NCBI GenBank assembly: GCA_965261395.1
Contig: OZ253462.1
Location: 5,152,001-5,216,000 of the forward strand
Origin: Candidatus Latescibacterota bacterium
GTDB lineage: Bacteria > Latescibacterota > UBA2968 > UBA8231
Reading direction: 5' to 3'
DNA: 64,000 nucleotides
Shown piece by piece: positions 1-64,000 of this stretch. The translations under genes were made by a program, and so were the position numbers. The notes under the pieces were generated by a model. It did not search any database and was not told the DNA's origin. It saw only the letters and a list, made by a program, of their open reading frames with translations. Each line of letters starts with the position of its first letter. Position 1 is the stretch's first letter.

Positions 1-72
1 TCCGTCTTTGCAAAAACGTCGCGGGTTTCCTCATTCGTTCGTTATTCGCCGCAGGCGAAATAGGAGCCCATC

Positions 73-411
73 CTACATTAACCGATCAGCCAACGCCTTT
101 AATTGCCCCTCGTCAGCACTCGGCCCGGCCAACGCGATCTCCGCATTCCCCTCGCCTTTTATTACAACCGCAACCTGCTTCGACCGCACGCCCTCAACTA
201 CGATCTCCCGCGCCGCCGCTCGCGCCTTTGCCCCGACGCCGCTGCCGAGAAAAACCTTCGCCGAAACCTCGCCCATCGAATCCTTGCGCGCCCCCTTTTC
301 AAAATACTTTCGCTTCTTTCGCTCGGCGCTCCGCTTGACCACCACGTCCGCCACCCCTTCCAACACCATCAGCAAATCATCCGTATCCCGACCCGACAAA
401 TAGAGTATCAT
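73..411 (-). CDS. Hypothetical protein (~112 aa)
   Basis: ATG at 411 overlaps the TGA of the GNAT gene (TGATG coupling); open to 73; no family recognised. Confidence 0.55.
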   Translation of the reverse strand: MILYLSGRDTDDLLMVLEGVADVVVKRSAERKKRKYFEKGARKDSMGEVSAKVFLGSGVGAKARAAAREIVVEGVRSKQVAVVIKGEGNAEIALAGPSADEGQLKALADRLM

Positions 412-1445
412 CAGTGCGCCACCGATCCGTCGACGTGAAAACTCCCCTTGTTTTCCCACACCTCAACATCCACCCAACCCGTCTGCGCCCGGTCGGCGGC
501 GACCCGCTGGTTTAAAGTGGCGCTGCAACGGAAGCCCGCCGCAGTCAGGGCGGTGGCTTGGGGATGCAAGCCAGCGTCGCAATAAGCCAAGCAGGTGTGG
601 CTCGCTGGTATCTCTAGGGTCTGAAGCAAGGCGGCTCCCTCCTCCCAAAAAGCCGGGTGGCAATACAGGTCAACCAAGCAGGCATCGGGCCACAAAGGAT
701 GCTCGGACCACATTGCCCATCCCACCACGGCGCGAGTCTCTTGTTGCACCAGAGCCAACGCGCGGGGCGGAAGGCCGCTTGCGCCGCGCTCCAAGCCGTC
801 CTGCAACAACGGCAGTAAAGGCCCTTCGGTCGAGCGGCGGCCCCACACACCCAAGCCAGCGCCGCGCACGACGCCGGGAAAAGCACCCAAAAAGAGGGGA
901 ATCGAAACGGGCCAGTGGAGCCAACCGACCGGCTCTATAGCCGTGGAACCTGGGGCGAAATACGCTCTATCGAATTCGTCTTGCGAGGCGCTGTAATACT
1001 CCATATAACCGCTTTCTAACTCGACCCCAGCAAAGCCGTTGACCTGATAAATGTGATAGGGCGGCGTATCGTAGCCCGTGCCCAAAAAGAGGGCTTGGCC
1101 GCCGCGCTGCCTAAAGTGGTCCATAAGGCAGGCCATTAGCTGCATGGCAGCGCCTTGGCGGCGGTCTTCGGGGCGGGTGTACACGTGGCCGAGCAGCCCC
1201 ACGCCGCGGTATTCGATGGTCATTATATTGGCAAAGGGATCGCCATCACGATGCAGCAGGTAAAAGAAGACGTCGAGGCCGGTCTGAGTGCGCAGCACCT
1301 GTTCGTTGCCCCAGCGCCAAGACGGGCCTTTGTGGCCCAAGAGGGTTTCGACGCGCTCGGCCCAGTCGAGATTAGGGCCTTGCACGACGCCGGCTTGTAT
1401 AGCTTCACCGGATTTGAGCGTGATGCGGTCTAATTGTTGGTACAT
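411..1445 (-). CDS. GNAT-family N-acetyltransferase (probably two GNAT-like domains)
   Basis: 344-aa ORF with acetyl-CoA-binding motif A (LGHVYTRPEDRRQGAA) and a motif-B-like segment (YHIYQVNGF); second degenerate half (DLYCHPAF...LTAAGF). Confidence 0.75.
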   Translation of the reverse strand: MYQQLDRITLKSGEAIQAGVVQGPNLDWAERVETLLGHKGPSWRWGNEQVLRTQTGLDVFFYLLHRDGDPFANIMTIEYRGVGLLGHVYTRPEDRRQGAAMQLMACLMDHFRQRGGQALFLGTGYDTPPYHIYQVNGFAGVELESGYMEYYSASQDEFDRAYFAPGSTAIEPVGWLHWPVSIPLFLGAFPGVVRGAGLGVWGRRSTEGPLLPLLQDGLERGASGLPPRALALVQQETRAVVGWAMWSEHPLWPDACLVDLYCHPAFWEEGAALLQTLEIPASHTCLAYCDAGLHPQATALTAAGFRCSATLNQRVAADRAQTGWVDVEVWENKGSFHVDGSVAH

Positions 1446-1475
1446 AGTTCGCCTTTGCGTAACGACGCTTGCGGC

Positions 1476-1500
1476 CTGATTTATTCCTTGAATAAATCAG
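1476..1500. terminator. Perfect 11-bp inverted repeat at the vapC stop (putative terminator or stabilising hairpin)
   Basis: CTGATTTATTC-CTT-GAATAAATCAG; AT-rich stem, no clear U-tract. Confidence 0.35.
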
Positions 1501-1943
1501 CTCCCCGTTTGTTCGTCCGATTCTCCGTTCTCCCCTTGCAGCACGGACGCCTCTGGTGAGAGCAGCAGCAATCCCGCCACGGATGCGAAGTGGCGATCCA
1601 TCGAGACCAGTCGCAAACCGTGCTCCATAGCCAGCGCCGCAATCCAGATGTCGTTCGTCGGGATCGGGGTTCCAGATCTCCTCAAGCCGTCGAGGATCTC
1701 GGCATAGAACTCGGCTGTATCCTCGCTGACGCCGCATATAGACACGCGCCGTGTATCGAGGAACTCGGCCAGTTCCTCGCGGTTTTTGCGTTCCTGTGTC
1801 CCGCCCTTGAAACCTGATAGCAGCTCCCCGATGCTGATCGAACTCAGCACGATTCGCGAGGCTCGCCGGAGCAGGGAGACGACCGCCGGATCTGCGCGCA
1901 TCGCGTGCGAGTAGATGTTGGTATCGATCAGAAATTCGTTCAC
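1497..1943 (-). CDS. vapC: PIN-domain toxin, VapC family
   Basis: IDTN N-terminal motif, ISIGELL, PIPTNDIWIAA, LVSMDRHF acidic PIN residues; GTG start overlaps the antitoxin stop (GTGA). Confidence 0.9.
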   Translation of the reverse strand: MNEFLIDTNIYSHAMRADPAVVSLLRRASRIVLSSISIGELLSGFKGGTQERKNREELAEFLDTRRVSICGVSEDTAEFYAEILDGLRRSGTPIPTNDIWIAALAMEHGLRLVSMDRHFASVAGLLLLSPEASVLQGENGESDEQTGS

Positions 1944-2212
1944 TGCCACAATTCCGAATCAATGCGCCGCTCGGAATCGATCTTCTGCTGAATCTGGGTG
2001 AACTCATCCTCGTCCCAGCGTCCGAACAGGTGATCCAAGTCGTGATGGACCTCGGTGAACCGACGGGATTTGTCCAATCCAAACTGCTTGCGGAGGGCGT
2101 CCAGCGCCGTCTGGTTCACGCTCTTTCCTTCCCGCTCGGCCACCTCCCTCAACTTGGCGGCAAGCTGGGGATCTAGTCCACGTAGGGTCATGCTTTTCAG
2201 AACATCGGCCAA
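1940..2212 (-). CDS. Ribbon-helix-helix antitoxin (VapB/FitA-like)
   Basis: SMTLRGLDPQLAAKLREVAEREGKSVNQ RHH pattern, directly upstream of vapC; AAGGAGG RBS ahead of TTG at 2212. Confidence 0.8.
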   Translation of the reverse strand: MADVLKSMTLRGLDPQLAAKLREVAEREGKSVNQTALDALRKQFGLDKSRRFTEVHHDLDHLFGRWDEDEFTQIQQKIDSERRIDSELWQ

Positions 2213-2251
2213 GGCGTACCTCCTTGAAATGCAACGAATATGTGATGGCGA

Positions 2252-2289
2252 TATGATTTCATTATATGAGATCATACTTTACTAATCAA
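2252..2289 (-). promoter_or_regulatory. Sigma70-type promoter of the TA operon with overlapping operator palindrome
   Basis: Minus strand TTGATT (2289-2284), 17-bp spacer, TATAAT (2266-2261); inverted repeat TATGATTTCA/TGAGATCATA (2252-2261, 2267-2276) straddles the -10. Confidence 0.7.
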
Positions 2290-2374
2290 GGGATAGACCG
2301 ACAGTCTCAGCTTCCCGAGTAGATATCGGGCCTAATGAGCGTTCCTTCTTTCGCGACCGATTGAGATCGGCTCG

Positions 2375-3334
2375 CTAGCCTCCGACCCGCCCGCCATACA
2401 GATCCCGCACCCGACTCACCACCACGGCCAACAAGATGATCGACCCCAAAAACGCCTGCTCGTAATAGATGTTGGCCTCCAGCATCACCAAGCCGTTCTT
2501 GATGAGGACGATGATGACCGCCCCCAGTAAAAGGCCCAGCGCCGAGATGCGCCCGCCAGCCAACCCAGTCCCGCCGACAATAGCCACCGCAAAGCTGGTG
2601 ATCAGCCAGTCCTTACCCGTCGCCGGTTGCGCCGAGCCCATCCGCGAGACCCACAACACCGCGGCTAGCGCACCCACTCCGCCCGACAGCACGTGCGACA
2701 ACAAAATCATCCGATCGGTATTGATCCCCGCCAGCCGCGCCGCCTCCTGATTCCCCCCGGTCGCCAACAACCGCCGCCCAAAGACCGTATGCCGGAATGC
2801 GTAGTGCGTCGCCAGCAGCACCAGCCCCATCGCCCAGAACAAATTCGACAGTCCCAAAAACTTCTGCCGTCCCAAGAAAGTGAACTCCCGGGGAATGTCC
2901 GTGTAGGCGTAGCCTTCGGAAAACCCATGCACCAGCCCTGTAAAGACAAAAAGCGTCGCCAGCGTGGCGATAAAGGAATTGATCTGCAACCGCGTGATGA
3001 TGATCCCATTGACCCACCCAGCCACGCCGCCGATCCCCAGCGCCACCAGCGCCGCCAACCACCCCGGCAACCCCAACACCTGGATGCAGTACCCAGTGGT
3101 GATGGTCGCCAAGCCGCCGACGGCCCCCACGGATAGATTCATCCCCCCGGCGACCAGCACCACCGCCTGAGCCAGCGCCACCAACACCGAAAAAGCGACG
3201 ATCCGGGAGACGTTGAAGAGGTTGTACGCCGACAGAAAGCTCTCCGAGCTAAGCGCACATCCCACAAACAGCAACCCCGCCGACAAGGCAATTCCGGCAT
3301 CGTTGTGCCGCATGAGTTTGCGTAGATATTCCAT
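2375..3334 (-). CDS. Sugar ABC transporter permease (RbsC-like)
   Basis: Hydrophobic ~319 aa; GGMNLSVG, FIATLAT, EAA loop (GGNQEAARLAGINT), AVAIVGGT. True start is MEYLRK at 3334, just after the displaced ATPase stop. Confidence 0.9.
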   Translation of the reverse strand: MEYLRKLMRHNDAGIALSAGLLFVGCALSSESFLSAYNLFNVSRIVAFSVLVALAQAVVLVAGGMNLSVGAVGGLATITTGYCIQVLGLPGWLAALVALGIGGVAGWVNGIIITRLQINSFIATLATLFVFTGLVHGFSEGYAYTDIPREFTFLGRQKFLGLSNLFWAMGLVLLATHYAFRHTVFGRRLLATGGNQEAARLAGINTDRMILLSHVLSGGVGALAAVLWVSRMGSAQPATGKDWLITSFAVAIVGGTGLAGGRISALGLLLGAVIIVLIKNGLVMLEANIYYEQAFLGSIILLAVVVSRVRDLYGGRVGG

Positions 3335-3336
3335 AG

Positions 3337-3415
3337 TCAGTTTAGATGGTGGCCGATGGAGCGGCTTATCTCGTCGTAGCTCAATCCCCGCTCGTGGATC
3401 TCGGCGACTTCGTGG
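3337..3415 (-). repeat. Direct repeat copy 1: displaced 3' end of the ABC ATPase gene (79 bp)
   Basis: 76/79 identical to 10198-10276; encodes HEVAEIHERGLSYDEISRSIGHHLN-stop and abuts the permease start. Confidence 0.95.
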
Positions 3416-3466
3416 GATAAGAGGAAAATTCGGCCTCAATTATCGAAGGAAGTAGGGCGAACAAGG

Positions 3467-4768
3467 CTACCCAATCACAAAGCTGTCATCAGCATACCGT
3501 GATAGCTGCTCTACTTCGTCGCAAAACTTTTCGTAGTCTCTCAGGGCTATAGGCCGGTAGTGAGCTAGTTCAGTACGGATCCGCCACGAACAATTCACTA
3601 AGCGTTGCCATCTTCGCTCTGTACTCAACTCTCGGCGCTGCAGTAAAGATTTCAGATGCCCCCACTGACAGGCAAAAGGCGTATTGATTACTTCCTGAAG
3701 CTCTCTATCTGTTTCCGGTTTTTGCCACCTATGAGGCCAATCCTGTCCATAAGACCGGTTTAGGTGGTCACACAAAGCCAACCGTGTTTCGTCAATTTGG
3801 GGTAGGAGAAATCCAGCCTGACCTCGCCACAAGCGGTGGTCTAAGGCTTCTTGTCGATTCAACAGAGCCAAGACCGCGCTGTGGCATTCCAAACCGTATT
3901 CCGGAGTCCAATGCACCATCCCCTGGGCCCAGGCCTGGTACAAAGTAGCTGACAACGGCCAGCTCTCCAGCCAAGATGTCGCGTCCTGGGGAAGGTTATG
4001 CACTGGCCAAGCCTCCAACTCGGCCTGATTCCAGCCGCGGTCCTGAGCAAAGGCCCGCAGCACGCACGCCAATTCGGCTCCAGTATGATGCACCTTAGCC
4101 CACAGATAATCGCCCAAGTCCAAGTCAGAACCCGCAATGGCCGGAATCGTATGCTCTTTCCAGCGGCTCAAGGGAGCAGCATCCTGCTCGGAGGCCAATT
4201 GACACAACAGCCGCATTTCCAAGGTCGTGGGGATGCCCCGCCAGACCTGGATAGACAGAAACACATCAGTTAGGGGAGGTGGATGAGGGACCTTCGATGC
4301 TTGGGCCAGCAGACACAGCGCCGGGGGGATCTCGGGGCCATCTTCGTCAGTGGAGTGCCTGCTATGGCATACCTGAGCCCACTGCACCATAAATTGCAGC
4401 CATTGAACTCGGGCTTCTTCAGCCAGTCTATCAAAACCATCGAGAAACAGAACTTCAGGCAAGCCTGCTTGTTTTAAGAGATTCCCCACCGTGCGTGGTG
4501 TAGTGGAAGCACCCCAATCCACTCCCAGAGCTTGGCCTAAAGCCGCCGCTGGAGTTTCGGCGTCTAACTGGGATATGAAGATCTCGTGGATATGCAAGTG
4601 CAAGTGTCCGAGACCATCCCACAAAGCCGACCGTAGCAGGCTTGGATCAACTCCTTCGGGCAGCAAGCCCAACACACTGTGGCCGCGCCGCAATTCCTCC
4701 AGTAGCCGGTTCAGTAGCTGCTGGGCAGTGGGCATCTGCATGAGGGAGGTAGCCAGTCCCAAGCTCAT
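3467..4768 (-). CDS. Hypothetical 433-aa protein: degenerate P-loop/STAND-like N-terminus and putative C-terminal HEPN-like domain
   Basis: Coupled (ATGA) to the large ATPase; Walker-B-like VLFLDGFD with no Walker A lysine; helical C-terminus with R-T-E-L-A-H (3560-3577). ORF is solid, function is inference. Confidence 0.7.
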   Translation of the reverse strand: MSLGLATSLMQMPTAQQLLNRLLEELRRGHSVLGLLPEGVDPSLLRSALWDGLGHLHLHIHEIFISQLDAETPAAALGQALGVDWGASTTPRTVGNLLKQAGLPEVLFLDGFDRLAEEARVQWLQFMVQWAQVCHSRHSTDEDGPEIPPALCLLAQASKVPHPPPLTDVFLSIQVWRGIPTTLEMRLLCQLASEQDAAPLSRWKEHTIPAIAGSDLDLGDYLWAKVHHTGAELACVLRAFAQDRGWNQAELEAWPVHNLPQDATSWLESWPLSATLYQAWAQGMVHWTPEYGLECHSAVLALLNRQEALDHRLWRGQAGFLLPQIDETRLALCDHLNRSYGQDWPHRWQKPETDRELQEVINTPFACQWGHLKSLLQRRELSTERRWQRLVNCSWRIRTELAHYRPIALRDYEKFCDEVEQLSRYADDSFVIG

Positions 4769-7700
4769 AGAAGGCCAGCGACTCGACCCAAGACGGGCTC
4801 GGCGCTATACTCCCCGTCCCTATTTCCAATACACCCCAGTCGGCGCAAAAATTCCACAGCCGCCTTGCAGCCCTCTGGAGTGAGAGGCGGATCCCCTTCA
4901 ATCAAATCCCCCAAAGTCTCTAAATCCGCATCTGAGACTTTGTCGCACTCAACTAGCGTCTTTAATACTCGGAAAGGCTCCGCCTGAGCATCCAGCCCGA
5001 CCTGCTGTAACAACTTATAACCTAACTCCGACCTTGGCTGGTCCATCTCCTCGACCAGCATTTCTGCATAAGATCGAGGATCATCATCGACGGCGCACCG
5101 GCGTAAAAGGTCGTCCAGCAAGAAAGGCCATCCCCCAGTAGCTTTCAGCACCTTCTGGCAGACCTCGGACGAATCCAGCTTACCGGCTTGGTTCAACCGC
5201 TGCTGAATTCCCACTTCGTCCCAGCGACGCAGATAAATTGGGTCAGCCCGGTTTTCCAGATCGGTCCGCCGGTCCGCAGGCAACTTCAGCCAAGCCCAAA
5301 CAGCCTCTGGATTGAGAAAGAAAACCACCTGCAGGGGCCGTCTTCGCCTTTGGTTAAAGTCTTTGCACTTCTCCAATACTTTCCAGACGCATTGGGCCAT
5401 ATCGCCCCCTGTGCCCCTGAGCCGGCCATAGGCCAATACCTGCTCGATCCCTTGTTGCTTTTGGGCGTGGGAATCCAACCACGCACAGGTCCGATTGGCT
5501 TGGGTCAATTCTTGGGCAGGGATCTCACTTCCCCGCTTTAAGGCTTGGTCTAGCAACTCCAGCCCCAATGCTTGGGAGCCAAAGATTAAACTCACGCCGG
5601 ACGACCGAGTTTGTTGCAAACGGCCTTCCTGCACTAGCGTTAAGGGGCTGTACAGACGGTTCTCGGCATCTAGCAACAAATGCTGACTGTCGGATTGGGA
5701 TTGGGTCGGCTGAGATTTATCAGACAGCTCTAGCAAACGGTTCTCTATATCCTTCTCGGTACCCATGAGACGGACCAGATTGGGACTGCGCAACAGGTAC
5801 CGGTTTTCTAAATTGCGTACCAATATGCCCAGACCAACCATTTCTCCCAGCAACCCTCTCAAACTTTCGGTATCGACTTCTTTGAAGCCTTGAGACCACC
5901 ACTCTTGCGCTAGTTTGAGGAGTTCGGCCACGCTAAATGGGCGGACATAGCTATCGCGCGTCTCTTTTTGCTCACAGATCATGGCCCAAGCGATGCACTG
6001 ATACCGGGGGTCCAGTGCCAAGGTCCAGTCGAGCCGTTCCCGAATGACCTGCCGAGCTGATGGGGAGCGATATACCGCCTCCACATCATCCGATCTCACT
6101 TCATAGGGCGGTCCCGACGAGGGCCTTTTGGCTTGGAGCCGACGCACGAGTTCATGGCAGAAGTACTGTATCAAACCCGGATGGTAATTGGTGTAGGACA
6201 GGACTTTGAGCACCGTGGTCTCATCGACGAACCGATAGCCCAATGCCCTTAGGGGATCCCGCACCAACTGCCGGGCCGGCCTAGCTTCGAGGGGCCCCAC
6301 CAGTAGGTTCTGGCCGAAATGGGCCAGAGGCTGGTTCGCGATATTGTTAAAACGCTGAACGTCGTGCAGACCAGTAAAGACCACCTTGAAGCGCGATTGA
6401 GTATCCTGCATCAAGGTTCGCAAGCCGTTGACCACTTGGAAACCTTCCCGAGCATCGGCGTTGAGAAAGTGGTCGGCTTCGTCAAACATTACTAGAACTT
6501 TCCGTTGGGGAGACTCAGTGATCGCGTTCTTGATGTGTTTGATGATATTGTCAGGTTGAGTCGCCTTTATACTGTCTTTTATCAGCGAGAGTTTCTTAAA
6601 ACCATCGCGCAACTTGATCCACAACTGAACGGGCTGTTCGCCTGTAAGGGGATCTCCCACTAGCTTGATGTCCTCAACCCAAGCGAATTGCTCGCTGTCG
6701 GGCTGGTGAAATTCGCGCTCCACTTGGCGCAACAGTGCGGATTTTCCCAACTGTCGCCCGCCGAATACGATGCAGCTACCCTCGTTTTGTAGTTGACGGA
6801 CCATCGCGTCGCGGCCGTAGTATATTTCAGGCGGTACATTTCCCGCTTGGAACGGCGTATAGGGATTGAGGGCAGAATAGGGCAAGCTACAACGCAGGAA
6901 AGCTGGAAGGCGGGTGTCGTCAGACTTGGCCAAAAATACCAGCAGGATTTCGTCTAGTACCACTATAGCCAATTCCCGTTCTCTGGCCTGGGCGGCTATG
7001 TCGCGTCGCCGCCGGTCGGTCAATCGCCCAAGAAAAAAAATAATAACCGTCTTAGTATCTAGTCCTAAGTCGTGCAAAAACGCTCCGATGGAGGCAGCTC
7101 CAGGTTGTTCCCATAAACACACCACATTGTAGCAGCCGCTGGCTTGCGAGCCCAACTGCGGGATGGGCCGAGCCAAGTCGCTGGCCGAGGCATCCACCTG
7201 ACAGTAGAGCCCATCTTGGCCGGACCTCTTGAGGCGCACGACTGATTCTCCCTCCGGCAGATGAAAACCGAGGTAAGCCAGCAGGACTGGGATATGCCGA
7301 TGGGCTGCCTTTGACTGGCCCTGTTGGCGTTTGAGTTGGTGCCAAGCTTTAAGTGCCTTGGCTGCCTCGTCCCGGCGTGCTTGGGGCAATGTGCCAAACG
7401 GCACACCTTCCCACGTTTGGCCTTGCTCAATCATACCGGCCAATTGATTGACATTCCCCAAGCTGCTAAGCCCCGATTCGATGCTAGGAAAAGCCTCTTG
7501 GAACTCCTTAAAGATGTCTCGCTCGTCAGGTGGGACAAACCACTCGCTCTCGCCTCGGAGGATTTCCCGCAAACGGACCAAGCCTTCTTCCACTACCATA
7601 GTATCGCGCTGATCGAAAGCTCTTTGAATAAAGGCTTCCACGGCGTCAAGTTGATCCGCTTGGGACGATTGCGCTAGATCTTGCCGCATATCCGTCCATT

Positions 7701-10050
7701 GATCCTCCAACTCTTGCAGTCGGTCTGCGAGCTTTTGTTCCAATTGCTGTCCAATATCATTTAACCGCCCGAACAGAGGTCCGAAGCACAAAGGATCTTC
7801 AACAGCCACTAGTTCCAATTCAGTAGTGAGACCGGCGCGCTCTTCTTCAAAGAGCAACCCATCCACCACCCTCTGTTCGATAGCCCCCTTCACTTCGTTG
7901 ACTCGGTCCGCTAGCGCCGCCCGGACACCCTTGAGATTATCGTCGTTTAGGTCTTCGATCTCTCGGCGATCTTCATCGTTCTCCAACGCATTCCACAATA
8001 CGTCGGTGAAGCGAAAATCCTGGCTTTCAATCCGCAGGATGCAAGCCTCGCGGGGAGAGCGTCCCACAGCCAGAGATTGACGCAAGGCCTCAGCAATATT
8101 GGCCCTATAGGCCTCTTCAGGATGGCCCTCTTCGTCGAGGGGGATTTCGGGCATCCACAACAGGCGGCGGGCTAAAGCCTCCTCCAGTGAGCCATTTTCG
8201 CGCTTCATCCATACCTCGAGGTCTTCAATATCGGGCTGCTCCTCTATGCCTAGCATACCTGTTACTTGGCCTATGGCCCGCTGCAGAACACGGCCCAAAG
8301 CGGCTTTTTCCTGGGGTTGGTCCTGCGCCTGCATTTGCTCGAGTTCGGCATTGACGGCGGGGAGGACATCCTGTACTTGGCGGCGCAAATCCTTTACATG
8401 ATCGCTCCACCAGTCGCCCTTGTAATGGGGGTCCTGTTTCTGCGCAATCAGGGAACACCAGCGGTGGGCCAGACCGACGGCCTCTTCGACACTGCGCACC
8501 AATTGATCACGAGGAACCCCTGTGATTGGTCTGGATGGGCGGGCAGATGTCCGCTCTTGGTCAATCTGGCGGATGAGTTCTACAATCTGCTTGCGCTCCT
8601 TGAAACCGCTCATGCACTGCCGGACCTGATCGACTTGGTCGGCCTGATTTTCAATTACCGGAGTGAGTAGGCGGGTCAAGTCGCCATCTTGGTCCACCAA
8701 GCGGTGCAGTACGTTTGTCGCCCTTAGCATTTTTAGCTTACGGTCCTGATTATTCTTTAAGAGGCGGAGGGCTTGCTCAATGGTTTCTTCGATGCCCTTC
8801 TCGCGAGTTTCCATGCCTTCGGCCCCCTTTAGATCTTCGGCCCGCAAGGGATAGCCCGCTGACGCAAAGGTGCGGACGGCATCGGCAAGCGTACCCAGCG
8901 CGGGATTGATTTCATCCCTTTGAGGGAGCCAGCCGACCAAACCGGTGCACTGCGGGGCAACCAAACTAGGGCGTAGGGCCGCAGCCAACCCCAGCAACCG
9001 CTCGGAAGTAGTATTTTGGGGAGCCCACTCCGAAGCAATTTGCAGGATATCGAAGACCAAACTGTCGGTATCGTTTTTCAACCAGCGCGACCCCTGAAGC
9101 ACGGCAAGCAATTCGGGGGCGACCAGTACGTCGCGGCCCGCTACTTTCAAGGAGCTAGCTAGCCAGTAGGCTCCGGCCCAATCCCCTTCGGCCAAGAGGC
9201 TCCACCCCAACGATACCCAGTGTTCATCGGAATCGTCTTCTTGCAACAGGAGTGCCACATCCCGGACCGAGCGCAAGGGCAGCGGCTTTCCGTCAGGGAG
9301 CTGAGGTTCAGGTGGGGTAGTCTGGATGTGCGTTGGCTCGTGCTCTTCAGACTGGGGTAAGGGTTCAGGCTTGGCTTCTTCCTCGGGAGAGCTGGACTCC
9401 TCTTGGGGAACCTCTGCAGATGGGCTGACGTCTTCTTCGGCTTTTTGCTCTTGATCGGAATCAGGGGAATCACTAGAAGGGCCTTGTCCGGGACTAGTCG
9501 GTTCCGGGGAAGGTTGATCACCCTCTTCGGTATCTTCATCCAAAATCTGTGGAGGCTCCGGGGTGGTCGCGGAAAAATCTTGGTCGAGTTGTTTCAACAG
9601 TGCGCTGATCTCAGCTTCCACGGCATCCAAGTCCGTTCGATGCTTTCTGGCTTCCTGGTAATTTTGGGGGTGTTGCTGGGTCAAAGTTTGGCGTTGGTCC
9701 AGTTGTGCCAGCAGGTTCTCCACCGTCTTCGTCCGCTCGGGAACCCACTTGATGGGACAGCGGGTCGCTTGCCAGTGAGCTAGATCAGAGTTATCGAAAT
9801 TAAAAAACGCGAGAGTTTCCTCGTGATTTTTCCGCAATTGATCGAGGGTCTGCTGGAGTTGGAACCGCCCGGCCTCTTCTCGTTCTTGGCATTTCTGCTC
9901 AGCTATGAGCTGGACTTGGTCGATAAACCCTTGGACTTGAACTCCTTCCCATTCTGGAGCATCGGAAGGCCACTGACTCAATTCCTCAATCAAACTAGTC
10001 CACTGAGTATCTTGGAGGCTCTCCGTACTCTGTGTCTTTTCGTCGGACAT
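4765..10050 (-). CDS. Large STAND-like AAA ATPase (1761 aa) with long helical/coiled-coil N-terminus and a second degenerate NTPase module
   Basis: NPY..YYGR pre-P-loop, Walker A GGRQLGKS (6739-6762), Walker B VLVMFDEAD, sensor VVFTG, TNYHP (GxP-like); later SLIFGSQALG and ATGGWP; GAGGA RBS. Confidence 0.85.
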   Translation of the reverse strand: MSDEKTQSTESLQDTQWTSLIEELSQWPSDAPEWEGVQVQGFIDQVQLIAEQKCQEREEAGRFQLQQTLDQLRKNHEETLAFFNFDNSDLAHWQATRCPIKWVPERTKTVENLLAQLDQRQTLTQQHPQNYQEARKHRTDLDAVEAEISALLKQLDQDFSATTPEPPQILDEDTEEGDQPSPEPTSPGQGPSSDSPDSDQEQKAEEDVSPSAEVPQEESSSPEEEAKPEPLPQSEEHEPTHIQTTPPEPQLPDGKPLPLRSVRDVALLLQEDDSDEHWVSLGWSLLAEGDWAGAYWLASSLKVAGRDVLVAPELLAVLQGSRWLKNDTDSLVFDILQIASEWAPQNTTSERLLGLAAALRPSLVAPQCTGLVGWLPQRDEINPALGTLADAVRTFASAGYPLRAEDLKGAEGMETREKGIEETIEQALRLLKNNQDRKLKMLRATNVLHRLVDQDGDLTRLLTPVIENQADQVDQVRQCMSGFKERKQIVELIRQIDQERTSARPSRPITGVPRDQLVRSVEEAVGLAHRWCSLIAQKQDPHYKGDWWSDHVKDLRRQVQDVLPAVNAELEQMQAQDQPQEKAALGRVLQRAIGQVTGMLGIEEQPDIEDLEVWMKRENGSLEEALARRLLWMPEIPLDEEGHPEEAYRANIAEALRQSLAVGRSPREACILRIESQDFRFTDVLWNALENDEDRREIEDLNDDNLKGVRAALADRVNEVKGAIEQRVVDGLLFEEERAGLTTELELVAVEDPLCFGPLFGRLNDIGQQLEQKLADRLQELEDQWTDMRQDLAQSSQADQLDAVEAFIQRAFDQRDTMVVEEGLVRLREILRGESEWFVPPDERDIFKEFQEAFPSIESGLSSLGNVNQLAGMIEQGQTWEGVPFGTLPQARRDEAAKALKAWHQLKRQQGQSKAAHRHIPVLLAYLGFHLPEGESVVRLKRSGQDGLYCQVDASASDLARPIPQLGSQASGCYNVVCLWEQPGAASIGAFLHDLGLDTKTVIIFFLGRLTDRRRRDIAAQARERELAIVVLDEILLVFLAKSDDTRLPAFLRCSLPYSALNPYTPFQAGNVPPEIYYGRDAMVRQLQNEGSCIVFGGRQLGKSALLRQVEREFHQPDSEQFAWVEDIKLVGDPLTGEQPVQLWIKLRDGFKKLSLIKDSIKATQPDNIIKHIKNAITESPQRKVLVMFDEADHFLNADAREGFQVVNGLRTLMQDTQSRFKVVFTGLHDVQRFNNIANQPLAHFGQNLLVGPLEARPARQLVRDPLRALGYRFVDETTVLKVLSYTNYHPGLIQYFCHELVRRLQAKRPSSGPPYEVRSDDVEAVYRSPSARQVIRERLDWTLALDPRYQCIAWAMICEQKETRDSYVRPFSVAELLKLAQEWWSQGFKEVDTESLRGLLGEMVGLGILVRNLENRYLLRSPNLVRLMGTEKDIENRLLELSDKSQPTQSQSDSQHLLLDAENRLYSPLTLVQEGRLQQTRSSGVSLIFGSQALGLELLDQALKRGSEIPAQELTQANRTCAWLDSHAQKQQGIEQVLAYGRLRGTGGDMAQCVWKVLEKCKDFNQRRRRPLQVVFFLNPEAVWAWLKLPADRRTDLENRADPIYLRRWDEVGIQQRLNQAGKLDSSEVCQKVLKATGGWPFLLDDLLRRCAVDDDPRSYAEMLVEEMDQPRSELGYKLLQQVGLDAQAEPFRVLKTLVECDKVSDADLETLGDLIEGDPPLTPEGCKAAVEFLRRLGCIGNRDGEYSAEPVLGRVAGLL

Positions 10051-10197
10051 ATCATATCCTCAATTCTATGTCTATTTGGTTTTCGGGTTGGAGTATAAAA
10101 AGAAATGGTATTTGCCCGTAAGATAGTCTGTCTGGTTTCGGGGATGTTCCCTCGACCCGGAGAGCTTCCTGCGGGTATACAATCTCTTCCATTTGGC

Positions 10198-10276
10198 TCA
10201 ATTCAGATGGTGGCCGATGGAGCGGCTTATCTCGTCGTAGCTCAACCCCCGCTCGTGGATCTCGGCGACTTCGTGG
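10198..10276 (-). repeat. Direct repeat copy 2: functional 3' end of the ABC ATPase gene
   Basis: Matches 3337-3415 at offset 6861 with three synonymous differences. Confidence 0.95.
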
Positions 10277-11706
10277 ACGATCTGCTTTTCCTTAAAGACG
10301 AGGATCCTTCCCGCCAAGCCGATGATCTCCGGCATGTCCGACGAGATCAAAATGATGGCCTTGCCTTCTTTGGCCGCCAAATCCCACAGCAAGTGGTGGA
10401 TCTGTGCCTTGGCTTGGATATCCACCCCGACGGTCGGCTCATCGACGATCAGGATATCGCACTCGGCCGCCAGCCACTTGCCCAAGCTAACTTTCTGCTG
10501 ATTGCCGCCGCTGAGGTGGTTTACCTCCTGCTCTAGGCCGGTGGTGCGAATATCCAGCGCCGCGACCAACTCCTGCGCGGCTTTGGTCTCCGCCCGGGCG
10601 TCGATCCGGCGGGTGAACTTGCCGACGATCCGCTCCCATATCGTAATGCCGAGATTGGTCCGCACGGCTGAGTCCAGCAGCAGGCCCTCTTCTTTGCGGT
10701 TTTCGGTTACGTAACCCATGCTGTATTTGTACAGGCTGTCGGCCACCGAGCCGATCCGCGCTTTGGCTCCGTTGATATAGACGGCCCCGCGCTCGGCCTG
10801 CTCAGCCCCCACCAGCAGCCGCGCCAGCTCGGTGCGCCCGGCCCCCACCAAGCCGTACAAGCCCAAAATCTCGCCAGCGTAGAGCGAAAAGCTCACGTCG
10901 TGTGCTCGGTCCGCTGCGTACAGCCCCTCGACCCTGAGCACCTCCCGCTCCCGATCCACTGCTGGCCTGCCAAACGAAGTCGTCTCCGCGCGACGGCCGA
11001 TCATCATCTCAATAAGCTCGGCGCGCGGCAGCCCAGCCAATTCCCTCGTGCCCACGTGTCGCCCGTCCCGCAATACGCTGACTTGGTCGGCGATCTGATA
11101 GACCTCGTCGAACTTGTGCGAGACAAAGACGATGGCCACGCCCGTCTCCTGCAACTGACGCAAAATGCCAAAGAGGCGGGCCGCTTCGTGCTCAGTAAGC
11201 GACGACGTCGGCTCGTCTAACAGCAGAACCCGTGCCTCGGCCGACAGCACCCGAGCGATCTGCACGAGCTGTTTGTGGGCCGCGCTTAAATCGCCAATGG
11301 GCGCTTGCGGGTCAACGTCCAGCCCGATCCGCGCCATCGCGGCCCGCGCTTGGTCGCCGAGCCGTGGCCAGTCGAGGCGGCCCCACCGGCTGAAGGCGTC
11401 TAGCTTGTCGAGCATGATATTCTCGGCGACGCTGGCCTCAGCCACTACTTGGATCTCCTGATGGACGAGGCCAATGCCTTGGTCGAGGCAGTCGCGACAG
11501 TTGCGCACGCGCAGCGACGCGCCGTTGAAGAGCATCCGCCCGGCGTCGGGCTGGTATATTCCGGTGACAATTTTGAGCAGGGTGCTCTTGCCAGCGCCGT
11601 TTTCGCCAACTAGGGCGTGGATCTGGCCCGGCTGGAACGAGAGCGACACGTCGTCCAGTGCTCGGACGCCGGGGAAACGCTTGCTGATGGATTGCAGTTC
11701 GAGCAC
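10198..11706 (-). CDS. Sugar ABC transporter ATP-binding protein (RbsA/MglA-like, two ABC domains)
   Basis: GENGAGKST, LLLDEPT, VSHK, LSGGNQQK, IVDEPTVGVD. Confidence 0.95.
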   Translation of the reverse strand: MLELQSISKRFPGVRALDDVSLSFQPGQIHALVGENGAGKSTLLKIVTGIYQPDAGRMLFNGASLRVRNCRDCLDQGIGLVHQEIQVVAEASVAENIMLDKLDAFSRWGRLDWPRLGDQARAAMARIGLDVDPQAPIGDLSAAHKQLVQIARVLSAEARVLLLDEPTSSLTEHEAARLFGILRQLQETGVAIVFVSHKFDEVYQIADQVSVLRDGRHVGTRELAGLPRAELIEMMIGRRAETTSFGRPAVDREREVLRVEGLYAADRAHDVSFSLYAGEILGLYGLVGAGRTELARLLVGAEQAERGAVYINGAKARIGSVADSLYKYSMGYVTENRKEEGLLLDSAVRTNLGITIWERIVGKFTRRIDARAETKAAQELVAALDIRTTGLEQEVNHLSGGNQQKVSLGKWLAAECDILIVDEPTVGVDIQAKAQIHHLLWDLAAKEGKAIILISSDMPEIIGLAGRILVFKEKQIVHEVAEIHERGLSYDEISRSIGHHLN

Positions 11707-11709
11707 GGA

Positions 11710-12723
11710 TCAGCGCGGCGGGCTAAGATATTTAGTCTCTAACTCGCCCATAATCCGCGTGGTGATGGCCATGATTTCGTCCTCGAAGGTATCGACGTTA
11801 TCCTTGGTCACCAGCACTGTGCCCGAGTTGACGAAGTAGTGGTCGGGATTGGCCTGCCAGCCGTCGAGCAAGTAGCTCAACAGCGCGCACGTGATGTAGC
11901 CGTGGCCATAGGGGTTTTGCGAGATAGTCGCGTCGATGGCCCCCTCGCCGATCGCGTCGAGTACCACCGGGTCCGTGTCGATGCCGACGAAGTGGATGCG
12001 CTTGTTATCCGGGGTTTGGTTCCACTCCGACAGAATGGTCGCCGCGGCCACGGTCGGCGTGTACCCCGTGCAAATCACGCCGTCGATCTCCTCGATCCGT
12101 GCCGAGAGCGCGCCCTGGATTTTGGCGGTGCTGGTCTCAATCGACTCCATGCCGGCAATTTCCTGGATGATCTGGACCGCTGGGTATTTGGCCACCGCCG
12201 CCTCGACGCCTTCTTTGCGCAGGATGGTGTTGGGGTCTTCGACCAATTCGAGCACGTTGAGGATGCTGCCTTTGCCGCCCATAAAGCCGATCAGCGCCTC
12301 GGTGGCCTCCATCGCCGCCTGTTTTACATCGGTCGCCACGCAAAATGAAGCGGGCGTCGGCAGCGTCGTCGGCGCTCCATAGCTGACGACATAGGCCCCG
12401 TGTTGCACCAATTCCTCGTAGAGTCCGTTGGCGGCGCTGGCGTCGGCTGGGTAGAGCGAGAAGGCTTTGTAGCCTTGGGCGGCCAGTGGCTCGACATTGG
12501 CGTTTTCGTTGTCCTGGGTCCAAGTCTGGCCGATCTGGCGCTTGATCTTGGTGCCGGTGTCGCGCTCGTAGCCGATCACCCCTTTTTGTACCTGTTCGAC
12601 ATAGGGATGCACCATCAGGGCATACCAGACGATTTTTTTCTCCGTGGGCTTGTCGCCAGATTCGCCAGACCCGCCGCACCCGACGGCAACGAGCGCGGCG
12701 ATCCAAATTAGTAGCAAACGCAT
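11710..12723 (-). CDS. Sugar ABC transporter substrate-binding lipoprotein (RbsB-like)
   Basis: Lipobox VAVGC; periplasmic binding protein type I motifs (FVGIDTD, ATISQNPYGHGY); AAGGAG RBS; first gene of the ABC operon. Confidence 0.9.
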   Translation of the reverse strand: MRLLLIWIAALVAVGCGGSGESGDKPTEKKIVWYALMVHPYVEQVQKGVIGYERDTGTKIKRQIGQTWTQDNENANVEPLAAQGYKAFSLYPADASAANGLYEELVQHGAYVVSYGAPTTLPTPASFCVATDVKQAAMEATEALIGFMGGKGSILNVLELVEDPNTILRKEGVEAAVAKYPAVQIIQEIAGMESIETSTAKIQGALSARIEEIDGVICTGYTPTVAAATILSEWNQTPDNKRIHFVGIDTDPVVLDAIGEGAIDATISQNPYGHGYITCALLSYLLDGWQANPDHYFVNSGTVLVTKDNVDTFEDEIMAITTRIMGELETKYLSPPR

Positions 12724-12738
12724 GCAGGCTGTCTCCTT

Positions 12739-14430
12739 TTAAGGTTTCTCAATATAACCAGATAACCATCCCTGCGCCCCTTGAGCCAATACCCGCTTTG
12801 GCCTGCCTTGCCGTCCGACCCCCAAAGCCACAAGAGACGCCGCCCAGCGCGTCTCGCAGTCGGCAATTTGGTCGGCTGAGCGCGCGCGGGGGAACACTTT
12901 AACTTGCCCGGGGGCGACGAGGCGGACATTGGGCTGGAAGCACTCTACATAACCGGCCGGCGGCGTGCGCTCGTGGGCCATCATGCGCTTGGCTGCCGGC
13001 TCGGGGGGCGTGCGGGCGATGACGTAGTCGTTGAGGCCGTGGATGTCGAGGATGTTGATGTGGGGCAGGTGCCAGGCCGGGATGCCGATGGCGGGAAAGA
13101 AAAAAACCGGATGGTCGGCCGAAGGCAGAAACTGACCCTGAGCACGCGGCGGGAACATCCCGGTGAGGAACTGCGCATTGGCTTTGTGTTCTTGGTGGCG
13201 GATGCAGACAAAGCGGTCGATGAGCCAGTATTGCAGATCGTCAAAAGCAGCGGCGTACCAGCGGATTGGAGCGGGAAAGTGAGGGGCCACAGGCACTTTG
13301 AGTTGCAAGGTCTGGCCGCGGCTGGTGATGTCGCGAGTCTGGGACCAATGGATCCAAGGAATCGGCCAGGAGAGCACCACCGCGAGGCCGAGGGCAGCAA
13401 GCGCTTTTTTTGGTTGGACTCCCACGGCGTTTAAGCACCACGCAAAGGCGAGGTAGCACAAAGGCACCAAGTGCGCGTAGATCCGGTACTCAAAGTGGTC
13501 GCCGCCGTGAACGAACGTGTAGTACGCAGCGTGTCCGCACAGTGTAAGCGCGGCCAGCAGCCCATGCCAAGACGGCCTGAGCACCTCCTTCTTTTTCCAT
13601 AGCACATAGACCAAAAGCAGACCCCACGTCCACAAGGCGTATTCGAGGGCAAAAGAGAGCGCGTAGCGGAGGCCGCTGGCCGGCCAAGCTCCGACAGCTT
13701 TGGCGTAGTAGGTATTGGGCAGCCATTCGCCGTAGAAGCTCTGACGCCAGATCAGATGCAGTGGCGCGACCAGCAGGGGCAGAGCTTGGGTGAGCCGCCC
13801 AGCGGGATAGCAGCCGGTGCGCCAAGCCCACAAGAGCGCGACAGCCGTGGCACCGAGGAAGAGCAGACCATCGGGCCGCGTCAGATAGATACCAGCGGCA
13901 GCGGCGGAAATGGCTAAAGGCCATCTTTGGTGGCTAGGAGCAACAAAAGCGCAAGCGTAGGTCCAAGCGAGCACCAAGCAACCAAACAGCGCCGTTTCCA
14001 AGCCCGAACTGCTCCAAGCCAAAAAGGTGCGGTTGGTAGTCACCGCGAGCAGCAAGAGGGAGAGGAAGACCAAGCGATAGGGGCGCAGCCCAGGCGACCA
14101 AGGCAAGCGCAGCAGCATCTGTGAAGCGATGTACAGCGAGCACAGCGCAAAGCACAGGGCGAGATAGTTGGCCGCCTCGGGAGGGTCAACGCCCAAGATC
14201 TGCCAAACCCCATAGAGCAGGGCGATCCACAGAAAATTGGTGTAGCCTTCAACCGGACGAAACGGGGGCGGGTTCCACACCGGGCCGTAGCCCAAAGCCC
14301 AGTTGCTTATGTAGCGGAAGGAAATGTAGGCATCGTCGGTGAGGAACCAGTACAGTTTCCAGCCATAGCAGAGCACGGCACCAGCTAACAGCAGGAGCAA
14401 AGCGTAGAGCAGGCGTTGGCGCTGGTTCAT
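12739..14430 (-). CDS. GT-C superfamily membrane glycosyltransferase (AftB/PMT-like)
   Basis: DDAYISFRY..N..G.G.VWN...VEGYTNFLW, SSGLET, TRPDG, PNTYYAK, DIHGLND; ATG 14430 overlaps the upstream stop. Confidence 0.75.
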   Translation of the reverse strand: MNQRQRLLYALLLLLAGAVLCYGWKLYWFLTDDAYISFRYISNWALGYGPVWNPPPFRPVEGYTNFLWIALLYGVWQILGVDPPEAANYLALCFALCSLYIASQMLLRLPWSPGLRPYRLVFLSLLLLAVTTNRTFLAWSSSGLETALFGCLVLAWTYACAFVAPSHQRWPLAISAAAAGIYLTRPDGLLFLGATAVALLWAWRTGCYPAGRLTQALPLLVAPLHLIWRQSFYGEWLPNTYYAKAVGAWPASGLRYALSFALEYALWTWGLLLVYVLWKKKEVLRPSWHGLLAALTLCGHAAYYTFVHGGDHFEYRIYAHLVPLCYLAFAWCLNAVGVQPKKALAALGLAVVLSWPIPWIHWSQTRDITSRGQTLQLKVPVAPHFPAPIRWYAAAFDDLQYWLIDRFVCIRHQEHKANAQFLTGMFPPRAQGQFLPSADHPVFFFPAIGIPAWHLPHINILDIHGLNDYVIARTPPEPAAKRMMAHERTPPAGYVECFQPNVRLVAPGQVKVFPRARSADQIADCETRWAASLVALGVGRQGRPKRVLAQGAQGWLSGYIEKP

Positions 14431-16202
14431 CGTCCGCTGCGGAATACTTGGTCGGCGGCCAAGTCGTAGTAGTCGGCCCGAGTACCATCCGGCCAGCGGA
14501 TTTCGAGATGCTCTACGCGGGCGCAAGTCCCCAAGCCAAAGTGGAGGCGCGGATCGCTGGCCGACAGATAGCTGCCACCAGCGGCAACGGTCCGCATCTG
14601 CTGGTGGCCATCGCATAGCAGGCGGACGCGGGCACCGGCCATTAGCCCCTCCACCAAGAGCCAATGGGAACGAGGTGGCAGGTCGTTGCGGTAGAGAGCC
14701 ACCGGACCGCTGGCGTGGGTGACCAACAAGTCGAGGTCGCCATCGGCGTCGTAGTCGCCATACGCTGCGCCACGCGAGACCGCGGCCTGAGCAAAGGCCG
14801 GGCCAGCCGCCGCCGACACATCGCGGAACCGGCCGCCGCTATTGGCGAAAAGCTGGTCGGGTTGGGCGTAGCGGAGGTCTTCTTCGAGAAGCTGAATCCG
14901 GTCCATGACATGGCCGTTGGCGACGAAGAGGTCCAAGTCGGCGTCGTTGTCCGCATCGAAAAACAAGGTTCCAAAGCCCAGGGGGCGCAGGCTCGGATCG
15001 GCGAGGCCGCTAGCGGCTCCGCTATCGGTGAAGCGGTGAGCACCGTCGTTGCGATAGAGCGTATTGCTCTCGCGCGAGAAGTTGGTGACAAAAAGGTCCG
15101 GGTCGCCGTCCGCGTCAACGTCGCCGGCGGCCACGCCCATGCCGGCCTCAGCTTGGCCGTTGCTGTTGTACGCAGCCCCAGCGGCGAGCGCGATATCGAC
15201 GAAGATGCCGCCGTCGTTGCGGTAGAGCGCATTGCGCACTCCGTCGTTGGCCACGTAGAGGTCCATATCGCCATCGGCGTCAAAGTCGCTGGCCAGCGCC
15301 CCCAAGCCCTTGCCAAAGCGGTTGAAGACCCCCGCCTGTTCAGTGACATCGACAAAGGTGCCGCCGTCGTTGCGGTAGAGCACATCAGGGACGCCATTGT
15401 AGCGGCGCGGGCTGCAATAAGTGCGGAGTGCGAAGGGAATTTTCAGCAGCTCTTTACGCCGGCGCTTGGGGGTGATGGTGCCGCCGCAAACGCGGTTGTT
15501 GGCTGGGTAGAAGTCGAGGTAATTGGCCGCGTAGAGGTCGAGGTCGCCATCGTTATCGCAGTCGAAGAACAGGGCACTGGTGCTCCAGCGCGGATCCCCC
15601 ACACCGGCTTTTTCGGTAACATCGACAAACGCGCCACCATCGTTGCGATAGAGGACGTTGGGGCCGTAGTTGGTGACGTAGAGGTCTGGGTCGCCATCCG
15701 CGTCAAAGTCGCCGACGGCCACGCCCATGCCATAGCCGGTATCGCCCGCCCCGGCTGCACCTTCTACCGCGCAGAATGTCCCGTCTCCCTCGTTGCGGTA
15801 GAGTCTATTTCCCTTGGATGGATGGGTGGTGGCCGAGGCAACTTGGTAGGCACTCTCATCAACTAGCCCCTTGAAGCTCAGACTGGGCCGGTAGTCCTTT
15901 TCTACCCAGTAGTGGGTCTCATCGCGGTAGCTGAGGTTGATCGGCGGATACTGGCCGCGCAGATGCGACAAGTCGAATCCATCCACCAAGTAGATGTCGA
16001 GCCAGCCATCTTGGTCGTAGTCGAGAAAAGCCCCGCCAGCGCCCATGGTCTCAATGAGAAAGTAATCGCCCGCCGCGCCGTTGGTGTAGGTAAAATCGAG
16101 ACCAGTATCCTCGACCACCTGGAACGGACCAGGAAGGGCGGGTGGAGCAGGCTCGCAGGCGGCGCAGATCACCACTAGCAGCAACAAGCGAGTCATTATC
16201 AT
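14427..16202 (-). CDS. CRTAC1-family (FG-GAP/VCBS repeats + ASPIC/UnbV) lipoprotein
   Basis: ETMGAGGAFLDYDQDGWLDIY, repeated DxDxDGDxDLYV, GGSYLSASDPRLHFGLG; lipobox-like ICAAC. Confidence 0.9.
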   Translation of the reverse strand: MIMTRLLLLVVICAACEPAPPALPGPFQVVEDTGLDFTYTNGAAGDYFLIETMGAGGAFLDYDQDGWLDIYLVDGFDLSHLRGQYPPINLSYRDETHYWVEKDYRPSLSFKGLVDESAYQVASATTHPSKGNRLYRNEGDGTFCAVEGAAGAGDTGYGMGVAVGDFDADGDPDLYVTNYGPNVLYRNDGGAFVDVTEKAGVGDPRWSTSALFFDCDNDGDLDLYAANYLDFYPANNRVCGGTITPKRRRKELLKIPFALRTYCSPRRYNGVPDVLYRNDGGTFVDVTEQAGVFNRFGKGLGALASDFDADGDMDLYVANDGVRNALYRNDGGIFVDIALAAGAAYNSNGQAEAGMGVAAGDVDADGDPDLFVTNFSRESNTLYRNDGAHRFTDSGAASGLADPSLRPLGFGTLFFDADNDADLDLFVANGHVMDRIQLLEEDLRYAQPDQLFANSGGRFRDVSAAAGPAFAQAAVSRGAAYGDYDADGDLDLLVTHASGPVALYRNDLPPRSHWLLVEGLMAGARVRLLCDGHQQMRTVAAGGSYLSASDPRLHFGLGTCARVEHLEIRWPDGTRADYYDLAADQVFRSGR

Positions 16203-17392
16203 TAGCGCAGCTCTCGCCGCAGGGCCAAGCCGTAGAGTGAACACAACAAGGCCGCATCGGCCACCCACAACGCGCCCACTCCATTATACAACCGCCAGCT
16301 TGGCAACAAGGCAAAGCAGTACCCACTCGCCAGCACCGCCGAGCACACAATCGGCACTCGCCACAGCCAATGCGCCCGGGCGTCACCGAGCACCACCCAC
16401 AACGCCGCTTGGCAAAAGGGCAAGAAGACGAAGTAGTGAGGCCACGAGGTCGGCACCACAAACGGCAAGGCGATAAAGAGCGCCACCGCGGATAGGGCCA
16501 TCCGCTGCGCGATTTTTCGCTTGTGCAACCACCACACCACGACGCTGTTGGCGCAAAAGACCAGCACCCCTGCAAACCGCAGCGCATCGAGCGTCGATTC
16601 TAAAAGGCGATATCCCAGCGGCTGCCCCCAGCGGTTGAGTACATGGACAAAATACTGGGTATTAAAATCGCGCAGGAGCCGTGCCGCCTCCGGCAGCGAT
16701 TGTGCGGATGCGCGCTCGAAATACCACCAATCCACAGGCCCCAACAACGCGGCTGGCAGCAGACCGTAAAACCCTAATAAGCCAGCCCCGTAAGCCGCGA
16801 GAAAGCGCCCGTCGCGGCGGACGAAAAAATAGATGACAAATGCGCCGGGATAGTACTTGATGCAGGTGACCAGCGCCAACGCGATCCCTCCCAGCGCGCT
16901 CCGACCCTGCTGGTGCAGCGCCAACGCCGATACAATGCCAAGCGTCACTAACACACTGACCTGCCCCCATTTGAAATTGTGCAACAAGGGGAAGGAAGCC
17001 AGCAGCAACAACAAATAAACCAGCATGCCCCGAGCGGAGAGTCCGAGCAGATAGCGGCCCGATACATAGTAGAACACGGCCGCCCACCCCACCTGCAAAA
17101 ACCCCCACAAAACAGTCGCCGCCGCCAGCGGCAAGAGTGCCACAAGGCTCAGCCCCAACGCAAAAAACGAGGTATAGTAGTACCCCCGGACGGGCCATTT
17201 GTCGGCAAAAAGCACCTCGCCCATCGGATAATAGAAGCGCTGAAAATCGCCAAAGAGCTGCTCGCCGTGGTCAATGGCGTTGACAAACCCATCAACCGAT
17301 CCCCACAGCAGCCAATAGCTGCCAAGCACCAACCCCGCCCCCAGCAGGCCCAACCCACAACTCCGTTGCGGTTCTTTGTCAAAACCAAGCAA
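16202..17392 (-). CDS. Glycosyltransferase family 87 (DUF2029) membrane protein
   Basis: DFQRFY, YYYTSFFA, HNFKWGQVS, IKYYPG, SWPHYF; multi-pass hydrophobic. Confidence 0.75.
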   Translation of the reverse strand: MLGFDKEPQRSCGLGLLGAGLVLGSYWLLWGSVDGFVNAIDHGEQLFGDFQRFYYPMGEVLFADKWPVRGYYYTSFFALGLSLVALLPLAAATVLWGFLQVGWAAVFYYVSGRYLLGLSARGMLVYLLLLLASFPLLHNFKWGQVSVLVTLGIVSALALHQQGRSALGGIALALVTCIKYYPGAFVIYFFVRRDGRFLAAYGAGLLGFYGLLPAALLGPVDWWYFERASAQSLPEAARLLRDFNTQYFVHVLNRWGQPLGYRLLESTLDALRFAGVLVFCANSVVVWWLHKRKIAQRMALSAVALFIALPFVVPTSWPHYFVFLPFCQAALWVVLGDARAHWLWRVPIVCSAVLASGYCFALLPSWRLYNGVGALWVADAALLCSLYGLALRRELR

Positions 17393-17520
17393 AATGTCCC
17401 CTTTTCTAGCGCGTCTTAGTCCGCCTTTGCCACCCGAACCGCGCCCTCAACTGACTGGCGGCTCCCAGCGGATATAGGTATTTTGAGACACAAACCACGA
17501 AGATATAAGATACCAATAAA

Positions 17521-19206
17521 TTGTCCGAACATCCCTTCTCGGCATGGCGCATCGGCCTCGCCAGCCTTCTGGCTGCCTGTACCCCAGCGGAGCAAAACCT
17601 GCCCCGCGTTCACTTCGTGGAAGTAGCCCAACCAGCCGGTCTGACCCTGCGCAACATCTGCGGCAACCCAGACAAGCGCTACATCGTCGAGGCCAAGGGC
17701 GGCAGCCTCGCCGCCTTTGACTACGACCAAGACGGCGACCTCGACCTCTATATCGTCAACGGCTCGACCCTCGAAGGCTTTCCGCCCGAGACCGCCCCCC
17801 GCAACGCCCTCTACCAAAATGCAGGTAATGCGACCTTCCAAGACGTCGCCGCGACCACGGGTGTCGATGACGCACGCTGGGGCATGGGCGCGGTGGCCGC
17901 CGACTACGACAACGACGGCGACCCCGATCTCTACGTCACCAACTACGGCCCCAATCGCTTCTATCAGAACACCGGCAACGGAACCTTCTCCGATCAGGCC
18001 CCGTTAGCTGGCGTCGCCGATACCCGCTGGAGTACCGGTGCCGCGTGGAGCGACTACGACAACGACGGCGACCTCGACCTCTACGTGGCGAACTACATCG
18101 ACTTTGATGTCAATTTCATCCCCAAGGGAGCCGACGCGGGGATGTGGCGCGGCCTGAACGTCATGTATGGACCCCGTGGTCTGGTCGGCGCAGCAGATGC
18201 GCTCTATCGCAATGAAGACGACGGCATCTTCACCGATGTCACCCAAGCAGTCGGCGTCACCGATCCCTATAAGCGCTATGGCTTTACCCCGCTCTTTAGC
18301 GACTTCGACCGCGACGGCGACCAAGATCTCTTCGTCGCCAACGATGCAGGTCCCAACATGTTCTACCGCAATCAGGGCAATGGCACCTTCGCGGCAGAAG
18401 CACTGGAGGCAGCCGTGGCCTTGCTCGAAAGCGGCGATGCCCAGGCATGTATGGGCGCGGCATCGGCCGATTACGACAACGATGGCGACTTCGACCTCTA
18501 CGTCACCAACTTCGCCCTCGACTACAATACCCTCTACCAGAACGATGGCCGCGGCTTCTTCAAGGACGTCTCCGCCACCGCCGGCCTCATCTACCCCACC
18601 TGGCCCTTCGTCGGCTGGGGCACGGGCTTTGCCGACTTTGACAACGACGGCTGGCAAGACCTATTCGTGGCCAATGGCCACGTCTATCCCCAAGTCGAGC
18701 AATTCGAGCGCGGGGCCTCCTACCGGCAAAAAAATCAACTCTTTCTCAGCGCGGGCGACGGACGCTTCAAGGAAGCCACTGCAATGGCCGGGCCGGGTTT
18801 TGCCATTGAGGAATCGAGCCGCGGCGCGGTCCTGGCCGACTTCGACAACGACGGCGATATCGACATTGCCGTCCACAACCTCGACTCGACGCCCTCGTTT
18901 CTGCGCAACGATTCACCGACCAGCAACCACTGGCTTATCGTCCGCGTCCAAGGCGTGGAAAGCAACCGCGACGGGATCGGTGCCATCGTCGTAGTCGAAA
19001 CCAGCGCCGGCACTCAGCTCCGCGAAATCCGCGCTGGCAGCAGTTTTCTGGCTCAGGATGACATCCGCGCCCACTTCGGCTTGGGCGGAGAACGCGTGGT
19101 GCAACGGCTCGAAGTACATTGGCCTAGCGGTCAGGTTGACCGCTTCGCCGCAATCCAAGCGGACCGCATCCTCACGGTGCGCGAGGGGCAGGGCCTTTTC
19201 CCCTGA
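17521..19206 (+). CDS. CRTAC1-family (FG-GAP + ASPIC/UnbV) lipoprotein
   Basis: LLAAC lipobox; repeated DYDNDGDxDLYV; NRDGIGA, GSSFLAQ..HFGLG. Confidence 0.9.
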   Translation: MSEHPFSAWRIGLASLLAACTPAEQNLPRVHFVEVAQPAGLTLRNICGNPDKRYIVEAKGGSLAAFDYDQDGDLDLYIVNGSTLEGFPPETAPRNALYQNAGNATFQDVAATTGVDDARWGMGAVAADYDNDGDPDLYVTNYGPNRFYQNTGNGTFSDQAPLAGVADTRWSTGAAWSDYDNDGDLDLYVANYIDFDVNFIPKGADAGMWRGLNVMYGPRGLVGAADALYRNEDDGIFTDVTQAVGVTDPYKRYGFTPLFSDFDRDGDQDLFVANDAGPNMFYRNQGNGTFAAEALEAAVALLESGDAQACMGAASADYDNDGDFDLYVTNFALDYNTLYQNDGRGFFKDVSATAGLIYPTWPFVGWGTGFADFDNDGWQDLFVANGHVYPQVEQFERGASYRQKNQLFLSAGDGRFKEATAMAGPGFAIEESSRGAVLADFDNDGDIDIAVHNLDSTPSFLRNDSPTSNHWLIVRVQGVESNRDGIGAIVVVETSAGTQLREIRAGSSFLAQDDIRAHFGLGGERVVQRLEVHWPSGQVDRFAAIQADRILTVREGQGLFP

Positions 19207-19245
19207 CCCTTGCTAGGAATCTTCCCGCCAATTTATTTCGAGCCT

Positions 19246-20046
19246 ATGTTCCGCGCCCTACTTATCCTTTCTCTAGCCCTGCCCGCCTGTAGCCGCGTCC
19301 CCGAGTCGCTGACGGTCGAACTAGCCCCTGGTGTAGCGATGGAGTTCGCCTACATTCCACCCGGTGCCTTCGCCAGGGGCGCAGCCCCGGGCGAGGAGGG
19401 ACCGCTCGACGACAGCGAGGAACCCCAACACCACGTCGAACTGTCGCGCGGATTCTACCTCGCCAAATACGAGCTTACTCAGGCCCAATGGCGCGCCGTC
19501 GTTGGCACCCAGCCGTGGCGGCGGCGTCAGTACGTCAAAGAAGGGGCGCAATACCCGGCCACCTACATTTCGTGGATCGAAGCCGAACACTTCATCCAGC
19601 GGCTCAATAAAAAGGCCGGCCAAACGCTCTACCGCTTCCCCACCGAAGCCGAATGGGAATACGCCTGCCGCGCCGCTACCACCACGCGCTGGTTCTCCGG
19701 CGACGACGAACAAACACTGGCCGACTATGCCTGGATCAGCGGTAACGCCTGGGCAGTCGGCGAGAAATACCCCCACGCCGTCGGCCAGAAGGCACCCAAC
19801 GCTTGGGGCCTCTACGATATGCACGGCAATGTCTGGGAGTGGGTCGCCGACTGGGAAGGGCCATACGGTGCGGATAAACAAATTGATCCCCAAGGCCCGG
19901 CCGCAGGCGAGCGCCGCGTCGGCCGTGGTGGCTCCTTTGGCACCCTGGGGCTGGGCGGGCGTTCGGCGTCGCGCTTTTTCAGCCCGCCCGACGCCCGCAG
20001 TCCCGATGTAGGGGTCCGCATTGCCCGCGAAGTTGCAGCCGATTAA
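19246..20046 (+). CDS. FGE-sulfatase (SUMF1/EgtB/PvdO) domain lipoprotein
   Basis: FPTEAEWEYACRA, PNAWGLYDMHGNVWEW, RGGSF, GVR; lipobox LPAC; lacks the catalytic Cys pair. Confidence 0.85.
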   Translation: MFRALLILSLALPACSRVPESLTVELAPGVAMEFAYIPPGAFARGAAPGEEGPLDDSEEPQHHVELSRGFYLAKYELTQAQWRAVVGTQPWRRRQYVKEGAQYPATYISWIEAEHFIQRLNKKAGQTLYRFPTEAEWEYACRAATTTRWFSGDDEQTLADYAWISGNAWAVGEKYPHAVGQKAPNAWGLYDMHGNVWEWVADWEGPYGADKQIDPQGPAAGERRVGRGGSFGTLGLGGRSASRFFSPPDARSPDVGVRIAREVAAD

Positions 20047-21629
20047 TAGCGTCGATTTTTGAGAATCAATACCGACGGCCCCCGCCGCCAACGCGCTTCT
20101 AGCTCGGCCGACACATTGGACCAGCCCATGGCGAAGGAGCCGAGGACGATATCTTCGTCGCCGTCGAGGTCAATGTCGCCCACATCCATCGTTAGCCAGC
20201 GGCCCGCCAACACTTCGTCGAACGTCGAGGGTGCAAACTGCATTCCGCCCTCGTTGCGCAAGTACACGAAGGCTTCTGCGGGCGCACCGGCGTAGTCGGC
20301 GAAAAAGCCGATCGCGGCTATATCGAAATCCCCATCCCCGTCGAAGTCAGCAGCCTGCGCCTTGTAGGCACCGTTGAGCGGAAAGAAATAGGCCTCTGCG
20401 AAGCGATTGCGACCGTCGTTGAGATAGAGCCGGACCCCGTGGTACGGTTTGAGTAGCAGCGCGTAGTCGGCGTTGTCACCGTTGGCTGTGAGTAGATCGA
20501 GGTCCCCATCCCCATCGAAATCGACCAAGCTCAGATGCGCAGCCCCGTACGAAGGCGGCCACTGCACCACGTAGGACTCCTCAAAGGTGCCGTCGCCGCG
20601 ATTGTAATAAATAAACACCCCCTCACGAGCTTGCCCCATCAAAGCGACGATGTCCGGGCGGCCGTCGCCGTTGAAGTCGCGCACGTAGTGGCTAATGGCC
20701 CCTGGGTACTGGTTGAGCCAGCGCTCCTCGTAGCTCCCGTCTTCCTTGGCAATAAAATAGGACAGCTGCCCCAGCCGGTTGCCGAACTCGGAGACGACGA
20801 TCTCCTCTGCCCCGTCGCCGTCCAGATCGGCAAACGAAGTGGCAACCGGCCGCGACAACTCCCTCAGCACCCGTCTGCCGACCGACAGCAAGGTATCGCC
20901 TTCCTTGGCTACTGCCATCAACAGGCCCTGTGGATCGTCTGACGGGAACGGCGAGCCGATTGAGGTGACCCAGATAGTTCCCTCGCGCCAGTCGATATCA
21001 GTCGGGGTTAGATTGAGTCTCAGCTTCTGCGCGAGCTGCCCCTGACCGTCGAGGATTGCCAACGAGCGCTCGCGCGAGTCCCCTGCGTAAATTCGCCCCT
21101 CATTGATCGCCACCAGCGTCGTAAAGGGATTTTCGACGCGATACTCCGGTGTCAAGACGTCAAATTGCCCCAAGTCGCGACTGATCGCTGTCCGCGGCCC
21201 CTGGGGCAAGAGCTGTTCCGGCGCGGCCTGTAGATAGTATTCGACAATCGGCACCCAGACCTCCACGGGGATCAACGGCTCTTGGGGATAGATGCCCGGT
21301 TGCTCGTCCTCCCGCTGATGCTTCTTAGGCGGCAAGCCCGCCAGTTCCGGCGGCAAACCGAGGATTTTGGCCAATGTCGGCAGGACCCACTCGCGCAGCG
21401 TCGTTCGGTCCAGCAGATCAGGCTCGGCGAAGACGTGGCAACTCTGGCAGTACAACTTGGCCAGACGGCGTCCTTCGCTATCGGTGGAATCGGGTGGCTG
21501 GAAGTGCAGGGTGCGGATCAGCGCAGGATCGATGGCAGCAGATGGCCGTGTGGGGTCTGTGTCCGACCCTTGGCAGCCACACAGCACCAAGACCAGGCAG
21601 ATCGTCCGCGTCCAAGCCATGCTCGTCAT
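20043..21629 (-). CDS. FG-GAP/VCBS repeat lipoprotein with N-terminal c-type heme motif
   Basis: LCGC lipobox, YCQSCH (CxxCH), five DxDGDG-type repeats. Confidence 0.8.
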   Translation of the reverse strand: MTSMAWTRTICLVLVLCGCQGSDTDPTRPSAAIDPALIRTLHFQPPDSTDSEGRRLAKLYCQSCHVFAEPDLLDRTTLREWVLPTLAKILGLPPELAGLPPKKHQREDEQPGIYPQEPLIPVEVWVPIVEYYLQAAPEQLLPQGPRTAISRDLGQFDVLTPEYRVENPFTTLVAINEGRIYAGDSRERSLAILDGQGQLAQKLRLNLTPTDIDWREGTIWVTSIGSPFPSDDPQGLLMAVAKEGDTLLSVGRRVLRELSRPVATSFADLDGDGAEEIVVSEFGNRLGQLSYFIAKEDGSYEERWLNQYPGAISHYVRDFNGDGRPDIVALMGQAREGVFIYYNRGDGTFEESYVVQWPPSYGAAHLSLVDFDGDGDLDLLTANGDNADYALLLKPYHGVRLYLNDGRNRFAEAYFFPLNGAYKAQAADFDGDGDFDIAAIGFFADYAGAPAEAFVYLRNEGGMQFAPSTFDEVLAGRWLTMDVGDIDLDGDEDIVLGSFAMGWSNVSAELEARWRRGPSVLILKNRRY

Positions 21630-21631
21630 CG

Positions 21632-24235
21632 TTAGTAGGCGACGGCAATAGTATGCAAGACCTCCCCGGCCCCAACCCGTGCCCCTTGGGTATCGGTATC
21701 CACCCGCAGGCGCACCACATACACTCCTGGTGCAACCACCAACCCCGACTCATCCCGACCATCCCACACCACTCCGTACTCTCCCGTACTCACTCCGCGC
21801 TGCTCGACCAACTGCCGCACTAGCCGACCGCTCAAATCGTAGATCAGCACCTCCACCGGACTGTCGTCGCCTACCTTGATTACCTTGAAGTGGAACGACA
21901 CCCAGTCGTTGACCCCATCCCCATTGGGGGTGAGGACCTCCGGCACCACCACGTCCTCCAGCAATGATCGGCTCTGCACGGCACCCCTCAAGGTCGTGGT
22001 GTTGCTGACTACCGCCCCTACTGCATCGCCCGGATCCACCCGCTGCCAATCCCATTCCTCCGAGGTGCTGTTCTGCAGCGACACCTGCAACACCGCTCCG
22101 GCCGAAAAAAGCGCCGTGGTGAAATCCAGCCGCAACACCTCCATCCCCGACTCCGGGTTGATCAGCGGAAAGGCCAACCGCAGGCTGTCGCCGCCCGTAC
22201 CTACAACCTCGACATCGGCCACCGCCAGCCCGTCCAGATCGCGGCCGGCCAGCACCTCGCCCGCACCGGCATACAGACCGTCGAACCCAAGCATCATGTC
22301 CGCCGGTACCACCAGCAGGAGCTCGTCGAAGCCGGGATCGCGGGGGGCAAAGGTCGGCCGCACGAAGAGCGAAAAGCGCTGCTCTTTCCCCAGCGTCTCT
22401 ACTATCGCCGGTGCCACCTCTCCCTTCAGGCTCTGCGCCACCGGATGAGTGAAGTTGAGGTGGATCGAACGCAAGGTCGCGCTCACTGCAGGAGCGTCCG
22501 ACAACAGGGTCGCGCGGATTTCTAGGAACTCGCGCGGCGACGGCGAAGTAATCGGACTGCCGCTGGGATCTTCGCTAGGCTGGCTCCAGTCGCTCCAATC
22601 CCCGCCCACTGCTTCCTCGGCGACGATATCCCCCTTGAATATCGAAAGCAGCTTGTCGTACTGGTCTTTGCTCACTTCAGTGCCGTCTTTTTTGAAATAG
22701 CGCAGATTCTCGGCTAGCTCATTGCCGGTGCGCGTCTGCACCAGCACACTCGTGCCCGGCGGCACATCCGCGTCCCATTCGATTGAGACTAAATTGCGGC
22801 TACCGCCCAGCCGCACCAGCCCCGAAGTCAGGCTTACCTCCGACATAAACCCTTCCCCGTAGAGCTGCAACTCGGACGGATCGGCCAGAATGGCCGCACC
22901 GCTATTGCCTACCCCGCGCACAATCTGATTCCACACGAAGCGGAAAAAACGCGCCCTTAGGGGGCTAAAGTCGCTGCCCATTACGCTTTGGGTACCAATC
23001 GCGCTTTCTCGGAGGACTTCCGCACCGCGCCCTGCGGCCGCGGAAGTCCACTTGAGACTGCCGTCCGCTTCGCGCTCGCCATTGGAAAAATCCAGTCTAT
23101 AACCCTCAAAATTCCGCTGGCGCGCTCCCAAGGCCATGCGGAAAGCGTCGATCCAGAACGAGGCCCCCATATCGAAAAATATCTCACCCTCTGGTTCCTT
23201 CAATTGCCCGGGAGAGAAGATGAAAATCACCTCGCTGAAGCTGAGCACATCGCCGTCGAACAGGCTGGCAAGCGCCAGCGATTGGGTCGAGGTAACCATG
23301 CCTCCGCGCTCGACCGTATTGATCAGGATCTCGTCGCCCTCGGTCCACACTTCCAACTCGGCTAGGCGCGGCCTTTCGCGCACGAAATAGCGCACCGGGC
23401 CTTGCCGCGATGATTCGAGCCGGTCATAGACCCCCTTTTTGACCACGGCCTCATTGCCATTCGGCAGCCGCTTGTGGTAGAGAATCGCTCCTCGGTCTGC
23501 CTCTGGTAGGGCCTCGTACTCGTCGCGGCTGATCTCTCGACCTTGGGCAAAGTCGCTGCCGGTCACGATCACCTGTACGAAGCGCAGGCCCATGCCCGCA
23601 AATTCTTCTGTGGACTTCAGTTCGATCTCAAAGAGCCGCTGTTGCTTGTTGGGTACCAAGGTGCGCGCCACCCGTCTGAATTCCGGCGTCTGGGAACGGC
23701 TATTGCCTTTGGGCTGGCGACCTTCCGAGACCAACACATCAAACTGCAGGAAGGGGTCGCCGAGTGCTTCATCGACAAACTTGAGCACGATCTTGCGGGC
23801 CATGACGAAGCGGCCCAGATCGACGATAAACCACCACTGCGTCGCCAAGTCGATACCTGGGTTGAGTGCGTCAGGTTCCCAATAGGTCTCCATATCGCCG
23901 TCAAAGAGGTCCAGTACGCCCCGTGCGTTGGAGCCGGCGCGGATTCCATCGCTGAATTCGATATCGGCCGCGTCTTTTTTGATGTAATTGGGAGGATTCA
24001 GGCGCAAGAATTCGCGGGCATTCTCCACGGCATTGATATTTTTGCGCAGCCGCCGTGGTCGGACTTCACCGTCAGCCCCGATGTCTAGGGTGCCCGCCCC
24101 GAAGGACCAGTTCTGCCAGTGCTGTTGACTGTTGACTACGACTTGGTCGGCGGTGACGCGATGGCCTGCTCCCTGAGCGCTGGCACACACCGTACCCAAC
24201 AACAAGGCGCAGGCAACAGTCCAAATGGTCTTCAT
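21632..24235 (-). CDS. Array paralog A3: secreted protein, two discoidin-like domains + C-terminal FlgD/CHU_C-like Ig domain (867 aa)
   Basis: Signal peptide; FDGD..TYW..DLG..LAELEV; LTPNGDGVND, IYDLSGRLVR, WDGRD; ends IAVAY. Confidence 0.85.
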   Translation of the reverse strand: MKTIWTVACALLLGTVCASAQGAGHRVTADQVVVNSQQHWQNWSFGAGTLDIGADGEVRPRRLRKNINAVENAREFLRLNPPNYIKKDAADIEFSDGIRAGSNARGVLDLFDGDMETYWEPDALNPGIDLATQWWFIVDLGRFVMARKIVLKFVDEALGDPFLQFDVLVSEGRQPKGNSRSQTPEFRRVARTLVPNKQQRLFEIELKSTEEFAGMGLRFVQVIVTGSDFAQGREISRDEYEALPEADRGAILYHKRLPNGNEAVVKKGVYDRLESSRQGPVRYFVRERPRLAELEVWTEGDEILINTVERGGMVTSTQSLALASLFDGDVLSFSEVIFIFSPGQLKEPEGEIFFDMGASFWIDAFRMALGARQRNFEGYRLDFSNGEREADGSLKWTSAAAGRGAEVLRESAIGTQSVMGSDFSPLRARFFRFVWNQIVRGVGNSGAAILADPSELQLYGEGFMSEVSLTSGLVRLGGSRNLVSIEWDADVPPGTSVLVQTRTGNELAENLRYFKKDGTEVSKDQYDKLLSIFKGDIVAEEAVGGDWSDWSQPSEDPSGSPITSPSPREFLEIRATLLSDAPAVSATLRSIHLNFTHPVAQSLKGEVAPAIVETLGKEQRFSLFVRPTFAPRDPGFDELLLVVPADMMLGFDGLYAGAGEVLAGRDLDGLAVADVEVVGTGGDSLRLAFPLINPESGMEVLRLDFTTALFSAGAVLQVSLQNSTSEEWDWQRVDPGDAVGAVVSNTTTLRGAVQSRSLLEDVVVPEVLTPNGDGVNDWVSFHFKVIKVGDDSPVEVLIYDLSGRLVRQLVEQRGVSTGEYGVVWDGRDESGLVVAPGVYVVRLRVDTDTQGARVGAGEVLHTIAVAY

Positions 24236-24249
24236 GGTACTCTCGGCCT

Positions 24250-26181
24250 TTAATAAGCCAGCGCAATGACGCGCTGGAGGATTTCTCTACCTTGGTCGCT
24301 GGTCACCTTTAGGCGCAACAGGTAGCACCCCGGCCCTACCCGCTCCCCACTCGCCAACATCCCATCCCACACCAAGCCAAAGCGGCCGCTCTGGGCCGTG
24401 CCGCGATACACCGCTCCCAAGCGACGGCCCGACAAATCGTACAGATCCAATGCGACTGGCACCGCTCCCAAGAGATTCAACAGTTCGTATTCAATCTGCA
24501 GCTCGTCGTTGACTCCGTCGCCATTGGGCGTAAACACGGGCGAGACTAGCTTGAGCGCGTTGACCGCCTTGTGTTTCACTTCGACCAAACCCACGCTCAG
24601 CGTATTGCTTTCGACCAGTGGATCGGCGTCGCCCGCGGTGAGCTGCTGCCGCACCTCAAAGGGCCTTTGGCTGTCCGACACCCGGCCGGTGAACATCGTG
24701 CCGAACTTGAACACTTCCACCTGAAAGTCCACCTCAACCAATTCTTCGGTGCGCTGCAAGTCCATGCGCGGGATGCGCAGCGCAAAGCCCTCCGCGTTCG
24801 AGCTCAGGACGTCAAAGCCGACCTCCATCCCGCTAATACGCACCGCGTCAACACCCGTCACCTGCACAGGCGTCTCAATCTCAATGGTGTCAAATCCCAG
24901 ATCGTCCTCTTCAAATTGGGGCAATACCGCATAGGTAAAGGATGTCACCTCTCCCGCTTTTACCTGCGCCGGAACGATCTCGGCCAGTACTTGGGTGGCC
25001 ACCGGCGGGTCCGAAACGCTGAACTGTACATAGTCCAGCCGCCCACCGGCCTCCTTGAGCGATTCAAAGTCGGCGCGCAGTTGCACGTAGCGCCTGGGCC
25101 GATCCGCCTGCATCGCCCCCGTGCTGGCCACAAAATCGTACGCCTGACTCCAAGGTTCCCATTGCTGAGTATCGGGCGTGATCCCGGCCCGCTCGCCCTT
25201 GTTGAGCTTGTTATAGGCTTGGCGCGTCAGCGCCCGACCCTCGGTGTCGAAGCGACTCTGCTCATCGCCGCGAAAGGTGAAGCGCCAGTAGATGTTGGGA
25301 GTCGGCGTGTCGCCGCTGCGCATAGTCAAAGCAACGCGGGCACCCGGCTCGACCACCCCCGACCAGTTCAGATCGCCCAAAGACACCGCTCGGCCCAGAT
25401 CAATGACATTACTCCGATAGCCGGCAAAGGGGGCAAAACCCGCGCCATAGAGCTCAAGTTCGGCCAGCTCCCAGATGCCCCGCGTGTTCTCCGGTGCCCG
25501 GAAGAGCACCTTCTGCACGGGTTCTGCGGGCAGTGCTAGCTCAATGATGGGATCGGTATTTTCCCTGATGTCGTGCAGCACGTCAAAGGCGACGACAGAC
25601 CCCCTGCCGAACCCACCCACGCCGGCCTGCAACTCTCGATGGGGATCTTTGAGCGGATCGCCATCGCTGATACCGATGGTAAAGCTCTCCACGAAGCGGT
25701 CGTGCAGGTGTCTTTCGCGGGGATAAAACTTGATTCGCTCGAGGAAAAACAGCCCGCCGAGATCAAAAATTAGACTTTTGTGTTTGGGGCCATGCTGAGC
25801 AAAGTGCCCATCGCCCAAATAGGCCGTAGTGGGGTCCTCATCCCAAATGAACCAATCATCCACGTCGGGACCACCCCAGCCGATCCAAGTCAGGTAGAGG
25901 ATATCGCCGAGGAACTCGGACTGAGGCAAGAGCGGCGTCAGGTTGACCGCCGGATCGAGTTGGCGCGGTGCGATGTGATTGGGAGTTACTTCGATTAGGT
26001 TGGTCTGGCCGTACCGATCTTCGGCGATGTCGGCCCACGCTAGCTGCACGAACTCTACTCCTTCAACTGCCGCCAACTCCGGGGCCGGCAGATCACTACC
26101 CCCCAGTCGGTAGATCGTCAGCGCGTCAAGCGGGCCGCTAATGAACAGCCACAATCCAAGCCACACCACTACGTGCCTCAT
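24250..26181 (-). CDS. Array paralog B4: secreted protein, one discoidin-like domain + FlgD/CHU_C-like domain (~643 aa)
   Basis: Start MRHVVVW with signal peptide; IFDLGG..RIKFYPR..WELAELELYG; FTPNGDGVND; ends IALAY. Confidence 0.85.
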   Translation of the reverse strand: MRHVVVWLGLWLFISGPLDALTIYRLGGSDLPAPELAAVEGVEFVQLAWADIAEDRYGQTNLIEVTPNHIAPRQLDPAVNLTPLLPQSEFLGDILYLTWIGWGGPDVDDWFIWDEDPTTAYLGDGHFAQHGPKHKSLIFDLGGLFFLERIKFYPRERHLHDRFVESFTIGISDGDPLKDPHRELQAGVGGFGRGSVVAFDVLHDIRENTDPIIELALPAEPVQKVLFRAPENTRGIWELAELELYGAGFAPFAGYRSNVIDLGRAVSLGDLNWSGVVEPGARVALTMRSGDTPTPNIYWRFTFRGDEQSRFDTEGRALTRQAYNKLNKGERAGITPDTQQWEPWSQAYDFVASTGAMQADRPRRYVQLRADFESLKEAGGRLDYVQFSVSDPPVATQVLAEIVPAQVKAGEVTSFTYAVLPQFEEDDLGFDTIEIETPVQVTGVDAVRISGMEVGFDVLSSNAEGFALRIPRMDLQRTEELVEVDFQVEVFKFGTMFTGRVSDSQRPFEVRQQLTAGDADPLVESNTLSVGLVEVKHKAVNALKLVSPVFTPNGDGVNDELQIEYELLNLLGAVPVALDLYDLSGRRLGAVYRGTAQSGRFGLVWDGMLASGERVGPGCYLLRLKVTSDQGREILQRVIALAY

Positions 26182-26191
26182 CCCATCTTCC

Positions 26192-28153
26192 TTAATAGGC
26201 CATGCCGACGACCCGTTGTGCCCGATCAACTCCTTCGTCCGCTTCCACAGTAAGCCGCAGCAGGTACGTCCCCGGCGGCGCGAGTCGCCCATCGACATCG
26301 CGCCCGTCCCACTCCGCCGTGAACCGGCCGCTGACCTGTTCGCCGCCGTCGATCTGGCCGATCTCGCGCCCTGCCAAATCAAATATCTGGATCGCCACGG
26401 GCGCGGCTTCTACGTTCAGCAAGTCGCACTCGATCTCGACCACGTCGTTAATCCCATCGCCGTTGGGGGTAAAAACGCCGGCCTGCACGCGCAGCCCTTT
26501 GATGCTCTTTTGGGCCAAATCCAGAATATCTACGCTCAAGCGATCGCCCTCTATGAGCGGGTCCGCATCACCGGCCGTCAGCGCCTGCCGCACCTCATGT
26601 GGTTTCTCGCTGTCGAAGACCCGCCCGGCAAAAAGCGTCCCAAATTGGAAGACCTCGGCGCGGAAATCAACCTCGATCCGCTCGCCGGTCCGCGCCGCGT
26701 CGATCCGGGGAATCCCCAATTCAAAGCCTCGCTCGTCCAGCCGCCGGATCTCAAAGTCCACCTCCTCGCCGCTGATCCGCACTGCGTCCACCCCGCCGGG
26801 CAGGCTCGGGGTATCGATTTCAATCGAATCGAAGCCCAAATCCCGGGAATTAAACACTGGGGTCAACACATAGGTAAACGCCGCCGGCTCACCCGCCCGC
26901 ACTGCGCCCGGCGTGATTTCCGCTAGGACTTGGGTCGCAATTGGCGGATCCGACACCGCAAACTGCACGTAGTCGAGTTGACTGCTCCGGTCGCGGATCG
27001 AGTGGAAGTCGGCGCTGAACTGCACGTAGCGACGCGGTTTGTTCGCCTGTATATCTCCCACCCCGGCACTGAAGTCGTAGGCCGGACTCCACGAATCCCA
27101 GTTGCGGGTATCATAAGTAATCCCCGCCTTCTCCCCCTTGTTCAGTTTGGCGTAGCTCTGCCGGGTAAGAGGCCTCCCTTGCTGGTCGAAGGGCGACTTT
27201 TCGTCGCCGCGGAACGTGAAGCGCCAGTAGTTGTTTGGGTCGGGGCTGTCGCCGCTGCGCGTCCGCAGCTCGACGGTGGCCTCTGGATCCTGCCGTCCCG
27301 ACCAAGTCACGGTACCCAGTGCGACCGCCTCTCCTAGGTCAATGATGCTCGAGCGGTAAGTGGCTTCATTGGCGAAGCCGAAGCCGTATATTTCAAACTC
27401 TGCCAGTTCCCAGATCCCGCTCGTATTTTCCGGGGCGTCAAAGAGTAGGCGCTGGACCGGCTCAGAGGGCATGGCCAGCTCCACCACCCCGCTCGAGTTT
27501 TCCTTGATGTCATAGGCGATATCGAAGTCGAAAAAAAAGCCCCGGTGCACGATCGCGTGCTCGCGGGTGCCGTCCTTGAGGGGGTCGCCATCGCTGGTGC
27601 CGACTTTGAATCGCTGGACAAAGCGCTCATTGACGAACTTTTCGCGCGGGAAGAAGCGAATGCGCTGAAGGGTGAATAGGCCGCCGAGGTCGAAGATCCA
27701 GACCTTGGTGTAGATCCATCGTCCCTTGCCCCAGCTCTCATCGAGAGAGCGTCCGCCAAAGAAAATGGATCCCCAAGGCCAGTGGCCGTCGCCTAGATAG
27801 ACGGTTTCGGGGTTGCCGTCGAAGATGAAGCCGTCGTCTTCCTCTAGGTTCTCAGTCCAGCCAGTGTGCGAATGCATGACGAATACGGTGCCGCCGTCCA
27901 ATTCGTAAATTTGCGGTGCGATGTTGACGGCGGGGTCTAGGCGCTGCGGATGGATGAAGTCGGCTTCTACTTCGACCAACTTGATTTGGCCATCGCGGGC
28001 TTCGTCGGCATCGTCCCAAGCCAACGACACGAATTCGTAGGGCGCGTCCAATTCGGGCGGCGGCAGGTTCTGGCCACCGATCCGATAAATCGTCAGCGCC
28101 GGCGCTTGGCTCCAGAAGAAACCGAGGGCCAGCAGAACCAGCGATACCCGCAT
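26192..28153 (-). CDS. Array paralog B3 (653 aa)
   Basis: Same scaffold motifs as B4; FTPNGDGIND; ends VGMAY. Confidence 0.85.
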   Translation of the reverse strand: MRVSLVLLALGFFWSQAPALTIYRIGGQNLPPPELDAPYEFVSLAWDDADEARDGQIKLVEVEADFIHPQRLDPAVNIAPQIYELDGGTVFVMHSHTGWTENLEEDDGFIFDGNPETVYLGDGHWPWGSIFFGGRSLDESWGKGRWIYTKVWIFDLGGLFTLQRIRFFPREKFVNERFVQRFKVGTSDGDPLKDGTREHAIVHRGFFFDFDIAYDIKENSSGVVELAMPSEPVQRLLFDAPENTSGIWELAEFEIYGFGFANEATYRSSIIDLGEAVALGTVTWSGRQDPEATVELRTRSGDSPDPNNYWRFTFRGDEKSPFDQQGRPLTRQSYAKLNKGEKAGITYDTRNWDSWSPAYDFSAGVGDIQANKPRRYVQFSADFHSIRDRSSQLDYVQFAVSDPPIATQVLAEITPGAVRAGEPAAFTYVLTPVFNSRDLGFDSIEIDTPSLPGGVDAVRISGEEVDFEIRRLDERGFELGIPRIDAARTGERIEVDFRAEVFQFGTLFAGRVFDSEKPHEVRQALTAGDADPLIEGDRLSVDILDLAQKSIKGLRVQAGVFTPNGDGINDVVEIECDLLNVEAAPVAIQIFDLAGREIGQIDGGEQVSGRFTAEWDGRDVDGRLAPPGTYLLRLTVEADEGVDRAQRVVGMAY

Positions 28154-28180
28154 AGTACTTCCTCCGCTGAGAGGAGAATC

Positions 28181-30793
28181 CTAATAAGCAACGGCGATGG
28201 TGCGTAGGATTTCGGTGCGGCCAATGCGGGCACCCTCGGTGTCGGTATCGACTCGCACCCGTGCCAGATAGACTCCCGGGGGCACCACCGCCCCCTGCTC
28301 ATCCCGGCCGTCCCACTCCATGCCGTAGATCCCCGTGCTCGTCGGACGATGCTCGGTCAAGCGCCGCACTAGCCGCCCCCGCATGTCGTGGATCAACACT
28401 TCCACCGGACTAGCCCCACCCACCTTGACTACCTGAAAGTGAAACCCCAGCTCGTCGTTGATCCCGTCGCCATTGGGCGTAACCACTCGCGGATCCACTT
28501 CCACCGCCTGCACCAAAGCACCCTCCTGCACCGCCCCCACCAGCGTCGTCGTATTGCTGGCAATGGCTTCCACTGCCTCGCCCGGATCCACCCGTTGCCA
28601 GCCCCCCTCTCCCTCAACACTGTGCTGTAACGATGCCTGCAATACCGCCCCGGTCGAAAACAAGGCCGTTGAAAAATCCAGCCGCACCACCTCCACCTCC
28701 GAAGATGGGCCTATCTCCGAAAACGCCACTTGCAAACTATCGCCGGCGGTGGGGACGACTTCCGCTCCGTCCAAGGCCCAATCGGCTCCCACGTCGGTGG
28801 CCAGTGCCGCCGCCGGACCGCCATATACCCCTTCAAACGCCAAGCGCATATCCGACGGTGCTACTACTAACAACTGATCAAACCCCGGATCGCCGCCGGC
28901 AAACTCTGGGCGCACGTAGAGCGAAAATCGCTGCGGCTGCCCCAACTGCTCCACCGCAAAGGGGGTCACTTCGCCCGACAGCCCCTGCGCGACCGGGTTG
29001 GTAAAATCCAACCGAATCGACCGCAGCGTCGCGCTGTAATCGGGTGCGTCTGACCGTAGCACCGCCCGCACCTCCAAGTACGCCCGCGGCGATGGTGAGG
29101 TAATAGGGCTGCCCTCAGCCACTTCGTAGGGCGCACTCCAGTCGCTCCAGTCCCCACCGGCGACCTCCTCGCCGACAGTGTCGCCGCGAAAAATCGACAG
29201 CAGCTTGTTGTACTCAGCCTCGGAGACTTCGGTGCCGTCTTTTTTGAAATAGCGCAGCACTTCGTCGAGTTGGTTGCCGGTGCGAGTCTGCAAAACTACG
29301 CTAGTCCCCGGCGGCGTATCGGCGTCCCAGGCAATCGACAGCAGATTGCGGCTGTCCCCCAAGCGGATCAAATTGGAAGTCAACACCACCTCCGGGTGAT
29401 ACCCCCGCCCGTAAAGCTGGATCTCCGCTGGCTGGCCGGTGGCTCCGCCGCGGGCCGTGGCACTTTCGACCTGCTCCCAAACCAAGCGAAAGAAGCGCGC
29501 TTTTATCCGCTCGAAATCGTTACCCTCGTAGGCTCCGAATCTGAGATTAGTCTCGCTTTCCCACTTCGACCCCACCGCGGTAGGGGAGGAGGTCTGGCGC
29601 GTCCCCCCAGTGACCCACTTGAGGCTGCCATCCGCTTCGAGACTACCGTCGGAAAAGTCGAGCCGGTAGTCCTTAAATGTCGAGCCACCGTAGGCCATGC
29701 GAAAGGCGTCGATCCAGTAAAAGGCCCCCAAGTCAAAAAAGACGATACCCTCTGGATCTTTGAACGAACCGCGGCCGAAAGAATACAGAAACTGGACCTT
29801 GCTCTCGATCTGGCCGTCAATCAGGTTGTTGATCGCCGCCGTTTGCGTCGCAGTGCCAAACCCACCGCGGGCCAAAGTCCCGGTGAGAATCTCGTCGCCT
29901 TCGGCCCAGACCTCTAATTCGGCCAACCGCGGACGCTCCCGCTGGAAGTAGCGGATCGGCCCCTGCTGCGCGGCGGTTAGCAACTCGTAAATCTCCGACG
30001 GCACCACCGTCTCGCTGCCGTCGGCCTGCTTTTTGTAAAACTCAACGGCCCCCTGATCGCTCGCCGGCAAGGCCTCGTATCGCTCCAAGCTCACCTCCCG
30101 CCCGCGATCAAAGTCACTGCCGGTAATGATGATCTGCAAGAAGCGCATCCCAGTGCCGGCAAAGGTCGGCCCCGAGTTGGTGACTAGCTCAAAAACCCGC
30201 TGTTCCTTGTTGGGCTTTAACGTGCGGAGGATGGTGGTAAACTCGGGCGTGGGCGAACGCTGGTTGCCCTTGGGAATATTGCCCTGTGAGGCCAAGAGGT
30301 CGAACTGGAGGAAGGGATCGCCCAACTCCTCGGCGACGAACTTGAGCACGAGCTTCTTGGCCATCACCAAGCGCCCCAGATCGACGATAAACCACCACTG
30401 AGTGCTCAGATCCAGCTCCTCGGTCGGCGGGTCAGGCTCCCAATAGGTAGTCATATCACCGTCGAAAAGATTTTCCACGCCAGCTACATTGGAGCGGGCA
30501 CCGCCTAGTAGGGCGTCGGCGAGGACGATGTCTTCTGGATCTTTCTTGAGGCCCTTAGGCGGACGCGCCTGCAAGTTGGCGACGATGTCGCCGACGGCAT
30601 TGATATCGCGCCGCAGACTCCGGGGTTGTACCGTCCCGCTGCTCCCTAGTTCCAGCACCCCCGGCGGAAAGTTCCAGTTTTGCCAGTGAGCGCGCCTGTC
30701 AACCACCACTTGATCCGCGGTTATCCGGTATCCCGATTGGGCGAACGCAGTGCCGGCGATCAGCATGGCTAGGACCAAAGAGCGATTCATCAT
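28181..30793 (-). CDS. Array paralog A2 (~870 aa)
   Basis: Start MMNRSLV after GAGGGAG; alignable by eye over full length with A1/A3; ends IAVAY. Confidence 0.85.
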   Translation of the reverse strand: MMNRSLVLAMLIAGTAFAQSGYRITADQVVVDRRAHWQNWNFPPGVLELGSSGTVQPRSLRRDINAVGDIVANLQARPPKGLKKDPEDIVLADALLGGARSNVAGVENLFDGDMTTYWEPDPPTEELDLSTQWWFIVDLGRLVMAKKLVLKFVAEELGDPFLQFDLLASQGNIPKGNQRSPTPEFTTILRTLKPNKEQRVFELVTNSGPTFAGTGMRFLQIIITGSDFDRGREVSLERYEALPASDQGAVEFYKKQADGSETVVPSEIYELLTAAQQGPIRYFQRERPRLAELEVWAEGDEILTGTLARGGFGTATQTAAINNLIDGQIESKVQFLYSFGRGSFKDPEGIVFFDLGAFYWIDAFRMAYGGSTFKDYRLDFSDGSLEADGSLKWVTGGTRQTSSPTAVGSKWESETNLRFGAYEGNDFERIKARFFRLVWEQVESATARGGATGQPAEIQLYGRGYHPEVVLTSNLIRLGDSRNLLSIAWDADTPPGTSVVLQTRTGNQLDEVLRYFKKDGTEVSEAEYNKLLSIFRGDTVGEEVAGGDWSDWSAPYEVAEGSPITSPSPRAYLEVRAVLRSDAPDYSATLRSIRLDFTNPVAQGLSGEVTPFAVEQLGQPQRFSLYVRPEFAGGDPGFDQLLVVAPSDMRLAFEGVYGGPAAALATDVGADWALDGAEVVPTAGDSLQVAFSEIGPSSEVEVVRLDFSTALFSTGAVLQASLQHSVEGEGGWQRVDPGEAVEAIASNTTTLVGAVQEGALVQAVEVDPRVVTPNGDGINDELGFHFQVVKVGGASPVEVLIHDMRGRLVRRLTEHRPTSTGIYGMEWDGRDEQGAVVPPGVYLARVRVDTDTEGARIGRTEILRTIAVAY

Positions 30794-30803
30794 TATGCTC
30801 CCT

Positions 30804-33404
30804 CTAGTAGGCAACGGCGATGGTGCGGAAAATTTCGGCATTGCCCACCTGGGATCCCTCGGTATCGGTGTCCACGCGCAGTCGCGCTAGATAGACCCCT
30901 GGTGGAACGACTTTGTCCTGTCCGTCGCGGCCATCCCAAGCGATCCAGTACGACCCCGTGCTCAACTCCCGCTGCTCGACCAGCCGCCGCACCAGCCGCC
31001 CTTGCAGATCGTAAATGAGCACCTCCACCGGACTATCATCGCCCACCTTGACCACCGCAAAGCGGAACGACGTCTCGTCGTTGATTCCATCGCTGTTGGG
31101 CGAAAACGCCGCTGGCACCACTGACACCGCTTGTACCAAAGGCCCAGACTCGACTTTTCCCACTAGGGTTGTCGTATTGCTGACGACCTCCGCGACTGCC
31201 TCACCCGGATCTACCCGCTGCCAGCTTCCAACTCCCAATTCGCTGTGCTGCAACGACGCCTGCATCACCGCCCCGGTCGAAAACAGCGCGGTCGAAAAGT
31301 CCAACCGCATCACCTCAACCCCCGAATCAGGCCCCAGCGGCGAAAACGCTACCTGCAAACTGTCGCTTGAAGTAGGCACGACGTCAGCAGCGAGAGCCGT
31401 CCCAGCCGTCTCCCCGGCCGCTAGCTCGGCCGCTGTACCACTATAAAGTCCCTCAAAGCGCAGATTCATGTCGGCGGGAGCGATCAAAAGCAACTGATCG
31501 AAGCCGGGGTCGCCGCGGGCGAAGTCCGGGCGTACGTAAAAGGAAAAACGCTGTTTTTCGCCGAGGTTCTCGACCTCGAAAGGAACAACTTCGCCGACGA
31601 GCTCTTGCGCGACCGGATTGGTAAAGTTGAGCCGGATCGAGCGCAGCGTCGCACTGACTTCTGGATCGTCCGATAGCAGGACCGCGCGGATCTCGAGAAA
31701 TTCGCGCGGACTAGGCGAAGTAATCGGGCTGCCACTGGCGTCTTCGTAGGGCGCACTCCAGTCGCTCCAATCTGCGCCAGCCACCTCCTCGCCGACAGTG
31801 TCGCCACGAAAGATCGACAGCAGCTTGTTGTATTCGGCCTCGGTGACTTCGGTGCCGTCCTTTTTGAAGTAGCGCAGCACTTCGTCGAGTTCGTTGCCGG
31901 TGCGGGTCTGCAAAACTACGCTGGTGCCAGGAGGCACGTCGGCGTCCCACTCGATGGAGGACAAGTTGCGGCTGCCGCCCAAGCGCACCAAGTCGGACGT
32001 CAGGGTTACTTCTGGCTGAAAGCCCCGCCCGTAGAGCTGAATCTCGGCTGGCTGGCCGGAGCCGCCGCCAAAGCCACCGCCCGCCTCGAACTGCTTCCAG
32101 ACGAGATGGAAGAAGCGCGCCTTAATCCGCTTGAAGTTGTTGCCTTCGTAGAGGCCGAAACCCAACCCCTGACTGCTGCCATAGTCGCTGTTTTCTGTGC
32201 GATTGACCGCGACCGACCACTTGAGGCTGCCGTCGGCTTCGAGGCTGCCGTCGGAAAAGTCCAGATGGTAGGCTTGAAAGGCCCCGCCAGCGTAGGCGAT
32301 GCGGAAGGCGTCGATCCAGTAGAAGGCCCCTAAATCGAACAAGACCCCGCCCTCTGGGGATTTCAGCGATCCCCGGCCGAAGAGGGTGATAAATTGGACC
32401 CTGCTTTCGATCTCGCCGTCGATCATGTTGCTGATTGAGGCCGTCTGCGTCGCCGTACCGGAACCACCGCGCTCCAGCATCTCGGAGAGGATCTCGTCGC
32501 CTTCGGCCAGAATCTCCAACTCCGCCAGCCGCGGACGCTCCTTGCGGTAGTAGCGGATCGCGCCTCGGCGGTCGGCATCGAGGCGGTCGAAAACTTTCTG
32601 CTCCACTAGGGTCTCGCGGCCCCCAGCGAGTTTTTTGAAGTAGTCGATCGCCCCCTGCTCTCCTGCCGGCAGGGCCTCGTACTCGGCTTGGCTCAGCTCC
32701 CGACCGCGGTCGAAATCGCTGCCGGTCACCACGATCTGCACGAAGCGGAGGCCGGTGCCGGCGAAATCATCTCCCAACTGGTCCATGTCGATCTCGAAGA
32801 CGCGCTGTTCTTTGTTGGGCCGCAAGGTGCGCAACAGTGTGCTGAACTCTGGCAGCGGCGAGCGCTGGTTGCCCTTGGGCTTGTTGCCCTGTGAGGCCAG
32901 TACATCGAACTGCAAAAATGGATCTCCCAAATCCTCGGCGACGAATTTGAGTACGATCTTCTTGGCGATCGCCAACCGGCCCAAGTCAACGACGAACCAC
33001 CACTGCGAAGCGAGGTCGGACTCCCCGCTCGCCGAGGCTGGTTCCCAGTAGGTCGTCAAATCTCCATCAAAAATATTGGGCACCGCGGCGATATTCGCCG
33101 TGGCCCCGCCCTGTACCGCGTCGAGTGGAACGATGTCTTCGGGGTCTTTTTTGATTCTTTCTGGGGGACGCAAACGCAGGTAATCAACGATATCCTGCAC
33201 CGCATTGATGTCGCGGCGGACGTTCTGGGGCCGCACCGAGCCATCGGCACCTAGTTCCAGCACCCCCGGTGGAAAGCTCCAGTTCTGCCAGTGGGCGCGG
33301 CTATTGACGACTACCTGACTCGCCGTCACTCGATGCCCGGATTGAGCCGAGACGCCCACTGCCCAACCAAGCACTAATAAGACGCTGATACGCTGCATAC
33401 CCAT
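30804..33404 (-). CDS. Array paralog A1 (866 aa)
   Basis: Signal peptide; class A scaffold; FSPNSDGIND; ends IAVAY. Confidence 0.85.
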   Translation of the reverse strand: MGMQRISVLLVLGWAVGVSAQSGHRVTASQVVVNSRAHWQNWSFPPGVLELGADGSVRPQNVRRDINAVQDIVDYLRLRPPERIKKDPEDIVPLDAVQGGATANIAAVPNIFDGDLTTYWEPASASGESDLASQWWFVVDLGRLAIAKKIVLKFVAEDLGDPFLQFDVLASQGNKPKGNQRSPLPEFSTLLRTLRPNKEQRVFEIDMDQLGDDFAGTGLRFVQIVVTGSDFDRGRELSQAEYEALPAGEQGAIDYFKKLAGGRETLVEQKVFDRLDADRRGAIRYYRKERPRLAELEILAEGDEILSEMLERGGSGTATQTASISNMIDGEIESRVQFITLFGRGSLKSPEGGVLFDLGAFYWIDAFRIAYAGGAFQAYHLDFSDGSLEADGSLKWSVAVNRTENSDYGSSQGLGFGLYEGNNFKRIKARFFHLVWKQFEAGGGFGGGSGQPAEIQLYGRGFQPEVTLTSDLVRLGGSRNLSSIEWDADVPPGTSVVLQTRTGNELDEVLRYFKKDGTEVTEAEYNKLLSIFRGDTVGEEVAGADWSDWSAPYEDASGSPITSPSPREFLEIRAVLLSDDPEVSATLRSIRLNFTNPVAQELVGEVVPFEVENLGEKQRFSFYVRPDFARGDPGFDQLLLIAPADMNLRFEGLYSGTAAELAAGETAGTALAADVVPTSSDSLQVAFSPLGPDSGVEVMRLDFSTALFSTGAVMQASLQHSELGVGSWQRVDPGEAVAEVVSNTTTLVGKVESGPLVQAVSVVPAAFSPNSDGINDETSFRFAVVKVGDDSPVEVLIYDLQGRLVRRLVEQRELSTGSYWIAWDGRDGQDKVVPPGVYLARLRVDTDTEGSQVGNAEIFRTIAVAY

Positions 33405-33407
33405 CTT

Positions 33408-35354
33408 TCAGTAGGCTAAAACGACAACGCGCTGGCGTGCTTCTTTACCTTGGTCGCTTTCTACTTCCAGCCGCAGCAGGTATAATCCCGGCACAGCCAC
33501 CGACCCGTCCGCTAACTTCCCGTCCCAGCGCAGCGCGACCCGGCCGCTCGCCGCCGTGCCCCGATCCACCGCTCCGATCCACCGCCCTGACAAGTCGTAC
33601 AAGTCCAACATCACTGGCACGGCACCAAAAAGGTTCAACAACTCGTATTCGATCTCAAGGGCGTCGTTGATGCCATCGCCGTTGGGCGTAAACACCGATG
33701 AGGATAGCTTGAGCGCGTTGACTGCTTTCTCTCCGACCTCGGCTAACTCCACGCTCAGGGTATTGCTATCGATCAGCGGGTCAGCATCGCCCGGGGTTAA
33801 CGCCTGCCGCACCTCAAAGGGCTTTTCGCTATCGGAGATCCGGCCAGTGAACACCGTTCCAAACTTGAACACTTCCACGGCGAAATCTACCTCGATCCGT
33901 TCGCTGGTTTGCTGCACGTCCATCCGTGGGATTTTGAGGACAAAGCCGGCGGCGTCCGAGTGTACGACCTCAAAGCCAACTTCCTGGCCGGCGATTCGCA
34001 CGCCGTCGATGCTGACCACTTCGACTGGTGTCTCAATCTCGATGGTGTCAAATCCCAAATCTTCGCGCTCGAATTGCGGCAGAATACTATAGGTAAATTG
34101 GGTGATGTCCCCGGCTTGGGCACTCGGCGGCGAAATTTCGGCCAACACTTGCGTCGCTACTGGCGGGTCCGAGATGCTAAACTGCAAGAAATCTAGCTGC
34201 CCACCAGCGTTCTTCTGCGCGGTGAAATCGGCTTTGAGCTGTACGTAGCGACGCGGTTTGTCGGCTTGCATCGCCCCCGAACCGGCCGCAAAGGCGTAGG
34301 CCTGACTCCAAGACTCCCAGTTCTGGGTATCGGGCGTGATCCCGGCCTTCTCGCCTTTGTTGAGCCGGTCGTAGGCTCGGGCCGTAAGCGGCTGGCCCTT
34401 GGCATCAAAGCGGCTCTGCTCGTCGCCGCGGAAGGTGAAGCGCCAATAGATGCTCGGGTCTAGCACGTCGCCACTGCGCATCACTAAGTCGATCTGGGCA
34501 CCAGTATTGACTTCGCCCGACCAACTCAAGTCGCCCAAGGCCACCGGCTTACCCAAATCGATAATGTTACTAGTATAATTGGAAAGGGGCGCAAAACCCG
34601 AACCGTAGAGCTCCAGCTCGGCCAATTCCCAAATCCCCCGCGTATTCTCCGGTGCCCGGAAGAGCAACTTGCGGATCGGCTCGTCGGGCATCTTCAACTC
34701 AATGACCGGCTGCGTATTGTCGCGAATATTGTGAATCACATCGAAGGGCACATAATCGCCCCGCGCCCCAGCCTGCAGTTCCCGCTGTGGATCCTTGAGC
34801 GGATCGCCGTCGCTGGTGCCGATAATGAAGCGCTCGACAAAGCGATCGGTCAGGTGGCTGGGCCGCGGGTAAAACTTGACCCGGTCGATAAAAAACAGCC
34901 CGCCAAAATCGAAGATCAGGTTTTTGGTATTCGGCCCATGCGAGGCGAAATGACCGTCTCCCAGATAGGCCGTATTGGGATCCTCGTCCCAAATAAGCTC
35001 ATCGTCGTCGTCGAACCCTCCCCAGCCGATCCAAGTCAGGTAGAGGATATCGCCGAGAAAATCGGCCTGCGGCAGAAGTGGTGTCAGATTGACTGTGGGG
35101 TCGAGTTGCCGCGGCGCGATGTGGCTGCCGGACACTGCTAGCAAGTTGATACTACCGTGCAAATCCTCGTCGGTATCGGCCCAATCGATCTGCACGAACT
35201 CCACCCCCTCAACCGATGCCAGCTCCGGCGCGGGTAGGTCGGCACCCCCGATTCGGTAGATGGTTAGAGCACCCAGATTGCCTGCTCCAACCGCCAGCGA
35301 CCCCACCGCCCACAATGCGACTATGTACCTCATCTGGCTCATCCCCATCCTCAA
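33408..35354 (-). CDS. Array paralog B2 (~641-648 aa; exact start uncertain)
   Basis: Class B scaffold, N-terminal half closest to B4; ends VVLAY. Confidence 0.85.
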   Translation of the reverse strand: MRMGMSQMRYIVALWAVGSLAVGAGNLGALTIYRIGGADLPAPELASVEGVEFVQIDWADTDEDLHGSINLLAVSGSHIAPRQLDPTVNLTPLLPQADFLGDILYLTWIGWGGFDDDDELIWDEDPNTAYLGDGHFASHGPNTKNLIFDFGGLFFIDRVKFYPRPSHLTDRFVERFIIGTSDGDPLKDPQRELQAGARGDYVPFDVIHNIRDNTQPVIELKMPDEPIRKLLFRAPENTRGIWELAELELYGSGFAPLSNYTSNIIDLGKPVALGDLSWSGEVNTGAQIDLVMRSGDVLDPSIYWRFTFRGDEQSRFDAKGQPLTARAYDRLNKGEKAGITPDTQNWESWSQAYAFAAGSGAMQADKPRRYVQLKADFTAQKNAGGQLDFLQFSISDPPVATQVLAEISPPSAQAGDITQFTYSILPQFEREDLGFDTIEIETPVEVVSIDGVRIAGQEVGFEVVHSDAAGFVLKIPRMDVQQTSERIEVDFAVEVFKFGTVFTGRISDSEKPFEVRQALTPGDADPLIDSNTLSVELAEVGEKAVNALKLSSSVFTPNGDGINDALEIEYELLNLFGAVPVMLDLYDLSGRWIGAVDRGTAASGRVALRWDGKLADGSVAVPGLYLLRLEVESDQGKEARQRVVVLAY

Positions 35355-37276
35355 TAGGCTAGGGCAATGACGCGCTGACGCGCTTCCTTACCTTGGTCGC
35401 TGTCAACTTCTAATCGCAGTAGATACAGCCCTGGCGCTGTCACGGCCCCATTCGCTAGCATTCCGTCCCACATCAGCGCAAATCGTCCGCTCGCCGCCGT
35501 CCCTCGATGCACCATCCCTACCCGCCGTCCCGATAGATCGTATAGCTCCAGCGCCACCGGCACTGCGCCGAAGAGGTTCAACAGCTCGTATTCAATCTCG
35601 AGGACGTCGTTGATGCCATCGCCGTTGGGCGTAAACACCGGCGAGGACAGCTTGAGCGAGTTGACCGCCTTCTCATCCACATTGACCAGCCCCACGCTCA
35701 GCGTATTGCTTTCCACCAGTGGATCGGCGTTACCGGCGGTCAGTGCCTGCCGCACCTCAAAGGGCTTCTCGCTGTCGGAGACCCTCCCGGTGAACACCGT
35801 CCCGAACTTGAATACTTCCGCCGCAAAGTCAATCTCAATTAGTTCGCCCGTCTGTTGCGGGTCTATACGCGGGATCCGCAGTGCGAATCCTCGTGCGTCC
35901 GAGCGCACAACGGCAAAGCTGACCTCTTGGCCATCGATCCGCAACGCGTCGATGCTCGCAACCTCGACCGGGGTCTCAATCTCAATAGTATCAAACCCCA
36001 AATCCTCGTCGCGCAACTGGGGCAGAATCGCATAAGTAAAAGACGTCACCGCGCCGGCACGAGCACTCGCCGGCACGATTTCGGCTAGGGCTTGGGTCGC
36101 CACCGGCGGATTCGAGACGCTGAACTGCAAAAAGTCCAGACGACCGCCAGCTTCTTTCTGGGAAGTAAAATCGGCCTTGAGTTGCACGTAGTGACGCGGT
36201 CTATCCGCTAGCAGCACATCCCCTCCGGCGGCGAAGTTGTATGGCGGACTCCAGTCGGACCAGTTTTCGGTATCAGGTGTGATCCCGGCCTTTTCGCCCT
36301 TTTCCAATCGGTTGTACGTGCTGAGCGTCAGGGCGCTACCGTTGGTAGCGAAGAGACTGCGCTCGTCGCCGCGAAAGGTCAGACGCCAATAGGAATTGGG
36401 ATCGTCGTCATCGCCGCTGCGCATCGCTAGCGCCACCTTTGCCCCTCCCTCGGCCTCCCCCGACCACGTTAGGTCGCCCAAACTAGCCATACCGCCTAAG
36501 TCGATGACGTTGGTTGTGTATTGGCTCTTGGGCGCGAAGCCGATACCGTAGAGTTCAAACTCGGCGATCTCCCAAACGCCGCGGGTGTTGGGCGGTGCCT
36601 CAAACATGAGTTGGCGGATAGGCAGATCTGGGATACTCAGCTCGATCACCGACTGCGTGTTCTCGGTGATGTTGTACACCAAGTCGTAGTCGCGAAACTG
36701 GCCACCTTCGCCGCCGACGACGTACTCACGCGTATCCTTCTTGAGCGGGTCGCCGTCGCTGGTGCCGACGACGAAGCGCTCGATGAAGCGGGTGTCGAGA
36801 AAGCGTTCGCGGGGGTAAAACTTGATGCGATCGACGATGAAATTGCCGCCCAAGTCGAAGATCAGAAGCTTGTTTTTGACCCGACCATAGTCTCCGCCCC
36901 AATCGCCATCGCCGAGAAAGTGCGTCGTTGGGTCGCCGTCGAACATTGGTGCATCGCGGGCCGGAAAGCCTGCGAAACCAACGATCGTCTGCAAGGTCTC
37001 AATCCGACCACCGCGCTCGTTCAAAAGGGGAGTCAGGTTGACTGTCGGGTCTAGCTGCTGCGGCACGATCCCATCGGGGGCGAGCGCCATTTGTACCGCG
37101 CTACCATGCGCTTTGGCATTTATGGCCTCCCACTCGAGCTGGACAAATTGATAGGGCACGTCCAACTCTGGCGCAGGCAAATCCGCTGCGCCGATGCGGT
37201 AAATGGTCAGCGCACCGCTGCCCCCACTCCATCCTACCACCGCCCAAAGCGCCAAGAACCATAAGCCCCTCTTCAT
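35351..37276 (-). CDS. Array paralog B1 (~641 aa)
   Basis: Start MKRGLWF with signal peptide; class B scaffold; ends IALAY. Confidence 0.85.
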   Translation of the reverse strand: MKRGLWFLALWAVVGWSGGSGALTIYRIGAADLPAPELDVPYQFVQLEWEAINAKAHGSAVQMALAPDGIVPQQLDPTVNLTPLLNERGGRIETLQTIVGFAGFPARDAPMFDGDPTTHFLGDGDWGGDYGRVKNKLLIFDLGGNFIVDRIKFYPRERFLDTRFIERFVVGTSDGDPLKKDTREYVVGGEGGQFRDYDLVYNITENTQSVIELSIPDLPIRQLMFEAPPNTRGVWEIAEFELYGIGFAPKSQYTTNVIDLGGMASLGDLTWSGEAEGGAKVALAMRSGDDDDPNSYWRLTFRGDERSLFATNGSALTLSTYNRLEKGEKAGITPDTENWSDWSPPYNFAAGGDVLLADRPRHYVQLKADFTSQKEAGGRLDFLQFSVSNPPVATQALAEIVPASARAGAVTSFTYAILPQLRDEDLGFDTIEIETPVEVASIDALRIDGQEVSFAVVRSDARGFALRIPRIDPQQTGELIEIDFAAEVFKFGTVFTGRVSDSEKPFEVRQALTAGNADPLVESNTLSVGLVNVDEKAVNSLKLSSPVFTPNGDGINDVLEIEYELLNLFGAVPVALELYDLSGRRVGMVHRGTAASGRFALMWDGMLANGAVTAPGLYLLRLEVDSDQGKEARQRVIALAY

Positions 37277-37319
37277 GCTCGCGATCCCCAAGGTTTGTAG
37301 AATGTACAAATCATAATAC

Positions 37320-37356
37320 AAGGAGGGAGGGTAGAGCAACTCTACCCTCCCTCCTT
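37320..37356. terminator. Perfect 17-bp stem-loop between the 308-aa gene and the paralog array
   Basis: AAGGAGGGAGGGTAGAG-CAA-CTCTACCCTCCCTCCTT; weak U-tract on the minus strand. Confidence 0.65.
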
Positions 37357-37388
37357 AATTGGTACTTAAAACTACTAGCTGTTTGCGC

Positions 37389-38315
37389 CTATTGGCCGAA
37401 CGAAGCCTTGATATGGCCCCAGCTATTGCCCTCGACAGCCGTCGTCTGCTCCGGCAGCAGCTCGGTTTGGACCGGCAGCAGAATGTAGTCGCTACCGCAG
37501 GCACCGTCGCCGTTGATGCAGGGCTGACCGCCCAGCGCCCACTTGGCGGTGCGAGGATCTTCCGAACTCGGGCCGTTGTCGTTATCGACGACTTGGATAC
37601 CGACGCCGATAATCTCATTCTCGACAAAGTCGTGGAGGATGCTGTTTTCGGGGCTGTTGTGATCGAAATCATCCCAACCAACCGTGTACCATTCGGCCTG
37701 GAAGTTGGACTCGGTGCCGTGGGCACCATCGAGGTTGAAAGAGGTCGCGCAGCACGAATAAGGCTCTTTATCGTGCCAAGTCGAGCTGCTCAGCCAGAAC
37801 CAGTAGAAGCCAAAAGGCTCAAGAGCCGGCCAGCGATAGTGCCCCGTCTGGTTGGTGCGGCCGTTGTTGCGGGCCCGTTCCTCCGGGTCTTCGTAGTCGG
37901 CATCCCAGAAGGCGTGGCGATCGGCGCTGTGGTCAGCGTCGAGGAAAATCTCAATGCTGTCGTCTTGGCCACAGCAGCCAAAGCCGCCGGCATCGCGATC
38001 CCAAATGTCATCGAAGCGATCATAGACATAATAGATGCGATCCAACTCGTCGTTCCAACCAATGGCGACGCGGAAGTTGAGGTTAGCCGTGTCGATCTCG
38101 CGACCGATATCGCCCTCGGCGACTTCCGTCTGGAAGATGTCGATCCACAACTCCGCCGGCAGCACATTCCACTCGGAGATGTCGCCATCCAAGTTGGGAA
38201 GGTGGGTCGACGGCCACTGCCACGCCCCGAAGATCTGGCCTTCTGGGAAGTGGGCGAGGCTAGCCGTGCTAGTCAGCATCAACGCCGTAGCGGCAAAAGC
38301 TAACAATTTTCTCAT
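37389..38315 (-). CDS. Secreted CBM9/DOMON-like protein with C-terminal TAVE..SWG.IK motif (308 aa)
   Basis: AGGAGG RBS; signal peptide; PNLDGDISEW, DDSIEIFLDAD, IGVGIQVVDND; tail TAVEGNSWGHIKASFGQ. Confidence 0.75.
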   Translation of the reverse strand: MRKLLAFAATALMLTSTASLAHFPEGQIFGAWQWPSTHLPNLDGDISEWNVLPAELWIDIFQTEVAEGDIGREIDTANLNFRVAIGWNDELDRIYYVYDRFDDIWDRDAGGFGCCGQDDSIEIFLDADHSADRHAFWDADYEDPEERARNNGRTNQTGHYRWPALEPFGFYWFWLSSSTWHDKEPYSCCATSFNLDGAHGTESNFQAEWYTVGWDDFDHNSPENSILHDFVENEIIGVGIQVVDNDNGPSSEDPRTAKWALGGQPCINGDGACGSDYILLPVQTELLPEQTTAVEGNSWGHIKASFGQ

Positions 38316-38340
38316 TGTTGCGACCTCCTAGATAAGGTTA

Positions 38341-38461
38341 AATAAAAAAAGCGGCGTCACATCTACCACCGTTGGCGACCGCCTTTACTTGAGAGCATTT
38401 ACGCCGAATACTCCCTATACAAACTGCCAACTAACAAAAAAAGGATTGAATAATTTGTCAA
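38341..38461 (-). promoter_or_regulatory. Putative promoter and structured 5' leader (two hairpins + U-tract) ahead of the 308-aa gene
   Basis: TTGACA at 38461-38456 (no convincing -10); hairpin 38415-38391; second, bulged hairpin 38382-38351 followed by T7. Confidence 0.45.
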
Positions 38462-38470
38462 TGATTTTTC

Positions 38471-40213
38471 TCAGCGAGTGTTATCGGCCAGTACCGTGCC
38501 CGTAGCCCACGGCATCGCGCTGCGGCTTAACTCCCTGCGCTGAGCTGCCTTTTCTAGGTTATGGACCAGGGCGGAAATTCTGATATGATCTGCTCTGTTT
38601 TCCTGTTTTTTATACACTTGAGCTAGTGCCTGATATGCGCGAATATACTGGCTATCCTCCTCAATTGACCGCTTGAAAGCCCGCTCCGCCTCGACTAGCT
38701 TGCCCATTTTCCAATAATCTACACCTAGATTGTAATGGGCCTGGGCCATTTCTGGATCCAAATCGATGGCCTTGAGGTGGAATTCTATGGCTCGATTCGG
38801 GTCGCCAGATAGCGAATAGGCGATGCCAAGATGGGTATAGGCCGGTGCGAATTCAGGAGCTAGGTCCACCGCTTTTTGGTGCTCTTCTATCGCGCGCTCG
38901 TACTGGCCTTGCCGCACGTAGGTCCTGCCCAAGTCGTCGTGGATTTTGCCCACGTTCGGCGTCACCCGCGCCATGTATTCTCCCATTTCCAGATCCGACA
39001 CCGAATAGGTGGCGTCGCTCCAAGCCAAAAAGAGAATGGGTACGCCGAAGTAGAGCACCTGTCGCCCTGTCTCGAATGCATAGCGCAATCCCACCCAGCG
39101 ACCAACGCTTTCCTGTAGCCTTTCGCGCAGCCCCTTGCGCCCGACCGCGACCGCTTCGCCCTCGTCCCCGGCGACGAAGTTCTGGCGGATCTCTTTTCTT
39201 CGCACTTTCCACATAAAACCGTCGTAGTAGTAATGCAAAAAAGCCGAAGCGGCGATGATGACCTTAGCCACATCGTACATCAGGTAGTTCTCTGTCGCTC
39301 GGGCCAAGGCCTCAATTCCGCCATAAGCCAAAATCAGAACCACGTAGAACAACACGATGCGGAAGCGGCCGTCGGCGAACAAGAAGCGAAAGAAGGACGC
39401 GCCCAACTCCTTCGAGCGCTTGAGCACCCCGTGGTTGTAAATCCAGACGATGGCAAAGTACTGAATATCGTGGGCCAAGGCCGTAATCGCGTAGCCGAGG
39501 ATGATATCTTCAAGGACGATATAGGCGTAATAAACAGTGGCGAAGGTCGTCAGCGAAATTGCCAGCTTCGGCCAAACCACTGGTATGCCCCGCGCTCGCT
39601 CGACGACCATGTTTACCACGTAGAGAACGGCTATTCCGACAGCCAGATAGAAAACCCACTCCCTAAGCTCTAAGACAAACTCCGGTGTGATCCAAGTGTA
39701 GAGGCCGAAACCGTAGCGGTGGCAGCGTTCGAGGAAATTGATCAAGTAATGGGGGCTGTCGATGATGATATAGCCGAACCAAACGGCCGTCAGCCACCAG
39801 TCCAGCCGCGAGCTAAGGCGTGAGGGCTTGCGGCGTTTGACATCGTAGATCCTCATGAAGCCGTAGTGCTGCATGAAGAAATGCCACAGGTCCCACAGGG
39901 CCAAAAAGATGAAGAAGCCCAGATGGCCGTTGAATACACTCCAAGCCACGAAGGCGGTCACCACCAGCGGCGAGACGAGGAAGGTCGCCTTGTGGCGGTC
40001 GAAAAGCTCTCTTTCGCCGTAGGCGCGCATGAAGCCGGGTAAGTGATGGCCTACCGCAAAGAACGCCAACACGAACCAAGCAATGTCCGCCGAGCTGAAG
40101 TATTGTGAAGCAATGAGTAACGCGACCAGCGACAAAAGGGGCGTGCCGATAAAAAAGATCGCATCGCAGCCGCGATTGATGATCCAGCCTTGCACCGTAG
40201 AGACACCGCTCAT
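38471..40213 (-). CDS. Multi-pass membrane protein with His motifs and C-terminal TPR repeats (580 aa)
   Basis: GHH, WHFFMQHYG, HDIQY, HYYYDG in hydrophobic N-terminal part; four TPRs (AYTHLG, AHYNLG). Confidence 0.8.
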   Translation of the reverse strand: MSGVSTVQGWIINRGCDAIFFIGTPLLSLVALLIASQYFSSADIAWFVLAFFAVGHHLPGFMRAYGERELFDRHKATFLVSPLVVTAFVAWSVFNGHLGFFIFLALWDLWHFFMQHYGFMRIYDVKRRKPSRLSSRLDWWLTAVWFGYIIIDSPHYLINFLERCHRYGFGLYTWITPEFVLELREWVFYLAVGIAVLYVVNMVVERARGIPVVWPKLAISLTTFATVYYAYIVLEDIILGYAITALAHDIQYFAIVWIYNHGVLKRSKELGASFFRFLFADGRFRIVLFYVVLILAYGGIEALARATENYLMYDVAKVIIAASAFLHYYYDGFMWKVRRKEIRQNFVAGDEGEAVAVGRKGLRERLQESVGRWVGLRYAFETGRQVLYFGVPILFLAWSDATYSVSDLEMGEYMARVTPNVGKIHDDLGRTYVRQGQYERAIEEHQKAVDLAPEFAPAYTHLGIAYSLSGDPNRAIEFHLKAIDLDPEMAQAHYNLGVDYWKMGKLVEAERAFKRSIEEDSQYIRAYQALAQVYKKQENRADHIRISALVHNLEKAAQRRELSRSAMPWATGTVLADNTR

Positions 40214-40226
40214 GTCGTGGGTTTAT

Positions 40227-43205
40227 CTATCTCAGACTGGCGAAAATCGAGAGGAAGGCCAGCCCCGCCGTGCGCGTCTCAGCGTCGCCATCGACAATCT
40301 CGATCGCACGTCGGTCGTAGCGTATGCCGAGCTGGGCGGTGAGTTCGTAGCCCAAGTAATCCCTGCGGTTGGTCAGTTGCACGGCCAAAACCGTGCCTCT
40401 GAAATCTCCAGTCCGCTCCCCTGCCGCCAATTTATCTTCGTCGGCTATGAGGTTGTAGAACTGGCGCTGTTCAACGCCGATGTCAACACTGGAGCGCACT
40501 AAGACCGGGAAGCGCACCAAAAACGACCACAGGGCGTCCCAAGAGCGCCGCTCAGCTAAGTCGCGATTAAATGGCACTTGGCGTAGAAATTCGCTTTTGA
40601 ACCTAGGTGAAATCCACAGCTGTCGCCAGTTAAAGGCGTAGTCAATTTTGTCGATTAGCCCAATGAAGCCCGAGGTCTTACGGCCATTGCGCCCCTCGGG
40701 ACCGAGCGGGTCGAAAAGCACCACCGGATCCCCCTCCGCATCGAGAATCCTCTCCCCAGCCTCGTCGAAGGCGAAGACCGCGTCCTCATCGCGCTGGTGC
40801 CACCAATCCCACTTAAAGCGGTGCCGCGTGGCCCAGCGTCGCGGACTCTTGTATTCCCAGTCGGCATAGAACGTATTGATCCAAGTGTCCTCGGCGGCCA
40901 ACAGGTCGGGCACTGGAACGTTGCGCCCACTGACCTCTTCGACGACGCTACCCAACTCCAGTTCGGGTAGAATCCACTGCGAGAGGGGGTCGGGGATGGT
41001 GTCCTCAGCCCTTTTGAGCATGTCATAGACCCGCAAGGCACCCCAAGTAGGCCCAGCCTGCTGATAGGTCAAAATTCCATAGGCCGTCTCATTGCGGCGA
41101 TTAGTCTCGCGCTGGTCCTGATAGAGGAAACCGCCCATCAGGCGCATCTCTGGGTTGACTTGGACTCGGGCGTAGGTGTTGTAGCCCCAGTGGTCCTTTT
41201 TGTAGGGGTAATCAGGCAAATCGTCGTTTTCAAAGCGCTCGGCCCAGCCATTGTTGTTTAAGTCGATGCCAAAAAGGAACTCCGGCCGGTCCGAGTGGTA
41301 GCGCAGGAAAGGCTCTTCGTAGTCGGGAAAAAGATTCTCGGTGTCGTCATTGCCATTCTGGTTGAAATCCGAGATAAAGTCGCCGTTTTCGTCGTAGCCG
41401 GGGAAAACCGCTGGATCGGCCACGCCTTCGGAAGTCACCGTGAAGTTGTTGAGCGAGGTCGTCTGTGGCGGGATCAAACTCCCTTGAAAAATCCGCAATT
41501 GATCCGGGTGCCTGTCGTTGTCGTCGTTGTCGTCAACGAAGTCGTAGAGCAGGTTGGTGGCCTCGGGTGAGTAGTCGGCCACACCGCGGCCATCGACCGG
41601 CAACACACTGGTAGAGTACGTCTCGTCCATGCCGAAGCCCTCCAGAAAAAGCAACCACGGACCGGACTTCCGCGCTAAATTGAACATCCAGCCGAGTGCG
41701 GTCTCGTCGTCGACGATCCCCGAGAAGCTCTCGTGCTTTTTGCGATTGATCGAGGGGTATTGACGGTATTGGTTGCTGACGTTGAACTCGCCGTAAAAGT
41801 CGAAGCCGTAAAAGTCCCGCAGTTCGGCGCTGGCCCCGAAGATCTGGCTGGCCGTCGGCAGGCCGTAGTCGATGACGACCTCGCGCTGATTGAGTTCATT
41901 CTTGATATTGCCCGGTGCCCGCTCCATGACGATGAACTGGGGCTGGCCCGAGCGGTTAGGCTGGCGATCGGACGACACCTCCACCCGGTAGTCGTTGGCC
42001 AGCACCAAGCGGAATCTCACGTTCTTGATTGCGGTGACCGCGTCGGCGGCCTCGGCCAAAGTCAGCCCTAGATGCTGCTGCAAAAGCAAGCGCAGGGAGC
42101 CTTCCTCAGAAGCATCATCCTCGGGTGCCAGTATGTACTTAAGTACAATGCTCTCAGCGCCATCGGCGCGTAAAAAGCCGTCGCGGAGTTCACCGCCGTC
42201 GCGCACCGGGCGAAAGCCTATGCCGCTGCCGACGATGGTGGTGTCGCGCGCTACTAGCTGTACGCTGTCGCCGACTGCAACCTCGCGGATCAGAGTGGTA
42301 GTGATTTCCACGTCGTCGCTGAAGAGCACCGCCCCTCCTTCGCCATCTTCGGGCGAATCATCCGCAAGCCTGACTACCAGCAGGTTCAATTGGCGATCGA
42401 GTTGACCCGAAGTCAACAGGCCTTTAAGTGGGTTGCCCTGAAAACTTTCGCGTGCGCCGTTGCCGTTGTGGACGTTGACCAACGTTAGCCCCAGAGTCGC
42501 CTGGTCGGCCACGTCGAGTTCAAAACGGCCAGCCGCCAAGTTCGAAAAATTCTCCAGCGAAGCCGTCGGGACATCCCCGTCAATATCGACGATGGGCAGG
42601 GTCACCCGCGAAAACAGGCCCGTAGCCCGGGTGCGCCCCGCCGCGAAGCTGGTCACCAAGCCGTTGAAGCCGACCTTGTTGAAGGTCATCGGCGTCAACG
42701 TGGTGCGGATCTCGTCGCCGACGGTAATCGAGTAGCTGTAGGTGCTGGTTTGGTCTGAGGTGATAACCAAGCGGTTAAACCAGCTCGCGTAGCGGCCCGT
42801 CTTGGTGATCGAACTGCTCTCAAAAGCACGCGGCTGGGTCTGACGCCAGTCGTAGATGACGTAGCCGCGGGTGATGAAATCCCCGTAGGCGTCGTAGAAG
42901 TAGTTGCCATCGAGATTGCGGTTTAGGTAGCGGCGATAGGATTCTCTGGCGTAGTTGGTATAGCTCCATTGGCGACGCCCGTGCTCGCTGAAGAGCTCCT
43001 GCGGCATGTACCAGCGCATGATCGTCGGGTCAAACACGTCCATATCGACCGCTGCGCCAACCGAGGAGTAGCGCACCTGTTCGCCCACGCGGTACCCCAA
43101 GCGGTTGCCGTAATCCATGCGCTGAGCCTCCGCCTCACCCAGCGCTAGAGATAGGACGACGACGAAAATCGCCGTGCACCTCGACATTGTTCGCTCCCGT
43201 CTCAT
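40227..43205 (-). CDS. Large secreted/putative outer-membrane protein, paralog 2 (992 aa)
   Basis: Signal peptide; Asp/Asn-rich Ca-binding-like loops (FVDDNDDNDRHPD, DENGDFISDFNQN); amphipathic strand-rich C-terminal third; paralogous to 43207-45999. Confidence 0.75.
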   Translation of the reverse strand: MRRERTMSRCTAIFVVVLSLALGEAEAQRMDYGNRLGYRVGEQVRYSSVGAAVDMDVFDPTIMRWYMPQELFSEHGRRQWSYTNYARESYRRYLNRNLDGNYFYDAYGDFITRGYVIYDWRQTQPRAFESSSITKTGRYASWFNRLVITSDQTSTYSYSITVGDEIRTTLTPMTFNKVGFNGLVTSFAAGRTRATGLFSRVTLPIVDIDGDVPTASLENFSNLAAGRFELDVADQATLGLTLVNVHNGNGARESFQGNPLKGLLTSGQLDRQLNLLVVRLADDSPEDGEGGAVLFSDDVEITTTLIREVAVGDSVQLVARDTTIVGSGIGFRPVRDGGELRDGFLRADGAESIVLKYILAPEDDASEEGSLRLLLQQHLGLTLAEAADAVTAIKNVRFRLVLANDYRVEVSSDRQPNRSGQPQFIVMERAPGNIKNELNQREVVIDYGLPTASQIFGASAELRDFYGFDFYGEFNVSNQYRQYPSINRKKHESFSGIVDDETALGWMFNLARKSGPWLLFLEGFGMDETYSTSVLPVDGRGVADYSPEATNLLYDFVDDNDDNDRHPDQLRIFQGSLIPPQTTSLNNFTVTSEGVADPAVFPGYDENGDFISDFNQNGNDDTENLFPDYEEPFLRYHSDRPEFLFGIDLNNNGWAERFENDDLPDYPYKKDHWGYNTYARVQVNPEMRLMGGFLYQDQRETNRRNETAYGILTYQQAGPTWGALRVYDMLKRAEDTIPDPLSQWILPELELGSVVEEVSGRNVPVPDLLAAEDTWINTFYADWEYKSPRRWATRHRFKWDWWHQRDEDAVFAFDEAGERILDAEGDPVVLFDPLGPEGRNGRKTSGFIGLIDKIDYAFNWRQLWISPRFKSEFLRQVPFNRDLAERRSWDALWSFLVRFPVLVRSSVDIGVEQRQFYNLIADEDKLAAGERTGDFRGTVLAVQLTNRRDYLGYELTAQLGIRYDRRAIEIVDGDAETRTAGLAFLSIFASLR

Positions 43206-43206
43206 A

Positions 43207-45999
43207 TTACTCTAGCCCGGCGAAGACCGTAATAAAACTGGTCGTCTCGTTGCTACTCTCGTCGCCAATCACAAAGGTACCCGGCCGGCCGCTGTCCTCA
43301 ATCACCTGTTCGGTGAAAATCCGGCCGTAGCGCAGACCGATCTGAGTCGTCAGCCGGTAGCCCAGATAATCCGAAGTGGTCGAAAGCTGTACGGCGACAT
43401 TAGTAGAACTCAGGTCACCCGTCTCCTGCTGGCGACCGGCGGCAATAAGCGCGTTCTCGTCCAAGCTCTGGTCGCTGAACCACAACTGCTCCAGTCCGGC
43501 CTGAATAATCGTATGGCGGAGCACCGGCAAGGTCACTATCAACTGCGCCGTCGCCGTCCATTCCTCGCGATCATCTTCTACGACGAGAAAGGCCGTCTGA
43601 CGCAGCAGCTCGCTTTTGAACCTCGGCTGCAAATTCAAACGTCCCAAGCCGTAGGTGTAATCAACCTTGTTGATCAAGCCGAAAAAGCTGGCGTCGTCCT
43701 CCATCAGGCGACCGTTGGCGTCGCGAGTCTCGGCTTGGTTCTGACGGAAGGTCTCCCACTTGAGCTTGTTGACCACGTTCAAGCCCTCGATGCCCTTGTA
43801 GTCGAACTGCACAAAGGCGGTGTTGATCCAAGTATCCTGCGCTGGGAGGATATCGCGGACTACTGGCTGGATCGGCGCGCCCTCAAAGGGCGTAGGCTCG
43901 CGGCGGGCATCGGGGATGGTGTCCTTGGCCTGCTTGACCATATCGAAGACCCGCAGGCGCCCCAAGCCCGCGTAGTTCTTGTCGAAGGTGAACATCGCGT
44001 AGTTGGTCGCGTTGATCGCGTCGGTCGTCTGCGACTCCTCGTCGGTGCGGCCGATGATCAGCCGAGCCTCCGGCATCAGGTGCACTCCGCCAAAGACATT
44101 GAACCCCCGCCGATCGGGTTTATAGGGAAAATCGGGCAAGTCGTCGTCCTCAAAGCGGTCGATCCAGTTGTTGTTGTTGAGGTCAATGCCGAAGAGAAAC
44201 TCCGGCCGATCGACGTTGTAACGCAGGAACGGCTCCTCGTAGTCGGGGGTGATATTGCCTACGGTGGCGTTGTCGTTCTGGTTGAAGTCGGATATGAAGT
44301 CGTTGTTCTGGTCCCAACCTGGGTAGATTGCCCGGTCGTTGATCGTGCCGAAGCGAACCCAGTCGGGGTAGCGATCTTGATCGTCGTTGTCGTCGACAAA
44401 CTCGTAGAAGTGCCGCTGGCTATTGTCGTATTGCACATCGCCGTTGGCGTTGACCAGAAAGGTAGTACTCGAATAGGCTTGATCGATGGCGTAGGCCTCG
44501 CCGTAGAAGAAATAAGGAAAAACATCGCGCGAGACGTTGAAATACCAGGCGTCGGACGTCTCTGAAGAGATCGCGTGTTTCTTTCCCTCGTTGAATAGCG
44601 CGGCGTTGGGGTACTGAGCATAGCGCTTGTTGCGGTCCCACTCGCCGTAGAAGTCGAAGCCGAAGGCATCGGCTCCCTCAATGGTAAAGCCGCCGATTAG
44701 GTTGGCGGTCGGCAAGCCATAGTCGAACTTGATCCGCTGCAAATTGGAGATGTCCTTCACGTTGCCCTCGGCGCGCCGAAGTACTAGGAAGGCCGGCTGG
44801 CTGTTGTCGATTACTTCGCTGGTCAGCGGGGCCGCCGGTACCGCCCGCTGGCCCGTCTGGCGGTCGGACCACAATTCGATCTTGAAGTCGTTGGCCAGCA
44901 CGTAGTTGAAGTCGACCCCGACAATGGTCGTCGGGTCCGGGCCGATATAGGCCGGATCGTTGAAGTCGTAGTTGACGATGATCCGCTCCGGGCCATCCGC
45001 TGCCAAAAAACCCGGACGCCGGAACCCGCCGAAGATGACCGGCCACTCGGAGCCGGGCCGGACCACCTCCTGCAAGGTGGAGACCGTCTCCCCGCCGGTG
45101 TCAAAGTCGCGGCTGGTGATCCGCACATCGTGACTGAACAGCGCCGCACCCCCCTCGCCGTCTTCGGGCGAATCGTCGCTCAGGATCACTGCAATCGCCG
45201 TCAGCGGTGTAGTGCTCTGTCCAGCGGTGAGGCTGCCGGCGACTAGGTCGCCAGCAAAGAGATCGAGGGTGGTGTTGGCGTTGCGGGCATCGACTAGCGT
45301 GGCTCCCAGCGTGATGAAGTCGCCGACCTGAAACGTCGCCCGCCCACCAAACATCGAGGTCGTGTTGGTCTGGGTGACCGGCGCGGTGCTGCCGCCGAGG
45401 CCCTGCGAGGAGCCGCGGATCGGCTCGCTGATACGCGAGGCGAGGATCGTCGCCTGGTACTTGTCCGAGGCAAAGTCGATCTGCACCCCGTTGAAGTCCG
45501 GCTTGGAAAAGGTCATCGGCGTCAGCGTCGTGCGGATTCGGTCGCCGACCGTAATCGCGTAGTTGTACTGCCCCTGCGAGTCGCCGCTGATGGTCACCGC
45601 GTTGAACCAAGTATTAAAACGCGTACCCTGGAAGATGCCACTGCCCAAGGGCAACGGCTGGTCCTGGCGCCAGTCGTAGATCAGCCAACCATGGGTGGTG
45701 AAATTGCCGTACACATCGTAGAAGTAAGCACCCTCGCGGGTCGTGTTGACATAGCGCTCATACGGGGTGCGGGCGTAGTTGGAGTACTGCCACTGGCGCC
45801 AGCCATAGTCGGCGTATAGCTCCTGCGGCACGTACCACTTTTTGACAGTCGGGTCCAGGGCACCAAATATTACGCCTGGGCCGATAGGCTCAAAACTGAC
45901 AGCACCACCGCGCTGTACCCCTAACCGACCCCGGTAGTCTTCCTGCCCATGCGCCGGGGTTAGGCCAAGTAAAGCGCCGATCACTGCAAGACTTCGCAT
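43207..45999 (-). CDS. Large secreted/putative outer-membrane protein, paralog 1 (~930 aa)
   Basis: Shares IRTTLTPMTF, DDSPEDGEGGA, DYGLPTA, PDYEEPFLRY..DRPEFLFGIDLNNN with its neighbour; ends SFITVFAGLE. Confidence 0.75.
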   Translation of the reverse strand: MRSLAVIGALLGLTPAHGQEDYRGRLGVQRGGAVSFEPIGPGVIFGALDPTVKKWYVPQELYADYGWRQWQYSNYARTPYERYVNTTREGAYFYDVYGNFTTHGWLIYDWRQDQPLPLGSGIFQGTRFNTWFNAVTISGDSQGQYNYAITVGDRIRTTLTPMTFSKPDFNGVQIDFASDKYQATILASRISEPIRGSSQGLGGSTAPVTQTNTTSMFGGRATFQVGDFITLGATLVDARNANTTLDLFAGDLVAGSLTAGQSTTPLTAIAVILSDDSPEDGEGGAALFSHDVRITSRDFDTGGETVSTLQEVVRPGSEWPVIFGGFRRPGFLAADGPERIIVNYDFNDPAYIGPDPTTIVGVDFNYVLANDFKIELWSDRQTGQRAVPAAPLTSEVIDNSQPAFLVLRRAEGNVKDISNLQRIKFDYGLPTANLIGGFTIEGADAFGFDFYGEWDRNKRYAQYPNAALFNEGKKHAISSETSDAWYFNVSRDVFPYFFYGEAYAIDQAYSSTTFLVNANGDVQYDNSQRHFYEFVDDNDDQDRYPDWVRFGTINDRAIYPGWDQNNDFISDFNQNDNATVGNITPDYEEPFLRYNVDRPEFLFGIDLNNNNWIDRFEDDDLPDFPYKPDRRGFNVFGGVHLMPEARLIIGRTDEESQTTDAINATNYAMFTFDKNYAGLGRLRVFDMVKQAKDTIPDARREPTPFEGAPIQPVVRDILPAQDTWINTAFVQFDYKGIEGLNVVNKLKWETFRQNQAETRDANGRLMEDDASFFGLINKVDYTYGLGRLNLQPRFKSELLRQTAFLVVEDDREEWTATAQLIVTLPVLRHTIIQAGLEQLWFSDQSLDENALIAAGRQQETGDLSSTNVAVQLSTTSDYLGYRLTTQIGLRYGRIFTEQVIEDSGRPGTFVIGDESSNETTSFITVFAGLE

Positions 46000-46043
46000 C
46001 GCTTTCAACACTGCTCTCCCTCGTTCCAAAAAAGGCTAGTGCC

Positions 46044-48269
46044 TTAATAAGCCAAGCTGACCATGCCGAGGCCGCGTTCCTGGCCGGTGCCAGCGTCCAG
46101 CGTCACGCTGAACAGATAGTTGCCTGGAGGCAGCGCCTTCCCGGCGTCGTTTTTGCCGTCCCAAGGACGAGCATGGCGCCCGCTGCTGTCGAGTCCGCGA
46201 TAGAGCTTCCGCACCGGCCGCCCCGCCAAGTCGCGCACCACGATTTCTACATCGGTCGGGCGGGCGATATTGGTGATGTCGTACTGGACCGCAGCTTGGT
46301 CGTTTATGCCGTCCCCGTTGGGGCTAAAGGCCCCGGGGACCGCACGCACGTTGACTAGCAGGTCGCCGACGATCGGTACGGCCACCGAGAGGTTCCCGCT
46401 GAAAGGCGTACCCAAAGGCTGCAAATCCGGGTCAACCTCACCCAGATCGGCGGCGTTACCCGATACCACATCTTGGGCAATCTGCACTTCCTCGTCCGAA
46501 TTGAACGCCCGCGTCGTAAAGGTTGTGCCAAAGCGCAAAACCGCGTTGTCGAAGGTCACCCGCACCTCGGTGCCATCCTCGGTGACCGTTGGAAACTCAA
46601 AGATGAAGCTGTTGTCGGCGACCTCAATCACCGCAAAGTCGCCGCGCTGGAGCGGCAACTGGTCGAGTGCCGCGCCGCTGAAATCGGCCTCATCCACCGT
46701 GCCGTCCGGACGCCGGACCTCCATCAGTGCCACATTTTCGACCTTGAGCGGAGTATCGACCTGTAGCCGATTGAAGCCGCGATCGCGGCCCGGACGGAGC
46801 TTGCTCAACACGGCGAGAGTAAAGTCCGTCTTTTCGCCTAGCGCCGCTTGGCGCGGGACGATCTCGGCGATTAACTCCTCGGCAAAAGGCGACGGCAGAA
46901 CTTCAAAGGAAATCCCCCCAACGCCGGTGGCCGACTCGAACTCGTCGCTAGAGAATTCAACCGCGAACTGGAAATAGCGGCGCGGACTCGGCGAGACCAC
47001 CGGTATCCCCAGCAACGCGTCGGCCAAATCGGCGTCCGCACCAACCAGCGCGCTGACCGGATAGGGGGGTGACCAAGCGCTCCAGTTGGTCACGTCGTTG
47101 CGGATATTGCCCTTGTCCTCATTGCGCAACCGGCCGAAGTCGGCGGCTGTCAGCGAGATCTGCTCCTGCTGCTCCAGCGGCAGATCCTTGAATATCTGCA
47201 GCGCCTCGCGCAAATCGACATCCTCGTTGTCGAGCACCGTCTCAACTAGGGTTTTTAGCTCGGCATCCTCGATGTCGGCGGCGAATTTCCACGGCACTTC
47301 GTCGCCGCGGGCCGTGGTCCCCGTTTGGCTGGCCCCGCCGCCCAAGCGGAAGATCTGCTCACCCGGGCGAATTTTGTTGTATTCGACTGGCTGTGGGTCA
47401 TTGCCGGTGCGGGTGCGGATCAGGACCCGCGACAGCCCGCTGTCACCCGCTTTCTGCTCGACCCAGCGCAGCATTCCAAAAAGCGACAGGTCACCGAAGT
47501 CAAAGACATTGGAAATATAGAAGGCCTCGGGCACAAAGCCGGTGCCAAAGACTTGGAACTCGGCCAAGTCAAAACCCGTCGCCGTCAGCGACTTGAGCCG
47601 CACGAACCGCACGTACTGAGGCGGGATATGCACATCAACTACTGGGTCTTCGTTCTGGTTGGCCAGCACCACGGTCTCGCGGATCGGCACCCCCTCGCGC
47701 TGGGTCTCAGGCGTACCGTCGTTGATAAATATCTCGAAGGCGCGCATAAAATCGTTCTGGTATGGGAATGCCGGAGCGGGGAACGCCGGGTCGGCATTGC
47801 GGGGAAAGAACTTGAAGCGATTGATCCCGAAGCGGGCCCCTAAGTCCAAATCGATAATAATGCCCAACACGCGCGCGCTCTGACCACCGGCACTGGCGCG
47901 CAAATCCAGTGCCGTCTCGCCGTTGTTGTCGATGATACTGGGCAGTTCCGGCCGGATGTTGATGGTATTGGGCGAGGTGATTGAGCCGCCGCGGGCTTCG
48001 GAATTAGCCCCGATGGCGATATTGAGCGTAGTATCGGCACGCTGCGGAAAAATCCAGTTTCTGAAACCCTCGGCATTGAAGTCGATAACTCCGCCAGGCG
48101 CGTTGGTATTTTCCACCGAAGTCGCACTGCGGATGACCGTAGCCTGAATCTCTCCGCCGCCACTGACCCAATCCAAACCGCCTTCGCCGCCGACGATTAC
48201 GACTTCAGCGGCGACCGGCCGACCGCCGAGTAGGCACAATAAGAGAGCATATACACTAGCGCGTTTCAT
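46044..48269 (-). CDS. Divergent array paralog C (~741 aa), first gene of the operon
   Basis: Start MKRASVY; DLDLG..RFKFFPR..LAEFQVFG, RTRTG..WSAWS..SPSPRRYFQ, FSPNGDGIND; ends VSLAY. Confidence 0.85.
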   Translation of the reverse strand: MKRASVYALLLCLLGGRPVAAEVVIVGGEGGLDWVSGGGEIQATVIRSATSVENTNAPGGVIDFNAEGFRNWIFPQRADTTLNIAIGANSEARGGSITSPNTINIRPELPSIIDNNGETALDLRASAGGQSARVLGIIIDLDLGARFGINRFKFFPRNADPAFPAPAFPYQNDFMRAFEIFINDGTPETQREGVPIRETVVLANQNEDPVVDVHIPPQYVRFVRLKSLTATGFDLAEFQVFGTGFVPEAFYISNVFDFGDLSLFGMLRWVEQKAGDSGLSRVLIRTRTGNDPQPVEYNKIRPGEQIFRLGGGASQTGTTARGDEVPWKFAADIEDAELKTLVETVLDNEDVDLREALQIFKDLPLEQQEQISLTAADFGRLRNEDKGNIRNDVTNWSAWSPPYPVSALVGADADLADALLGIPVVSPSPRRYFQFAVEFSSDEFESATGVGGISFEVLPSPFAEELIAEIVPRQAALGEKTDFTLAVLSKLRPGRDRGFNRLQVDTPLKVENVALMEVRRPDGTVDEADFSGAALDQLPLQRGDFAVIEVADNSFIFEFPTVTEDGTEVRVTFDNAVLRFGTTFTTRAFNSDEEVQIAQDVVSGNAADLGEVDPDLQPLGTPFSGNLSVAVPIVGDLLVNVRAVPGAFSPNGDGINDQAAVQYDITNIARPTDVEIVVRDLAGRPVRKLYRGLDSSGRHARPWDGKNDAGKALPPGNYLFSVTLDAGTGQERGLGMVSLAY

Positions 48270-48517
48270 AAGCAGAAGTTCGTCGACAAGTGAATTCGGA
48301 CCCGAAAAATTCAATAAGTTCATTATTATAAAGACATTATGCACAGCTTATTACCGCGTAATCCTCTAGCAGGCCAACTATTTATAATCAATAGCTCTTA
48401 GCGCCGCAAGCATCTTTCAAGCCTTGCCCCATCCTATCGCCCCGGCGTTTTACTTTCATTTCCCCCCTCTTTATATTGGTCTTTTTCCCTTCCTCAAATT
48501 AGGAGCATCCCAGTACT

Positions 48518-50209
48518 ATGAAAACGAAGCATCTCAACGCCCTGCTTTTGCTTAGTTGGCTCTTCGCCGCCTGTGGAGATCAGCAACCGCCGTCCTCGCC
48601 GGCCGAACTCGTCGTTGCCGAGGTTGGCGACAAGTCGATTACCGCGGCTGAGTTCGCCGAGTTCTCCTCCATGATTCCCGAAGGAATGCACCAAGGAGCC
48701 ACGCCGCTGGCCGTCGCCCGCAATCTGCTCAACAGCTTGATCGACAAGGAGTTACTCCTACAAGAAGCCCGGGCGTCCAACATCGAAAATATGATTTGGT
48801 TTATCGACGAGTTGACCAACTACGAACGCTCGCGCATCCTGCGCCTCTACGAGCAACGGGAAATCATCAGCAAACTGAACATCACCGAGGAAATGGTCGA
48901 AGCCCATTACCGCGCAACCCGCCGCGACCGCTCAATCCGCCTCGGCGGCATCATGGCCAATACCGAAGAAGAGGCCAACGCCCTCTACCAGCAGCTTCAA
49001 GGCGGTGCCGATTTCCACGAACTAGCCCGCACCCACTCGGTCCACAGCGAAAGCGCCGAGCGCGGCGGCGATACCGGGCTATACCAGTTGCGCGACCAGC
49101 TCATGCCCGAAGTCGCAGCCAAAGTGGCCGACCTAGAAATCGGCGAGATCGCCCCGCCGGTGCCGCTGTTCGTCGCCCGCGAGCAAAAGTTTGCCATCTT
49201 CACCGTCCTCGACGAAATCCCAGCACCGCTCGAAGCCTCCGAGTCCCGCATCCGCGAAGAATTGCTCATCGCCCAGCGCAACCAGCGCCTGCAAACCATG
49301 CTCGATTCACTACGGGGCGAGTACCATCCCCAACCGCAGCCGCAAAACCTCGCCCTATTGGCCGAGCGCATTGGCCAGTTCACCGGCGAGGAGTTCGCCC
49401 TCGCCGAGGCCGACGCTGCCTTGCCCGTCTGCACCTTCGGCAAGGGAGACCCCATCGACCTAGGAAAATTCGTCGAGACCATCCGCCAGATGAGAATAGC
49501 CCCGCAAATGCTGATCGACACTGAGCGCGCCGCGGAATACCTCGACCGCCGGGTCGTCCCCGAACACCTGTTCATGTCTGAAATCATCAACGCCGGGCTG
49601 GACCAAGACCCCGAATTCCGCGCCAGCATCGCCGCCAAGCGCCAAGAATTCATGATCACCGGCCTACGCAAGCTCATGGTTGACCAGCATCTGTCAGTCT
49701 CCCCAGAAGAGGCCCGTACCTTCTACGACGAGCATCCGGAGAAATTCACCAAACCCACCACCACCGTCGCCATCGAAATTTTAGTTGCCAGTGACTCGCT
49801 AGCCCAGGGTCTGCTCACTGAGTTGGCGCAAGCTACTGAAGCCGAAGCCGAAACCCTCGCCGTACGCCACAGCGAACGCGCCGAGGCCCTCCACCACAAG
49901 GGACGCATCAACCTCAATATATACACCGAGCAATTATTTCCCGGTATCTCCGACTTGGCCCAAGATATCGAGGTCGGCCAAGTGGGCGGCCCAGTCCGCA
50001 CCCAGCGAGGCTATTCGGTATTCAAAGTCGTGGATCGCCAACGCGAACACATCCCCTACACTGAGGACTCAGAGCGACGCGCCCGAGCCTATGTGCTCAT
50101 CGACAAGGCCCAGCAGCGCTACGTCGAATACGTGCGTAGTCTGCATAAAATCTATCCGACAACCATCCACGAAGCCCATTTGAAGCAGTACACCGCCGCC
50201 CAAAGCTGA
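48518..50209 (+). CDS. SurA/PrsA-like foldase lipoprotein with two parvulin (PpiC) domains
   Basis: AGGAG RBS; LFAAC lipobox; DFHELARTHS..SAERGGDTG; second rotamase (GPVRTQRGYSVFKV). Confidence 0.85.
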   Translation: MKTKHLNALLLLSWLFAACGDQQPPSSPAELVVAEVGDKSITAAEFAEFSSMIPEGMHQGATPLAVARNLLNSLIDKELLLQEARASNIENMIWFIDELTNYERSRILRLYEQREIISKLNITEEMVEAHYRATRRDRSIRLGGIMANTEEEANALYQQLQGGADFHELARTHSVHSESAERGGDTGLYQLRDQLMPEVAAKVADLEIGEIAPPVPLFVAREQKFAIFTVLDEIPAPLEASESRIREELLIAQRNQRLQTMLDSLRGEYHPQPQPQNLALLAERIGQFTGEEFALAEADAALPVCTFGKGDPIDLGKFVETIRQMRIAPQMLIDTERAAEYLDRRVVPEHLFMSEIINAGLDQDPEFRASIAAKRQEFMITGLRKLMVDQHLSVSPEEARTFYDEHPEKFTKPTTTVAIEILVASDSLAQGLLTELAQATEAEAETLAVRHSERAEALHHKGRINLNIYTEQLFPGISDLAQDIEVGQVGGPVRTQRGYSVFKVVDRQREHIPYTEDSERRARAYVLIDKAQQRYVEYVRSLHKIYPTTIHEAHLKQYTAAQS

Positions 50210-51741
50210 TGGTCTCCCGCCTGTGGGCGCTTTGCTGCCTCCTCCTAATACCACTCGGCGCACGTGCCGAGCGCGCCGACACCACCATCGCCGACCAGAC
50301 CTACGCCCTGCTTCCGGCGGCGGACCTGCTCTCGCGCTTACAACGGGCAAAAGGGCCGATCCACCTCCGCGCCACCGCCGTCGTCGGCCCCCTCTACGCC
50401 CCTACCGCCGGCCTCGACACCGTGCGCGCCGCGCTCTATCTCGACGACGTCTTCTTCTTCGACGAGGTCACCCTCAACAACGTGGTCTTCCTCGGTCCGG
50501 TGCAGGGCGAGCGCGCCACATTCGCCAACGGCCTCTCGCTGATAAATACCCGCTTCCACAGCGCATTCGGCCTGCGCGCAAGCCGGTCCGGCAAGCACCT
50601 CAACTGCAAACAGGCGGTCTTTCACGCCGACGCCGACTTTGCCGACGGCGATTTCGCTGGTCCCAATTCGTTTATCAACGCCCGCTTCGCCGGTGCCGCT
50701 CGCTTCGCGCGCACCCGCTTTGCAGCCGCCGCCTACTTTGAAGGCACCCACTTCGCTGGCCAGACCGACTTTGCCGACGCCCGCTTCGCCGGTGTCGCCT
50801 CCTTCAAGGACGCCCGTTGGAATGGCCCGGCTTCCTTTGCCGGTGCCCGCTTTGCCGAACGCGCCCTCTTCTGGCGGACCCAGTTCCGCGCCGCAGCCGA
50901 CTTTGCAGCGGTCCGCGCCGACGGGGAGGTCTCCTTCAACCAAGCCACCTTCGCCAACCAAGCTCATTTCGCCGACTTCACCTTCGCCCAAGCCGCCCAC
51001 TTCACCAACGCGACTTTCGCCCGCGCGAACTTTGGCGGCAGCTACTTCCGCAAAGAGGCCAATTTTAGCGGCGTCCAAGCGCAGACACTGCGTTTCAACT
51101 CCTTTTTCAACCGCACCCTCGACCTGCGTCGCTCCACTATCGGCACCCTCGATCTGCACCCAAGTGCCCAAGCTGATTCTACCTTTGCCGAGAGCGCCCA
51201 ACTCTACTTGCAGCAAGCCTATTTCGAGCGCCTCCGCGTCCGCTGGGCGCACGTGCGCCACCGGCTAGCCGCTACTGACTCGGCGTCGTTCACCGGGCTC
51301 GACCCTGCCTACAACAGCCTGCGGCACCACTTCCTCACCCAAGGACTAAAAGACGACGCCGCAGCCTGCGAGGTCGAGCGTCTAGACCGCCAACGCGGCA
51401 CCCTTAGCTGGGCCGCGCCCAGACGTTGGGCGTTGGAGCTGTGGAACCTCAGTTCCCGCTACGGCACCGCCCCGCTGCAACTCGTCCTCTGTATCCTTGG
51501 CAGCATCCTCCTTTGGGCGCTGATCTACCGGCTGGCCCCTAGCACCTTGCGGTCCGCCAACGGCGACGAACGCCCCACCCTCGCCGACTGCATCGGCTTC
51601 AGCATTCACGCCTTCACCCGCACCGATCCCTACCCCTGGTACGCAACCGGCAAGCTCAAACTCCTCGCCAGCGTCCAAACCCTGCTGGGCTGGGTCTCGC
51701 TCGGCTTAGTGCTCGCCGTGACCTTGGCGCATCTGCTGTGA
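50209..51741 (+). CDS. Pentapeptide-repeat protein with C-terminal two-TM channel-like region
   Basis: Many A.F..A.F repeats; YG..P..TM..FSIHAFT..TM tail. Confidence 0.75.
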   Translation: MVSRLWALCCLLLIPLGARAERADTTIADQTYALLPAADLLSRLQRAKGPIHLRATAVVGPLYAPTAGLDTVRAALYLDDVFFFDEVTLNNVVFLGPVQGERATFANGLSLINTRFHSAFGLRASRSGKHLNCKQAVFHADADFADGDFAGPNSFINARFAGAARFARTRFAAAAYFEGTHFAGQTDFADARFAGVASFKDARWNGPASFAGARFAERALFWRTQFRAAADFAAVRADGEVSFNQATFANQAHFADFTFAQAAHFTNATFARANFGGSYFRKEANFSGVQAQTLRFNSFFNRTLDLRRSTIGTLDLHPSAQADSTFAESAQLYLQQAYFERLRVRWAHVRHRLAATDSASFTGLDPAYNSLRHHFLTQGLKDDAAACEVERLDRQRGTLSWAAPRRWALELWNLSSRYGTAPLQLVLCILGSILLWALIYRLAPSTLRSANGDERPTLADCIGFSIHAFTRTDPYPWYATGKLKLLASVQTLLGWVSLGLVLAVTLAHLL

Positions 51742-53363
51742 GCACTCCGTGGCCGTGGCTGGCCGCCCTCGCACTGTTGAGCGGCTGCACCTCCGAGCCT
51801 TCTGCGCCCACCGCCTCGACCCACTTTGTCGACGTCGGCCGGGCCGCCGGCTTGGACTTTACCCACTTCAACGGCTTTTCCGGGGAGTACTACTACGTCG
51901 AAACATTTGGTGCCGGGGCCGCCTTCCTCGACTACGACGGCGATTGGGACCTCGACCTCTACTTAGTCAACGGCACCTACCTAAAAGGACTTCCCCCCGA
52001 CCCCCTGCCCCGCAATCACCTCTACCAAAATCACGGGCAAGGAACCTTCCACAACGTCAGTGGCCTCACCGCCGCAGCCGACCCAGGCTATGGCTTCGGG
52101 GTCTCGGCCGCCGACTACGACGCCGATGGCGATCAGGATCTCTTCGTCGCCAACTACGGCCCCAACGCCCTCTACCGCAACGACAACGGCACCTTTGCTC
52201 GCAAGGAGGTCGGCGTCGAAGACCCGCGCTGGGGCACTAGCGCCGGCTTCTTCGACTACGACTTGGACGGCGACCTCGACCTCTTCGTCGCCAACTACGT
52301 TCACTTCAGCCTCGACGCCAATATCGTCTGCAAGGTCGGCAAGACCCGCTCCTACTGCGAGCCGGCCGCCTATTCCCCAATCGGCGACATCCTCTACCGC
52401 AACGACGGTGGCCGCTTCACCGACGTCAGCGAGCCGGCCGGCATTACCCTAGCGGGCCGCGGCCTCGGCGTGGCCTTTGCCGACTACGACTTGGACGGCG
52501 ACACCGACCTCTATGTGGCCAACGACGGGACGATGAACTTTCTCTACGAGAACCAGCGCGGCACTTTCGCCGAGGTCGGGCTGGCGGCCGGCACCCGCTA
52601 CGATGAACACGGCCACGCCGAGGCCGGCATGGGCACTGACTTTGGCGACTACGACCGCGACGGCGATATGGACCTTTTCGTCACTAATTTTGCCTTTGAG
52701 ACCAACACGCTCTACCAAAACGACGGCCAAGGCCAGTTCGCCATCGCCTCTGGGCGACTCGGCCTGGGTGAGGCCTCGTTCCGGCCCCTCGGCTTTGGCA
52801 CCCGCTTCCTCGACTACGACAACGACCGCGATCTCGACCTCTTTGTCGCCAATGGACACGTCATGGACGTAGTCGCCGAATGGGACTCGACCCAGACCTA
52901 CCGCCAGACCAACCAGCTATTCCGCAACGAGGACGGCCAACGCTTCGCCGATGTCTCTGCTAGTATGGGACCAGCCTTTGCCCAAGCCAATGTCGGGCGC
53001 GGCACGGCGGTGGCCGACTACGATGACGACGGCGATCTCGATTTGCTGGTCACCACCGTGGCCGCCCCACCGCGCCTATTGCGCAACGACGGCGGCCACC
53101 GCCACCACTGGCTGCAAATCTTCCTCACCGGTCGGACCCACCCCGATGCCCTCGGTGCCCGCGTGGTCGTCACCGCTGGCGATGTCCGGCAAACGCAGGA
53201 GCGCCAATCGGGCAGCAGCTATCTGTCCAGCCACGACCCACGACTGCACTTCGGCTTGGGAACGGCCACCCGCGCCCGCGTCGAAATCACTTGGCCTTCC
53301 GGCCAAGTGCAGACCCTCGAAAACGTCGCCGCCGACCAAGTCCTCCGCGTCGAGGAACCTTAG
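51738..53363 (+). CDS. CRTAC1-family (FG-GAP + ASPIC/UnbV) lipoprotein
   Basis: LLSGC lipobox; ETFGAGAAFLDYDGD; SGSSYLSSHDPRLHFGLG. Confidence 0.9.
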   Translation: MSTPWPWLAALALLSGCTSEPSAPTASTHFVDVGRAAGLDFTHFNGFSGEYYYVETFGAGAAFLDYDGDWDLDLYLVNGTYLKGLPPDPLPRNHLYQNHGQGTFHNVSGLTAAADPGYGFGVSAADYDADGDQDLFVANYGPNALYRNDNGTFARKEVGVEDPRWGTSAGFFDYDLDGDLDLFVANYVHFSLDANIVCKVGKTRSYCEPAAYSPIGDILYRNDGGRFTDVSEPAGITLAGRGLGVAFADYDLDGDTDLYVANDGTMNFLYENQRGTFAEVGLAAGTRYDEHGHAEAGMGTDFGDYDRDGDMDLFVTNFAFETNTLYQNDGQGQFAIASGRLGLGEASFRPLGFGTRFLDYDNDRDLDLFVANGHVMDVVAEWDSTQTYRQTNQLFRNEDGQRFADVSASMGPAFAQANVGRGTAVADYDDDGDLDLLVTTVAAPPRLLRNDGGHRHHWLQIFLTGRTHPDALGARVVVTAGDVRQTQERQSGSSYLSSHDPRLHFGLGTATRARVEITWPSGQVQTLENVAADQVLRVEEP

Positions 53364-53666
53364 ATCGCCACCATGCTCGCTCAGCTTTCGGGACTGCCCA
53401 CCTGCCTCGTGCGCAAACAGGCCAAAGAATACGGCACCTGCAAACTCGCCGAAGGTCCCGACATTGCCAGCAAAAATCTGCTGATCGTTGAAGATGTGGT
53501 CACTTCCGGTGGACAAATTGCTCTTTCCGCTCAGGACCTGCGCAATCTCGGCGCAGAGGTTTCGCAGGCCATCTGCGTGATTGACCGCGAATCCGGCGGC
53601 ACCGAGAGCCTAGCCCGAGCAGGCATTGAACTCCGCGCCTTGTTTCGGATGAGCGAACTGAAGTGA
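53364..53666 (+). pseudogene. pyrE: 5'-truncated orotate phosphoribosyltransferase (C-terminal ~100 aa only)
   Basis: RKQAKEYGT loop and PRPP motif LLIVEDVVTSGGQ; frame begins IATML immediately after the upstream TAG; the N-terminal region (F.L.SG..S..Y.D) is absent. Confidence 0.8.
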
Positions 53667-53692
53667 CGGTGGGTGCCGAAAGCGACTCATCC

Positions 53693-55147
53693 ATGAATCG
53701 TCCCAATATCCTCTTCATCCTCTCCGACCAGCACAGCAAATTCCACCTCGGCTGCTACGGCGACCCGCTGGTGCGCACCCCGCACCTCGACCGCCTAGCC
53801 AGCGAGGGCATGCGCTTTGCCAACGCGTACACTCCCTCGCCTTTGTGCGTACCAGCGCGCATGGCCTTTATGACCGGGCGGCGGCCCAGCGCCAACCAAG
53901 TCTGGGGGAACGACCACATCCTCAACTCGGCGCTGCCGACTTGGGCCCACGCCATGGGAGCGGCCGGATACGAAACCGCGCTGATCGGCCGCATGCACTT
54001 TGTCGGCCCCGACCAGCGCCACGGCTTTGAGCACCGTCCCATCGGCGAGTACAGCGCCCGGCATCCGGGTGCGGCCCAGCAGGGCGGGCCGATGTTCAAG
54101 GACATCCCCGCCAGCACCTCGGGCCAGACCCGCGAATGCGTCGAAATAGCTGGGTACGGTCGCACCACGTACCAAGCCTTTGACGATCGGGTCGCTGAGG
54201 CGGCTTGCGCTTATTTGGAGGAAAAGGCGCAAGCGCACGATCGGCCCTTTGCCGCAGTAGCCGGCTTTGTGCTGCCGCACTGCCCTTTTTTCGCCCCCAA
54301 GGATCTATACGATTATTACTACGACCGCGTCGATGTGCCGCAACCCGACCCGGCCGGGGAGCCAGCGGCGGTGACTAATTTCAAAAAGCGCCGCCTCATT
54401 GACGAACCCCTGCCCAAAGAGCGCATCCGCGTGGCGCGGGCGGCCTATTTTGGTCTGTGCGAATACTTCGACCGCAAAGTCGGCCAGCTCCTCGACAAAC
54501 TCGACGAGACCGGCTTGCGCGACAATACCTTGGTGATCTACGCCAGCGACCACGGCGAGATGGCCGGCGAGCACGGCTGCTGGTGGAAGAGCAACTACTA
54601 CGAAGGCTCGGTAGGCGTCCCCCTCATCGCCCGTTTGCCTGGAGTGATACCAGCGGGCGTGGAAAACCCGGTGCTGTGCAATTTACTCGATTGGGCACCC
54701 ACGGCCGTAGAAGTAACCGGCGGCGAGCCCCTGCCCGCGGCCGACGGCCATTCGCTGTGGCGCGAACTACAAGGTCACGCGGATGACGCCCGCCCCCATA
54801 CCACCTTCAGCGAACTGGGGCCCTCGCGCGGAGGCCCTCCTTCGCGCATGATCCGGCAGGGGCCGTGGAAGCTCTACAAATATCACGACGACACCCCGCC
54901 GGCTTTGTTCAATCTGGCGGACGATCCAGGGGAATGGAACGATTTGGGCAGCGCTGGTGCCTACGCTGCCCTGCGGCAAAATTTGCTCGACCAGCTCTAC
55001 GCTGATTGGGACCCCAAACAGGTGGCCCGACGCAGCGCTGAAATGACGCGGAATGCCCAAGTGCTGACAGCGTGGGGACGGGCGGTGCAGCCCCTGCACG
55101 AAGATACTCTGCCAGTCGAAGACGACGAGGATGTGGTGCGCTGTTGA
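53693..55147 (+). CDS. Cys-type sulfatase (choline-sulfatase-like)
   Basis: RPNILFILSDQH, CVPARMAFMTGR (CxPxR), GRMHF, SDHGEM, VPLI. Confidence 0.92.
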   Translation: MNRPNILFILSDQHSKFHLGCYGDPLVRTPHLDRLASEGMRFANAYTPSPLCVPARMAFMTGRRPSANQVWGNDHILNSALPTWAHAMGAAGYETALIGRMHFVGPDQRHGFEHRPIGEYSARHPGAAQQGGPMFKDIPASTSGQTRECVEIAGYGRTTYQAFDDRVAEAACAYLEEKAQAHDRPFAAVAGFVLPHCPFFAPKDLYDYYYDRVDVPQPDPAGEPAAVTNFKKRRLIDEPLPKERIRVARAAYFGLCEYFDRKVGQLLDKLDETGLRDNTLVIYASDHGEMAGEHGCWWKSNYYEGSVGVPLIARLPGVIPAGVENPVLCNLLDWAPTAVEVTGGEPLPAADGHSLWRELQGHADDARPHTTFSELGPSRGGPPSRMIRQGPWKLYKYHDDTPPALFNLADDPGEWNDLGSAGAYAALRQNLLDQLYADWDPKQVARRSAEMTRNAQVLTAWGRAVQPLHEDTLPVEDDEDVVRC

Positions 55148-55157
55148 GGGAGTCGCC

Positions 55158-58100
55158 TCACATATACGACAGAAAATGCCCAGTCTCCCCCAGCACTCCA
55201 TCAATGCACAGCCACAATCCGGCCGCCGTCGCCTCGCCCAAAATCAGCCCTAAAAAAAATGGCTTGGCCCGCTCGTAAAGCGGCATCCCGCCCCACTTGA
55301 CAATGCCCAGTTTGAGCGCCCACGCGATGCACACTGAAAACCACACTTGATTAGCCAGCCAGCCCACGCTGACGATAAACCCCAACGGGTGCAACGGCCA
55401 CCAATAAAACCGATGGTGCCCCCACAAAAGCACGGCCTCGAAGAGTCCGCCGATGCCGGTAAAAAACCAACCCCGCCCGTCGGCTGGCAGCGGATCGACG
55501 ATCGGCCGCGCCATGTCGGTAAATGTGCGCCCGGCCTGACGGGTCATAAAGAAGGGGTGCAAATTGATCCCGCCGTGCTCGTAACACACCTGAAAAATGA
55601 TCCACGTCGCCCCGGCCAAACTCACCACCAACGCCAGCGCCATCCCCCAAAACAGCCGCCTTTTAGAGCCAACCACCGCCTCGGCCAGCTTGAGCGAATT
55701 GGCCGCGGCAATCATCGGAAAAAGCCGCATCTCGGACTGCCAGATGTAGGTAAAGGTCAGGGCCGTCAGCCCCTTGGCCCCAATCACCGGTGCGCCGACC
55801 GCGGAAATGACGAAAAACGCCGCCACCATCGGCGAACGCGCCGTCGCCAACCCGGCCGTGGCCACCGCCCGCGTGACGAACACGTAGAAGAGCAGGCACA
55901 CCAACAAAAACAGCGGCAAAATCGCCAGTGGCACCCCGGACGCCCACAGCCAGACGCCCACGAAAAACAGGCTGGCCAAAAAGCCAAAGACCGCCACCCG
56001 GTAGGAAAGCATCTCCCCTGAATCATCCACCGTTGGGTCGCCGCGCCACGCCTTGCGCCACACCGCCCCCAAGTGCTGCCGCCCCATCCACAAGGTGTAG
56101 CCGACGAAAATTAGACAAGCCCCCATCACCTCGTGCGTCAGATCCGCGGTCTGCGAGTAGGAGTAGAGACTCAGCTTTTCGCTGCTGGCAATGCCTAAGT
56201 CGGCGAAAATCCCCTCTTGTGCCTTGTTGAAGACGTAGAAGAACCAAATCGAAAAGGAAATGTTCAGGTTGACCAAATAGAAAAAGCCGATCCACGCGTA
56301 CACCCAGTGCAAATTCAGCTTATTGCCGATCCACGACAGGAGCCCAGCCGACTGAATCGGCTGCGGCACCGCCGGGAAGTAGTAGTGCAGCCCCTTGAAC
56401 GACAGCAGGACGAACGGCACCGCAAAGCCGATCCACAACAGCCGCTGCTTAAAAAGCGGTGCCAGCTTAAATCCCGGCCGGCCCTCCTCCACCATCTTGA
56501 GCGGCAGTTGCACCATGGGATAGGCCAGCCGCTCGTGCTGCGACCACTGCCGGTGCAGGATGGAACTCATGCAGAGCATCATAAAGCTCAGCACCAAAAA
56601 GAAGACGTACCAATAGCCCAGGGTCTCGCTCCAAGCCCCCCACGGAATGCTCTCCCCAGGCGGCAGCCCCTCGTGCAAACCGACAATCGCCTGCCGGTCC
56701 TGCGGTGCCAGCCACGGCGTCACGTGCGGAAAGAAAATCTCGCCCCAGTTGTTTTCCGGGGTCGCGTAGTAGTACAGCCCGCTGATGATCGGAATCAGGT
56801 AGCCGACAAACGCCTGCGTTGGCACCGCCGACGCTAGCAGCATCATCGCGTAAATGAGCACCAAATCGGCCCGCCCCAAGGCGAGGCCGCGGCCGAGCGC
56901 CCGCAGCAGGGTATTGCCCCCCACCACCAACACAAAAAACAGAAAGATCGCCCCGGGCGACGAGCTGTTGAGCGCCATGTACGACCCTTGTAGCATAATC
57001 ACCGCATAGGGTGCCCCCATGCCGATGCCCAAGGCCAACAGCGCCCCCACCGCAAACCCCCGCCAAGTAAAGGACGCCGACTGTTCCGCTGCCAACTGTT
57101 GCTCCACCCGCTCCTCGGCCTGCTTAGCCGCCAACGCTCGCGCCGACTCCACGTGCTGGACTCGCTCGGCCTCCCGGAGCGCATACCAAATCAACATCTG
57201 CTTCCGCAGCGCCTCCACCAGCCGCAGATTGAGCCGCTGCCAGTAGTGGTGCTCGCCGCTTAGTCGGCGCAGCCTGACTTCCATCGCCCGTGCACGCGCT
57301 TCGGCCGACACGAACTCCACGACCACCTCTTGGCTCACCCCCAAGTCAAACGGGGCCAACCACAGCGTAAACGAGAGGCGATAGCCGTCGGCCTGCGTAA
57401 CTTGCATATCTTCGACGTAGAAATCCCCCAGCGTCGCCCGACCAAAGGCCCCAAAGTAGTTGGCCAAAAAGCCGCACACCCCCTCGATTTCTCCCTCGCC
57501 GAGCATGAAGGGAAACTCAAACAGCCACTCGTCGCCGCTGGGCGGGTCTGGCCGCCAGCGCCGCACCACGTCCGGCACCGCCTGCCGCGCTGCCTGCCGC
57601 GCCGGATAGATCGTCGAGAGCAACACCACCCCCATCACCGCCAGCGCGGCCCCAATCGCCGCCAGCGACGAGTAGTTCAAGGTAATGCCCTGCAACAACC
57701 CCAGTGCTAACAGAACCCGCCCCAACCCCTGGCCCAGCAAGTAGCCCAGCGTCGTCCCCAGCACCGCATAGACGCAGGCTTCGGCCACAAACAGCAGCGC
57801 GATGTGCAAGGGAGCCAGCCCCACCGAGGAATAGATGCCGATCTCGCGCAGGCGTTCGTGCACCGCCCCCATCATCGCATTGAGCACAATGAGCGCGGCC
57901 ACCAGCGCGGGAATCGCCAGCGCCCCCAGCCCCTCCACAGCCGTCAGCCCCACCGAGCTCAGGGCCGTCACCTCCCCTTCCGGCGAGCCGACAAACAAGG
58001 TAGCCGCCACCCGCGTCAGATAGTCCTCGACCAGCGCCTGCCCGTCGGTCGCCCCCGGAAAGCGCACGGCCACCGAGCGCAAGCTGCCCCCGGCCTCGGC

Positions 58101-61100
58101 CAGCGTTTGATAGGGCACGAGGACCACGTGGTGCGGCTTTAGGTGGATGAAGGGCCGCAGTTCGTGTGGATCCTCCTCGTCGGCAATATCCACATCCTGC
58201 GCTGCCCCTAGCTGGAGCACCTCTGCGCCCGACAGGACAAAATCGGCCGGCATCAGACTCTCGTCGTCGAGGTCGCGCAGTTCACCCAACCGCTCCGGGT
58301 CGGCAATCCCGCGCACCTTCAGCACGCGCCCGAACACTTCGACCTGATCCCCGACCCCGATACCCAACGCCTCAGCCATGTCCAGCGGCAAGATGCAGGT
58401 GGCCTCGTCATCTGCGGCAAAAAACGATCCAGCCACCAAGCTCGCATCCACCCGGGTGATCTGCGCCTCCTCTGGCGTCAGGCCCAACAAGCCCGTGGCC
58501 CGCACCGCGTTTCCAGCCGCCGTCACCGCGATCCAGCCCCCCTTGCCGCCTTCGGCCGCGTACCAGCCGCGTCGCCCCATCCAGCCGCTGCCGCCAAAGT
58601 GCGACTCAGCGTAGTCGAGCGCCTCCGGCGTCAGGCGCTCCCAGCCGCGATCGCGGATGAGGATCCCGGGGTACGATCCAGCGTGTGGTAGCTGGAAACT
58701 CGCGTAGCGGATTTGCTGTTCAAACGAGGTAAAAGAGAGCAGGGTAAACGTCAAAAGCGTCAGCGTCGCCAGCGTCAAACCGGTGCGCAGAGGCCGCCGC
58801 CGCATATTGGAAATCCCCAGCATGAAGGCCGCATAACTCGCGCTCAAGCGGCTCAGGTCCTGAGCGTGGACCCGCATCTGCTGGCTCTGGTGCTGGGCCA
58901 TGACGCGGTTGAACCGGCTTACCAGCATACAGAGCACCAAGGCAGCCATTGCCATGATCGCAAACGCCAACAGCACCACCAGCGGCTCGGCCAGCTCAAA
59001 GGCTGGATGTACCTGCGCCAAAATCAGCCAAATCGCCAGCAATAACAGCCCAAAGCCAGCGAGCTGCCGGCGAATATCGGCCGCGGCAAACAAGAGCCGC
59101 TCCCCGAAAAAGGCCGCCGGCAACAACAGCGCCATAAAGAAGATCACCCCTTCGAGGACGTCGTTGAGCGTCGCCAAGACCTCCGGGTAGGCCCGCGTCT
59201 CCAAGCCCAGCGCCTTGCGGCTCCACGCGATGTACTCATCCCACTTTAGTTGCTCGGCCGCTGCTGCCGCCTCGGCTATGGCCGCCGCCGCCTGCGCGTG
59301 GAGGCGCGTCAACCGCTGATTTTCAATGCCGTGCTCCTTGAGCACTCCCAGCCGCGCCGCATCCAAGTTCCACACGTCTTGCGCCGCCTGCAGCGTCGCG
59401 GCCCCAAATCCCTCCTCGGCCAGCAAAAATCCCCGGCCCCGCGCCTCGACCTCGCTTTGGCTGCCCTCGCTGTTGAGCAACAAAAGCTGACCGTCCAAAA
59501 TCACTTTGACGCGATCGTCGGCCGCGGCATCGACCGGCCCGTAGATTACTCCCACCGAGCCAATGCTGCTTGGACCCAGCGCGTACCCGTACTGGCCCGG
59601 CTCGCCCCCGTCCGCTGACAGCACCTTGACTTGGTTCAACGCGCGCAAAAGGCGCGGCTCGACCAAGCCGTACAGAGGCCGACCCACCCCGGGGAAGAGC
59701 ACGGCGATCTGCTCGTTTTGCGGCCAGCGCACATTAGTGGCCAAGCGGCCATCCGCCCCCGGTTTCCCGTGGTGCGCTTGCGCGCGGGTGCTCAAATCCA
59801 CGACGTGGGTAAGCACCCCCCGCTCGGCGTCCAGCGCCGCCACCGCCAGCGGATACGTCCCCTGCACCAGCCCAGGGACCCGCGCCGTCCCGGCGGCATC
59901 CGCGAGAAAGTAGCGCGTGTCGCGCACTCCTTTGCGCTGTTCTTTTTCTACCTGCACCGCCACCAGCGCCCCGGCCACCGGCCGGTCCGGCACCTGACTG
60001 CGCCGGGGAAACGTCCGCGCTTTGACCCGCAAATCCCGCAGCCGATCCTCCAACGCCTCCTCGAGCCGCTCCCGCCCAGCCAACAGCGCCGTATCGGCCA
60101 ACGCATAGGCCAGTAGATCGGCCACTAGCGCCGCCTGTCCTTCCACATGGTCCCACGCCACGCTCTCGCCCGTGTCCTGCGGCAAATCCAGCGCAAAGCG
60201 GGCATCGCCTACCGTGGCCAGCGTCAGCGACGGGAACCCCGTCTCAAGCGCCAACTCCCCATCCGCGACCAAGCCCCCAGGCATATAGCTGTCCCAATCC
60301 ATTCCCCGAATTGGGCTGATGCCATTGGCCACCGCCTCGGCGCGGCCCAGTGCCTCCGCGTACTCGGTAAAGCGACGGCCAAAGGGCACGAAAAACCGCT
60401 TGAGCGCGTAGCTATCCGTGTTGTTCCACAGTACCACCCGCTCGCCGTGGCTGGACAAATCAAGACCAATGAACAGAGCAATATCCAGCGGCTCGGCCAG
60501 CCGGGCCGCGTAGTACTCTTGGCGGCGAGCGTGCCGGTCGAGAAAGGCGACCATGCCCTGCCGCCCTTGGAAGTGGGCACCCAGCGCGGCGATCACCACC
60601 GTGTGCGCTGGTGGGTTTGCTTGCAAGCGAGCAACCACCTCCAACAGCGCCGCTACACTCACCGCCGCCTCTGCCCCCGGTGCCCGCGCGGGCACCACCG
60701 ACGGCGCGTCGTAGTACGCATGGATGAGTACCGTCTCGTCCCGCGAGGTCCCCGCATCCTTGCCCGGCACCACCGCCCACACGTTGTACGCCACTCGCTC
60801 CTGCCAATCCATCCGCCCCCACAGCCCCACCTCCACCTCTCCATCCACCAACCGCCGCCGCAGCCGCTGTCCAGCGGCCCCCTCCACCCAAAAGCGTGGC
60901 ACATCCAACGGTGCCCGCACGTACTTGCCCTGCGCCTGCTGCGTAGTAGCCGAATCCGCAGCCACAAACACCACCGCCCGCGCCCCCAACGACGCGGCCT
61001 TCAGCCAAGCGTCCCCACTGGCAAAGTCCAGCACCACCACCCGCCCAGCCACCTCCTGCCCATTGAAATCGCCCCAATCCCCATCGCCGCCCCAAATCGC

Positions 61101-61424
61101 CGACGCCCGCAACCCCTCCGGCGGCACGGTCGAAGTCCGCGCCCCATTCGGCCACACCGCGTACAAGGGTACCGACTCATCCTCCCACTCCAACCGCCCA
61201 CCCCGGTCCATCGGCACCACCACTGCAAAGGAGTCGCGTCGCGTCGCCAGCCCCAACGCCTGCAACCGCCCCTCTACATACTCCGCCGCTTGGGCACTCC
61301 CCGGATACCCCGCCACTCGCGATCCCAGTGAGGACAAATGCTCCACAATAGCTCGCGGCTCTGCAGAAGCCGCCACCGGGCCGATGGCAAAGGCGATCAA
61401 AAAGGCGATCATCAGCGCAATCAT
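55158..61424 (-). CDS. Giant membrane fusion: degenerate M28/PA peptidase + FtsX-like ABC permease + DUF6785/DUF6784-type transporter (~2090 aa)
   Basis: LGSRVAGYPG, NVWAVVPG, HAYYD; SNMRRRPLRTGLT, VHERLREIGIYSSVG; ERLAYPMVQLP, WWPLHPLGF, KPFFLGLILGE. Probable start 61424 or 61412. Confidence 0.8.
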   Translation of the reverse strand: MIALMIAFLIAFAIGPVAASAEPRAIVEHLSSLGSRVAGYPGSAQAAEYVEGRLQALGLATRRDSFAVVVPMDRGGRLEWEDESVPLYAVWPNGARTSTVPPEGLRASAIWGGDGDWGDFNGQEVAGRVVVLDFASGDAWLKAASLGARAVVFVAADSATTQQAQGKYVRAPLDVPRFWVEGAAGQRLRRRLVDGEVEVGLWGRMDWQERVAYNVWAVVPGKDAGTSRDETVLIHAYYDAPSVVPARAPGAEAAVSVAALLEVVARLQANPPAHTVVIAALGAHFQGRQGMVAFLDRHARRQEYYAARLAEPLDIALFIGLDLSSHGERVVLWNNTDSYALKRFFVPFGRRFTEYAEALGRAEAVANGISPIRGMDWDSYMPGGLVADGELALETGFPSLTLATVGDARFALDLPQDTGESVAWDHVEGQAALVADLLAYALADTALLAGRERLEEALEDRLRDLRVKARTFPRRSQVPDRPVAGALVAVQVEKEQRKGVRDTRYFLADAAGTARVPGLVQGTYPLAVAALDAERGVLTHVVDLSTRAQAHHGKPGADGRLATNVRWPQNEQIAVLFPGVGRPLYGLVEPRLLRALNQVKVLSADGGEPGQYGYALGPSSIGSVGVIYGPVDAAADDRVKVILDGQLLLLNSEGSQSEVEARGRGFLLAEEGFGAATLQAAQDVWNLDAARLGVLKEHGIENQRLTRLHAQAAAAIAEAAAAAEQLKWDEYIAWSRKALGLETRAYPEVLATLNDVLEGVIFFMALLLPAAFFGERLLFAAADIRRQLAGFGLLLLAIWLILAQVHPAFELAEPLVVLLAFAIMAMAALVLCMLVSRFNRVMAQHQSQQMRVHAQDLSRLSASYAAFMLGISNMRRRPLRTGLTLATLTLLTFTLLSFTSFEQQIRYASFQLPHAGSYPGILIRDRGWERLTPEALDYAESHFGGSGWMGRRGWYAAEGGKGGWIAVTAAGNAVRATGLLGLTPEEAQITRVDASLVAGSFFAADDEATCILPLDMAEALGIGVGDQVEVFGRVLKVRGIADPERLGELRDLDDESLMPADFVLSGAEVLQLGAAQDVDIADEEDPHELRPFIHLKPHHVVLVPYQTLAEAGGSLRSVAVRFPGATDGQALVEDYLTRVAATLFVGSPEGEVTALSSVGLTAVEGLGALAIPALVAALIVLNAMMGAVHERLREIGIYSSVGLAPLHIALLFVAEACVYAVLGTTLGYLLGQGLGRVLLALGLLQGITLNYSSLAAIGAALAVMGVVLLSTIYPARQAARQAVPDVVRRWRPDPPSGDEWLFEFPFMLGEGEIEGVCGFLANYFGAFGRATLGDFYVEDMQVTQADGYRLSFTLWLAPFDLGVSQEVVVEFVSAEARARAMEVRLRRLSGEHHYWQRLNLRLVEALRKQMLIWYALREAERVQHVESARALAAKQAEERVEQQLAAEQSASFTWRGFAVGALLALGIGMGAPYAVIMLQGSYMALNSSSPGAIFLFFVLVVGGNTLLRALGRGLALGRADLVLIYAMMLLASAVPTQAFVGYLIPIISGLYYYATPENNWGEIFFPHVTPWLAPQDRQAIVGLHEGLPPGESIPWGAWSETLGYWYVFFLVLSFMMLCMSSILHRQWSQHERLAYPMVQLPLKMVEEGRPGFKLAPLFKQRLLWIGFAVPFVLLSFKGLHYYFPAVPQPIQSAGLLSWIGNKLNLHWVYAWIGFFYLVNLNISFSIWFFYVFNKAQEGIFADLGIASSEKLSLYSYSQTADLTHEVMGACLIFVGYTLWMGRQHLGAVWRKAWRGDPTVDDSGEMLSYRVAVFGFLASLFFVGVWLWASGVPLAILPLFLLVCLLFYVFVTRAVATAGLATARSPMVAAFFVISAVGAPVIGAKGLTALTFTYIWQSEMRLFPMIAAANSLKLAEAVVGSKRRLFWGMALALVVSLAGATWIIFQVCYEHGGINLHPFFMTRQAGRTFTDMARPIVDPLPADGRGWFFTGIGGLFEAVLLWGHHRFYWWPLHPLGFIVSVGWLANQVWFSVCIAWALKLGIVKWGGMPLYERAKPFFLGLILGEATAAGLWLCIDGVLGETGHFLSYM

Positions 61425-61585
61425 AGCGTCCCAATATCGGCCCCCAACGTCCCGTATAGCAAGCAAACTAACGGACGCGGCTTTGTCGGCACGGGCTGGA
61501 GTACCGCTTCTGCGACGATTATCTTTTTGCAAGGGGGAACTTCAGCTATCGGCAAGACGTTCAAACGCAATTGAAGGAGGGCTTC

Positions 61586-62815
61586 ATGCTCTACCGCATC
61601 GCCGCTATCGGCTTCATTTTTGCCTGCACGAGTGTCGCTTGGATCATCTTGGCGCAGGTCGTATCCTACCGCACCCACCACCAAGATACCAAGCTCAAAG
61701 CCGCGGTGGGGCAATTGTGGGGCACCCCTCAGTCCCAACGCGCCCCACTCCTGTACTGGACCACCGAGGAAACCGTCGTCACACAGACCTCCGACGGCCA
61801 AGCGACAGAGCGGCGTCACCTCCTGCCCCTAGAAGCTAGCCGCCTACAAATCGATCTACATCTCGAACACCGCCGCAAGGGCCTGCTGTGGTACGCCACC
61901 TACCAAGTGGCACTAGACGCCACCTATACCGCGACCAACGCGACCGACCATCCCCTCGACCTGACCTTCGATCTAGCCCTGCCTACTTCCCAAGCTGTGT
62001 ACGACGATTTCGCCCTGTCTATCGACGGCCAACCCATCGCTCCGCTGCCTCTAGCGGAAGGGCACTTGCAACAGCCGTTGCATTTAGCGCCGGGCCAGAG
62101 TCGCCAGATCCGTCTTTCCTATCAATCGCAGGGTTTAGAAGAATGGTGGTACCGCTTCGGCGACCACGTCGAGCAAGTCTCCGATTTCGAGTTGATCATG
62201 CACACTGATTTCGACGCCATCGACTTCCCACGCGAAAGCCTAGCACCCACTCAAAAGGAGCGCACGGCCGATGGCTGGCGTCTCACTTGGCAGTACGACC
62301 GCTTGCTCACCGGGGCTTCCCTCGGCATGGTCATGCCCGCCCGACTCAATCCAGGTCCCTGGGTACAAGACGTGACCCAAGCCGCGCCCATATCCCTCTT
62401 TCTCTTTTTCTTTGTGCTATTTGTTTTCGCCGCAGTAAAAGGCATCGATATCCATCCGATGAATTACTTCTTCATCGGCGCGGCCTTTTTCAGCTTTCAC
62501 TTGCTTTTGGCCTACCTAGCAGACCACTTGCTCATCCACTACGCCTTTTTGGTAGCTGCGGTGGTGTCCGTTTTCTTGGTCGTCTCCTACATGCGGCTCG
62601 TGGTCGGCCTGCGGCTGGCCTTGATCGAGGTGGGCTTGGCTCAACTCATTTACTTGGTGCTCTTCTCCTACACCTTCTTCTTCGTCGGCTATACCGGCTT
62701 GGCCATTACCGTCCTGTGCATCGCCACGCTCTTCGCCGCCATGCAGCTTACCGGCCGGATGGACTGGTCGGCCGCTTTTGCCCAACCGCCAGCCACTCCT
62801 CAAAAATCCAAGTAG
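61586..62815 (+). CDS. CreD-family inner membrane protein
   Basis: AAGGAGG RBS; N-terminal TM, periplasmic domain, then IHPMNYFFIG..FHLLLAYL and TM bundle ending TGRMDW. Confidence 0.7.
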   Translation: MLYRIAAIGFIFACTSVAWIILAQVVSYRTHHQDTKLKAAVGQLWGTPQSQRAPLLYWTTEETVVTQTSDGQATERRHLLPLEASRLQIDLHLEHRRKGLLWYATYQVALDATYTATNATDHPLDLTFDLALPTSQAVYDDFALSIDGQPIAPLPLAEGHLQQPLHLAPGQSRQIRLSYQSQGLEEWWYRFGDHVEQVSDFELIMHTDFDAIDFPRESLAPTQKERTADGWRLTWQYDRLLTGASLGMVMPARLNPGPWVQDVTQAAPISLFLFFFVLFVFAAVKGIDIHPMNYFFIGAAFFSFHLLLAYLADHLLIHYAFLVAAVVSVFLVVSYMRLVVGLRLALIEVGLAQLIYLVLFSYTFFFVGYTGLAITVLCIATLFAAMQLTGRMDWSAAFAQPPATPQKSK

Positions 62816-62816
62816 C

Positions 62817-63034
62817 CTAGCCCATCACCCGCAACCGCTCAGGCACCTCCACCGGCTCCCCCCACGACACACCAGCGGAAAGTGCGAACCGGCCTCGGCC
62901 ATAGGCGCATTATCGGGCAAATCGACGAACTGTTTCATAAGGTGCTCGCCGCTTTGGTCGAAGCGCGCCGCGCCGGTCATGTAGTGGATGGCAATGGCGC
63001 GGCGGGGCCGGGGCGACTGATTGAAGGGCGAGCC
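62817..63034 (-). pseudogene. Orphan 3' end of a phytanoyl-CoA dioxygenase (PhyH)-family gene, probably frameshifted
   Basis: Translates GSPFNQSPRPRRAIAIHYMTG...HFPLVCRGG; one extra G in the G6 run (62858-62863) would give EPVEVPERLRVMG-stop; no start codon or 5' part. Confidence 0.65.
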
Positions 63035-63114
63035 TGAGCCCTTCGGGCAGAGGTTGGCGCTGAGACCAGAGTTAGGAACTACTGCATATCTTTCATCAGG
63101 GAATAAATTGTAGA

Positions 63115-64000
63115 TTATCCAAGACGAAGCTCAACGGTGATCGTAGGTTTGTCCTTCCGTGCTGTCTTCACCGCAGTCGCAGTAGCGACTATATTGCTTC
63201 CTGAGTCGATTTCAGGCGCTAGGCGTTGAGCCAGACCCCGCGATAGGAAGCCGACTTGCCCAGCCTTATGACGTACGGTGACTGCATTTGAGTCTACAGG
63301 GTTGTCATAATCTCGGCGAAGTTCAAGTTTGTCTCCTGATCTAACTCGCAGCGCAGCAATTCGGCGTTTTCCGTAGGACGCCCCAACCACTTCCTGCTGA
63401 AGAGGAAGGACTTCATGGAGCGGCCTAATTGGATTAAGTAATGGATTGATCGCCATTCTTCCCAGCTTGTATCTGAGGTCGTCGAGCACATATCCAGTAA
63501 CCTCATGTTCGTGACGCAGTGAGTCATCAGACAAGCTAGACAGCCAAGCAACGAAGTTTTCGTGGGAAGAAACATCCGAAGCTTGCTCCTCAAAGCCTTC
63601 TGCCAAGCGAAGTGCAACATCCCGCGTGGAAATTCCTATAGACATCGCCCACGAAGCCACTGGGTTAGGTAGTCCATATTTCACCATTGACGGATAGCAT
63701 CGAATGTACTCTGAAAGTCTCTCATCTTGGATGCCTAAAAACTCTTTGGAAATCCGAAGAAGCGCAGAGATAATCCAAGGCAATCTATATCCAAACAACT
63801 CTTCTACATATCGAGATATACTCTCCACCGAGTCCGTATCATCCGGTGTACTCTTAACTATCTCCTTTATAGACATTCCGTCCAACCAGTGACCAAGCAA
63901 GACCTCGGGGTCACCCTCAAAAGCAGTTGTGGTTTCTGCCTCGGGCAATTGAAGACTAGCATCAAGCACTAGGTGGTTCAATGATTCGAGGTCATCGTAT
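63115..64000 (-). CDS. C-terminal part of a probable DEAD/DEAH (Ski2-like) helicase with terminal HIRAN domain; runs off the window
   Basis: Frame open to 64000; HIRAN motif VVGASY..GDKLELRRDYDNPVDSNAV..VGFL; preceding WLDG..I, GYRLPW, KYGLP..SIGI.TR resembles helicase C-termini; AT-richer than flanks. Helicase motifs themselves are outside the window. Confidence 0.65.
   Translation of the reverse strand, partial: YDDLESLNHLVLDASLQLPEAETTTAFEGDPEVLLGHWLDGMSIKEIVKSTPDDTDSVESISRYVEELFGYRLPWIISALLRISKEFLGIQDERLSEYIRCYPSMVKYGLPNPVASWAMSIGISTRDVALRLAEGFEEQASDVSSHENFVAWLSSLSDDSLRHEHEVTGYVLDDLRYKLGRMAINPLLNPIRPLHEVLPLQQEVVGASYGKRRIAALRVRSGDKLELRRDYDNPVDSNAVTVRHKAGQVGFLSRGLAQRLAPEIDSGSNIVATATAVKTARKDKPTITVELRLG

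Follow-up and report, generated by a model that had tools for sequence, protein, structure and literature searches.

What is the role of two overlapping genes that interrupt a sugar ABC transporter operon in a Candidatus Latescibacterota bacterium? They lie near the start of the 64,000-nt stretch analysed here (the window; contig OZ253462.1), on the minus strand, and encode proteins of 1761 aa (P0001, 4765..10050) and 433 aa (P0002, 3467..4768), with the start of the small gene overlapping the stop of the large gene by 4 nt (ATGA), an overlap kept across relatives. A first-pass annotation had proposed a candidate novel antiviral cassette. Our analysis suggests that a small mobile insert here carries what is probably a two-component STAND-type conflict system, most likely anti-phage and acting through abortive infection.

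A mobile insert within a transporter operon

Alignment of both junctions with the empty sites of genomes G054 and G058 delimits an insert of 6,782 bp (3416..10197, minus strand), comprising the two-gene cassette, a leader and a 3′ tail. On either side lies a 79-nt repeat copied from the 3′ end of the ABC-ATPase gene: the right copy (10198..10276) forms the final 79 nt of the intact ATPase gene, and the left copy (3337..3415) is an orphan ATPase 3′ end adjoining the permease start (ATG at 3334). The two copies are in direct orientation, are 96 % identical and have in common window-specific variants that are missing from the empty sites. GC content is 0.52–0.57 inside the insert and 0.59–0.65 outside, and 9/14 orthologous operons of congeners have an uninterrupted site, with the cassette missing and the operon intact. 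The flanking repeat, the empty sites and the lower GC content bear out the earlier description of the locus as a mobile islet and mark the cassette as accessory.

The 147-nt leader (10051..10197, minus strand) separates the ATPase stop from the large-gene start. The ~45 nt of it nearest the large gene, GAGGA among them, are kept among cassettes of differing genomic contexts, and a search of the cassette strand of the leader for a sigma-70-like site found none. The 51-nt 3′ tail (3416..3466, minus strand) is common to the cassettes of loci L002, L004, L010 and L019, which lie in other contexts.

In L003, L005, L006, L007 and L008, as in the window, the cassette occupies the same transporter operon and is always co-oriented with it, an arrangement that would suit a housekeeping factor for RNA processing or regulation that serves the sugar ABC transporter. 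The empty sites bring this explanation close to refutation, since the operon persists intact without the cassette. Moreover, cassettes of other phyla occupy unrelated contexts (def-fmt, TamB-DegT, RM, BREX/SIR2-HerA), and the pair is patchily distributed within the phylum, being found in just 13/168 genomes at one copy each; a housekeeping role is therefore extremely improbable.

Domain architecture of the two proteins

The search for relatives of the large protein returned 279 sequences of 1,000–3,000 aa. Its sole part with a family match is an AAA_22/STAND-type NTPase, the remaining ~1,400 residues matching no family. The N-terminal region (residues 1–160, 9571..10050, minus strand, as are all features of both proteins) is conserved in the conservation profile and gave no family match, and is followed by the least conserved stretch of the protein, an acidic Pro-rich linker at about residues 161–260 (9271..9570), as the first-pass annotation had described. 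Residues 261–924 (7279..9270), conserved in the alignment and the conservation profile, returned no match in Pfam, PDB sequences or PADLOC and are presumed to form a sensor or scaffold. Alignments then delineate an alpha/beta-patterned domain (residues 925–1075, 6826..7278; PIPQFGS, WERPG, YLGRL and VLDE), which is among the best conserved parts of the protein (G967, D1033 and E1034 invariant in 29 aligned sequences) and had no match in Pfam, PDB sequences or Atlas. An effector may sit somewhere in the ~1,400 unmatched residues.

Residues 1076–1440 (5731..6825) constitute an NTPase module of AAA_22/AAA_16 type with intact motifs, just as had been read from the sequence at first pass. Walker A (GGRQLGKS, 6739–6762) and Walker B (FDEAD, 6472–6486) are invariant in 35/35 aligned large proteins, the GxP-like YHPG motif is conserved in the alignment, and Pfam AAA_22 matches residues 1088–1232 above its cut-off (29.2 bits; cut-off 27). 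Precomputed Pfam annotation also places nSTAND1 or AAA_16 on some relatives. The module is an AAA+/STAND-type P-loop NTPase, predicted from its motifs to be active. The conserved C-terminal module (residues 1441–1761, 4768..5730) has no Walker A lysine (FGSQALG, TGGWP); S1492, G1496 and G1639-G1640-W1641 are invariant in the alignment, and we propose it as a candidate second NTPase-like fold. Profile comparison of this module with the small protein revealed no similarity.

The small protein begins with an inactive ORC/Cdc6/STAND-like module (residues 1–300, 3869..4768), in which a nucleotide-binding-like domain is followed by a helical domain and then a winged helix. This combination of a STAND/ORC-type fold with eroded NTP-binding motifs agrees with the inactive NTPase that had been suggested for this end of the protein. 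In the predicted model, the winged helix leads directly into a HEPN-like (Swt1-like) helical domain (residues 301–433, 3470..3868) bearing the sequence R398-x4-H403 (RTELAH, 3560–3577). According to Anantharaman et al. 2013 (PMC3710099), the hallmark of HEPN domains is an Rx4-6H motif whose arginine is followed by a polar residue, and the small protein has this motif. In the domain model (pLDDT 85.6), R103 lies in helix 88–107 and H108 begins the loop leading to the final helix, 114–130 (domain numbering), so that the motif closes the penultimate helix ahead of a loop into the last one, the position that the same source gives for HEPN (PMC3710099).

The profile PF18731 (HEPN_Swt1) matched 13/21 homologous C-terminal domains, with a best E value of 4.3e-5; the window copy matched at an E value of 0.045, with 14.5 bits against a gathering score of 27.5, over profile positions 18–112 of 115. 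The 50 best hits of a fold search against 48,161 chains include, by title, the HEPN toxin 7ae2, SO_3166 (5yep), 2hsb, Csm6 (4rgp) and Cas13bt3 (7vti); we take 2jpu, 1wwp, 1jog, 1ylm, Roquin (4txa) and AbiA (8oz7), among the same 50, to be HEPN proteins as well. The nearest named Atlas clusters carry HEPN_Swt1, which we treat as a lead only.

Across homologs, conservation of the RxxxxH motif, on which the first-pass call of a HEPN-like C-terminus depended, is complete: R398 and H403 are invariant in 67/67 sequences. Given this invariance, the canonical position of the motif in the model, the recurrent sub-threshold HEPN_Swt1 matches and the apparent enrichment of HEPN proteins among the best folds, the C-terminal domain is very probably a HEPN domain. 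Residue 399 is N in 50 of the 67 sequences, T in 16 and S in one. The window copy has T, which had previously been raised as a doubt about catalysis; as a subclade variant that is still polar, it offers weak grounds against the predicted activity, which in HEPN RNases is RNA cleavage that does not depend on metal.

Alternatively, the HEPN domain of the conflict system could serve in RNA binding or sensing and have no catalytic role, with killing left to the large protein, through either its alpha/beta domain or its N-terminal ~900 residues. The extent of unmatched sequence, the well-conserved alpha/beta domain with its invariant D1033-E1034 and the Thr of the window copy would suit such an arrangement, as would the proposal of Kaur et al. 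2021 (PMC8195603) that inactive STAND modules are nucleic-acid receptors. Against this, the motif R and H are retained throughout, as expected of a catalytic site, and such residues are usually lost in inactive HEPNs (PMC3710099). Furthermore, signatures of a nuclease, protease, TIR or SIR2 domain were not found in the large protein, whose alignment shows no (D/E)xK triad. We consider a non-catalytic HEPN domain improbable and favour the conflict system with a catalytic one.

Gene pairing and genomic neighbourhood

The family comprises 1,428 clusters at 50 % identity, with named hosts in Latescibacterota, Binatia, Entotheonella, Chloroflexota, Armatimonadota, Acidobacteriota, Gemmatimonadota and NC10; no relative was found in IMG/VR contigs. 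The large proteins of the pair are 1,700–2,100 aa in length and the small ones ~425 aa. The large gene lies directly upstream of the small gene, on the same strand, in 20/21 genome loci and in 27/29 metagenome loci (counting those with >160 nt upstream), establishing the pairing of homologs that the cassette interpretation requires. In 6/21 genome loci, the large gene is in pieces and the small gene is retained; this could reflect decay or assembly error.

Known defence genes adjoin the cassette in 12/32 loci (6/21 genome loci and 6/11 metagenome lineages), counts made without a background control, where a neighbour is a gene within three called ORFs (greedy ORF calls) and the PADLOC scan of genome-locus neighbours covered 28/111. 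The genome-locus neighbours are type I RM, Vsr/Dcm, BrxL, SIR2-HerA, mad8-like, Dsr2-like and DrmD genes, and those in the metagenomes are RmrA/CapP, DndH-like, ZacB/ZacC, type I RM with HEC-06/Orf5, DUF1848, PDC-M16, NsnA and RecD-like genes. The anticipated proximity to defence genes thus holds for part of the family; the window copy and a number of relatives lie outside defence islands, within housekeeping operons (sugar ABC, def-fmt, TamB-DegT).

This distribution also bears on whether the cassette is chiefly a selfish addiction module, in which a HEPN toxin restrained by the ATPase stabilises the insert and any anti-phage effect is secondary. The insert is mobile, patchy and placed inside essential or useful operons, the large gene is seemingly frameshifted in several genomes that keep the small gene, and free HEPN proteins are known as toxins of toxin–antitoxin pairs (PMC11586414, PMC7641770). 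Nevertheless, it would be unusual for an antitoxin to reach 1,761 aa and to carry a conserved active NTPase, no MNT-type partner is present and defence genes are common as neighbours. A chiefly selfish role is in our judgement quite unlikely, bearing in mind that addiction and defence are not mutually exclusive.

Proposed mechanism and relation to known systems

Under our preferred reading of an anti-phage conflict system, the large protein would be both the sensor and a switch driven by ATP: an invader cue would be recognised by its N-terminal ~1,000 residues together with the alpha/beta domain, after which the intact AAA_22/STAND-type NTPase would power oligomerisation. As effector subunit, the small protein would dock on, or co-assemble with, the large protein through its Walker-A-less STAND-like module. 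Assembly would join single Swt1-like HEPN domains into an active RNase that cuts cellular or viral RNA, leading to a growth stop. Partner binding, ATP-dependent assembly, HEPN dimerisation, RNase activity, the trigger and phage protection are all steps that we infer.

Several known systems invite comparison. Avs (AVAST) proteins combine an N-terminal effector and a C-terminal TPR-like sensor in one polypeptide, whereas here a separate protein with a dead STAND module bears the effector and the presumed sensor is N-terminal of the NTPase. The pair does not fit Avs: there was no PADLOC Avs match (E value ≤ 0.01) and no TPR by Pfam in either window protein, and the effector is on the second protein. 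Nor does it fit the type VII HEPN-MNT systems, as the partner is a 1761-aa ATPase and no NTase family matched. The pair is reminiscent of PrrC/RloC, which act in abortive infection, in that a P-loop-type module may control a C-terminal HEPN-type RNase; the PrrC/RloC NTPase, however, is active, of ABC type and part of the same chain as the nuclease, and no sequence or fold match to the present proteins was seen. The H and R of PrrC/RloC are required for activity (PMC3710099).

That paper (Anantharaman et al. 2013, PMC3710099) also describes a Swt1/Abi2 clade of HEPN RNases, including Ava_2192-type fusions of a HEPN to an AAA+ ATPase in RM-linked operons. The present pair resembles this clade in its R-N-x-x-A-H type motif, recurrent weak PF18731 matches, joining of the HEPN to an AAA+-type module and adjoining RM genes, although the window copy scores below the gathering threshold of PF18731. 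The domain order is the reverse of the Ava_2192 type, with the inactive ATPase-like module N-terminal and the active ATPase on a second, giant protein.

The closest precedent is the nSTAND2 system, which Kaur et al. 2021 (eLife, PMC8195603) predicted from comparative genomics: a mobile two-gene operon in which an active STAND gene with an unassigned N-terminal region (‘??+STAND+wHTH’) is followed by an inactive STAND+wHTH fused, via further elements, to HEPN or to GT4; its authors propose a hetero-multimer. Apart from one STAND+wHTH entry from Calditrichaeota and two short fragments or partial entries, the members examined there are all from Proteobacteria. The present pair has the same overall layout, an active STAND gene and then an inactive STAND-HEPN gene. 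Since an operon of this layout was already predicted in 2021, the pair is not categorically new; of the earlier claim of novelty, what stands is that PADLOC (E value ≤ 0.01) has no model for it, with NCBIfam and PHROGs also giving no match. A search of the literature on nSTAND2 and inactive STANDs found no bench test of nSTAND2 or of the present family.

A narrower question is whether the pair is no new kind but a divergent nSTAND2 branch. Gene order, logic and mobility are shared, and to the eye the inactive modules have a similar order of motifs, with a degenerate P-loop rich in Pro, a Walker-B-like acidic strand and a GG.P-like motif (PMC8195603). On the other hand, the published members there are of 486–640 aa with TPRs between the winged helix and the HEPN, or of 736–768 aa with GT4, whereas the small proteins described here are of ~425 aa and lack the TPRs. 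The best 150 of the 1,428 representatives are of 290–460 aa, most of them 405–445 aa. In the present family the HEPN comes right after the winged helix and the named hosts belong to other phyla, a comparison made by description and architecture. The published architecture occurred in 0/88 homology matches (candidate range 238–758 aa), tblastn of plasmids gave no match and the Pfam nSTAND1 model did not match either window protein at an E value ≤ 1. We regard membership of nSTAND2 as possible, if somewhat unlikely. The pair is most likely an anti-virus system of a kind previously predicted on paper only.

The cassette genes and their domains

Both minus-strand ORFs of the two-gene cassette proposed in the first-pass annotation were borne out exactly, with the large ORF (P0001, 1761 aa) at 4765..10050 and the small ORF (P0002, 433 aa) at 3467..4768, the stop codon of the former overlapping the start codon of the latter as ATGA. 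The motifs named there were likewise found in place (GGRQLGKS, 6739-6762, and FDEAD, 6472-6486, in P0001; RTELAH, 3560-3577, in P0002), confirming the original observation of the cassette. The large gene lies immediately upstream of the small gene and on the same strand in 20/21 genome loci (the exception, L020, is a fragment), and likewise in 27/29 metagenome loci with more than 160 nt of upstream sequence (38 loci in total), the other two being weak partial matches. Fusions are rare, a single 914-aa protein having been recovered in a search for longer forms.

The sole family match above threshold in P0001 was AAA_22 (residues 1088-1232; 29.2 bits, cut-off 27), accompanied by weaker matches to AAA_14, AAA, TniB, ATPase_2 and AAA_16; PADLOC, NCBIfam and PHROGs returned nothing meaningful for this protein, nor did a PDB sequence search with the large-protein alignment (A5). 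Its 279 relatives span about 1,000-3,000 aa, the full-length ones being mostly 1,700-2,100 aa, and a few have nSTAND1 or AAA_16 among their precomputed Pfam annotations. In a 35-sequence alignment, conservation extends along the entire protein except for the acidic Pro-rich linker described earlier, which is present at residues 161-260 as the least conserved stretch; the Walker A and Walker B motifs and the YHPG residues H1290 and G1292 are invariant. The C-terminal module (residues 1441-1761) retains the motifs from which a second NTPase-like module lacking the Walker A lysine had been proposed.

Residues 925-1075 show an alpha/beta pattern and are strongly conserved, with G967 and D1033-E1034 invariant in 29 sequences. 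The pattern ..YLGRLT..A..LAVLDE.LL.FL. gave rise to the idea of an Mrr-like restriction-endonuclease fold, for which we found no support. Pfam returned scattered chance matches only for the 29 sequences of this domain, a PDB-sequence profile search gave chance matches to RRF (E 0.02) and prion protein (E 0.4), the Atlas gave no named match and no (D/E)xK triad is visible in the alignments.

One metagenomic large-protein relative, P0178 (3003 aa), possesses an extra N-terminal ~1,150 residues, in which Pfam found nothing, before the region that aligns with P0001 from residue ~28; a reading of it as a fusion of the large and small proteins was rejected in favour of an N-terminally extended large protein. 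In 6/21 genome loci (L006, L009, L013, L015, L019 and L022), the large gene falls into at least two tblastn pieces or frames and the small gene is mostly whole; the splits could reflect either decay or long-read assembly error.

All 88 small-protein relatives are devoid of a name and of a Pfam domain, and a PDB sequence search with the small-protein alignment (A3) returned nothing meaningful. The family consensus of the C-terminal motif is I-R-N-x-L-A-H-Y-R-P. Catalytic activity had been doubted in the first-pass annotation on account of a Thr in place of the usual Asn after the Arg; the Thr itself was upheld, the doubt less so, as the residue is common to 16/67 sequences, while R398 and H403 are invariant in 67/67. 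With the Thr on one side and the invariant pair on the other, we consider it improbable that the domain is non-catalytic and that the effector resides elsewhere in the large protein.

In a domain-only model (pLDDT 85.6), the motif ends the penultimate helix and starts the loop to the last helix, and the HEPN motif is described at the same structural position, with a polar residue after the R, in the part of Anantharaman et al. 2013 (PMC3710099) considered here. PF18731 (HEPN_Swt1) matches 13/21 homologous C-terminal domains (best E 4.3e-5, all below the gathering score), and the window copy matches profile positions 18-112 of 115, also below the gathering score (E 0.045). HEPN_Swt1 is present in 19% and 26% of the members of the nearest named Atlas clusters (scores 0.83-0.84), which we treat as a lead only. 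Taken together, the motif, its position in the model, the PF18731 matches and the Atlas lead make it very likely that P0002 ends in a Swt1-like HEPN domain, with putative catalytic activity. The idea that the small-protein module is a paralogue of either large-protein module was unsupported, as hhalign found no similarity between the small- and large-protein profiles (probability 0.3).

Insertion into a sugar-type ABC operon

The cassette lies inside a sugar-type ABC operon in the order binding protein (Peripla_BP_4, 11710..12723), ATPase (ABC_tran, 10198..11706), cassette and permease (BPD_transp_2, 2375..3334). It is bracketed by a 79-nt direct repeat (3337-3415 and 10198-10276, 96% identical) that represents the final 79 nt of the ATPase gene. 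Using the ATPase as a query in 61 same-family genomes, we mapped the neighbours at 14 orthologous loci of other genomes. In 9/14, the three ABC operon genes are contiguous and the site is empty; the large gene follows the ATPase, as in the window, in one, the cassette lies ahead of the ATPase in one, a different single gene occupies the ATPase-permease junction in one, one locus is rearranged and one is cut off by the end of its contig.

Both window junctions align with the empty sites of two genomes, G054 (ATPase 96% identical) and G058, revealing a clean insertion of 6,782 bp (3416-10197) together with the duplication, with window-specific variants common to both copies of the repeat. The GC content is 0.52-0.57 within the insert versus 0.59-0.65 outside. 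The clean insertion with duplication at sites that are empty in congeners, together with the lower GC content, bears out the earlier claim that the gene pair is the sole cargo of a mobile islet. A housekeeping role might be imagined for a cassette embedded among transporter genes; however, the empty sites nearly exclude it, and we regard it as extremely improbable. A family scan detected no integrase or transposase in the insert, and a tRNA-targeting island was ruled out since the 64-kb window contains no tRNA genes. No sigma-70-like site was found on the coding strand of the leader by a consensus scan.

Short duplications of host sequence also occur at the junctions of other cassette copies in the same operon. 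These comprise 22 nt (L005) and 18 nt (L003) from the ATPase 3′ end, ~22-30 nt from the 3′ end of the binding-protein gene in L006, where the cassette sits at the binding protein-ATPase junction, and 51 nt from the permease 5′ end in L009. Across contexts, the cassette is accompanied by ~45 nt of its leader and by a tail of 51 nt. In L002, the cassette lies outside any ABC operon, and after it come a degenerate ATPase 3′ end and a 92-aa permease 5′ fragment (L002:11299-11620), as if it had moved along with bits of its former flanks.

The ATPase-permease junction of congeners also holds a different cargo, a single AAA_16/ATPase_2/nSTAND1 gene of 395-443 aa for which PADLOC returned no match. 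Such inserts were found at L053:2130-3461 (10-nt duplication of the permease 5′ end), L006:13168-14355 (22-nt duplication of the permease 5′ end), L008:12838-14058 (no duplication detected) and L009:2511-3698, and the ABC operon has the appearance of a hot spot for the insertion of STAND-type genes. The clean pairs of occupied and empty sites and the variable-length duplications provide material for studying the entry of small defence cassettes into operons that are left undisrupted.

Among the contigs of four sequencing runs, none joins across the insert; summed depth is higher in the flanks than in the insert in two of them (X6 and X8), which related organisms may explain and which we do not count as evidence. 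A second cassette allele with clustered differences (window 3900-7300) was observed in contigs of X1, X3 and X6, at about one third of the summed depth in X1, and suggests coexisting strains with diverged copies.

Several other features of the window were noted. A VapBC-like pair lies directly downstream of the permease (1497-2275, minus strand), consisting of a PIN-domain protein (1497..1949, minus strand, E 5.6e-16) and, ahead of it, a FitA-like ribbon-helix-helix protein (1940..2275, minus strand). Two FG-GAP/ASPIC (UnbV)-repeat proteins (14427-16268, minus strand, and 17521-19206, plus strand), which are unrelated to the cassette, flank a glycosyltransferase-like membrane-protein region, and a 143-aa plus-strand ORF (10105-10536), antisense inside the 3′ part of the ABC ATPase gene, most probably represents a shadow ORF within a GC-rich gene.

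Distribution and genomic neighbourhoods

A search of 1.84 billion representatives with the small-protein profile returned 1,428 matches at E ≤ 0.001, of which 412 reach E ≤ 1e-30. Among the 1,428, the best 150 are 290-460 aa long, most of them 405-445 aa and matched over nearly their full length, with a few shorter partials, and ten sampled clusters of the family are all metagenomic and unnamed. Within the phylum, the profile matches 13/168 genomes, the window's own included, with one match each, and in the window's genus 7/30 other species. Named hosts comprise Latescibacterota, Binatia, Entotheonella, Caldilineaceae and other Chloroflexota, Armatimonadota, Blastocatellia, Gemmatimonadetes and NC10; no relative was found in a plasmid collection (tblastn), in IMG/VR or in PHROGs. 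PADLOC 2.0, NCBIfam 20.0, Pfam and PHROGs contain no model for either protein except the generic AAA_22, and the PADLOC search, proposed earlier as a check of novelty, yielded no match to either.

Neighbouring ORFs (greedy calling, ≥90 aa, within three ORFs of the cassette) were all scanned against Pfam for the 21 genome loci (111 neighbours), and PADLOC covered 28 proteins, 17 of them neighbours in these loci and the other 11 taken from loci L053 and L054. Recognised defence genes are present in 6/21 genome loci, a raw count without a background rate: type I HsdM/HsdS in L004, type I HsdM/HsdS with Vsr and Dcm in L019, BrxL, SIR2 and HerA in L017, a mad8-like gene in L018, a Dsr2-like gene in L014 and DrmD in L008. 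PADLOC analysis of 42 proteins from 11 metagenome lineages found defence genes in six (L058, L067, L070, L075, L079 and L082, with no matches in L063, L066, L073, L087 and L088), again a raw count without a background rate. A mobile, closely linked gene pair might also be an addiction module; in the company of such defence genes, we think this reading quite unlikely.

Other cassettes also reside in housekeeping operons, between TamB and DegT in L011, L013 and L015 and between def and fmt in L014, and in 18/21 loci the cassette has the same orientation as the nearest upstream ORF. In L014, from an Entotheonella MAG, the cassette (L014:3558-12269) sits precisely at the junction of def (peptide deformylase) with fmt (formyltransferase), two genes that are classically coupled, with the Dsr2-like gene two ORFs further up; a flanking repeat was looked for at this locus and none was detected.

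Proposed mechanism and comparison with predicted STAND systems

We propose that the large protein would serve as sensor and ATP-dependent switch and the small protein as adaptor and effector; assembly would bring single HEPN domains together and turn on RNA cleavage, which would halt the infected cell. The genes and domains in this parts list were observed in the cassette itself. For binding, assembly, dimerisation, RNase activity and the trigger, we draw inferences from established knowledge about HEPN RNases and STAND NTPases and from what PMC8195603 predicts. A complex prediction of large-protein residues 1076-1761 with small-protein residues 1-300, run in the absence of controls, gave an ipSAE of 0.00 and bears on binding neither way. 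The earlier interpretation of the cassette as a sensor plus RNase antiviral pair is partly supported.

A broader reading would combine two claims: that the family consists of two-component immune ATPases switching on a HEPN RNase, and that the cassette points to a means of spread for defence genes that has yet to be described. In this very large family, which lacks annotation and comprises at least 1,428 clusters at 50% identity, the Swt1-like HEPN RNase would be turned on by the assembly of STAND-like modules distributed over two proteins, one of them active and one or two dead. The cassette would be a promoter-poor, operon-embedded unit that enters junctions of co-transcribed housekeeping genes in co-orientation, leaving variable host duplications of 10-79 nt without a recombinase of its own. 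We hold the conjunction of the two claims to be doubtful. If the antiviral reading of the pair is right, it would be a widespread system missed by current annotation, mainly of uncultured phyla (Latescibacterota, Binatia, Entotheonella, Chloroflexota, Armatimonadota and others), and would provide a bench-ready case for the so far purely computational idea that an inactive STAND module can be the adaptor through which an active STAND switch receives its HEPN RNase.

The cassette belongs to a large unannotated family and is of a type already predicted computationally, with a putative antiviral function. A full-text search of the literature on nSTAND2, iSTAND and 'inactive STAND' yielded comparative genomics only, and a literature search on two-gene STAND + HEPN anti-phage pairs found no bench study. 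In the part of PMC8195603 considered here, the predicted two-gene nSTAND2 operon has STAND modules in both proteins, one of them with eroded NTP-binding motifs and fused to GT4 or HEPN. The HEPN-bearing proteins listed there are 486-640 aa and the GT4 versions 736-768 aa, and the entries are from Proteobacteria except for two short fragments or partials and one Calditrichaeota STAND+wHTH. Compared by description only, and within that part of the source, the nSTAND2 operon and the window pair differ in protein sizes, TPRs and hosts, but share the same logic of an active STAND protein paired with an inactive STAND module fused to HEPN.
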